A DNA stretch of 32,000 nucleotides from Candidatus Helarchaeota ASGARD archaeon Hel_GB_B (GTDB taxonomy: Archaea > Asgardarchaeota > Lokiarchaeia > Helarchaeales > HEL-GB-B), in contig SUPR01000020.1 in the NCBI GenBank assembly GCA_005191425.1, positions 1-32,000 of the forward strand. The letters run 5' to 3'. The position numbers were made by a program, and so were the translations under genes. The notes beneath the pieces are model-generated. The model was not told the DNA's origin, did not search any database, and was given only the letters and a program-made list of their open reading frames with translations. Shown in pieces: positions 1-32,000 of the stretch. How positions within the stretch are numbered: the stretch's first letter is position 1; each line of letters starts with the position of its first letter.

Positions 1-2
1 TA

Positions 3-86
3 AAAAAAGCAGTCCCGAAAGCTTTTGATAAAGTGGACGGGATAGAGGCGTTTGGGGTCACGCCAGTATCTGTTCGTATTGAATAG
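3..86 (+). CDS. 3' end of a gene that starts before the window (…KKAVPKAFDKVDGIEAFGVTPVSVRIE*), product unknown
   Basis: Frame 3 is open from the window edge to TAG at 84-86. GC is higher than in the AT-rich intergenic DNA that follows. Confidence 0.55.
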   Translation, partial: KKAVPKAFDKVDGIEAFGVTPVSVRIE

Positions 87-661
87 ATATAAAATTTATT
101 CTCCTATTATTAGCATAGGAAAATGAATAAACCCTCTATTACTAATTTAAGGTGATTTTTTTATAGCTTTATCACTTAATTTTTTTTTGAATCAATTCTC
201 TTATTACTTTTTTAACTCTGAAACTCAACAAATTTAATATGATTTTATAAATTAACCCTTAAAATTGGCGCGATCTTTTTTTTACATTCTTTAATTATAT
301 TAGAAATTAAAATTTTTTATTTATATGCAAGATCTTCAAAATTTTAATTAGTAATCTTTTAACAAACATGTTTTTAATTTTAGATTCTTTTAATAGCAAA
401 AAATCATATAATCTTTTTAAGTAGAAATAATAAATTATTTTTCAAATTCATCTGAATTTTTTTTTTATGATGTAAAAATCATTTATTGATAATAACTTCG
501 AAAAACTTAAAAAATGATTATGTATAAAATATTATAAGCAATAGAAAAATAAAGCAAAATAAATAGATTCAATAATTTCTTTTTTTCAGAAATAATTGAT
601 TAATTATTTATTTACTATTTTTTCTATTCGCCCTTAAAATAGTTAATGGAAGTAAATTAAA

Positions 662-1123
662 TTGAATGAAGAATTAGAATTTACGACTATTGATACCTTA
701 AACCCAAGGTCACGTAATATTAATATAAAAGTAAAGGTAATATCTAAAGGTGATGAACGGACGGTAATGTCTAGGAAAGATAATTCAGACCATAGAGTTT
801 GTAATGTCCTAGTTGGAGACGATACGGCAGTTATGAATTTGGTTTTATGGGATAATAAAATTGATGAAATTGAAGAAGATAAAACTTATGAAATAACAAA
901 TAGTTATGTCACAATCTTCAATAATTCAATGCAGATATCCCTTGGAAGATATGGAAATATCCAAGAAACCGAGTTAGACATCACTCCAAATACCGAAAAC
1001 AATGTTTCAGATAAAGTAGTAGAACGCCAGAGATATTCTCGTAGTGGCGGCTATTCACGTGGCGGAAGTAGTTATTCACGTGGCGGCGGTAGGTCATATA
1101 ATCGTAATAAGCGAAGATATTAA
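662..1123 (+). CDS. ssb: Single-stranded DNA-binding protein, single OB fold (crenarchaeal SSB/RPA-like), with an RGG-rich tail
   Basis: OB-fold pattern INIKVKVISKG…VLVGDDTAVMNLVLWD…YEITNSYV…LGRYG, then a low-complexity R/G/S/Y tail. TTG start. Confidence 0.85.
   Translation: MNEELEFTTIDTLNPRSRNINIKVKVISKGDERTVMSRKDNSDHRVCNVLVGDDTAVMNLVLWDNKIDEIEEDKTYEITNSYVTIFNNSMQISLGRYGNIQETELDITPNTENNVSDKVVERQRYSRSGGYSRGGSSYSRGGGRSYNRNKRRY
1034..1093 (+). repeat. Coding tandem repeat, YSR(S)GG x3
   Basis: Units at 1034-1051, 1052-1072 and 1073-1093. The 14-mer tattcacgtggcgg is identical at 1052-1065 and 1073-1086. Confidence 0.85.
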
Positions 1124-1475
1124 ATAGTAATAAATAAAAACGCAATTTTAGAGAAATTTTTGGTAGAATTATCTATCAATTTTGTTTTTCTTTTCCTATT
1201 TTTATTCTATAGATATTTTTTTATAAAATTCGTAGAATACTTTTTTTCTCTTAATTAAAATCAAATTGGTATCTGATATTAAGCTCAATTTAAATTTTTG
1301 ATGTTAATTTTCAATAAGAATAGATTTAAATTTAAAACGACTATAAACAAATAATAAAAATTAATTAAGAATAAATATCGAGGAAACTTTATTTATAATA
1401 ATTGTTAAGAAATAAGAAACCTATCTTTATTCTAAAATTATATTTGAAATTAATTTAAATTATGGAAATTAGGTC

Positions 1476-1781
1476 ATGAAAATAAATAAAAAGATCCTGA
1501 TTATGGCATTTTTATTTATCACTGTATTTTTATTAAGTGTAATTTCTTTTAGAACAATTTCAAACCAAAATTATGGAAAACTTTCTTTTTTAGATCAAGA
1601 TAAGAGAAATATCATTGTTAAAAATAGTAATTTTAACATTTATGGAAATATATCGATTTACATTAGAGAAGCGGTAAGTTCAGAAGAAATTTATAAGTTA
1701 ATTTCGTACGATTTAAAAAATGCATTTGGATCAGCAGTAATAAAAAATTATTCAATGACATTAAAAAATAATTTTAAATAA
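1476..1781 (+). CDS. Small hypothetical protein with an N-terminal signal/TM helix; possibly a truncated secreted protein
   Basis: ATG start, basic N-terminus followed by a hydrophobic stretch (ILIMAFLFITVFLLSVISF). No recognisable domain. Confidence 0.5.
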   Translation: MKINKKILIMAFLFITVFLLSVISFRTISNQNYGKLSFLDQDKRNIIVKNSNFNIYGNISIYIREAVSSEEIYKLISYDLKNAFGSAVIKNYSMTLKNNFK

Positions 1782-1841
1782 TATTTGTAAATCTAAAAAA
1801 TTCTGGGAAATTAATAAAAATGATATTTATTGTAAAAAAAA

Positions 1842-2315
1842 TCAATTTTTAATTTTAGCAGAATCTGTAATGTCTATCGTATCATTCTCATCTTCAATCT
1901 CGATTTTTTTAACTATTTCAGGCTCTAATTTCCTGAGAATGATCTTTAAAATTCCCTTCTTTAAAACAGCTTTAATATCATCGGTATCCACGCCATTGGG
2001 AATATCTATTTCTCTATCAAAGTTGGAATAAACTCGCTCTTTATAAATATAATTATAATTTTCTGAAAAATCTTTATTAGATGTTATACGCATTATATTT
2101 TCATCAATAGTTATTTCAATATCTTTTTTATCAAAACCTGGAGTATCTAAAATATACTCAAATCGGTCTGGAAACTCAATTATATTTAAAGATGGCTTGT
2201 AATAATATTGATTTTTTGGAGCCGCTAATTCTGGAAATAAATCATCAAAAAAGTCTTCAAAAAATTTTTCGGGTTTCCAAAAAGGTCTTTTAAATACCAA
2301 GGTTATCACCTCCAT
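1842..2315 (-). CDS. hsp20: Small heat-shock protein (Hsp20/alpha-crystallin); the true start may be TTG at 2300
   Basis: FW…FF.DFF N-terminus, then PSLNIIE…LDTPGFDKKDIEI…YKER.YSNF.REI.IP…IKAVLKKGILKI. GAGGTGAT at 2312-2305 lies 4 nt before an in-frame TTG at 2300. Confidence 0.9.
   Translation of the reverse strand: MEVITLVFKRPFWKPEKFFEDFFDDLFPELAAPKNQYYYKPSLNIIEFPDRFEYILDTPGFDKKDIEITIDENIMRITSNKDFSENYNYIYKERVYSNFDREIDIPNGVDTDDIKAVLKKGILKIILRKLEPEIVKKIEIEDENDTIDITDSAKIKN
2305..2312 (-). promoter_or_regulatory. Shine-Dalgarno GAGGTGAT for the downstream hsp20
   Basis: Matches the archaeal anti-SD complement and is identical to the site at 2807-2814. Confidence 0.65.
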
Positions 2316-2372
2316 TAAAATTACGCTGAATAAGAAAAAAAATAGTTTAAAAGTTTAATTTCAGACCCAAAA

Positions 2373-2801
2373 TTAATCAATCTTGATACTTTTCTTTGGC
2401 TCAGGTTCTTTTTTCTCAATTTCGATTTTAAGCAGCCCTTTTTCCATAGAAGCTTTGATTTTATCTGGGTTTGCATTTTCAGGTAATCTGAATTGTCTCT
2501 TGAAAGATTGATAACTTCTTTCTTTATAGATATAGTGTCCTTCCTTATCTTTTTCCTCCTTTTTAGTCTCTTTCTCGGACTGAATAGTTAATACGTCCTT
2601 ATGAAGTTCGATTTTAATATCCGATTTATCTAAACCTGGGACTTCTGCAATTATCTCATAATTTTTCTCCAACTCTTTTATATCGACCTTTGGAAAAATT
2701 CCTTCACTACCCATGGATAAAGGACTCGAAAGAAAATCATCAAAAAATTTATCTAAATTAAAAAGACGATATGGATCAAATTTTCTTCGTTCTATTGACA
2801 C
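2373..2801 (-). CDS. hsp20: Small heat-shock protein (Hsp20/alpha-crystallin)
   Basis: PKVDIKE…EIIAEVPGLDKSDIKI…YKERSYQSFKRQFRLPENANPDKIKASMEKGLLKI and a C-terminal IxI motif (SIKID). GTG start. Confidence 0.95.
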   Translation of the reverse strand: MSIERRKFDPYRLFNLDKFFDDFLSSPLSMGSEGIFPKVDIKELEKNYEIIAEVPGLDKSDIKIELHKDVLTIQSEKETKKEEKDKEGHYIYKERSYQSFKRQFRLPENANPDKIKASMEKGLLKIEIEKKEPEPKKSIKID

Positions 2802-2806
2802 TTCAT

Positions 2807-2814
2807 ATCACCTC
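2807..2814 (-). promoter_or_regulatory. Shine-Dalgarno GAGGTGAT for the upstream hsp20
   Basis: 5 nt before the GTG start at 2801. Confidence 0.7.
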
Positions 2815-2857
2815 AAATCGTAATTTTTTATTGACAAAAGTTTGGTTTTTTCAATTT

Positions 2858-2872
2858 TATATAAACATTTAT
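2858..2872 (-). promoter_or_regulatory. Candidate BRE/TATA box (ataaatg-TTTATATA) of the hsp20 pair
   Basis: TTTATATA at 2865-2858, about 57 nt upstream of the start codon. Weak evidence, because the background is extremely AT-rich. Confidence 0.3.
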
Positions 2873-3251
2873 GAGAATATTATAAACACATAATTTCACT
2901 ACATTGTGTGACTATAAAGATACAATTATATTTAAATTTTTCGATTAAATAATTATAAGATAACTCTAATTTATCAATTAAATTAATAATAAATTTTATA
3001 ATTTCAATCTTTTTTTTAAAAATATTAAACAAAATTTCCATTATTTTTTTGCTCTAAATTTTTATTTTAATATATTTATTTATATTTTATAAAAAAATTG
3101 GCTTATTTTTTGATTGAAATTAAAAAAATGCATTTAAAATTTTGGAGTAAAACTTAACAATTAAATTAACGATCAATTTTAATTAGATTTTAAATAAATG
3201 AATAGAATGGAAATAATAAATTAAAATAAATAAATAGACAAAAAATTTATA

Positions 3252-4232
3252 ATGAAAATTTACTGTTCTAAAAACTTTTTCGTTATTATGTTAATTGCAA
3301 TTGGTTTAATATTTTTAATATTATTTTTACCGTTAGATATACTTGAATTTCTATCAATAAATATAGTTGGAGGGCCACCAATTAATGGAAAAACATGGAT
3401 TGAAGGAGTATATGCAATAGGTGGGCCAATCTCTATGAGAATATTGGCTATTTTAGGTATATTAATAATATTATTAACAATTCCATTTATTTTAAAATTA
3501 TCAAAACCCAAATTAAGTGCTCGTAAAGTTAATAAATATGAATTATTTTTATTTTTTATTATTGCGTTTATATTTTTATTTATTAATTATGAAATTGGAT
3601 ATTCTTGGTGGGATTCAAATGCTTTTTTGGGAATGGGTCCACTGTTTTTTCAATCTATAATCAGTTTGATAGTATTGGGTTTATCACCCTTTTTTATAAA
3701 GAAGATTTTTAAATTGAAAAGCAGTGATTTTTTTTCATCTAAGGAGAATCTCAAGTCCAATTCAATAGTAGTGATAATAATTGCATTTGGATATGGTTTA
3801 ATTTCATTATTATGGCATTGTTGTTCTTTTTACAGTTATAAAATGTTTTTCTTTTTCTTTATTATTAAATTAATTCAGTTATGGGGCATTTGTAGCTTCT
3901 TTTATCAATGGAGTTTAAACATGTTGTTGAATATAATTAAAGATTGGAAGGCATATACTATTATTTCCATATTATTTGGCTTATGTTATCCTTGGCATAC
4001 ATTTGGATTTGCAATTACGTTTATATTTTTCGGGTTTTTAATCAGTTATTTAACAAGAAAAACAAAATCTTATTACACCGGGTTAATTTTATAATATTTT
4101 GCATATATATTCCATGCAGGATTAGCATGGAATGGTTCATTTATTACATTTTCATTAATTTATCCAATTACAATTGTTATCTGCTTGATAACCATATTTT
4201 ACAGTTCAAGGGGCATATTATTTAAAAAATAA
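3252..4232 (+). pseudogene. CPBP (CAAX protease/Abi)-like multi-pass membrane protein interrupted by one in-frame TAA at 4092-4094
   Basis: The ORF runs 3252-4094, and the same frame stays open for 45 hydrophobic codons (YFAYIFHAGLAW…GILFKK) to TAA 4230-4232. ILFGLCYPWH…FGFLISYLTRKTKSYYTGLIL resembles the CPBP C-terminal motifs, but the EExxxR motif is not evident. Confidence 0.6.
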
Positions 4233-4362
4233 TTATTTGAGATATAATTCGGAAAAAAATTATAAATTATTAGTTTTAAAGAATGATGTTGATTATTTAT
4301 TCAAGAAAAATTAACTGTTTAATGGATTTAAAAGAATAAGATTTACAAAAGGCCGAATTAAT

Positions 4363-5838
4363 ATGGATACCAAAAATTTTGATGCTATTGTAATAGGTTC
4401 TGGAATAGGAGGTAGTGCATGTGCTGCTTTATTAAGTGCCGAAGGCTTTAAAACATTAGTCTTAGAAAAAAATAAAGAAATAGGTGGGATGTGTTCATCA
4501 TACAAAAAACAAGGCTTTATTTTAGATTCTGCAATTCATGTATTTTCAAGTGGTATTAAGGGCAGATTTGGTAAAATAATGAAGAGAATTAAACTTGACA
4601 ACTTAAAATTTGTAAACATAACGGACAAAAATGCAATTAGGGCATTAAATCAAAAAGGTTATACAAAATTGGCAATGAGCCCTAATACAATAGAAAAAAA
4701 TAAGGGAGCAAATCTTAAAAATTCAGATAAAATTGACTTATCAGCCATGGGATTTGAGAAAGAAGATATGAAAGTATTTATAAGGATAATTGGAAATATC
4801 CTACAAACTTCAAGAAGGAAATTAAGGGAAATGCACGAACAGAAACTGAGTTTAGAGAGTTATTTAGACCAATTCAATCCTAGCAAAGGTGTAAAATCAC
4901 TCCTTGCATTTCTCACAGGGGGAATGTTTGGAATTTCTCCAAAGATGGCAAGTGCACCAGAATTTATTCAAGGATTAACCGAATGGATTGTTACCAATGA
5001 CCTCTCTTATCCTATTGGGGGCGCAGTTGCAGTACCTCATGCATTTTTGGATGGAGTCAAAAAATTTGATGGCGAAATATATACCAATACAAAGGTTTCT
5101 AAAATCTTGATCGAAAATGATAAGGTCATTGGGGTTCAATTAGTTGATGGTCAAATAATTTATTCTAATTTAATTATATCTAATGCAGGAATTAAACCAA
5201 CAGTTTTAAAATTGGTAGGAACAGAATATTTTACCTCTGATTATGTTGAAAAAGTAAAAAATTTAATTTCATCTTATTCAGCAATTACTTTTAAATTTGC
5301 ATTAAAAGAGCCAATAATTGAAAATTATGTTTTCGTCAATTTATATCATGGAGATTTAAGTGCTTTTGGAGAAAAAAAGCGACCGCCCAATAGTCCAAAA
5401 GCTACTGGATTTATGGTCATGATACCGACCAATGCGGATCCAAATCTAGCTCCGCGGGGCAATCAGATAGTTATTTTTGGGACGCTGGCCCCAACTCGTA
5501 AAAAAAATTGGGACAAATGGACTGATCATTATTATAATGAAATCCTTAAATTTTACCCGGATATTGAGGACAAAATGATTTTTGTAGATATTACAACACC
5601 TGAGGACTTGGCTGCTTTATCAGGGAAATCATTTGGTCCAATTGAAACTACAGCTCTGACACCAGAACAATCAGGTCCATATAGAATTTCATCTGAATTA
5701 CCGATTGAAGGGCTATATGTAGTCGGAGATACTGCAGGAACAAATACACATGGAATTGGGACTCAATTAGCAGCAGATAGTGCCTTAAAACTCGCTAAAT
5801 TAATAATACAAAAATACAAACCTAAAAGAAGGGAATAA
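4363..5838 (+). CDS. FAD-dependent oxidoreductase, phytoene desaturase family (COG1233-like)
   Basis: N-terminal IVIGSGIGG…LVLEKNKEIGG dinucleotide-binding motif, YPIGG, IISNAG, and C-terminal IEGLYVVGDT…G.G. Substrate unknown. Confidence 0.85.
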   Translation: MDTKNFDAIVIGSGIGGSACAALLSAEGFKTLVLEKNKEIGGMCSSYKKQGFILDSAIHVFSSGIKGRFGKIMKRIKLDNLKFVNITDKNAIRALNQKGYTKLAMSPNTIEKNKGANLKNSDKIDLSAMGFEKEDMKVFIRIIGNILQTSRRKLREMHEQKLSLESYLDQFNPSKGVKSLLAFLTGGMFGISPKMASAPEFIQGLTEWIVTNDLSYPIGGAVAVPHAFLDGVKKFDGEIYTNTKVSKILIENDKVIGVQLVDGQIIYSNLIISNAGIKPTVLKLVGTEYFTSDYVEKVKNLISSYSAITFKFALKEPIIENYVFVNLYHGDLSAFGEKKRPPNSPKATGFMVMIPTNADPNLAPRGNQIVIFGTLAPTRKKNWDKWTDHYYNEILKFYPDIEDKMIFVDITTPEDLAALSGKSFGPIETTALTPEQSGPYRISSELPIEGLYVVGDTAGTNTHGIGTQLAADSALKLAKLIIQKYKPKRRE

Positions 5839-5842
5839 TAGA

Positions 5843-6601
5843 CTGATTGAAATAATATCATGGAATGTAAATGGCATACGAGCTGCCATAAAAAAGGGTT
5901 TCTTAGCTTGGTTCAGAAAAAGGAACCCAGATATTTTATGCATACAAGAAACAAAGTCATCCCCATTAAATTTATTCTTCGACATGCCAGAACATGATGG
6001 ATATTGGCATACGGCAGAAAAAAAAGGATATAGCGGCGTCGCCACCTTCACTAAGATAAGTCCGATGTCCATAAAGAAAAAATTCGCCGGTAATGACATC
6101 GATAAAGAAGGACGATTTTTACAATTAGAATTTGAAAAATTCTATTTAATCAATCTTTATTTTCCAAACGCACAACGCGAACTTAAAAGATTAGAATATA
6201 AATTACATTTTAATAATAAATTATTAGAACATATCGAAAAATTGAAAAAGAAAGGTAAAGGAATTGTTATATGCGGCGATTTTAATGCTGCTCATAAAGA
6301 AATTGACCTGGCAAACCCTAAAAATAATCAAAATAATGCCGGCTTTTCTCCTAAAGAAAGAGAATTTATTACTGAATTAATTAAAAAAGGTTATATTGAT
6401 ACGTTCAGAGAATTTGATAAAAACCCTGGAAAATATACTTGGTGGTCTTATAGGTTTAATACGCGGGCTAAAAATATTGGTTGGAGAATTGATTATTTTT
6501 TTATCAATGAAGAATTTAGACATATTTTAAAATCTGCCTTTATATTAAATGATGTAATGGGGTCAGATCATTGTCCAATTGGAATAATTCTTAATATATA
6601 A
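5843..6601 (+). CDS. xth: Exodeoxyribonuclease III / AP endonuclease; probable non-canonical start (CTG 5843), upstream of the ATG at 5984
   Basis: In-frame SWNVNGIRA and DILCIQETK lie upstream of the ORF-track start. Also GYSGVA, YFPNA, ICGDFNAAH, GYIDTFR, YTWWSYR, GWRIDYF and GSDHCP. Confidence 0.92.
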   Translation: MIEIISWNVNGIRAAIKKGFLAWFRKRNPDILCIQETKSSPLNLFFDMPEHDGYWHTAEKKGYSGVATFTKISPMSIKKKFAGNDIDKEGRFLQLEFEKFYLINLYFPNAQRELKRLEYKLHFNNKLLEHIEKLKKKGKGIVICGDFNAAHKEIDLANPKNNQNNAGFSPKEREFITELIKKGYIDTFREFDKNPGKYTWWSYRFNTRAKNIGWRIDYFFINEEFRHILKSAFILNDVMGSDHCPIGIILNI

Positions 6602-6675
6602 AATAGAAATTAAAAAATTCAATAAAAATTAAAATAATGAAAAATTTAATGCAAAAAATAGTCTATTATTATTTT

Positions 6676-7251
6676 TTATTCATTTAAAATAGCTTCGACC
6701 ATTTCTACTAGTCTATTTGGATCAGCGCCTAAAAGTTGACTGTTATAATTGCCGTCTTTATCAAATAATAATAGAAAAGGTATTGCATTAACATTGAAAA
6801 TATTTGCGTAAGTCATATACAATTTATTACCGACTTCAGTTTCTGTATCGATTTGGAGGACATTTAAAGAATCGTTGTATTTTTCTTTGAGTTCATGTAC
6901 CGTTCTTCCAATAAATTTACAAGGAGCACACCATTCAGCCCAGAAATCTACAAGAGTAGGTTTGCCTTTTAAAGTTTTAATTGGGACTTCCTTTTTTGCT
7001 CTCTCTTGCTCAAGGCGCTCTTCAGCCTCTTTAATTTTTCTGTCCAACCCGCCTTCATCAAGAAATCTTTGGATACTCCTAATTTCGTTTTGTAATTCCT
7101 CAATTCTTTTTTCCAGCAATTTTTCTTTTTTTGCTCTTTTCAATTCGTTTAATTCGCTTTCAATAGAACTCGCACTATTTGTTTGTAATCGATATAAATT
7201 CTCTTCTATTGGTTTTATATTAATATCTTGTCTCGTCATGATATTTACCAT
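6676..7251 (-). CDS. Thioredoxin-family protein with an N-terminal coiled-coil extension
   Basis: VDFWAEWCAPCK active site and a cis-Pro AIP motif. The first ~90 aa are E/K/L/R-rich and helical. The start may be ATG 7239. Confidence 0.88.
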   Translation of the reverse strand: MVNIMTRQDINIKPIEENLYRLQTNSASSIESELNELKRAKKEKLLEKRIEELQNEIRSIQRFLDEGGLDRKIKEAEERLEQERAKKEVPIKTLKGKPTLVDFWAEWCAPCKFIGRTVHELKEKYNDSLNVLQIDTETEVGNKLYMTYANIFNVNAIPFLLLFDKDGNYNSQLLGADPNRLVEMVEAILNE

Positions 7252-7815
7252 TCTTTTATTTAGTGGGTTTTTTTATAATTCTCAATTTTTTAAATATTGC
7301 TCTAAATATTTCCTATAAATTTTCGGAGCAAATGTTCCTAATCAAGTCTTCATTATTTAAAAATTTATATATTTTGAAATTTTTGCATATTTTTTTATTA
7401 GAAAAAGTATGAATTTTGAGAAATTAAACTTTAGACTTTAAATTGGCGTCAAACTCTAATAATTTAAATAAATGAATTGTTAGACATGCTAATAATATTC
7501 GGCATTCGGCATAGGATTTTAAATTAATAATTATATTATGGAACAATTATAGAAACTTACATGTAGCAGAATAAAAGTTAAATATAAAAAACTCAAGCTA
7601 AACTGCTCTATTTTTTTGGAGTTAATAAACCTTTTAAAATGATCAAGTCCCAAGGAAAAAACCGGCTAAGATATAGCTTTCAATTTGTAAGTTCGTTTGT
7701 CATATTTTTGTAAAAGTTTAATTTATAAAGTTTGAAATTATTGTCTTCAATCTAGCCATGGAAATTGAAAATTATTTTGAAAAATTGATTTTAAGACATT
7801 AAATTAGATTTTAAA

Positions 7816-8889
7816 TTAAAGAATTTTGCCACGAGCACTTATTTCCCATCTATCAATTATCTCATCATTTTCAATTATTGTAAAAAAGTCATATAAATTT
7901 ACAGTCGGGCATATATGTGGGGGAATTGCTTGGATTTTATTACCAATTTTTAGTTCAATTTCTTTATAAGATATTTGACAATGTTCTTCAGTTATTAATT
8001 GAGCTTTTATTTTATTTGACTCAATAAATTTTGGATAACCATCTAAATACACGCTTTTAGAGCCCATATCTAAAGTAGCCATTCGTTTAGAAGGCATACT
8101 TATAACTGTTGTTAAAATGGTCAATGCAATTTCAAATTCGGGAACAATTGGTGCATAATGATGATCCATAAACACATAAGTACCAGGTTGTATTTCTGTT
8201 ATTCCTGGATATTTTCCAGTATACTTATAAGTAGGAGTTCCACCTGCACTAATTATTGAAATATCAAGCCCTTCATTTTCAAAAAGTTCTTTTGTGTCAA
8301 TAACGAGTTTCATACATTTGTTAGTTTCAATTTTTCTGTTTTCTTCCTCTTTAATAAAGCTTAAATGTCCTTCATAAGCCATTAATCCTTTTAAATTTAA
8401 AAATGGGGATTTATCGACTAACCTTCCCAATTGAAGGGCAGGTTTACCGGGTTTAACCCCTGTCCTACCAAGCCCAACATCGATATCTATTAAAATATTT
8501 AATTCTGTATTATATTTCTGACTCAATCTATCTAAATCTTTTATATTTTTTTCTGAATCAACAGCTACTATTATTGTTTTACTTTTAGCCAGGCCAAGCA
8601 TTCTTACAATTTTCTCTTCTGAGACTATTTCATTTGCTATTAAGATATTATCAAAACCATTTTTAGCGAATACTTCAGCTTCTGAAACTTTTGCAACGGT
8701 GATTCCATTAGCTCCAGCTTTTAACTGCATTTGACCAATAGTTGGACATTTATGAGTTTTAACATGTGGCCTTAAATTAATAGAATTTTCTTTTGCAAAA
8801 TTAGCCATGAGTTTTATGTTATATTCCAACTTTTTCTTATCTATAATTAATGCTGGAGTCGAAATTTTATTTTTTAACTTTTCATCCAT
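7816..8889 (-). CDS. Fold-type III PLP enzyme, DSD1/D-threonine aldolase family
   Basis: TPALIID, LRPHVKTHKC (PLP lysine), DIDVGLGRTG, GLMAYEGH, SAGGTPTY, EIQPGTYVFMD, EEH, PPHICPTVNL. Confidence 0.9.
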   Translation of the reverse strand: MDEKLKNKISTPALIIDKKKLEYNIKLMANFAKENSINLRPHVKTHKCPTIGQMQLKAGANGITVAKVSEAEVFAKNGFDNILIANEIVSEEKIVRMLGLAKSKTIIVAVDSEKNIKDLDRLSQKYNTELNILIDIDVGLGRTGVKPGKPALQLGRLVDKSPFLNLKGLMAYEGHLSFIKEEENRKIETNKCMKLVIDTKELFENEGLDISIISAGGTPTYKYTGKYPGITEIQPGTYVFMDHHYAPIVPEFEIALTILTTVISMPSKRMATLDMGSKSVYLDGYPKFIESNKIKAQLITEEHCQISYKEIELKIGNKIQAIPPHICPTVNLYDFFTIIENDEIIDRWEISARGKIL

Positions 8890-9406
8890 AGTTGGTCCCT
8901 TGATTAAAATTTCTAAATGTAATATATAATTAAAAAAATAGTTTAGAGATAAATCTTTGGGTTTAAAAGATATTATAATTTATATCGTTATCTTAAAATT
9001 AGAAAAAAATCGTATAGAATTAAATTAAATCAGCTCATTTGTGTAATACTTTTCAATTTATTTGAATTTGCTTTTAATTTAATACAATCTAAATAAATGT
9101 TTAAGAAAAAATCTCATCATAACGGAATGATACCGATAAATTATTAAATATATATAACATCGAGAAAGTTAATTTTGAATATTTAGGATTTATTGAATAA
9201 ATCTATAAGATGTTTAATAATATAATTTAATAACAACAATAAAACAAAAAAAAAAATTCAATTTTACATCAATTATTCAATTATATTCTCGAATTTTATC
9301 TGGTTTAATTCTTTATTTTTTAATTTATGTTCAAAAAGTTATTAATACCCAATGTTCAAAAATAGATTTTAAAAAAATTTATATTTAGAAATAATATACT
9401 TAGTTT

Positions 9407-10474
9407 ATGAAAGTACTCGATTATCTTGACATATACAAACCAAAAATTAATGAAACAATTAAGAAAATATTTAATTATAAATTAGATAAAGTTAAAGCGC
9501 CAATTTTAAAAGGTTACTATTCAGAATTACTTGATTATTTTTTATCGGGTGGAAAAAGGCTTAGGCCTTTAATTTGTATAGCAAGTTATAATGCTTTCAA
9601 AAAAGAAAAAGATGAAAGAATTATTTTTCCAAGCGTAGGAATTGAATTTTTGCATAATGCATCTTTAATACACGATGATATAATTGATAGAGATGATTTT
9701 AGAAGAAATAATCCGGCATTTCATTATAAGTTTAGAAAATATCATGAAGATCACCATCTAAAAAAGATGGATAAATATCATTACGGAACATCAATGGGGA
9801 TTATTGGGGGTGATTTTGCGTTTTTTATTGGATTAAATGCATTTTCTAACAATGAATTTAATGAATTGAAAAATTTGAAGGCTGTAAATTATTATGCAGA
9901 AGCATTTTATGAATTGTGTGATGGTATTTTAATTGAAATGGATATGATAAACAGGAATGATTTGATAATTGATGAATATATTGAAATGATCTCTCTAAAA
10001 ACTGGTGCATTAATTCAAAAATCAATGTTAATAGGAGCCATGTATGCAGATGCTCCAGAAAATGCTTTGAATTATTTAGGAAATTATGGTATTAATGTAG
10101 GGATAATATTTCAAATTATAGACGATATTTTAGGTACTTTTGGAGATGAAAAAGTAACAGGAAAACCTATAGACGGTGATATTAGAGAAGGGAAAAAAAC
10201 ATGTCTTTTAATTAAAGCATTACAGAATTTAGACCAAAATAAAAGGAACGAATTAATTAATTTAGTCGGGAAAAATAATATTACACAGGATGAAATTAAT
10301 AAAGTTAGGGAATTATTTAAAGAATCAGATGCCATTAACGCATGCATGGAATTAGTTAATAAGTATAAGGATTTAGCCAAAAATCAACTTGAACAAATTC
10401 AACAAGAGATAAATCAATCAGAATTTGAGTTTTATGAAAATCTATTAAAGTACGTATCTGAGCGGTCATTTTAA
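9407..10474 (+). CDS. trans-Polyprenyl diphosphate synthase (GGPP synthase-like)
   Basis: GGKRLRP, FARM LHNASLIHDDIIDRDDFRR, KTGAL, SARM FQIIDDILG…GKPIDGDIREGKKT. Convergent with fni, overlapping by 4 nt. Confidence 0.93.
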   Translation: MKVLDYLDIYKPKINETIKKIFNYKLDKVKAPILKGYYSELLDYFLSGGKRLRPLICIASYNAFKKEKDERIIFPSVGIEFLHNASLIHDDIIDRDDFRRNNPAFHYKFRKYHEDHHLKKMDKYHYGTSMGIIGGDFAFFIGLNAFSNNEFNELKNLKAVNYYAEAFYELCDGILIEMDMINRNDLIIDEYIEMISLKTGALIQKSMLIGAMYADAPENALNYLGNYGINVGIIFQIIDDILGTFGDEKVTGKPIDGDIREGKKTCLLIKALQNLDQNKRNELINLVGKNNITQDEINKVRELFKESDAINACMELVNKYKDLAKNQLEQIQQEINQSEFEFYENLLKYVSERSF

Positions 10475-11559
10475 TATTTCGGCTGCTCTAACCATCTATA
10501 CAAATTACCAAGAATTATTATTTTTTTATGATTACCTTTTAATTCTTCTATATTTTTTACATTCAATAACCACAAACATGATCTGATTTCATTTTTTAAA
10601 GTCTTGATTTCATTAATAGTATTTAAAATTGAATTCTCTTCAAGGTCTTTCCAAGCAGACACTAAAAAGTTATATGCGAGCCCGCCAAAATCTGCACCCA
10701 GAATAATTGATTTTACTATATCTATTCCAGAACGTATTCCTCCAGTAGCAATAATCAATTTTTTTGAAATATTTCTTACATATAATATACTAACAGGAGT
10801 AGGAATGCCCCAGTTTTTGAAGATATCAGCGGGTTTACGGGTAAATTTCTTTGGATAATTATTTCTTATTGATTCTATTGCTGAAAAATTAGTCCCACCA
10901 TATCCACCAATATCAAACCCATCAAATCCAAGAGAATCAAGTTTAATTGCTATTTCTTTATTAAAACCTGTCCCTGTTTCTTTTGCAATTATTGGGATAT
11001 CAAATTGCGCCCTTATTTTAGTGAAATTTTTCTCAAACAATTTATATGAAGTATTCCCATTAGGTTGTAACATTTCATGTAAAGCATTAAAATGTATAGC
11101 AATAGCATCTGCATTAATCATATCAATACATTTCTGGAAATCATTTTCTTGAAAATCTTTATCACTAATTTGCCCGATTCCAATATTTCCTATCTTAGGG
11201 ATATTAGGTGCTATCTCATTAATTATTTTAAATGAGTCGATATTTGCAGGCTTTTCAAGTGCTGCGCGCTGACTTCCCACCCCTAGTACAATATTCTCTT
11301 TTTCAGCGGCATTTGCCAATATTTTATTTATTTTTTTAGATATTGGATGACCACCAGTCATTCCAGCAATACAAATAGGTGCATCGATAACTTTATTAAA
11401 AAAATTTACCGAAATGTCTATTTCATTTATATCATATTCTGGAAGAGAATGATGGACAAACTTAATATATTTAAAGTAATTTTCAGAAGTTTGTACATCA
11501 AATTCAATTGGAATTTTAAGGTGATCAAGTTTTCTATCTATAATTTTTTCATCAACCAC
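10471..11559 (-). CDS. fni: Type 2 (FMN-dependent) isopentenyl-diphosphate isomerase
   Basis: IAGMTGG, GVGSQRAAL, HFNALHE, KETGTG, GGYGGTNF, WGIPT, ATGGIRSGID. GTG start. Confidence 0.95.
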   Translation of the reverse strand: MVDEKIIDRKLDHLKIPIEFDVQTSENYFKYIKFVHHSLPEYDINEIDISVNFFNKVIDAPICIAGMTGGHPISKKINKILANAAEKENIVLGVGSQRAALEKPANIDSFKIINEIAPNIPKIGNIGIGQISDKDFQENDFQKCIDMINADAIAIHFNALHEMLQPNGNTSYKLFEKNFTKIRAQFDIPIIAKETGTGFNKEIAIKLDSLGFDGFDIGGYGGTNFSAIESIRNNYPKKFTRKPADIFKNWGIPTPVSILYVRNISKKLIIATGGIRSGIDIVKSIILGADFGGLAYNFLVSAWKDLEENSILNTINEIKTLKNEIRSCLWLLNVKNIEELKGNHKKIIILGNLYRWLEQPKY

Positions 11560-11670
11560 TGGTCAAACCCTTTAATTTTTTAAAAATTACAACTTAATAT
11601 TCAATGTTAATAAAAAATAAATTAATTCTATTTATATTGATATTCTGGCTGAATAATATTGTCATTTATT

Positions 11671-12468
11671 TTATTTGATTATTGTTGATGGTATATAATT
11701 ATTTTTAAGAGATTTGAAAATGTAATCATCTTTCAAACCATTAATTAATTGGACAGGTATTTTTAAACCAATAATTTGCTTGATTTTATTAATTTTCTCT
11801 TCAATACCACCAGTTACATCAATTTTGTCCACAAATTTAGCTAATTTTAGTCCTTGTAATTCCGATGAATTTACTGAAGTGAGTAATGTGGGTGAATTTT
11901 CATCAGATTCGATATAAATTCCATCTTGGTCCATTGCAAAAATTACCTTTTCTATTTTATAATTTTTGATGTTATCGCATATTTCAACGATAATTTCATC
12001 GCCAGAAATTATAGAAAATGACTTTTTAGTATCAAAAATAATATCACCATATAATATTGGAACAATTTCTAATTTTAAGAGTAATTCAATTTTATAGATT
12101 AATTTTGACGATGTTATATTTCCATTTTTAAGAAAGATGCTAGATGGGTCAATTGAAATTGCAGGAACTCCGTTGTTAATAAATTCTTTTACTATAAATG
12201 AATTAAATTCAACCATAGCTTGGTGAGTTTTTGCCAACCCTAAGCACTGGTCTTTAATTTCGGGATTAAAACCGTCAACAATTTTAAATTTTTTAGCTAA
12301 AGGGTGTCCAAATGACCCCCCGCCATGAATTAAAATTATTTTCTCATTACTTTGAATAATTTGATAAATACATTTTTTAACGACTTTTCTCCTTAAGGAA
12401 AAAGGTTTATCTTTATCCGTTAATAAGCTACCTCCAAGTTTAATGATTTTGATATTATTATTGCTCAT
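11671..12468 (-). CDS. ipk: Isopentenyl phosphate kinase; likely start is ATG 12468, overlapping the mvk stop
   Basis: IIKLGGSLLTDK, IHGGGSFGHPLA (with the IPK His), VPILYGD, ISGDEI, DVTGGI..K. Confidence 0.93.
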   Translation of the reverse strand: MSNNNIKIIKLGGSLLTDKDKPFSLRRKVVKKCIYQIIQSNEKIILIHGGGSFGHPLAKKFKIVDGFNPEIKDQCLGLAKTHQAMVEFNSFIVKEFINNGVPAISIDPSSIFLKNGNITSSKLIYKIELLLKLEIVPILYGDIIFDTKKSFSIISGDEIIVEICDNIKNYKIEKVIFAMDQDGIYIESDENSPTLLTSVNSSELQGLKLAKFVDKIDVTGGIEEKINKIKQIIGLKIPVQLINGLKDDYIFKSLKNNYIPSTIIK

Positions 12469-13435
12469 CAATTTTCGCCCCAATTCGGTCAATTTTTACA
12501 ATAAATGTTTTGAATCCATTCTTATTTAACTCTTTAGCTATTTTTTTTAGGTCCGTCCCTATTGAGATTACATGACCACCTAAACCTGCACCAGTGAGTT
12601 TTGACCCAAAAGCGCCAGCATTAAGTGCAATATCGTTAATTTGTGATATAATAGAATTAGATACACCAAGTGCTGATAAAAGACCTTGGTTAATTTTCAT
12701 CAAGAGTCCAACATTAATAAAATTATTTTTGGTGAGTTCAATTCTGGCTTTATCAGTAATCTTACCGATAGAACTAAAGATTTGGTCTGTTATTTCAGGA
12801 TATTTAGTAATAATCTTTTTTATTTTAGTTATTGCTTGACTTGTTTGGTGCTCAATACCTGTATATGTCAATATTATATGAAAATCTTCGGGTATATTTA
12901 ATAGTTCAAATCTCTTTTTTTTAAAATAAATAATATTTCCAAATGTACACGTTGTATTGTCAATTCCTGAAGGTGTTAGGTGTATAAATTTTTCCATTTC
13001 AAATGCAAATTCCGAAATTTTAGATTTATTCAAATTCAATTGATAAAATTCATTAAAAGCTGAAATCATTGCTACTGCAATAGATGCAGAAGATCCCAAG
13101 CCAGATGCCGGAATAATTGATGAACTTAAAGTGATCCTTATTTTTTTTATTGGATTTTCTATCAATTTCGAAATCATTTGAACTCCATTTTTAATGTGAG
13201 AGAATTCAGCAGGAATATCATTTATAAATTGGGTAAAATTTTTGAATTTAAAGTATTTATTAAAATTTTTAAGATTTAATTCAATTTTATCATCACTGAT
13301 CTCTTCTATTCTACACCTCGACCTTAAATTAATCCCCAATGCAATAGCCGGATGCCCATAAACTACAGCATGTTCTCCAAATAGGATGCATTTTCCCGGC
13401 GCAGATGCAGAAATACATTTATTAAAGTTTTTCAC
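12458..13435 (-). CDS. mvk: Mevalonate kinase
   Basis: SAPGKCILFGEHAVVYG, PASGLGSSAS (GHMP ATP loop), SGIDN, SKLTGAGLGG. GTG start. Confidence 0.95.
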   Translation of the reverse strand: MKNFNKCISASAPGKCILFGEHAVVYGHPAIALGINLRSRCRIEEISDDKIELNLKNFNKYFKFKNFTQFINDIPAEFSHIKNGVQMISKLIENPIKKIRITLSSSIIPASGLGSSASIAVAMISAFNEFYQLNLNKSKISEFAFEMEKFIHLTPSGIDNTTCTFGNIIYFKKKRFELLNIPEDFHIILTYTGIEHQTSQAITKIKKIITKYPEITDQIFSSIGKITDKARIELTKNNFINVGLLMKINQGLLSALGVSNSIISQINDIALNAGAFGSKLTGAGLGGHVISIGTDLKKIAKELNKNGFKTFIVKIDRIGAKIDEQ

Positions 13436-14702
13436 CAGCCAAGAGTCTATTTACTATATTTTTTGCATAATCAAGTCTAAAAACATTATTTTTAATTAAA
13501 ATACTTGAAACTTTTTGAACCAAATCATCTGGAGCACCAGCTAATTTTGCTATATTTCGAGCATGTAAAGCCATATGACCTCGTTGAATTCCTTCTGAAA
13601 CTAAGGCTTTTAGCGCGGCTAAATTTTGTGCAAGTCCAAGAGAAACTGCCACTTGTGCCAGTTCTCCAGCACTTTTAACTCCTAAAATTTTGAGCGAAAT
13701 ATTAGCCATAGGATGAATTTTTGTCATTCCACCAATAATACCCAGTGCTATAGGTAATTCTAATTCTCCAATTAAATTACCGTCAGCGTCTATAGAATAT
13801 TTACTTAGTGGTGAATATTTTCCATTTAATGAAGCATAAGCATGTGCCCCAGCTTCTAGAGCTCTTGTATCATTTCCTGTAGCAAGTGCTAATGCTATTA
13901 TTCCATTCATTATTCCTTTATTATGAGTTGATGCCCTGTATGGATCAACTTCAGCAAATGCTAATGCGTCCAAGATCCCATCGACAACTTCAGCGCCACC
14001 TAATAACTCTTTATCGAAAACTGCTCTACATTTTGCAATTCGATATGTTGCCAAGTTGGAAACAATTCTTAGATAAACTTTACTATCACATAATTGCTCA
14101 ATGTATGGTGTAATTGCTTCTGCCATAGAATTGACAATATTTGCTCCCATTGCATTTAATACATCAACTAATAAATGGACTATTAACATGGCTCCCCTTT
14201 TCGTATTTAATTCTTTTAACTGAATATCAATTGCCCCCCCATTTAGTTTATTTAAAGTTGGGTGCAGTTCATTAGCCATCTTTAATATTTGGCTTTTGTT
14301 TTTTAATATTGCTTCTTTTGCTGTAGAGATATCTTTTAAATGAGTGAGTTGGATTTGTGAAATCATTATAGAACTTACTTTCTCAGCTTGAAACCCCCCA
14401 TGTTTTCGAGCTATTTTTGCAGCATTTGAAGCAGCAGCTACTACTGATGGCTCTTCAATGACCATTGGGATTAAATAATCTTTATTATTTATTTTAAAAT
14501 AGGTTGCTATTCCCATTGGCAATTGATAACTCCCTATCACATTTTCGATCATTGTGTTTAGTTTGATAGATGATAAATAACCTAAATTACGTAATATTTT
14601 CAGGTCATCTGATGACAATTTAACCAATTTTGCAATTAAATCTTGTCGCTCTTCAAGAGAATAATTATAGAGCCCAGAAATATCAGATCGAATTATAGGC
14701 AT
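13422..14702 (-). CDS. mvaA: HMG-CoA reductase, class II
   Basis: ENVIG, PMVIEEPSVVAAAS, AMGAN, THNKGIMNG, GNDTRALEAGAH, QNLAALKAL..EGIQRGHMALH. SD GGTGA at 14713-14709. Confidence 0.95.
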   Translation of the reverse strand: MPIIRSDISGLYNYSLEERQDLIAKLVKLSSDDLKILRNLGYLSSIKLNTMIENVIGSYQLPMGIATYFKINNKDYLIPMVIEEPSVVAAASNAAKIARKHGGFQAEKVSSIMISQIQLTHLKDISTAKEAILKNKSQILKMANELHPTLNKLNGGAIDIQLKELNTKRGAMLIVHLLVDVLNAMGANIVNSMAEAITPYIEQLCDSKVYLRIVSNLATYRIAKCRAVFDKELLGGAEVVDGILDALAFAEVDPYRASTHNKGIMNGIIALALATGNDTRALEAGAHAYASLNGKYSPLSKYSIDADGNLIGELELPIALGIIGGMTKIHPMANISLKILGVKSAGELAQVAVSLGLAQNLAALKALVSEGIQRGHMALHARNIAKLAGAPDDLVQKVSSILIKNNVFRLDYAKNIVNRLLAGEKL

Positions 14703-14708
14703 AATAAT

Positions 14709-15938
14709 TCACCTTTTATTATTTTCAACAAATTTTTCTATATCTTCTTTTATTAAATTTGCTTCAAAAGAATTTTCGTCAATTATTTTAGAGGGCCCTG
14801 CTATTTTCCCCTCACTTAAATTGAAATTTTGGTTTAATTCTTTAATTCTTTTTATAACCTTATTTTTATTATTTATTAATGTTAACAAAACCACAGAAGG
14901 CCCGGTATCAATTGAATAATAGACACCAGGTATTTTTTCAATACAAGACATTATTTTTAATGTATCATAAGTCCATGCAAAAAACTTTTTATGATACCTT
15001 AGTTTAGCTGTCATTGAAACTGAATGTAGTGCCAATGTATCTGTTTCTGTTAATTCCCCTATTTTTTCAAAATTTTTTTCATTTAATGCTTCAATAAATT
15101 TAAAGACCATATTACACCTATTTAATGCCCAAGATTTGTAGAAAGGAGATTTTAAAGCAATCTTGTGGGCTTGATCCGTTTTTAATTTCGATTGCAAGGG
15201 AATTGTTATTAGAGTAATATTATTTAACCAAGAACTAATTTCATCCCTATCAAGTCTTATCGCATATGAGTCATAAGAATCTATTTTTGGATGATTCAAC
15301 CAAATTGCAATACCACCAGCAGCACTCCTGGATGCAGAGCCAGATAAATACCTTGAAAAAATACTTATTAATCTCTTATTCTCAGTAAATTCTGGTCGAC
15401 CATTATATATTATAGAAATTGCTGCTGTTGCTAATGCTGCACCACCTGAGGCTGATGTCCCTAGTCCTTTTCCTTCAATTGAAGATGTAATAATAGAATT
15501 TTTATTCTTTAAAATTTTTAAAAAGTTTCTTGAAACAATTATTGCTTTAGTCTTAATTTTTGAGAATTTTCGGATTACATCTAATAAATTTACTATTCTT
15601 TCTAATTTCTTTCCTTTTAATTTCTTCCCATTTAAATATGCAATGTCTTTTTTTAAATTTGGGCTGAATTTTAAATATGATACAGTAAAACCAGAACCAT
15701 TATTTAATGAAATACTTGGAAAATAAGCAATCCTTTCTTTAATGTCTGCAAGTCCATGATATTTTAAAAGCCCCTGGATTGGATACGCAATTGAATAGGC
15801 TTCACCAGATTTATTTATCCCTCTATGGCTTTTTGGTATTTCATAATTAAAATATTGATTTTTTTTTAAGTAATTGTAAATTTTTTGATAATCTAATTCT
15901 AATTTTTTAATAAAAGAATCTGTAAAATTAATAATCAT
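14709..15938 (-). CDS. Phosphomevalonate decarboxylase-type GHMP decarboxylase (Chloroflexi/haloarchaea clade)
   Basis: AYPIQGLLKYHGL…RIAYFPSISL, GKGLGTSASG, SGSASRSAAGG, LKTDQAH, YSIDTGPS. The PIQG.LKYHG motif matches the PMD clade rather than the classical MVD (NIA.IKYWGK). Confidence 0.85.
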   Translation of the reverse strand: MIINFTDSFIKKLELDYQKIYNYLKKNQYFNYEIPKSHRGINKSGEAYSIAYPIQGLLKYHGLADIKERIAYFPSISLNNGSGFTVSYLKFSPNLKKDIAYLNGKKLKGKKLERIVNLLDVIRKFSKIKTKAIIVSRNFLKILKNKNSIITSSIEGKGLGTSASGGAALATAAISIIYNGRPEFTENKRLISIFSRYLSGSASRSAAGGIAIWLNHPKIDSYDSYAIRLDRDEISSWLNNITLITIPLQSKLKTDQAHKIALKSPFYKSWALNRCNMVFKFIEALNEKNFEKIGELTETDTLALHSVSMTAKLRYHKKFFAWTYDTLKIMSCIEKIPGVYYSIDTGPSVVLLTLINNKNKVIKRIKELNQNFNLSEGKIAGPSKIIDENSFEANLIKEDIEKFVENNKR

Positions 15939-15952
15939 TTTTAATCAGTTGT

Positions 15953-17590
15953 TTAAATATATGGGGATGCCTTATCATATATTGGGATATAAGTAGGAGC
16001 CCACGATAATAATCCTTTAACTTGGATATCTTCAGATTCTGGAATATCAACCCGCCTAAATTCATATTCTAAAATATTTCCTTTAGTTGGTCTTCCTAAA
16101 ATTCTGACCATTTTATTTTTAAGAAAACTCAAATCTGAAACATCTGTTTTAATGGGTTCAGAAACTAATTCCGCAATTAATGGGAAAAAGCGTCTATGGA
16201 AACCTGAATGACCTTTGGGGCAATAATTAAGACCTTTAATTGGAGGAATAATACAACCTTCATCACAAAATGTTAAGATAAATCCACGGTTTTTGTTTAA
16301 TTCGTGTTCCTTAATCTGCCCCAAATAAATTTCTGGAGTATAGTTTCCCATTCTAATATCTTCATATTCTTTAACAGTTTTTCTAATTTTATTATTAAAG
16401 TAGTCAATTAAACGAGGACGTTTATCGACAATTTTTCTAAAAGACGGAAGCACTTTTAGAAGACCGGCTAAACAAGTAGCACCCGAACCATATGACCCAA
16501 AATATATAGTATCGTTTGGGTTTGCGAACCGTTCAAGAATATAAAATATTTGACTCCAAACAGACGCTGAATACATGTTTCCGAAGTTCATAGGCACTCT
16601 TAATTGAGGTAATACTTTATGTTTTATTATTGTAAATATTCTATTTTTTATTATATCAATTTGAGATATAGGTAGACCTGCTTTTTTCAGTTTATTTAAA
16701 ATGAAATCGGGTACTACACTTACATTTTGGACTATCGAATCAATTTTTCTAATTATTGATGTAGGAGAAGTATAAGACCTTAATTTCAAAAGACCTTCAA
16801 TATTATTAGTCCATCTTTTTAAAATTATTTGTTGAATACATTTTAATGGTAATTTAGAATATGGCGCATGAAAAGTATAATAATCGGCTGTAAAATCACC
16901 AATATTTTTTACCAAATCGTCATAAGCTCCTAATTGAAATCTTAAATATGATTCAGTTGAGTATTTTCCAAATACTTGAGCTACTTTACTTTCTGCGGGT
17001 CTAAAGAAATCATCGATATTACTGGAAATTTTGCCAAATTTTTTACTAAAAACAGCAACTCTTGGATTTTTAGAAATTACCATAGCAATTGCTCCTGCAC
17101 CTTGTGTTGGCTCCCCAGGGCTCCCCAGTTCATAATATGAAATATCTGCCCCAATAACCAAGGCTCGATTTATGACCTCTTTTTCTATTAGTCCAATTGC
17201 ATTAATTATTGATAAAGTAGCAGCAGCACATGCGTTATATGTATCTTGGGTAATTGAATTAATCGATATTCCCAGTAATTCGGCTAAAATGTTTGAAATT
17301 GACTTAACAGCATATGTTATTGTTTCTGTCCCAACGAATACTGCATCAATTTTTTTAGGATTAATTCCACCTTTTAGTAATGCATTATAACCGGCTTTTA
17401 ATCCCATCGAAACTATATCTTCACCAAAATCTGGTATTCTCATCTCTCTTAATAATAGTCCATGTTTGTATTTATTAGGATCTATGTTTCTTATTTTTGC
17501 TAAATCCTCTAATTTCAAGTAAAGTCTAGGTGCATAAAATCCAATAGAATCTATTCCTACATTACTAAATAGGTGTTCATTATTTAACAT
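15953..17590 (-). CDS. mvaS: HMG-CoA synthase (bacterial/haloarchaeal-like) with a C-terminal DUF35-like zinc-ribbon/OB extension
   Basis: VGIDSIGFYAP, VGTET, NAC (Cys121), GEPTQGAGA, DFFRP, FHAPY (His241), GNMYSAS, FGSYGSGA. At 545 aa it is much longer than a typical HMGS. Confidence 0.92.
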   Translation of the reverse strand: MLNNEHLFSNVGIDSIGFYAPRLYLKLEDLAKIRNIDPNKYKHGLLLREMRIPDFGEDIVSMGLKAGYNALLKGGINPKKIDAVFVGTETITYAVKSISNILAELLGISINSITQDTYNACAAATLSIINAIGLIEKEVINRALVIGADISYYELGSPGEPTQGAGAIAMVISKNPRVAVFSKKFGKISSNIDDFFRPAESKVAQVFGKYSTESYLRFQLGAYDDLVKNIGDFTADYYTFHAPYSKLPLKCIQQIILKRWTNNIEGLLKLRSYTSPTSIIRKIDSIVQNVSVVPDFILNKLKKAGLPISQIDIIKNRIFTIIKHKVLPQLRVPMNFGNMYSASVWSQIFYILERFANPNDTIYFGSYGSGATCLAGLLKVLPSFRKIVDKRPRLIDYFNNKIRKTVKEYEDIRMGNYTPEIYLGQIKEHELNKNRGFILTFCDEGCIIPPIKGLNYCPKGHSGFHRRFFPLIAELVSEPIKTDVSDLSFLKNKMVRILGRPTKGNILEYEFRRVDIPESEDIQVKGLLSWAPTYIPIYDKASPYI

Positions 17591-17803
17591 GTTACAGGTT
17601 CTCTTACTTGTTTTTCTTTAAAAATATATTGTCTTAACATCTGTAAATTTCAAATTCTAAATTTTTAGATATAGATGTTATCTTTTAAAAATTATATTCT
17701 TTAAAATTCAAGATTACTCAGATATTTTATATTCCCATTCTCATAAAAATATCTTGCTGTAATTTTAATTTTATTAATTTAATTAAATATTGAAGGAATA
17801 AAA

Positions 17804-18529
17804 TTGGAAATCCTAAAAAGAGAGGCAAAAGGCAATCTCCCAAATCATATTGGACTCATTTTAGACGGAAATAGGCGTTGGGCTAAAAAACGAAATCTTC
17901 ACATTAATCTAGGACATCTTGCAGGTTATGAAACTTTAAAACGCGTTTTATTTTACTTTTTAGAATTAGAAATAAAATATTTAAGCATTTATAGTCTATC
18001 TGAGGAAAATGTAAAAAAACGCAGTAAGGAAGAATTAAATTATATTTATGGACTCATGGTCAAGGCTTTTGAAGAAGTGATAAATGAACCAAAAATTAAA
18101 GAGGAAAAAGTCCGAATTAATTTTATTGGTAAAATTGAACTTGTCCCTCCTGAAATTAGAGAAAAACTTAACCATCTTAGCGAATTAACAAAAGATCATG
18201 ACAGGTACCTCATTAATTTCTGCGTTGTCTATGATGGACAGGAAGAAATTGTCCAAGCAGTCAAACAGATCTTAAAAGATAAAATACCACCTGAAAAAAT
18301 AGATAAAAAATTGATAAAATCCTATTTATATACAAAAGATTTCCCTGAATTAGATTATCTAATACGCACAGGTATGGAAGACGGAGCTCGAATCTCTGGA
18401 TTTTTACTCTGGGACGCTTCTTATGCCGAATTTAAATTCCATAAAGAATTTTGGCCGGATTATAACAAAAATATGTTGATTGAAGATATTAAAGATTATT
18501 TAAACAGAAAAAGAAGACTTGGAAAATAA
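17804..18529 (+). CDS. uppS: cis-Prenyltransferase (undecaprenyl diphosphate synthase family)
   Basis: HIGLILDGNRRWA, GH..G, S.EN..R, IRTG…RISGFLLW…YAE, and C-terminal RRLG. TTG start, divergent from the HMGS gene. Confidence 0.95.
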   Translation: MEILKREAKGNLPNHIGLILDGNRRWAKKRNLHINLGHLAGYETLKRVLFYFLELEIKYLSIYSLSEENVKKRSKEELNYIYGLMVKAFEEVINEPKIKEEKVRINFIGKIELVPPEIREKLNHLSELTKDHDRYLINFCVVYDGQEEIVQAVKQILKDKIPPEKIDKKLIKSYLYTKDFPELDYLIRTGMEDGARISGFLLWDASYAEFKFHKEFWPDYNKNMLIEDIKDYLNRKRRLGK

Positions 18530-18704
18530 CGAATATATTTTATTTTAATTTCTATTTGCTTCATTTATTAATTTAAATCATTTTTTGTCTACATTAAATT
18601 TAAATTTAAAATTGTCTATTTATTAAACATTATCCGATTTAATTGAAAATAAAAAAATAGACTCGATTAGAATATCTGAAAAAAACTTTTTAAGGGTTAT
18701 ACTA

Positions 18705-19181
18705 TTGGACTTTATTAGAAAAATATTTTGGGCATCTGGAATAATTATAATTATTGTAACAATAATCAACTTTATTTCTTCAATTATCAATATCCAATGG
18801 ACTATTTTTTGGATTATTATAGGTGCATTGCTTATTATCTGTCCCGAGCTTTACTTTTTTCTTAGAAAATTTTTCCGCGTCAGATCGGTTGGAGAAATTC
18901 TTGACCAACACCCACGAATTACCGAAAATCAATTGTTGAAATTTTTTGAAGATAAACCAGCTTTTAAAATTTTACCTGTTTTCCGCAATTATAAAAAAGG
19001 AATAATCGTTTTGTCTTCTGGTAGATATATTCATTATAATAATCAATTTATTGATAAATTTATTAATGAATATAATAAAACAAGTAATCTATCTAAGTTA
19101 TCTGAAAATCTGAAACTGTCCAAAACTGAAATTCGGGATATAATCAAGAAATTGCAAGCATTAAAAATTTTAAGACCTTAA
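18705..19181 (+). CDS. Hypothetical membrane protein: two N-terminal TM helices plus a possible C-terminal winged helix
   Basis: Two hydrophobic segments, then LSKLSENLKLSKTEIRDIIKKL (HTH-like). TTG start. Confidence 0.6.
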   Translation: MDFIRKIFWASGIIIIIVTIINFISSIINIQWTIFWIIIGALLIICPELYFFLRKFFRVRSVGEILDQHPRITENQLLKFFEDKPAFKILPVFRNYKKGIIVLSSGRYIHYNNQFIDKFINEYNKTSNLSKLSENLKLSKTEIRDIIKKLQALKILRP

Positions 19182-19189
19182 ACCATTTC

Positions 19190-19462
19190 TCATTTATAAA
19201 ATAATTCCAACTCCTGCTTTTTATTAAGTAAATCCTTGGTAATTTCATATTGAAATGGATATTTTGAATTTTTATTTACTATCTTTATGTAATTATTATT
19301 TACCAACCATTTAACAATTTTATAAATTTCATAATGAACATTTTCACCTTGATTAATTTTTAGTTTTTTCCTCAATTTTTTTATAGTAAATGTAAATTCA
19401 TTATTATAATACATTATAGATAATAATTCAATTACATTTTTAAATAAATTCAACGAAATCAT
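19190..19462 (-). CDS. Small basic protein, probable winged-helix DNA-binding domain
   Basis: FTIKKLRKKLKI…IYKIVKWLVNNNYIKIV…YEIT pattern. Overlaps the upstream RHH gene by 23 nt. Confidence 0.55.
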   Translation of the reverse strand: MISLNLFKNVIELLSIMYYNNEFTFTIKKLRKKLKINQGENVHYEIYKIVKWLVNNNYIKIVNKNSKYPFQYEITKDLLNKKQELELFYK

Positions 19463-19685
19463 CCATTCTTTTTTGAATCATTTTAACCTTTCTTTTTTTC
19501 TCGTCCGTTTCATTCATTACTTTTTCGTTATATTTATTTAATATTTTTAGGTCTCTTTTTATCATTCGGTCTAGTGCAACCCTAACAATTTCACTATAAC
19601 AAGGACTTATTCCTTCCTCTATCAATTTATTCATTATTTTAATATGCGTTTCGGGAACCCTTATTGTTTTTCGTACTTTTGGCAT
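19440..19685 (-). CDS. Ribbon-helix-helix (CopG/Arc/MetJ-like) regulator
   Basis: Alternating beta strand RKTIRVP, helix, then G…SEIVRVALDRMI. Confidence 0.75.
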   Translation of the reverse strand: MPKVRKTIRVPETHIKIMNKLIEEGISPCYSEIVRVALDRMIKRDLKILNKYNEKVMNETDEKKRKVKMIQKRMDDFVEFI

Positions 19686-20197
19686 AATTTTTCCAGCCTT
19701 TTACTTTATGTTTTATTTTTGTTTTTTACTTTATTTAATATTTTCTTTTTCTTTCAGTTAAATTAATACCAAACTCTCTTATTTATTATTAACAATACCC
19801 ATTTTTCCACTCCAGACCGACTAAAATCCCCACCTTTGGGTTTAAAAAGAAATTATAAAAATCTATGGTTTTTCAAAACTTTTTTTACCTCTAATTTAAA
19901 ATTCAATAAAAATTTCTTACCATAATAATCTGATTTTCTTTAAATTTGGAAAAACTCTAAAAATTAGAAGAAAATGCCCAATAAATGCCCTAAATTAATA
20001 GTTAAAATTTTAAATTGTACATTATTTAATTTTAAATTCCAATTTAATTATAGTAGATTACTCTCTTGGAAAATAAAAATAAATTCCTAAATGAATTAAG
20101 ATAAAGAATTTTTTTGTAAAATTTGTGCTAATATGTTTATATTAAATTATTAATATAAAATTTAATCGAAACTATTACTATATGTGTAGAAGTTTAA

Positions 20198-22144
20198 ATG
20201 AAATCGAGAAATTTTAAATTATTATTAATGATAATAGTGAGTATAGCAATTGTATCATTAATTTTAATTCCACTAAATACTAATATTATTATAAAAAATT
20301 TCATAAGAAGCTATAATTCAGAGAGCAATTTAATGATCCGAAATAGTTCATTCAGTCCAAAATTGACATTTCAATCGGGATATATTGTAGAATCAATAGA
20401 AACAGAAAGCGATACAAATGGAATACCAAAAATATATTTATTTAAGTGCCAAGACGGTACCAACTCTACTGTTGAAATTTTAAAATATTTTGAAAATGGT
20501 TATGACTGTTCTCAGAATATTGTATTTGATCATTTAAGTTCAGAGATTTTACTGGGCGATATCAATGGGGATTTTTATTCAGATATAATAGATGTGTATG
20601 GCGAATCTACGAGTAATATAGATGCGCATTTACAGAACCCATCCAGTAAAATATTTTACAAGATACCAAATTCAATATATCCTATGTCATATCTAGTTTC
20701 AAAAACAGTATTGGCAGATATGAGTGGTTCTGGCATATTTGATGTATTTCCGTTTTCAGATGATTTAAAATGGCTACGGTGGAACTCTACTACATCATCA
20801 TTTATAAGATTGAATAATCTCACATTAAAATTAGATCCAAATAGAACTTCGATAGTGATTCCTAGCATAATGTGGCGGTTGGACATTGATCAAGATTCTG
20901 ATGATGAAATAATAATTTATGGAAAAGATGCAATTAACCATTCCTATTTTTTAACTATAAACAAAAGGGTATCATTAAATTTATTTAATACAACTATTGA
21001 ATTTACGAATTTAACCAGAGCTCCGACCTACAACCATATGATTTTAAGTGATGATATTAACGGAGATTTTCTGGAAGACCTAATAGCAGTAAATTCAACA
21101 GGAATGTATTTCTATTACCAGGCAGCATATCATAAATTCTCTAAGAGATATAATGTATCCATATTAACTGGAACAAATTTGAAAGTAATTGAGAGTACTT
21201 ATTTAAATCCAAATTCATTGGTCGACCTAGTAGGGACTGACGGGATCTATCTCTATATATACCATGATATTATTAATAGGCTACCACCTATTGTAATTAA
21301 TCCACCAAAAATGCTTTCAATTAGGAGCCTAAAAATAACTTATGTAAATTCTGATGATTCCCCAGATATTATTATGGTGGGAACGAGTGGAACAAATTCA
21401 CAGGTCTATATATTCTATCAAGAAGCTGAGAATTATTTTAAAACAGGTGGAGAAATTTTAATGGAAACAATATCAGCAGGCGCGTTAGCTAGTGTTACGG
21501 CATTGGGAATGGTAGTTGGGCAAGTTCAAGGTGGGTTCGAATCAGTAAGTAGGGGTACATCGGGCTAATTTGGGGGAAAAGATGGTATTGGAATTGAAAA
21601 TAAATCGGAATCATCAAAAATAGATTTTGGTATAAAGAGGCCAAGTAAATGGTTTAAAAGGAAAAAAATGGTGATGTATACTACTTCATTAGGACTTAGT
21701 TCATTCTTAAGTCTGGCATTTATATTTCTTATCTATCCAATATTATTAAGCAGTCCTTGGCTCGTCTGGGTGGGTACAATTATTGGACCAATTGGTTTTT
21801 TCTATGGGACTTATGATTTTGTTTATGTTGGATTATATACTCATAAAGGAAATCTATGGAAAGCATATTATAAAGGCAAAACTAAATTCTTTTGGGATGT
21901 TTTTAGCTGGGCTAAACCAATATTAACAATTTGGTGCACTTATACCACAGTAAATATGTTTCTAATTTTGACATTCTCGAATATCTTCTGGGCAATTACA
22001 TCTATTGGAATATTATGTGCTGGAATGATTGGACTTCTTTTACTATCTATTTATGGCTTTAAAGTAGACAAAATAATAGAAGTCGATGAGTTAAGAAAAA
22101 AATCTCTTGATTATATAAAGCAGAAAAAAAATAATGATGAATAA
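20198..22144 (+). pseudogene. Secreted FG-GAP/VCBS beta-propeller plus multi-TM protein, split by one in-frame TAA at 21566-21568 (ORFs 20198-21568 and 21668-22144 share a frame)
   Basis: Signal/TM N-terminus and about six D-x-N/D-G-D-x-x-x-D-like repeats (GDINGDFYSDI, ADMSGSGIFDV, DIDQDSDDEI, DDINGDFLEDL, YLNPNSLVDL, YVNSDDSPDI). After the TAA the frame is open for 33 codons into ATG 21668. The joined product would be about 648 aa. Confidence 0.75.
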
Positions 22145-22280
22145 ACTCTTAATAATTCCTTTATTTTTTAAATTTTGAAATATATCTTCTGAATTACTAA
22201 AAAATTTCTTTTAAATAGGTTTTAAACCATTTTATATGATTTTCTATTTTTATCTCAATCCAATCTTTCTTAATTTAAAT

Positions 22281-23012
22281 TCATAATGGATTTGACGAGA
22301 TAGCGTCATTTTGAATTTTAATCAATTTTTTGATACCAGACCAGGATAAATTAATTAGTTTATTTAGTTCATTGATATCAAAAGGATTTCCTTCAGCAGT
22401 AGCTTGAATTTCAACAAGTTTTTGGGATTTGGTCATTACACAATTTAAATCAACACTTGCCTTAGAGTCTTCATCATAACACAAATCAAGTAAATATTCA
22501 TTTCCGACAATACCAGAAGATATAGCGGCAATTGGTTCAATTATTGGGTTCTCTTCGATTGTGCCATTATTTAAAAGTTTTTGAATTGCTGCTGTTAGAG
22601 CAATATAACTACCAGTAATGCTTGCACACCTAGTACCGCCATCAGCTTGTATTACATCACAATCAACAATAATGGAATGTTCACCAATCTTGGTAAGGTC
22701 AATTATAGCTCTTAAAGACCTGCCAATAAGTCGAGATATTTCTTGAGTACGACCATGAACATGTCCGAGTTTACTTTCTCGTACATTTCTAATGTGAGTA
22801 GCAGATGGGAGCATACTATATTCTGCAGTTAACCACCCTTTTTCTGTGCCCTGTAGGAATTTAGGCACCTCATCTTTAATGGATATATTACATATTACCC
22901 GAGTATTTCCTTGAGTAATTAAAATAGAACCTTCGGGATATAAAATATAATTTGGATAACCTTCAATTATGGTTTTTCTAATCTCATCATTAGCCCTACC
23001 ATCAATTCGCAT
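22281..23012 (-). CDS. rph: Ribonuclease PH, bacterial type; likely start is ATG 23012
   Basis: MRIDGRA…GWLTAEYSMLPSAT…GRTQEISRLIGRSLRA…DCDVIQADGGTRCASITG…LDLCYDEDS.A.VDLN.VM…EIQATAEG.PF. Confidence 0.93.
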   Translation of the reverse strand: MRIDGRANDEIRKTIIEGYPNYILYPEGSILITQGNTRVICNISIKDEVPKFLQGTEKGWLTAEYSMLPSATHIRNVRESKLGHVHGRTQEISRLIGRSLRAIIDLTKIGEHSIIVDCDVIQADGGTRCASITGSYIALTAAIQKLLNNGTIEENPIIEPIAAISSGIVGNEYLLDLCYDEDSKASVDLNCVMTKSQKLVEIQATAEGNPFDINELNKLINLSWSGIKKLIKIQNDAISSNPL

Positions 23013-23247
23013 GATAATTAGCAACCTATGGTTTTTTTTTAATTGTCTATATATCTCCAATTTGGTATATTAAAAAATTTTCAATATTGACTTGATTTGA
23101 ATTTAGATCTTTTGTAGAATATTTGAATAATAAAATAGAAATAATATTTTCTCAGAATTAAAGTATAGTTATTTATAAATGAAAATATTTGAAAAAATCT
23201 TTATTAAAAATAGAAAAAAAAAGATTTAAAGAATATATTAAGCAATT

Positions 23248-25425
23248 CTAAATAATACCTATCAATATTATAATTAAATAATTGAATATTGAATATGTCA
23301 TAATGAATAGGGGAAAAAATGTTAGTGCCATATTATTAATAGTAGTAACAAAACTTCCAAGACTTGAACCGGCAGTATCTTTACACGGATCACCTACCGT
23401 ATCACCAATAACAGCCGCCTTATATGCTTCAATTGTTTCGGGCTTGGATTTATCTCGGAGTGTTTTGCGTAATTTTTTTGCATTGTCCCAGCTTGCACCA
23501 GCGATATTTAAATAAATACCCATAGCCCCACCAACGAAGGTACCGATTATTAAGAATGCACCAGCGGTTAGTGGACCTAGAAATATTCCAACTATTATAG
23601 GCATAGTTATAATTAAAATTGAAGGTGAGATCATATTTTTTAATGCAGATTTTGTGCTTATATCAACACAAATATCATAATCTGGTTTCTCTATGTCTTG
23701 CATTATACCGGGTTTAACTCTAAATTGTCGTCTAACTTCCTCGATCATATCAAATGCAGTTTTTCCGACAGCTCTCATTAACATCGAAACAAACATAAAA
23801 ACAGTTGCAACACCAAAAATTCCACCAATTGCGATTTGTGGGAGCCCAATATTAATAATTGGAGCAAATCCAGCATCTTCTAACAGCTGTAAATATGCAA
23901 AAATGGTAACAAATCCTATAACAGTCCCACTAATAATTGAAAATCCTTTCGTAAGTGATTTGGTACTATTTCCAGTCGCATCTAATTTGTCTATATTACT
24001 ACGAATTTCAGGTTCCATATTTGCCATTTCGGAAATTCCACCAGCATTGTCAGAAATGGGCCCAAACCCGTCCATTGATAATATTATACCTGTTCCACTT
24101 GTCATCCCCATTGCCATTAGGACAATTCCATAAATTCCACCCGTAGATAAAGATACTGTAAGATAACTTACTTGTAAAGCAAAAGCTAGACCACAACCAT
24201 AAGCTCCCAAAATTAAAATTCCCATGATAATTAATGGTATAAAAACAGACCTCAGACCATTAGCCATTCCAGATATTATAGTAGTAGCAGGCCCTGTCTC
24301 GGATTCATCTGAAATTTCTTTGACTGCCTTCGAATTAAATCCAGTATATCGTTCGACTATTTTTCCTATTAGTAGATTCGCAATTATACCAAATATTGCA
24401 GCAAATACTAAAAAAATCGACGAAAAAATAACATAGATAGAAATTACATAAAATACTCCAATTAATAGACTACTAATATAAAGCCCTTTATTTAATAATT
24501 TCCATATATCTTTCTCTTTTTCCGCTTTTTTACTCATATTCACAATAAAATAACCAATTATAGTTGAAATAGCCGCAATAAACCTAACCAAAAACGGAAA
24601 AAATATTAATGCCTCACTAGCCATTCCACCTGATAACTCCCATAATGCTAATCCCAGTATCATTGATGAAATTATTTCTGAGGTTAATGTCTCGTAAAGA
24701 TCAGCACTTCTGCCAGCACAATCGCCAACATTATCTCCAACTGCATCGGCAATTACTGCAGGATTTCTATGGTCATCTTCAGGAATCCCTGCTTCAAGTT
24801 TTCCGACTATGTCTGCACCGATATCGGCCCCCTTCGTAAAAATCCCGCCCCCTAATTGGGCAATAACTGAGGTAAAAGAGCTCCCAAAAGCACATCCAGC
24901 AATATTTAACATTACAGTATGATAGTCCATATTCATTAAATATCTGAAAATTGAAAAAGTCACTATTATTTGAATTATATTTATTCCAAATACTAATAGC
25001 CCCATAATCGTCCCGCCATCAAACGCAGTTTTGGTCGCATTTAAAAGCCCCTTCTTAGCTACTAATGTTACTCGAACATTCGTCCTGGTTGCCAAGTCCA
25101 TTCCTATAAAACTTGCAGCCAACGATGTAATTGTACCAATTAAGTATGAGAGTCCTACCCACCCATTTGAAACAAAACCAAAGTAAAAATCGGAAATACC
25201 AAATACTAAGAAAAGTAAAATAGCTATTAACAATGTAATAATTAAAATAGTTTTGAATTCTCGCTTCATATATGCTTTTGCGCCAGTTCTAATTGCTTTG
25301 AATATTTCATTTGTTATACCAGTACCAGTTGATAATTTACTTACTTTAAACCAGAGATATAAAGCAAATCCTATGGATAATGATCCAGCAATAGTACCAA
25401 GCATTAAAAATAAAAGTGGTATCAT
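23248..25425 (-). CDS. hppA: Membrane-bound H+-translocating pyrophosphatase, predicted K+-independent
   Basis: GGGIFTKGADIGAD…EDDHRNP…GDNVGD, DGFGPISDNAGG, LDATGNSTK (Lys489), WDNAKK, GDTVGDP.KDT. Many TM helices. Confidence 0.95.
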   Translation of the reverse strand: MIPLLFLMLGTIAGSLSIGFALYLWFKVSKLSTGTGITNEIFKAIRTGAKAYMKREFKTILIITLLIAILLFLVFGISDFYFGFVSNGWVGLSYLIGTITSLAASFIGMDLATRTNVRVTLVAKKGLLNATKTAFDGGTIMGLLVFGINIIQIIVTFSIFRYLMNMDYHTVMLNIAGCAFGSSFTSVIAQLGGGIFTKGADIGADIVGKLEAGIPEDDHRNPAVIADAVGDNVGDCAGRSADLYETLTSEIISSMILGLALWELSGGMASEALIFFPFLVRFIAAISTIIGYFIVNMSKKAEKEKDIWKLLNKGLYISSLLIGVFYVISIYVIFSSIFLVFAAIFGIIANLLIGKIVERYTGFNSKAVKEISDESETGPATTIISGMANGLRSVFIPLIIMGILILGAYGCGLAFALQVSYLTVSLSTGGIYGIVLMAMGMTSGTGIILSMDGFGPISDNAGGISEMANMEPEIRSNIDKLDATGNSTKSLTKGFSIISGTVIGFVTIFAYLQLLEDAGFAPIINIGLPQIAIGGIFGVATVFMFVSMLMRAVGKTAFDMIEEVRRQFRVKPGIMQDIEKPDYDICVDISTKSALKNMISPSILIITMPIIVGIFLGPLTAGAFLIIGTFVGGAMGIYLNIAGASWDNAKKLRKTLRDKSKPETIEAYKAAVIGDTVGDPCKDTAGSSLGSFVTTINNMALTFFPLFIMTYSIFNYLIIILIGII

Positions 25426-25647
25426 ATTTTTTACACTCTGTATTTGTTTTTGTATATTCTTAAGATTGATAAAATTAGATAATCGATTTCAAATTTCATT
25501 TAATAATTTTTTTCAAAGTTTTATCATGAATTAAAATTAAGTAATAAATAAAGGAATATTTTAAAAAAAAATAAAAAACAAATATCAAATATTTATTAAA
25601 TAAAAAAGTCCAAATTTTAATTGAAAAATTCATTTTGAATTTATATT

Positions 25648-26775
25648 TTAATTTTTGTATATTCCATATTTTTTACCGGCATTTATCATAGCTTGTACAT
25701 TAATAAATTTAGCATCAGATGCAACTTCACAACCAGAACCTAAAATAAACCCCCCACCCTCTTTACACTTTTCAATGATGCGTTTACAATATTTATCTAC
25801 CTCCTTCGCTGTTCCAATAGATAGTATGGTCGAACTTACATTCCCCATTAAACACATTCTATCTCCGAGAATTTCCTTCGCCTTAATTATATCTGTATTT
25901 TCAAGGTGCAAGATATACCTCCCATTTTTTGGTAATTCTAAAAAATATTCAAGAAATGGCCCCCAATTTGTGTCCATATGAAAAAGATTTGTATATCCAA
26001 GCTTATTATTAATTTTAACAATTTGTTTTATATATGGTAAAACTAAATCTTCGAATATCTCTGCCGAAATAAAATTATTGGAAACTCGTTCAAGACAAAT
26101 ATAGGATCTATTTACCCTTACTAATTTTTTCAAAAATAAATCGTTTGCAATTAGTCCTTTTATCATGAAATCACACATTTCCTTTAATTCTTCTCTATTT
26201 TTATGAAGATATCGAGACCACCTCTTTATACCGCATAAATAAGACAGGGTTTCCAGCGGAGTAATATTGGCAGAACCAGTATATACTGGGACTCTCCTTT
26301 TTTTCTCCCAATAATTAATGAATTTAGCAATCTTAAACATGTCCATTTGCGTCCTGAAAATTTTCCGAGGAGAAACATATCTCCAAATTGAACTAAAACC
26401 ACTTTTCATTATATTCTTAAAATCTTCAATTTTGAGGATCGGACGCTCAATAAACTGCAAACTACCATTTCTTAAATGCGGTATATTTAACTCACTAAAA
26501 AAACCAGAATGTGCTGCAGGTATAGGCTCGTAAAATGCATATACTCTACCAATTGGAATATGCACCATATCTAAATCACGACCATGTCTTTCATATGTTG
26601 TTTTTACTGCCCGCGCCGCTATCTTAAAATCTCCCAAAACATATTCAGCTGGCGTGATACCCGCACAATTTGCATAATAATAGTCCATTAATGGTGCAAT
26701 AGGTACCCTATCTGGCTCTTTTAATAATACTGCCGTATTAAATCGTTCCATCGAAGTCATTTCGTCCTTTTTCAT
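25648..26775 (-). CDS. Uroporphyrinogen decarboxylase / MtaA-CmuA family TIM-barrel protein
   Basis: N-terminal ERF…EPDRVP, and C-terminal AKEILGDRMCLMGNV…GTAKEV…GGGFILGSGCEV. Confidence 0.8.
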   Translation of the reverse strand: MKKDEMTSMERFNTAVLLKEPDRVPIAPLMDYYYANCAGITPAEYVLGDFKIAARAVKTTYERHGRDLDMVHIPIGRVYAFYEPIPAAHSGFFSELNIPHLRNGSLQFIERPILKIEDFKNIMKSGFSSIWRYVSPRKIFRTQMDMFKIAKFINYWEKKRRVPVYTGSANITPLETLSYLCGIKRWSRYLHKNREELKEMCDFMIKGLIANDLFLKKLVRVNRSYICLERVSNNFISAEIFEDLVLPYIKQIVKINNKLGYTNLFHMDTNWGPFLEYFLELPKNGRYILHLENTDIIKAKEILGDRMCLMGNVSSTILSIGTAKEVDKYCKRIIEKCKEGGGFILGSGCEVASDAKFINVQAMINAGKKYGIYKN

Positions 26776-26781
26776 ATTCTT

Positions 26782-27096
26782 TCACTTGAACTCCATTTTG
26801 CTATTTCTTTTCATATGTCTCATTCTATCTATAATGTAAAAATTCAGCCCGATATAATCACTAAATATACCAAAACTCATATCTCGAGTTGCATTTATAA
26901 TAATCCGCAATAAATATGGTAGACTAACTAATATCGCATAAATAAAATGAAAAAAATCCCATAAAATTAATCTATAATAAAACAATCGAACTTGATTCTT
27001 GTTTTTTCTTGAATTAAACTTTGTACCAAATAGTAATTCTTTATAATAATTAAGATATTCATTATAATTTAATTTCTCATCAGTCAATTTTCTCAC
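26782..27096 (-). CDS. Small hypothetical protein, probably co-transcribed with the URO-D-family gene
   Basis: GTG start, one hydrophobic segment, stop 6 nt before the next ATG. Confidence 0.45.
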   Translation of the reverse strand: MRKLTDEKLNYNEYLNYYKELLFGTKFNSRKNKNQVRLFYYRLILWDFFHFIYAILVSLPYLLRIIINATRDMSFGIFSDYIGLNFYIIDRMRHMKRNSKMEFK

Positions 27097-27279
27097 AGTT
27101 AATTAAAAATAATTTAAAATTTTTCGAAAGTTTGATTTTTTATAAATCATTCATCAAATTAAATAAAAACACATTATATATAAAAATTTAAAAAACTATG
27201 GAAGAAGAATTAAGATTTCAACTATTATAAACCCATTCTAATTTAAATTTTCAAACGTTAATTAAAAAAATATTAATAA

Positions 27280-28296
27280 TTAGATTGTATCTTCAATTTT
27301 TATTTTAGGTGGATTGATAATCTCTTCTATTGTATTATTTTTATATAATTTATTGGCAAATATATACAAATTTTCAAAATCTAAAGGCTCATTTGCTTCT
27401 TGTTCTAAAGTCCAATAATATGTGGGAAGTCGATGCTTTAAATCCTTGATCCTTAATAACTGATTTTCTCGCATTTTTCTTAAAAATTCATTGTCTTTTA
27501 TAACACTTTCTCCAATTATTTTGTTTATATAGACCGCATCAACTTCATGATACACCGCAAACATATCAACTGCCCTTATTGTCTCCTGAATTGCAGCCCA
27601 TTCTGGAATCGAAACAAGTCTTAATGTCAAATATTTTTCTATTATTTTGTTTACAATATCTCCTCTCTTTTTTAACTTTTTTAAATAATCAAGTAATTGA
27701 GAAAGAGGACTATTTAAACTTAACATTTTTGTGGGGTTCAATGCCCTTCGGACACCCTCATATGCTAACACAATCGGTGCTCTATAACTTAAAAAATTAG
27801 TCATCAACTCCTGAACAAAAAATTTTGGGACTTCCAATAAATTAATCGTCCCGCCAGTTGGAGGAAAATCCGATATTATAAACGAATATTCTTTTGATTT
27901 TGCCGCATTAAAAAAGAGCTGAAAAAAAGCAGACACTTTAGCTTGCTTCGGTAAATTGGAACTTTGAAGCATAGATTCAATTAATATTTTTAAAGAGGGG
28001 ACCATATTTGGTATAGCAAGGTCATAGATTGTTTTTTTCATTAACTTGAAAATCGGCTCTGAATACTCTTTTATATAATGTTCTGGGTCTGGCTCTATTA
28101 CATCTAAATAATCTGATACTGGTGTTATTTTATCTCCAATTTTCTTGTTGAAGATATCACTCAAATTATGCGCTATATCAAATGAAATTAATAACGTCTT
28201 CTCCTGCAAATCTTGAGATAACTTCACCGCTGTCGCACTTGATATAGTGGTCTTTCCTACACCACCTTTACCACTGAATATAAATACTTTTTTCAT
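27280..28296 (-). CDS. ArsA/GET3 (TRC40)-family ATPase
   Basis: Deviant Walker A SGKGGVGKTT, D.AH.LSD switch I, D.PPTG switch II, V.IPE…ET.R, and YINK. SD-like AAGGTG upstream. Confidence 0.88.
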   Translation of the reverse strand: MKKVFIFSGKGGVGKTTISSATAVKLSQDLQEKTLLISFDIAHNLSDIFNKKIGDKITPVSDYLDVIEPDPEHYIKEYSEPIFKLMKKTIYDLAIPNMVPSLKILIESMLQSSNLPKQAKVSAFFQLFFNAAKSKEYSFIISDFPPTGGTINLLEVPKFFVQELMTNFLSYRAPIVLAYEGVRRALNPTKMLSLNSPLSQLLDYLKKLKKRGDIVNKIIEKYLTLRLVSIPEWAAIQETIRAVDMFAVYHEVDAVYINKIIGESVIKDNEFLRKMRENQLLRIKDLKHRLPTYYWTLEQEANEPLDFENLYIFANKLYKNNTIEEIINPPKIKIEDTI

Positions 28297-28635
28297 TGAA
28301 ACACCTTAAAGTTGAAATTTATTTGAAAATTTAAATTTTATTTTAATTTGGTAAAATAGTATTATTCATTAAACATATATAAATTTAAGTTATGTCTCTC
28401 TATTAATAAAAAATATTTTCAGTAATTGAAACAAATTTCTTCTAAAATTTCAAAAATTAAATAAATTAAATACTCTTTTTTATCTTTTACTAAAAATAAT
28501 CGAAAATTTTTTTACTTACAATTTACTATTTAAAAGATACAAATATATTGAAAATAATTAAAATCAATACCTAATTAATTTCCCATTTATAATTTATACC
28601 CTTCTATATTAATCACCTCATTTAAAAATTTAATT

Positions 28636-29355
28636 GTGGAAAATATAATGCAAACTAAAAATTTGATCTCTGATAAAAAAGGAATAATATTCTGCGATTT
28701 AGAAGGTGTATTGACTGAATTAAAATCTACTTGGGAAAAATTAAATATTGAACTGGGGATGTCTGAAAAAGAAGACTACGACCTTTATAATAAATTCATC
28801 TCTGGATCATTAGATTATCCTGGTTGGGCTAACGAAATTTATTCAAAATGGAAAAAATATTCCGAATTTAAATTGACTAAAAAATTTTTTCAAGATTTTT
28901 TTGAGCAAAATCTTCTTATTAGAAAAGGTGCAATATCTTTTATTGAAAAATGCAAAAAAAACTTTATTTTTGTGGTAATTTCAGGGTCTCCTGATATGAA
29001 CTGTAGACTAGCAAAAGAAAAACTAAATTTTGATAGATATTATTCCTTAAATAAATTAATCTTTGATTCAAATAGAAAATTAATCGGAATTTTTGGCGAT
29101 AAAAATGGCTTCAATAAAGATAAAATTATGACTAAAATTATTGAAGAATATAACTTTAAATTAGACCAAAGTATAGCTATTGGAGATTCTGAAAATGATA
29201 TTACAATGCTAAATAAAGCAAAATTGGGAATTTTAATCGGCGAAAATTTAAAATTTCCCAGAATGTTAAATAAATTAAAAACAAATATTATTAAACTTAA
29301 GAAATTAGATTTTGAGAAACTTATCAAAATAATAAATAAAAAATTTGATATTTAG
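28636..29355 (+). CDS. HAD-IB phosphatase (SerB/ThrH-like); alternative start ATG 28648
   Basis: Motif I CDLEGVL (DxE variant), motif II ISGS, motif III NKDK, motif IV AIGDSENDITML. Confidence 0.88.
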   Translation: MENIMQTKNLISDKKGIIFCDLEGVLTELKSTWEKLNIELGMSEKEDYDLYNKFISGSLDYPGWANEIYSKWKKYSEFKLTKKFFQDFFEQNLLIRKGAISFIEKCKKNFIFVVISGSPDMNCRLAKEKLNFDRYYSLNKLIFDSNRKLIGIFGDKNGFNKDKIMTKIIEEYNFKLDQSIAIGDSENDITMLNKAKLGILIGENLKFPRMLNKLKTNIIKLKKLDFEKLIKIINKKFDI

Positions 29356-29366
29356 ATAATAAAACT

Positions 29367-29393
29367 TCAGTTAACGACTCTCCCGGAGTCCTT
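29367..29393 (+). repeat. Left arm of a perfect 27-bp inverted repeat, tcagttaacgactctcccggagtcctt
   Basis: Its exact reverse complement is at 31152-31178. A 23-bp match also occurs at 31221-31243 and a 15-bp match at 31086-31100. Confidence 0.95.
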
Positions 29394-29508
29394 GTGTAAT
29401 ATGCTAAACTTAAAAAAAATTTATATCTCTATGCGCCTATTAAGAGAACAAGCTAGACAGGTCATTGAACAATGCAAAAAACAAGGTATCGAAATTGTAA
29501 ATTGGTAG
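29368..29508 (+). other. Silent LRR C-terminal cassette with no start codon: QLTTLPESLCNMLNLKKIYISMRLLREQARQVIEQCKKQGIEIVNW*
   Basis: Not in the ORF track. It is colinear with the last LRR plus C-cap of the LRR gene on the opposite strand (KLKTLPESFYILNNLIYLNIENNPLDESTIERLEELRSRGVSVYY). Homology begins abruptly at 29367. Confidence 0.85.
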
Positions 29509-29735
29509 TTTATTCAACATGATTTCATTTTAATTTAAATTTGTCCTGTTCTTTTTCTATATTTTTTGTTAATATTTTCCTTTTTTACCTAATTTTATTT
29601 CATAATACAAATTCATAATTATATTACATTCCAGTCTCTTTTTCTATTCAAGACAAAGTAAATATTATTTAATTTTGAAGATTTAAGTACCTTTTATTTC
29701 GGGTTAAAAATTCAAATTGGAGCGTGGTAATTAAT

Positions 29736-30771
29736 ATGAATATAGAATTGGTCAATAGATTAATTTTAGATGCTAAAAATATTTGTAATGCAGAGAATTT
29801 AGCCCCGTCTACTATTAAAAAAACTCAATACATTGAGACGTATTTTTCTAGGTATCGAGGACTTGACGCCCTCGGCTATAATTGAATGGGTCGAGCAGTA
29901 TAGGTATGGTGCTCACAACACAGAGTTAAGTCCTCATGGAAAAAATAACTACTACACCGCAATCAAATGGTATTTAGCAAGGGCTACTCTAGTAAAATAT
30001 CCAAAAGAGGAATTGAAAAAAATCAAAAAAGTACCTGTCAGGCCAAAAGACCGCAGTGTGGACGATTTGGCACTAGAACACATCTTGCAATTTTCACCAA
30101 ATACTACTTTTGAGCTGGCATTTCGATTGATAAGAGAGCGCGGCATAAGGCCGCATGAATTACTTTCAATCAGGGTAAAAGATGTTTCCAAGTCAGAGGA
30201 AGGTTATGCGGTCGTGTCATTACAAGCAGAGAACCCCGAAGTCCCTTCAAGAAGGAACAAGACTGGCCCGAGGACTATAATATTTGTGCGAAATGCAGCT
30301 CGAATTCTAGAATTAGTCAGAGTGGTAGGTGCGGGTACAGGCCCTGAGGGCAGGCTCTTTCCATGGCGTCATGGAGTACTATCAGTTATATTCTGTAGAA
30401 TGAAAAAAATGCAGGAAGAAGTGGCGAGAAGAGAAGGCTGGAACAATTTATATAGGGGTAGGTTATATGATTTAAGACATGCTGCAATTACAGAGATGTA
30501 TGTCCATGGTTTCGTAGACCAAGAAGTGCGTGCCATGGTCGGCTGGGCTCCATCTTCTAAGATGCCGGATATTTATGTCCACATCGGGACAAAACACCTG
30601 CTAGATGCTTGTAAGAGAAATGAAACAAATTACATAAATATTGAATCAAACAAGAGAAATTTAGGACTCAAGGAAACCCATTTCGGAACATTTAATAAAA
30701 TAGTAAATAATTCAAAATTATACAGAAAATTTCCGGACAACGCCAATGAAATTAATTTCTATATAAAGTAG
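29736..30771 (+). mobile_element. Tyrosine recombinase/integrase (archaeal type) with a +1 frameshift at the A7 run 29817-29823; the intact downstream frame starts at TTG 29833
   Basis: Catalytic motifs G.RPHE (R), NKTG (K), YDLRH, and GW..SSKM..IY (W, Y). The upstream frame from ATG 29736 encodes …ENLAPSTIKK, the first helix of an integrase N-terminal SAM-like domain. GC is well above that of the flanks. Confidence 0.88.
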
Positions 30772-30970
30772 ATTACCTACAACTAATTTCCAAATGATGT
30801 AAACAAAATAAGAACAAAATTAGATTAAAATAAGGGATTAATAAAAGTAAGAGAGAAAAAAATAATTTTATTTAGTAAAAAGGCATGAATTGAAAAAATT
30901 ATAGTAATATAATTTTATTATAAGTAGCTGATACTCCAAATATCATTATTATTAAGTATTAACTACATTT

Positions 30971-31513
30971 TCAATAATAGACTGAAACACCTCTGGAACG
31001 TAGTTCTTCTAATCGTTCTATCGTACTTTCATCAAGCGGGTTATTTTCAATATTTAGGTAAATTAAATTATTTAATATATAAAATGACTCCGGGAGAGTC
31101 TTTAACTTATTGTCATTCAATTCAAGTTCTTGGAGTGATTTTAGGTCCCCAAAGGACTCCGGGAGAGTCGTTAACTGATTGTCCTGCAAATCAAGTTCTT
31201 GGAGTGATTTTAGAGTACCAAAGGACTCCGGGAGAGTCGTTAATTGATTCCAGCTTAAATCAAGTATTTGGAGGTTAGTTAGCTTGAGTATGGGCTCCGG
31301 GAGATTCTTTAATCTGCATTCATAAAGTCCCAGTCCCAATATTTTATTATCGTCCAATACCATCCCAAAAGTATCCCGTTCTATTTCATTTACTTTTGGG
31401 ATTGGCTTACCAATCATATTTTCCAATTCGGATATTATATATGAATTTATTTGTTTGGTCACATAATTTATTACATATTCATAATGCATATTCATAATGG
31501 GGATAATTTTCAA
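30971..31513 (-). CDS. Leucine-rich repeat protein, C-terminal part (Loki-type cap, about 4 LRRs, C-cap)
   Basis: ELENMIGKPIPKV…FGMVLDDNKILGLGL cap, then 23-aa repeats NQLTTLPESFG.LKSLQELDL. Confidence 0.92.
   Translation of the reverse strand: MKIIPIMNMHYEYVINYVTKQINSYIISELENMIGKPIPKVNEIERDTFGMVLDDNKILGLGLYECRLKNLPEPILKLTNLQILDLSWNQLTTLPESFGTLKSLQELDLQDNQLTTLPESFGDLKSLQELELNDNKLKTLPESFYILNNLIYLNIENNPLDESTIERLEELRSRGVSVYY
31086..31307 (-). repeat. Coding tandem repeats with a 69-bp period (LRR units)
   Basis: Core gactccgggagagtc (+ strand) at 31086, 31155 and 31224, with a degenerate copy at 31293. Spacing is exactly 69 bp. Confidence 0.95.
31152..31178 (-). repeat. Right arm of the perfect 27-bp inverted repeat
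   Basis: aaggactccgggagagtcgttaactga is the reverse complement of 29367-29393. Confidence 0.95.
31474..31499. repeat. Perfect 13-bp tandem duplication (catattcataatg x2) that frameshifts the LRR gene
   Basis: Copies at 31474-31486 and 31487-31499. Removing one copy fuses the upstream ORF (…ENYPHYEY) to VINYVTKQ… of the LRR ORF. Confidence 0.92.
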
Positions 31514-32000
31514 TAAGGTAATCTTTTAGATTTAAGAAGCCAGTAAAAGCTTCATTCAAATTACCGGCTAATTTATTCAGTATGATTGGGTTAATTTTAT
31601 TGAAAATATCTTTATGGTTGTAGATTAAATTAATAAAATTTTTTAAAGAGGTAGACTGGGTGTTAGTTAAGAATTTATTTTGTGTTAAAATATCAAGGTC
31701 ATTATTGATTTTGTTATAATCGAGTTGATTTTTTAAAAAATATTGAGACAGAAGGAATGGGAGGTAAAATTTTTCGATTTGATAAAATTTTTGGTTATTA
31801 ATAACGTTAATGTGGGCAATACCCGAATTTAATAGATTTATTTTAAATTCATTTGGTATCTGTTTATTTATCAAGTATTGGTCAAGAATTCCAAGAGTGT
31901 GATTATCTAAAATGAAAGTTGTGATTTGATTTAGGTATGTGACGTAATTATCATTAAATCCAATGCGGAAAAGTAAAGTATTTTGGGCTGGGATGTCATG
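31479..32000 (-). CDS. N-terminal portion (5'-truncated by the window end) of the frameshifted LRR gene; domain unknown
   Basis: The frame is open from 32000 (HDIPAQNTLLFRIGFND…) through the track ORF to TGA 31481-31479, which is created by the 13-bp duplication. Confidence 0.75.
   Translation of the reverse strand, partial: HDIPAQNTLLFRIGFNDNYVTYLNQITTFILDNHTLGILDQYLINKQIPNEFKINLLNSGIAHINVINNQKFYQIEKFYLPFLLSQYFLKNQLDYNKINNDLDILTQNKFLTNTQSTSLKNFINLIYNHKDIFNKINPIILNKLAGNLNEAFTGFLNLKDYLIENYPHYEYAL

What the first reader, a model, noticed from the sequence alone, without database searches (positions are those of the whole stretch)
29367..31243. Candidate recombinase-driven LRR shufflon: invertible segment swapping the C-terminus of an LRR protein
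Seen in sequence: a startless LRR C-terminal cassette (+, 29368-29508) and an LRR gene (-) face each other across a tyrosine recombinase. They share a perfect 27-bp inverted repeat (29367-29393 and 31152-31178), plus 23-bp and 15-bp matches in the neighbouring LRR units. Cassette homology starts exactly at the repeat. Inverting between the arms gives an in-frame product …DNQLTTLPES-LCNMLNLKKIYISMRLLREQARQVIEQCKKQGIEIVNW*, and moves the present C-terminus into the silent position behind the HAD gene. Crossover at different units would also change the LRR number. Established: tyrosine-recombinase shufflons (Rci/pilV of IncI1 plasmids) swap C-terminal cassettes, and integration gives direct rather than inverted repeats. 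Inference: this is a phase-variable LRR ligand-binding or immune-like diversification system in an Asgard archaeon, which I do not know to be described. It may be locked or decaying here, since both the recombinase and the LRR gene carry frameshifts.
Basis: partly seen in the sequence, partly recalled or inferred. Interest (0 to 1): 0.9.

Follow-up and report, generated by a model that had tools for sequence, protein, structure and literature searches.

The report
Invertible switch in archaeal LRR receptor gene
An Asgard archaeon carries a 1.7-kb DNA segment, holding its own recombinase gene, that is found flipped in sister strains and so gives an NLR-like leucine-rich-repeat sensor one of two alternative tail ends; the same design recurs beside TIR-, SIR2- and PIN-LRR genes in other Asgard archaea, and I found no earlier description of it.

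Summary

**In the window**
- A perfect 27-bp inverted repeat (29367-29393 / 31152-31178) links a startless LRR tail ("cap B") to the LRR units of an NLR-type gene, across a tyrosine recombinase gene.
- The 27-mer occurs nowhere else in the 3.5-Mb genome.

**Decisive evidence**
- A 163-kb contig from a sister Helarchaeota MAG (L037) has both flanks collinear with the window (98.6% and 92.8% identity). Exactly the arm-to-arm 1.7-kb segment is inverted.
- A second assembly (L016) and one Logan contig show inverted junctions too.

**Generality**
- Eight independent loci with relatives of this recombinase (34-65% identity) show the same layout: the recombinase lies between convergent LRR arrays.
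- The full-length genes identified are STAND-, TIR- and SIR2-LRR proteins; a ninth, partial locus has a PIN-LRR gene.
- More distant integrases lack this layout.

- The 13-bp duplication that breaks the NLR gene is specific to this assembly.
- The recombinase's frame split at a homopolymer is conserved in its subclade, and its catalytic ORF is under purifying selection. It is probably not decay.

**Not shown**
- Catalysis by this recombinase.
- Switching within one clone (no raw reads were available).

The scan had noted only this same stretch before, in an overlapping window, and nothing similar on other DNA.

The parts
28636..29355 (+). HAD-family hydrolase gene. It is the fixed left flank and is not part of the switch.
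   Evidence: Pfam Hydrolase_3/Hydrolase/HAD. Collinear at 98.6% with L037 up to the arm.
29367..29393 (+). Left recombination arm, TCAGTTAACGACTCTCCCGGAGTCCTT. It codes for QLTTLPES and contains the 15-bp dyad core GACTC-TCCCG-GAGTC.
   Evidence: Perfect inverted repeat with 31152-31178. It is the left inversion breakpoint in L037 and L016.
29368..29508 (+). Silent, startless C-terminal cassette ('cap B'): the arm plus a 38-codon tail and a stop codon.
   Evidence: No start codon before the arm. The same tail is the expressed end of the intact NLR in L037, L017 and G001.
29394..31082 (.). The invertible segment as observed: cap B tail, spacer, recombinase gene, spacer and cap A tail.
   Evidence: rc(L037) 5665-7404 matches window 31107->29368 at 98.7% while both flanks stay collinear. 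rc(L016) matches the predicted product at 2533 of 2581 bases.
29724..29885 (+). N-terminal ORF of the recombinase (first helix of the core-binding domain). It runs out of frame at an A7 tract, 29817-29823.
   Evidence: Unsplit homologues read straight through this point. The split recurs at homopolymers or a stop codon in all seven members of the subclade.
29833..30771 (+). Catalytic ORF of the tyrosine recombinase. The frame is open from 29803.
   Evidence: PF00589 above the cut-off. R, R-H, W and Y align with XerA 4a8e. dN/dS is 0.30 between the G001 and L017 orthologues.
30971..31081 (-). 'Cap A': the C-terminal tail currently joined to the NLR gene in this assembly.
   Evidence: Translation. 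The same tail is the silent cassette beside HAD in L037 and L016, and a cap A type tail is silent in L017.
31083..31109 (-). Arm of LRR unit R1 (24/27 match). This is the right breakpoint actually used in L037, L016 and the X2 contig.
31152..31178 (-). Arm of LRR unit R2, the perfect 27/27 partner of the left arm.
31221..31247 (-). Arm of LRR unit R3 (26/27 match).
31474..31499 (.). 13-bp tandem duplication (CATATTCATAATG twice) that splits the NLR reading frame in this assembly only.
   Evidence: It is 'left out 13' in contigs of runs X1, X2 and X4. The NLR is intact in L037.
30971..32000 (-). 3' part of the NLR-type gene. The gene starts at 33422 on the contig, outside the window. It comprises a Gly-rich hydrophobic N-terminus, a NACHT-clan P-loop NTPase, a helical region, 4 LRR units and the cap.
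   Evidence: LRR families. NPHP3_N scores 46.4 bits against a cut-off of 24.8 on the L037 orthologue.

Best explanation
This is a site-specific inversion switch that changes a gene's coding sequence. A dedicated tyrosine recombinase gene lies between two convergent LRR-coding ends. One end belongs to a full-length NLR-type sensor gene. The other is a startless cassette. Every LRR unit, and the cassette, carries a conserved site inside the codons for xLTTLPES, in the same codon phase. The site's core is the dyad GACTC-TCCCG-GAGTC. Recombination between the cassette's site and a site in the gene flips the 1.7-kb segment, recombinase gene included. This swaps the sensor's C-terminal tail (cap A for cap B) and parks the other tail in the silent position. 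Every product stays in frame. Because each unit carries a site, crossover at different units can also change the number of LRR units. The homopolymer interruption of the recombinase's N-terminus probably keeps the full-length enzyme, and so the flipping, rare. The likely benefit is population-level variation in the ligand-binding or regulatory end of an immune-type sensor. What is shown: the repeats, both orientations, in-frame alternative products, conserved linkage, site conservation, and an intact and constrained catalytic ORF. What is inferred: that this recombinase does the flipping, where exactly the strands exchange, how often it happens, and what the two tails do.
For: (1) Two states share the same flanks. 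rc(L037) 298-5689 equals window 24001-29393 (98.6%). Positions 5665-7404 equal window 31107->29368, inverted (98.7%). Positions 8206-12909 equal contig 31082-35801, collinear (92.8%). L037's NLR is an intact 1088-aa ORF ending in cap B. (2) An independent k141 contig, L016, matches the predicted inversion product at 2533 of 2581 bases. Its two arms share only about 12 exact bases, so a mis-join by the assembler is implausible. (3) Run X2 holds a contig that joins unit R1 to cap B on opposite strands (66 nt on the short side). It also holds a contig spanning cap A, R1 and the R2 arm, as in the window. (4) The rule holds across species: recombinase co-directional with the full gene goes with cap B expressed (L037, L016, L017, G001); recombinase facing the gene goes with cap A expressed (window). 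(5) In every clade member of 34% identity or more with enough flank, the recombinase sits between LRR(+) on its left and LRR(-) on its right. Each side ends in a complete tail with a stop codon. Integrases below 30% identity have no such arrays. (6) The full-length genes differ in their effector domain: STAND NTPase, TIR_2, SIR2_2 with TPR, and PIN. (7) The site is conserved at 95-100% across 38 units of three lineages, including GC-rich third codon positions in a 28% GC genome. Unlinked LRR paralogues code the same peptide with 4-11 differences in 24 bases, with one exception at 2. The dyad co-varies between clades: GACTC...GAGTC against CTCTC...GAGAG. (8) Catalytic R, R-H, W and Y are present, and dN/dS is 0.30. 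(9) Silent tails keep open frames across species.
Against: There is no biochemical or read-level proof that this recombinase catalyses the flip. Only assembled contigs could be laid, so switching within one clone is not shown. The recombinase's N-terminal helix is out of frame, or behind a stop codon, in all seven close copies. If no recoding or internal start occurs, the enzyme lacks part of its core-binding domain. In G001 the silent cassette is truncated and is not of cap A type, so that locus is not a clean two-state swap. The sister strains also differ by about 13 LRR units, and that cannot be explained by one inversion. The LRR arrays offer long imperfect homology (up to 259 nt at 78% in G001), which general recombination could use. 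The exchange point could not be mapped from the hybrid arms. The family is rare: 4 of 400 representative Asgard genomes match at E <= 1e-10.
Confidence: 0.8

Rival explanations
1. The flips are occasional accidents of general (RadA-type) homologous recombination between inverted LRR repeats. The recombinase gene is a passenger, for example the last remnant of an integrated element, and plays no part.
For: The LRR arrays give long imperfect inverted homology: 56 nt at 88% in L017 and 259 nt at 78% in G001. The recombinase N-terminus is interrupted in all close copies. Solitary decayed copies of this recombinase exist without LRRs, at G000 C2 and in L026-L028.
Against: A passenger would not be found exactly between convergent LRR ends in eight independent loci with different full-length genes, without any other mobile-element gene, and only for this recombinase clade. 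The catalytic ORF is intact and under purifying selection. The breakpoints fall within the 27-bp arm. In L037 the arms share only a 15-bp exact core, which is very short for homologous recombination. Synonymous positions of the core are conserved and the dyad co-varies.
Confidence: 0.1
2. The recombinase with its two flanking LRR tails is a selfish mobile module that spreads among LRR genes. The inversion is a by-product of its mobility rather than a host function.
For: The same module sits beside LRR genes with unrelated N-terminal domains. It lies in different neighbourhoods in G000 and G001. The recombinase has 39% GC against 28% for the genome.
Against: No direct repeats or target duplications bound the module. 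Both tails are complete, in-frame protein ends that are conserved across species. No excised or empty-site form was seen. This reading does not contradict the switch mechanism; it only reassigns who benefits.
Confidence: 0.06
3. The cassette is just a decayed paralogue fragment, and the repeat is left-over similarity between LRR units.
For: LRR units resemble each other by descent. The NLR gene is broken in this assembly.
Against: Both orientations exist with identical flanks. The 27-mer is unique to this locus. The layout is conserved in eight loci. The silent tails keep open frames. The NLR is intact in other assemblies.
Confidence: 0.03

Closest known systems
Invertible tail-fibre region of the haloarchaeal viruses phiCh1 and phiH1 (Int1, ORF34-36). 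Described in PMC6210493, which cites Roessler 2004 and Klein 2012.
   Same: A central tyrosine recombinase gene is flanked by two convergent, repeat-containing genes with inverted repeats. Inversion couples one or the other 3' part to the start codon and so switches the protein variant. It is also an archaeal system.
   Different: That system is viral and targets tail-fibre (adhesin) genes. This one is chromosomal in Asgard archaea and targets LRR proteins with immune-type effector domains, with the site embedded in the LRR consensus codons. No sequence match to any record of the phage collection at E <= 1e-3. I did not verify that phiCh1 is in that collection.
R64/IncI1 shufflon (Rci recombinase, sfx sites, pilV)
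   Same: A tyrosine recombinase inverts DNA between inverted sites inside coding sequence. This exchanges C-terminal segments of one expressed gene for silent cassettes.
   Different: The shufflon has several invertible segments and seven sfx sites, which give seven pilV ends, and its recombinase gene lies outside the segments. Here there is one segment with two tails, the recombinase gene is inside the segment, and the sites are repeated in every LRR unit. The review of archaeal recombinases (PMC8371274) reports no direct relationship between them and Rci.
Gene-altering programmed inversions of bacterial defence genes: Type I R-M hsdS invertons, and the DISARM and BREX inversions (Milman et al. 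2023, PMC9881135; PMC7672463)
   Same: A specificity-determining part of a defence gene is swapped with a silent inverted partial copy by a nearby recombinase. This produces variation within a population.
   Different: Those surveys covered bacteria only. PMC9881135 states that archaea were not scanned, and a search of its text found no mention of LRR or NACHT. Here the module is specific to LRR arrays, and the recombinases form their own clade in Asgard archaea.
Bacterial NLR-related proteins (bNACHT) and Avs-type STAND sensors
   Same: A STAND or NACHT-clan NTPase with a C-terminal repeat sensor and an N-terminal effector domain. Several of the gene neighbourhoods look like defence islands.
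   Different: No PADLOC model of a known defence system matched the NLR. I know of no described bNACHT or Avs gene that is rearranged by a recombinase (own knowledge).
Variable lymphocyte receptors of jawless vertebrates (a comparison of idea only; own knowledge)
   Same: An LRR receptor gene is completed or varied by DNA rearrangement that uses silent LRR cassettes, including alternative C-terminal cap modules.
   Different: VLR assembly is a gene-conversion-like copying process that depends on cytidine deaminases, is somatic, and draws on hundreds of cassettes. Here it is a reversible conservative inversion with two tails. No homology is implied.

Membership tests
Tyrosine recombinase (Pfam PF00589, Phage_integrase) | Catalytic domain recognised above the curated threshold | tested here: met
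   33.5 bits against a cut-off of 27.1, residues 82-252 of the catalytic ORF.
Tyrosine recombinase (Pfam PF00589, Phage_integrase) | Catalytic residues Arg I, Arg II with its neighbouring His, His/Trp, and the nucleophilic Tyr | tested here: met
   In the alignment to P. abyssi XerA (4a8e), GIRPHEL, LRH, GW and IY line up with the XerA residues. The catalytic Lys and the first His of HxxR (a Tyr here) were not resolved.
Tyrosine recombinase (Pfam PF00589, Phage_integrase) | N-terminal core-binding domain contiguous with the catalytic domain | tested here: not met
   The first helix is in another frame, at A7 29817-29823. Unsplit relatives read through this point. Recoding or an internal start is possible but untested.
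Gene-altering programmed inversion (C-terminal switch) | Inverted repeats lie inside an expressed gene and a startless partial paralogue that face each other | tested here: met
   Seen in eight loci.
Gene-altering programmed inversion (C-terminal switch) | A site-specific recombinase gene lies within or beside the segment | tested here: met
Gene-altering programmed inversion (C-terminal switch) | Both orientations occur in nature with unchanged flanks, and both give in-frame products | tested here: met
   Window against L037 and L016, plus the X2 joint.
Gene-altering programmed inversion (C-terminal switch) | Reversible switching within one clonal population | not testable with these tools
   Only Logan contigs were available, not raw reads.
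R64-type shufflon (Rci/sfx) | Several invertible segments that carry multiple alternative cassettes | tested here: not met
   One segment and two tails per locus.
R64-type shufflon (Rci/sfx) | Recombinase of the Rci family | not tested
   No direct comparison was run. PMC8371274 reports no direct relationship between archaeal recombinases and Rci.
phiCh1/phiH1 Int1 invertible region | A central recombinase between convergent repeat-containing genes whose 3' parts are exchanged | tested here: met
   The architecture is identical in outline (against PMC6210493).
phiCh1/phiH1 Int1 invertible region | Recombinase homologous to Int1, and a viral tail-fibre target | tested here: not met
   tblastn against 50,697 phage records found no match at E <= 1e-3. 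I did not verify that phiCh1 is in that collection. The targets here are cellular LRR proteins.
NLR-type STAND protein (NACHT-clan NTPase plus LRR) | P-loop NTPase of the NACHT/STAND clan | tested here: met
   In the L037 orthologue, NPHP3_N scores 46.4 bits against a cut-off of 24.8. The NACHT model itself (21.2 against 26.7) and nSTAND5 (27.6 against 34) fall below their cut-offs. Walker A (GSGKT) and Walker B (DGLDE) are visible in the contig translation.
NLR-type STAND protein (NACHT-clan NTPase plus LRR) | C-terminal LRR sensor domain | tested here: met
   LRR_4, LRR_8 and LRR_14.
NLR-type STAND protein (NACHT-clan NTPase plus LRR) | Anti-viral defence function | not testable with these tools
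   No PADLOC defence model matched. The function is inferred from the architecture and from the TIR, SIR2 and PIN genes found at the other loci.

The most novel reading that the evidence does not exclude
Asgard archaea (Helarchaeota, Lokiarchaeota, Promethearchaeota) have a dedicated recombinase clade whose site is written into the LRR consensus itself. Any LRR unit of an immune-type sensor can then recombine with a silent cassette. Inversions at different units, together with deletions between direct units, would produce a population-level repertoire of sensors that differ in LRR number, LRR order and C-terminal cap. That would be a prokaryotic counterpart of receptor diversification by DNA rearrangement, in the closest archaeal relatives of eukaryotes.
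Probability: 0.3. Interest if true: 0.95.

Novelty: new variant of a known kind. Interest (0 to 1): 0.85.

Why it matters
Programmed inversions that rewrite genes are known from bacteria and from two haloarchaeal viruses. Archaeal chromosomes have barely been examined for them. PMC9881135 did not scan archaea, and PMC10028968 had only 42 archaeal datasets, all Euryarchaeota or Crenarchaeota.

This case has three notable features:
- It targets LRR sensors that carry NLR-, TIR-, SIR2- and PIN-type domains, the domains used in innate immunity across life.
- Its recombination site is embedded in the LRR repeat itself.
- It occurs in the archaeal lineage closest to eukaryotes.

If the function holds, immune-receptor variation by DNA rearrangement exists in prokaryotic LRR receptors. 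It would also supply a compact recombinase and site pair with a 15-bp dyad core for experimental study. For annotation, the "fragment" LRR ORFs and the "frameshifted integrases" in Asgard MAGs should not be discarded as junk.

Tried and rejected
- **Metagenome scans:** a scan of JGI metagenome contigs for recombinase relatives, and one for the HAD-arm junction as an exact 28-mer, both found nothing.
- **Phage collection:** the recombinase had no match.
- **PADLOC:** no defence-system model matched the NLR; only coiled-coil-type hits appeared.
- **P0051 look-up:** not on record. The exact HAD protein is not in the protein collection.
- **Mapping the strand-exchange point:** the hybrid arms of the window and L016 were inconclusive. 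L016's HAD-side arm has TCAG as in the left arm and the rest as in R1. Its NLR-side arm carries further substitutions.
- **L032 against L033:** they encode the identical recombinase protein, and their left LRR arrays differ by exactly 14 units. Both right arrays run into contig ends. Transfer of units by inversion therefore cannot be told apart from unequal crossing-over.
- **G001:** I first read it as the clean 'inverted state' of the window. The recombinase orientation fits. However, its silent cassette resembles cap B and is truncated, so it is not a simple A/B swap.
- **L026-L028 and G000 contig C2:** these hold recombinase fragments without flanking LRRs. I take them to be decayed solitary copies.
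- **Read laying:** it returned contigs only. No within-population frequency can be derived, and stretches without cover were not interpreted.
- **Assembly artefact:** rejected. The repeat (27 bp) is shorter than the k-mers that carry the final contigs. In L016 and L037 the two arms share at most about 15 exact bases.
Full report
**1. The observation**

- A perfect 27-bp inverted repeat joins 29367-29393 (+) to 31152-31178 (-). The two neighbouring LRR units match 26/27 and 24/27.
- No match is expected by chance in shuffles of the window. In the whole 3.54-Mb assembly (182 contigs, 28% GC) the 27-mer, with up to three mismatches, occurs only at these four places.
- The left copy opens a startless reading frame, 29368-29508. 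It begins 11 nt after the stop codon of a HAD hydrolase gene, and its similarity to the LRR gene starts exactly at the repeat.
- Between the arms lies a tyrosine recombinase gene (PF00589 above the cut-off).

**2. What the LRR gene is**

The window ends inside the gene. On the contig (C95, 40.5 kb) it starts at 33422. It encodes, in order:
- a Gly-rich hydrophobic N-terminus;
- a P-loop NTPase with Walker A (GSGKT) and Walker B (DGLDE);
- a helical region;

The orthologue in a sister strain scores above threshold for NPHP3_N, a NACHT-clan model. It scores just below threshold for NACHT and nSTAND5. The architecture is therefore NLR-like.

In this assembly the frame is broken by a 13-bp tandem duplication at 31474-31499. 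That duplication is absent from contigs of three public runs, and the gene is intact in the sister strain. The break is local to this assembly, not a property of the system.

**3. Both orientations exist**

This is the decisive result. L037 is a 163-kb contig of another Helarchaeota MAG, whose recombinase falls in the same 90% cluster. Read in the window's orientation:
- the 5.4 kb on the left (ArsA-type ATPase gene, HAD gene, up to the arm) is collinear with the window at 98.6%;
- the 4.7 kb on the right (the NLR gene and beyond) is collinear at 92.8%;
- the 1,740 bp from arm to arm are inverted at 98.7%.

L037's NLR is an intact 1088-aa ORF with about 17 LRR units. It ends in cap B, the tail that is silent in the window. 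Cap A sits silent beside the HAD gene there.

Two further pieces of evidence agree.
- L016, an independent 2.6-kb contig assembled at k=141, matches the predicted inversion product at 2533 of 2581 positions.
- In one public run (X2), a Logan contig joins LRR unit R1 directly to cap B on opposite strands. Another contig in the same run spans cap A, R1 and the R2 arm, as in the window. The R1-to-cap-B junction differs from L037's junction, so more than one crossover has happened.

An assembly artefact is unlikely. The repeat is shorter than the k-mers used, and in L016 and L037 the two arms share at most about 15 exact bases.

**4. The design is conserved and specific to one recombinase clade**

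The recombinase has 42 database relatives. Those that carry a source name are mostly Helarchaeota, Lokiarchaeota or Promethearchaeota MAGs; one distant hit is labelled Gammaproteobacteria. I fetched the context of every relative on a long enough contig.

In all eight independent loci with enough flanking DNA, the recombinase sits between an LRR array on its own strand to the left and an LRR array on the opposite strand to the right. Each array ends in a complete C-terminal tail with its own stop codon.

| Locus | Full-length LRR gene or arrangement seen |
|---|---|
| Window / L016 / L037 | STAND NTPase-LRR |
| G001 (L013, L018) | STAND-like NTPase-LRR, disrupted in this assembly |
| L017 | STAND NTPase-LRR, 1743 aa, intact |
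| L023 | SIR2_2-TPR-LRR, 1223 aa |
| L025 | LRR arrays on both sides; perfect 31-nt LRR-coded inverted repeat |
| L029 | TIR_2-LRR, 562 aa |
| L031-L033 | LRR arrays on both sides |
| L035 | LRR arrays on both sides |

Three further loci are partial because of contig ends or a missing right-hand array: L030 (a PIN-LRR gene, 301 aa), L034 and L036.

Four more distant integrases (below 30% identity) have no LRR arrays beside them, so they serve as negative controls.

The tail types follow a rule in the window's own subclade:
- recombinase co-directional with the full gene goes with cap B expressed (L037, L016, L017, G001);
- recombinase facing the gene goes with cap A expressed (the window).

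Silent tails keep open frames across species, which fits periodic use.

The family is rare among species representatives: 4 of 400 Asgard genomes match at E <= 1e-10.

**5. The site**

- Across 38 LRR units from three lineages, the stretch GTTAACGACTCTCCCGGAGTCC is 95-100% conserved. This includes third codon positions that use GC-rich codons in a 28% GC genome. Other Leu codons of the same units are far less conserved.
- Unlinked LRR paralogues of the same genome encode the same peptide with 4-11 differences in 24 bases, with one exception at 2.
- The shared core is a dyad, GACTC-TCCCG-GAGTC. It is also the only part identical between the arms of L037.
- In the L032/L033 clade the dyad reads CTCTC-TCCCA-GAGAG. 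That is two compensatory changes, achieved by switching Ser and Thr codons.
- In each of the six more distant loci analysed, third-position conservation is higher over these codons than elsewhere in the unit: 0.71-0.98 against 0.62-0.76.

This is what a recombinase site embedded in coding sequence would look like. It is suggestive, not proof, because gene conversion among repeats can also homogenise them.

**6. The recombinase**

- The catalytic Arg, Arg-His, Trp and Tyr align with those of XerA.
- The catalytic ORF is under purifying selection: dN/dS is 0.30 between the G001 and L017 orthologues.
- The first helix of the N-terminal domain is in another frame. Unsplit relatives show that the join lies at the A7 tract, 29817-29823.
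- No indel appears there in contigs of three runs.
- The interruption recurs in all seven members of the subclade, but in different ways:

| Locus | Interruption | Shift needed |
|---|---|---|
| Window, G001 | A7 | +1 |
| L017 | A9 | -1 |
| L030 | A8 | -1 |
| L029 | T6 | +1 |
| L035 | A6T5 | +1 |
| L023 | in-frame stop codon | none (readthrough) |

- Deeper relatives (L025, L032, L034) are unsplit.
- I read this as a conserved way of keeping the full-length enzyme scarce, through slippage at a homopolymer or an internal start. This is an inference. It also remains the main weakness of the mechanistic claim.

**7. How it most likely works**

The recombinase pairs the cassette's site with a site in one LRR unit of the gene. 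It exchanges strands in or near the asymmetric spacer of the dyad and so flips the 1.7-kb segment. Because the site sits in the same codon phase everywhere, every product is in frame. The recombinase gene always travels behind cap B and always faces cap A.

Crossover at different units changes the unit number. Recombination between direct units could delete units. The difference between 4 units (window) and about 17 (L037) shows that unit number is labile, though I cannot say by which route.

The rival explanations are general homologous recombination with a passenger recombinase, a selfish module, and a decayed paralogue. They are weighed in their own section. The clade-specific linkage across different full-length genes is the main argument against them.

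**8. Comparison with known systems**

The closest is the Int1 invertible region of the haloarchaeal viruses phiCh1 and phiH1. There a central tyrosine recombinase sits between convergent, repeat-containing tail-fibre genes, and inversion switches which gene is coupled to a start codon (PMC6210493). The design is the same. The host, the target and the recombinase sequence differ.

The R64 shufflon and the bacterial hsdS, DISARM and BREX inversions work alike. The large survey of such inversions did not scan archaea, and a search of its text found no LRR or NACHT mention (PMC9881135). The Asgard defence survey mentions no recombinase, inversion or LRR (PMC11291487). The review of archaeal tyrosine recombinases mentions no Asgard enzymes. 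Literature searches found no description of this system.

**9. Verdict**

The finding is real and its reading is supported. It is a new variant of a known kind of mechanism, in a new host group and on a new and interesting class of target. Catalysis, frequency and function remain to be shown.

Noticed in passing
window 31474-31499: An exact 13-bp tandem duplication splits the NLR gene in this assembly. It is absent from contigs of three public runs and from the sister MAG. It is therefore a strain-level or assembly-level variant, not a fixed pseudogene.
   Followed up: partly
window 29817-29823, and the same point in L013, L017, L023, L029, L030, L035: The recombinase's N-terminal helix is cut off at a homopolymer tract, or by a stop codon, in all seven members of the subclade. 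The frame shift needed differs between them (+1, -1, or stop codon). Deeper relatives are unsplit. It may be a conserved recoding or expression-limiting device.
   Followed up: partly
G000 contig C108:9975-10409 (+): An intact small gene encodes the same Gly-rich hydrophobic N-terminal domain as the NLR, fused directly to two LRR units and a cap B type tail, with no NTPase. It looks like a 'mini' paralogue of the sensor, and its role is unknown.
   Followed up: no
G000 contig C2:131-705: A decayed, truncated paralogue of the recombinase (53-74% identity, several stop codons) lies at a contig end, with no LRR sequence beside it.
   Followed up: partly
window 29353-29370: The silent cassette is in the same reading frame as the HAD gene, separated from it only by the TAG stop codon and four codons. 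This is probably coincidence (one chance in three), but readthrough would fuse the two.
   Followed up: no
L037 2380-5646 compared with the window's NLR gene: The sister strain's NLR has about 17 LRR units against 4 in the window. The NLR flank is also much more diverged (92.8%, 30 gaps) than the housekeeping flank (98.6%). The sensor gene is evolving fast.
   Followed up: partly
L032 compared with L033: Two contigs encode the identical recombinase protein, yet their left LRR arrays differ by exactly 14 units (966 bp). L033 has a long right-hand array. This could be unit transfer by successive inversions or unequal crossing-over.
   Followed up: partly
L029 8502-9932 and L030 1048-2856: The TIR-LRR and PIN-LRR loci lie beside a GmrSD-type nuclease gene and two toxin-antitoxin pairs (UPF0175/DUF3368 and nucleotidyltransferase/HepT). 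These are defence-island-like neighbourhoods.
   Followed up: no
window 29352, run X4: One contig of a marine-sediment run follows the HAD gene up to 29352 and then continues into unrelated sequence. Some related strain may lack the module at this position.
   Followed up: no

Follow-up and report, generated by a model that had tools for sequence, protein, structure and literature searches.

A probable recombinase-driven inversion switch that varies the LRR sensor of an NLR-like protein in a Helarchaeota archaeon

Results

Organisation of the locus

The window, that is, the whole stretch of DNA that was analysed, covers 32,000 nucleotides of the genome of Candidatus Helarchaeota archaeon Hel_GB_B (contig SUPR01000020.1, hereafter C95, forward strand). 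Towards its right-hand end, a silent LRR cassette placed behind a HAD-family hydrolase gene and the LRR array of an NLR-like gene face each other across a tyrosine recombinase gene. The features are as follows.

28636..29355, plus strand: HAD-family hydrolase gene (Pfam Hydrolase_3/HAD), the fixed left flank
29367..29393, plus strand: proposed left recombination arm, a partial LRR unit (QLTTLPES) with the proposed 21-bp site
29368..29508, plus strand: startless 3′ cassette, "cap A", silent; last LRR and C-terminal helix, ending ...IEIVNW-stop
29736..29823, plus strand: N-terminal piece of the integrase (start of the core-binding domain, ...LAPSTIKK), frame 0, ending in an A7 tract
29824..30771, plus strand: integrase body, tyrosine recombinase catalytic domain (PF00589)
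30971..31081, minus strand: "cap B", the currently expressed 3′ end (ORF 31513..30971; ...NNPLDES...GVSVYY-stop)
31082..31312, minus strand: array of four LRR motifs, 69 bp spacing, with a copy of the site in each (tandem family D1/D2 and unit listing)
31152..31178, minus strand: right arm, perfect partner of the left arm, within the third LRR motif
31474..31499, no strand: 13-bp tandem duplication, CATATTCATAATG twice (plus strand), which frameshifts the NLR-like gene
31479..32000, minus strand: upstream part of the NLR-like gene, extending past the window to C95:33422

An inverted-repeat search of the window returned 29367-29393 and 31152-31178 as 27-nt arms, 100% complementary and with 1758 nt between them. 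The left arm also pairs with 31216-31247 (32 nt, 91%, with a perfect 23-mer inside) and with 31078-31107 (30 nt, 87%). At up to three mismatches the 27-mer has four matches in the window, against none in 100 shuffles, and in the whole 3.54-Mb genome it is confined to these four places on C95. The possibility that it is a common LRR paralogue sequence was therefore discarded, given its absence elsewhere in the genome even with three mismatches.

The TAG stop of the HAD gene is followed by four codons and then, in the same frame, by the silent cassette, whose LRR homology starts about 11-12 nt past that stop. Cap A has no ATG and terminates at 29506-29508. The segment running from cap A through the integrase to cap B is about 1.8 kb long, the cassette lying inverted, 1.7 kb downstream of the LRR units. 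When this segment is inverted in silico at the 27-bp arms, an in-frame product ending in cap A is obtained, while one LRR unit and the present C-terminus land behind the HAD gene. The perfect repeat, the startless cassette facing an LRR gene across a recombinase, the 23-bp match in the neighbouring LRR unit and the in-frame inversion product had all been described in a first-pass annotation of this DNA; all are confirmed from the sequence, the predicted product being exact in silico.

The NLR-like gene

Upstream of its LRR array, the NLR-like gene is predicted to encode three parts: a hydrophobic/coiled-coil stretch at the N-terminus, then a STAND P-loop NTPase, then a helical spacer. Here it consists of a 647-aa ORF with a P-loop (Walker A GLEGSGKT), followed in a different frame by a 180-aa LRR ORF; the intact orthologue at locus L044 has 1088 aa. 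A central P-loop STAND NTPase is recognised by NPHP3_N on the 647-aa ORF (44.2 bits against a cut-off of 24.8, 3e-11), with sub-threshold matches of nSTAND_NTPase5 and NACHT over the same stretch. The C-terminal LRR sensor is recognised by LRR_4 on the window ORF (2e-19) and by LRR_8 on the intact L044 orthologue (6e-78). PADLOC gave marginal P-loop matches at best (E 2.6e-5 and worse), and the protein was not placed in a described defence family. Its domain architecture suggests an immune-type sensor role.

The 13-bp duplication that breaks the gene is private to this assembly; L044, L045 and L048 lack it and read through (...YPHYEYVINYV...). In G001 the NLR gene is split into three ORFs.

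The tyrosine recombinase

The window ORF matches PF00589 with an E value of 4.4e-8 (33.5 bits against a cut-off of 27.1), and a profile of the integrase family matches XerA (4a8e, E 1.1e-6). NCBIfam models gave weak XerA-type matches, at 22-31 bits against a cut-off of 220. A PDB search with a single sequence gave no match. A family member was also compared by tblastn with 50,697 phage records, again without a match at E 1e-3 or better. In the window integrase we recognised the box I Arg (GIRPHE), the Lys of NKTG, the Arg of YDLRH and the Trp and Tyr of GW...YVH; His II is replaced by Tyr (YDLRH) in 20/20 aligned family members. The L022 and L044 integrases carry Met at the box I Arg position, the integrase is broken in L045 and L046, and a second copy in the same genome, on C2, is decayed. 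Integrase GC is 0.40-0.47, against 0.28 for the genome.

The window does not encode the recombinase, with its N-terminal core-binding domain, as one continuous ORF: the N-terminal 30-odd codons are out of frame with the body, and the reading frame must change by +1 at the A7 tract (29817-29823) to give a full-length recombinase. The frame break is located at the A-tract in this genome (G000), in G001 and in L011 (A9); in L024, L027 and L028 it falls at an A6T5-6 tract close by. It is present in all six AT-rich lineages and absent from the GC-rich L016 and L032. In full-length homologues the N-terminal stretch is contiguous with the body, and both pieces are conserved as protein. Because the break persists from lineage to lineage at an A-rich tract, it does not indicate decay. 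It is probably regulatory, and expression of the recombinase would have to involve slippage or a change in tract length; the assignment to the tyrosine recombinase family stands despite the break. The first-pass annotation had noted the frameshifts of both the recombinase and the LRR gene and had suggested that the system may be locked or decaying. This needs correction on two points: the first break is conserved, and the second is the private duplication.

Both orientations and several crossover registers within one species

Comparison between assemblies of the same species (97-99% nucleotide identity) placed L022, L044, L047, L048 and L056 in the flipped state, and L045 and L046 in the state of the window, with L022/L044 and L045/L046 being possible same-strain pairs. 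The HAD flank (compared in L022, L044, L047 and L056) and the segment interior are 98.4-99.7% identical across orientations, although in these four the flank is on the strand opposite to the one it shares with the integrase in the window. The integrase body of the window is inverted relative to the NLR gene when compared with most relatives. In the flipped contigs, the NLR gene continues in frame into cap A, and cap B is silent behind the HAD gene. The cap A orthologue is the expressed C-terminus in L044, L048, L022 and L056, as well as in G001 and L011; cap B lies silent behind the HAD gene in L022, L044, L047 and L056, and is also silent in L011. The predicted junction (...LP.S-LCNMLNLKK...NW-stop) is present in L048 and L022, where cap A is joined at the register of the right arm. 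The opposite orientations occur in independent NCBI, ENA and JGI assemblies, and unique sequence flanks both junctions on both sides.

At least three crossover registers are found among near-identical strains, the HAD-side arm being joined to cap A (window), to cap B (L022, L044 and L056) or to three LRR modules plus cap B (L047). The number of expressed LRR motifs is 3 in L048, 4 in the window, 7 in L045 and 16 in L044. Conservative inversion alone cannot turn 4 repeats into 16, so that deletion or duplication is also needed. A derivation of one strain from another in a single step was sought, and none fits exactly; the strains are several inversions and unit-number changes apart.

We also mapped the 62-nt modules between successive spacers, matched at two mismatches or fewer. 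These modules recur in differing neighbourhoods, expressed in some strains and silent in others: module m22 is silent beside the HAD gene in L047 and expressed in L045 and L046, m13 is expressed in L044 and silent in L047, and m05 has cap B as its neighbour in the window, m26 in L045 and cap A in L047. Thus the events anticipated by the first-pass annotation are seen between strains: both orientations, the inverted junction, the transfer of the present C-terminus to the silent place behind the HAD gene, and differing crossover units accompanied by differing LRR numbers. Near-identical strains in opposite states show that the inversion has taken place in nature.

A proposed recombination site within the LRR unit

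For the best-resolved breakpoints the interval narrows to about 10-15 nt, within which CTCCCGG lies. The longest stretch of identity, which homologous recombination would favour as well, is this very core; the breakpoint position alone is therefore no proof of site-specific exchange. We propose as recombination site the 21-bp sequence AACGACT-CTCCCGG-AGTCCTT, which encodes (T)TLPES; in it, an invariant, asymmetric spacer of 7 bp is flanked by two 7-bp arms that form an imperfect inverted repeat. The spacer is found at 29380-29386 in the left arm and at 31090-31096, 31159-31165, 31228-31234 and 31297-31303 in the array.

Conservation of this stretch is visible at the nucleotide level. Third codon positions across AAT-NAG-TTA-ACG-ACT-CTC-CCR carry 1.2-1.8 bits of information, against 0.4-0.9 at other equally conserved Leu codons. 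In most other LRR paralogues of this 28% GC genome (C123, C127, C147 and C30) the LPxS codons are AT-rich; the TIR-LRR on C73 also uses GC-rich ones. The spacer is constant within a lineage and differs between lineages (CTCCCGG, CTCCCAG, CTCCCCG and CTACCCG), and the arm sequences vary from unit to unit. We propose that the TLPES motif is kept at GC-rich synonymous codons because it would also be a recombination site, the same nucleotides serving two codes.

Two other placements were considered and rejected. A crossover in AGTTAA, to the left of the core, was suggested by a C/A difference in the HAD-side arm; the unit table favours a strain polymorphism, and the well-bracketed breakpoints are at CTCCCGG. 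An 8+5+8 dyad matches the invariant spacer less well than 7+7+7.

Linkage between integrase and LRR genes

In all ten family loci for which both flanks are available, convergent LRR 3′ ends lie on either side of the integrase, and four more loci with one flank available are consistent with this arrangement, giving 14/14 informative loci. The first-pass annotation had named as checks the integrase-LRR linkage and the occurrence of the 27-mer in unlinked LRR paralogues; the linkage is retained in all informative loci, and the 27-mer was not found in unlinked paralogues. The family spans 27-82% integrase identity and 31-65% GC, its placeable loci are all Asgard, and its partner genes are of the NACHT-like-LRR, TIR-LRR or zinc-ribbon-LRR type. 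It is sporadic, being found in 6/400 Asgard species genomes. The eight other LRR loci of this genome, including that on C73, have no integrase and no inverted cassette, and their LRR matches are on one strand only. An ordinary integrated element was also considered and set aside: no tRNA gene was found in C95:26001-40518, and no direct repeats flank the integrase.

Discussion

Altogether, the locus is probably a recombinase-driven, shufflon-like multiple-inversion switch that alters the LRR sensor of an NLR-like protein. In the following scheme, which enzyme acts, where exactly it cleaves, how slippage works and how often switching occurs are inferred. Strands would be exchanged in the 7-bp spacer by the tyrosine recombinase whose gene separates the two sets of sites, and the segment from cap A through the integrase to cap B would thereby be inverted. 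The outgoing 3′ end would be left behind the HAD gene with no promoter, and the NLR-like gene would acquire the other end as an in-frame fusion. Any unit of the array could pair with any unit of the cassette, so that successive inversions in differing registers would carry complete LRR modules from the expressed to the silent side and back, changing both repeat number and cap. The +1 frame change at the A7 tract would probably keep switching rare.

It could be argued that the inversions are real but result from general homologous recombination (RadA) between inverted LRR repeats, the integrase being a passenger such as the remnant of a mobile element. The LRR units are indeed 67-86% identical over 69 bp with perfect tracts of 20-27 bp, and the first 39 nt of module m05 are also those of m14, a part-module similarity expected from unequal exchange; moreover, the integrase is out of frame, its C2 copy is decayed and its GC content looks foreign. 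However, a passenger would not keep its position between convergent LRR ends in every informative locus, and the N-terminal piece and the body of the integrase are both conserved as protein. The homology of the HAD-side arm amounts to about 20-27 bp only, each lineage keeps one spacer variant at a synonymous Pro position and the variant changes with the lineage of the integrase, and none of the eight integrase-free LRR loci of the genome has an inverted cassette. We therefore consider a passenger integrase unlikely.

Less probable again is that the integrase does catalyse the inversions but in a homology-dependent manner of low specificity, comparable to the pTN3 integrase of Thermococcus nautili, the LRR units being used merely as repeats. 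Inversion of DNA between identical segments by an archaeal tyrosine integrase has been described (Cossu et al. 2017, reviewed in PMC8371274), and the variation of the proposed arms between units would suit such an enzyme. Nonetheless, the pTN3 integrase required at least 104 bp of identity (PMC8371274), whereas perfect identity here covers 20-27 bp; in addition, synonymous-site conservation is focused on about 20 nt and not spread over the unit, and the best-resolved breakpoints cluster around one 7-bp spacer.

That nothing flips at all, the cassette being a decayed paralogue fragment or the orientations being assembly artefacts at the inverted repeat, is very improbable: this assembly shows a single orientation, the five G001-type contigs all have one orientation, giving no evidence of flipping within that species, and MAG contigs can be chimeric, but both orientations come from independent assemblies of three sources with unique sequence around both junctions, the 27-32 bp repeat is shorter than the k = 141 given in the ENA contig names (k141_...), and modules have been exchanged between silent and expressed positions.

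Among known systems, the one nearest to the switch that we propose is the invertible Int1 module by which haloarchaeal viruses vary their tail fibres, a precedent that the first-pass annotation did not mention. In the haloarchaeal myoviruses phiCh1, phiH1 and ChaoS9, a tyrosine recombinase lies between convergent repeat-containing genes or gene fragments, and inversion swaps the expressed 3′ part, the other copy being silent or partial (PMC6471424; Rossler et al. 2004 is listed for the phiCh1-type module in PMC8371274). Both systems are archaeal and have a central tyrosine recombinase between convergent repeat-containing ORFs. The Int1 module, however, is viral and acts on tail fibres, and hence on host range, while the Helarchaeota locus is chromosomal, the targets within the family are NLR-like and TIR-LRR proteins and the LRR unit itself is the proposed site. 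Homology with the module was not found, the phage collection having yielded no tblastn match and the targets being LRR proteins.

In the shufflon of R64 and other IncI1 plasmids, the tyrosine recombinase Rci acts on several sfx crossover sites with a 7-bp spacer and provides pilV with alternative C-terminal segments. The locus resembles a shufflon in that inversion alters the 3′ end of a gene in frame and that more than one pair of crossover sites is in use. The two differ in that the rci gene of R64 is not part of the DNA that inverts, whereas here the recombinase gene turns over together with its segment; moreover, the bacterial plasmid carries four separate segments, whereas here there is one, with registers nested within a tandem repeat. 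Komano 1999 is cited for the R64 shufflon in PMC10028968, and a review of archaeal tyrosine recombinases found no direct relationship to Rci (PMC8371274).

In the Gin/G segment of phage Mu, the Cin/C segment of P1 and type I restriction-modification hsdS loci, inversion exchanges the 3′ part of a gene that sets its specificity for a silent copy lying in inverted orientation. The programmed swap of a 3′ part is common to these systems and to the one proposed here; Gin and Cin differ in being serine invertases that use a single pair of sites. A survey of gene-altering inversions covers bacteria only and lists no LRR family (PMC9881135). The DGR-diversified STAND/NLR-like sensors of multicellular bacteria are comparable in that a dedicated element diversifies the DNA for the C-terminal sensor of prokaryotic STAND NTPases (PMC10907252). 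DGRs, however, act by mutagenic retrohoming into C-type-lectin folds, in contrast to the conservative inversion of LRR modules envisaged here.

The variable lymphocyte receptors (VLR) of lampreys and hagfish are LRR receptors whose repeat content and C-terminal cap are built from silent LRR cassettes by DNA rearrangement. Their assembly is gene-conversion-like, irreversible, deaminase-associated and somatic, and the resemblance is one of analogy only, with no homology implied. Tentatively, and with slightly less than even confidence, we suggest that Asgard archaea may possess a family of self-contained LRR shufflons in which the LRR unit doubles as the recombinase site and, within a population, a dedicated, slippage-gated recombinase gives NLR-like and TIR-LRR proteins new combinations of modules and caps; such a family would be a reversible prokaryotic counterpart of VLR-type diversification, serving the recognition of viruses or non-self. 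If true, cassette-based diversification of LRR receptors would occur in the closest archaeal relatives of eukaryotes. Asgard LRR proteins have been described without a known function, and the origin of NLR-type immunity is debated.

The literature searched contained no account of a chromosomal multiple-inversion system that alters genes in Asgard archaea, and no paper combining Helarchaeota, recombinase and inversion; archaeal chromosomal invertons have been called "minimally investigated" (PMC10028968). The LRR sensor domains of NLR-like and TIR-LRR proteins are new as a switch target. The compact recombinase and its 21-bp site pair might also serve as a tool. Finally, for the annotation of MAGs, what looks like a frameshifted integrase beside part of an LRR gene can be a functional switch, of which the assembly shows one state only.

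Organisation of the invertible locus

The contig carrying the locus (C95, of which the window is the first 32 kb) is 40.5 kb long and belongs to a genome of 3.54 Mb and 28% GC. Close relatives of the encoded proteins are assigned to Candidatus Helarchaeota in their source records. The first-pass annotation had proposed a recombinase-driven LRR shufflon at 29367-31243, and we confirmed its inverted repeat, whose two 27-nt arms are complementary over their full length. A tyrosine recombinase gene (PF00589), here called the integrase, sits between them.

29367-29393: left arm, 27 nt, perfectly complementary to the right arm
29368-29508, plus strand: cap A cassette, a startless frame opened by the left arm, with one partial LRR and a C-terminal cap
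31152-31178, minus strand: right arm, 27 nt, inside LRR unit 3 of an array of four (69 bp each)

Adjacent LRR units pair with the left arm as well, at 91% and 87%. Allowing up to three mismatches, we found four matches to the 27-mer in the window as against none in 100 shuffles, and none in the 3.54-Mb genome beyond these four places. The cap A frame starts 12 nt past the stop codon of a gene for a HAD hydrolase, while the minus-strand LRR gene ends in cap B, which is homologous to cap A yet different. This gene is far larger than the first-pass annotation could see, as its upstream part runs off the window to C95:33422; an upstream ORF of 647 aa has a P-loop (GLEGSGKT) and NPHP3_N, nSTAND and NACHT-like domain matches. 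The target of inversion is thus an NLR-like STAND NTPase carrying an LRR sensor (hereafter NLR), for which we suppose an immune role.

The GC content of the integrase region (29700-30800) is 40-47% and that of the LRR array 35-39%, against 28% for the genome, a composition which suggests a foreign origin of the module or an unusual constraint on its sequence. Neither a tRNA gene near the integrase (C95:26001-40518) nor direct repeats flanking it were found.

The cap A cassette is in frame with the HAD gene (29353-29508), with one TAG stop and four codons between them, and read-through of the TAG would add an LRR cap to the HAD hydrolase. The junction is the same in all strains, whichever cap is parked there. 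The shared frame may be a coincidence, with a chance of 1 in 3.

Inversion among related strains

The 90%-identity cluster of the integrase comprises ten proteins, and contigs were retrieved for the members on record (contig loci are numbered L). In L044, a 163-kb contig of GCA_054383815.1, gene order matches the window on both sides (OB-fold and 456-aa proteins on one; HAD, ArsA, URO-D and H+-PPase on the other) and the segment between the arms is inverted. Indeed, L044 5506-7245 corresponds to C95 29368-31107 at 98.7%, and both flanks align the opposite way (HAD side, 98.5%). The NLR of L044 is intact, with 1088 aa, 16 LRR motifs and a cap A end; cap B is silent behind HAD.

Orientation of the segment in further contigs
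L022 (ENA ERZ27248407): flipped
L056 (ERZ27248458): flipped
L047 (JGI 3300021468): flipped
L048 (GCA_054387195.1): flipped
L045 and L046: window's orientation, 7 LRR motifs, then cap B

The inverted junction that the first-pass annotation had predicted exists, strain polymorphisms apart, in L048 and L022, where cap A is joined at the same register as the perfect repeat of the window. The HAD-side cassette takes three forms: arm and cap A (window), arm and cap B (L022, L044, L056), or arm, three more LRR modules and cap B (L047). L022 and L044 are possibly the same strain, as are L045 and L046; with each pair counted once, about six distinct haplotypes remain, of which four are flipped and two have the orientation of the window. 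These comparisons show that inversion has occurred in nature, and repeatedly. We infer the coexistence of both states in one population and the rate of switching between them.

Reassortment of LRR modules

The arrays were cut at the invariant CTCCCGG and the resulting 62-nt pieces clustered with up to two mismatches. The same modules occur in differing neighbourhoods, expressed or silent depending on the strain. L047 holds two modules in silent positions that other strains express: m22, next to HAD (expressed in L045 and L046), and m13, next to cap B (expressed in L044). The neighbour that comes after m05 is cap B in the window, m26 in L045 and cap A in L047. Breakpoints with suitable polymorphisms nearby were bracketed to 10-15 nt including the CTCCCGG heptamer. 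The number of LRR units ranges from 3 to 16 across strains, to which deletions between direct-orientation sites within one array may contribute.

A candidate recombination site within the LRR unit

Across AAT-NAG-TTA-ACG-ACT-CTC-CCR, third codon positions carry 1.2-1.8 bits of information, as measured on 79 units from 8 loci. The remaining Leu codons of the LRR are just as conserved but reach only 0.4-0.9 bits at this position. The LPES codons are CTC CCG GAG TCC in the window, and CTT/TTA CCA GAT TCT and similar in most unlinked LRR paralogues of the genome (C123, C127, C147, C30); they are also GC-rich (CTCCCCGAGAGT) in the paralogue on contig C73. The heptamer spanning Leu-Pro is invariant across all units of a lineage and varies with the integrase lineage.

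Heptamers by integrase lineage
CTCCCGG: Helarchaeota clade, L024
CTCCCAG: L027 (mostly), L028
CTCCCCG: L016, L032
CTACCCG: L036

An imperfect dyad surrounds the heptamer (AACGACT / CTCCCGG / AGTCCTT), with 6 of 7 positions symmetric. Judged from sequence, dyad and heptamer together resemble a tyrosine-recombinase core site whose 7-bp overlap region is asymmetric. If any two units are to recombine, each would need an identical overlap, as seen.

Conservation of the layout in Asgard archaea

The same layout was found in a same-genus genome (G001; integrase 65% identical) and in metagenome contig L011 (82% to G001). L011 has an intact NLR of 1743 aa that ends in the expressed cap A, a co-directional integrase, and a silent copy consisting of one inverted unit and cap B, an arrangement that is the exact inverse of that in the window. 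Using the integrase-family alignment as query, we recovered further loci at 27-46% identity. At all ten loci with both flanks (the window's genome, G001, L011, L044, L016/L031, L024, L027, L028, L032 and L036), the integrase is preceded by LRR coding sequence on the plus strand and followed by LRR coding sequence on the minus strand, and thus stands between two LRR 3′ ends that converge on it; the shorter contigs L025, L029, L030 and L034 agree on their single flank. These family loci span 31% to 65% GC. L024 and L025 come from genomes that share the class of the window's genome, and the peptidase T neighbouring L031 is 84% identical to a Sigynarchaeota protein, so that every placeable locus is Asgard. 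The N-termini of the partner genes are a NACHT-like NTPase (Helarchaeota clade, L024, L031), a TIR domain (L027) or a zinc ribbon (L036). The family is sporadic, being present in 6 of 400 Asgard species genomes (E 1e-20 or better), and at the eight other LRR loci of the window's genome neither an integrase nor an opposite-strand LRR was found.

In the G001 species (L010, L017-L019; L010:3052-7134), the NLR is split into three ORFs (331+, 388 and 530 aa) with gaps of about 250 bp and 80 bp, identically in three independent contigs. Its silent cassette has 4 units and a cap-A-like end, with a frameshift at an A-run, and the integrase ORF continues through the reverse strand of this cassette. At L036:1801-4813, complete genes (zinc-ribbon N-terminus, LRRs, near-identical caps) flank a broken integrase on both sides; inversion there would swap 3′ parts between two expressed paralogues, not between a gene and a silent cassette.

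Reading frame and active site of the integrase

The first ~30 codons of the integrase (...LAPSTIKK) are in one frame and the body in the +1 frame; in full-length homologues from GC-rich genomes the same sequence is contiguous. The break recurs at an A7 tract in every same-species contig and in G001, and at A9 in L011, where stop codons in both frames restrict the shift to the A-tract itself. In L024, L027 and L028 it lies about 20 nt further along, at an A6T5-6 tract. Since the N-terminal piece and the body are both conserved at the protein level, the break itself is conserved and most likely serves to gate integrase expression; it could do so by transcriptional slippage, ribosomal frameshifting or variation in tract length.

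The body in the window has the active-site Arg, Lys, Arg, Trp and Tyr, and His II is replaced by Tyr throughout the family. The box I Arg is replaced by Met in L022 and L044, and the integrases of L045 and L046 have a premature stop; some lineages are therefore probably locked. The L045 locus (L045:2028-5781, ENA ERZ2433807), from a 95%-identical lineage, is degenerate, and its integrase stop makes it probably one of these; its NLR is truncated upstream and its flank differs, with MarR/HTH, AbiEii and a HEPN and nucleotidyltransferase pair (toxin-antitoxin or defence-type). In the window, the NLR is frameshifted by a tandem duplication of 13 bp (31474-31499), which L044, L045 and L048 lack.

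Mechanism of inversion

We consider it likely that the encoded recombinase catalyses site-specific inversion of the segment at sites borne by the LRR units, given the conserved linkage, the nucleotide-level conservation with a lineage-specific spacer, and the short homology at the HAD arm. Catalysis by the window's own recombinase, and the exact cleavage points, we likewise infer. General homologous recombination with the integrase as a passenger would fit the breakpoint positions too, as no identical tract is longer than the core; it leaves the retention of the integrase across the family unexplained, and we hold it to be improbable. An intermediate possibility, a homology-dependent mode as in the pTN3 integrase (PMC8371274), seems somewhat less probable still. 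The data contradict the view that nothing inverts or that assembly produced the opposite orientations, and we hold it to be very improbable, the repeat being far shorter than the k-mer sizes used and the contigs coming from independent NCBI, ENA and JGI assemblies.

Relation to known systems

The closest precedent comes from the haloarchaeal myoviruses phiCh1, phiH1 and ChaoS9. In their invertible tail-fibre module, Int1 is flanked by two tail-fibre genes that contain repeats and face opposite ways, and it changes the copy that is expressed (PMC6471424). The architecture, with its central tyrosine recombinase, is the same, whereas setting, target and recombinase sequence differ. A tblastn search with an integrase family member gave no match among 50,697 phage records. 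The R64 shufflon resembles the Helarchaeota locus in enzyme class, multiple sites and C-terminal selection, but its recombinase is located outside the segments. Surveys of gene-altering inversions cover bacteria only, with no LRR family among their entries (PMC9881135), archaeal chromosomal invertons have been described as barely studied (PMC10028968), and sensor diversification of STAND proteins is known via DGRs (PMC10907252). Relative to these, the distinguishing points of the Asgard multiple-inversion system are that the LRR repeat itself probably serves as its site and that it acts on NLR-like and TIR-LRR proteins.

Related fragments and paralogues

A second integrase copy at the start of contig C2 of the same genome (C2:35-711, L007) is 53-74% identical over residues 1-192. 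It is truncated, with many TAA, TAG and TGA stops and no LRR downstream, and is a decayed relic of another module or of an integrase-delivering element. On contig C108 (9975-10409), a 145-aa ORF joins the NLR-type N-terminal ~60 residues (glycine-rich, hydrophobic) to two LRR units and a cap-A-like end; it lacks the entire NTPase, has no integrase nearby, and seems to have arisen by deletion from a paralogous locus. The closest LRR paralogue (C73:3341-5032, 55% aa) has a TIR-like domain and ~13 LRR units, with neither integrase nor inverted cassette, and may be compared with the TIR-LRR partner gene of the L027 module. Finally, four contigs of Helarchaeota MAGs (L012-L015, 6001-6603) carry an integrase fragment of 200 aa that covers 45% of the query at 57% identity and has no LRR neighbours; in all four assemblies it adjoins a Roc/Ras-type GTPase gene (304-340 aa) and a PadR regulator.
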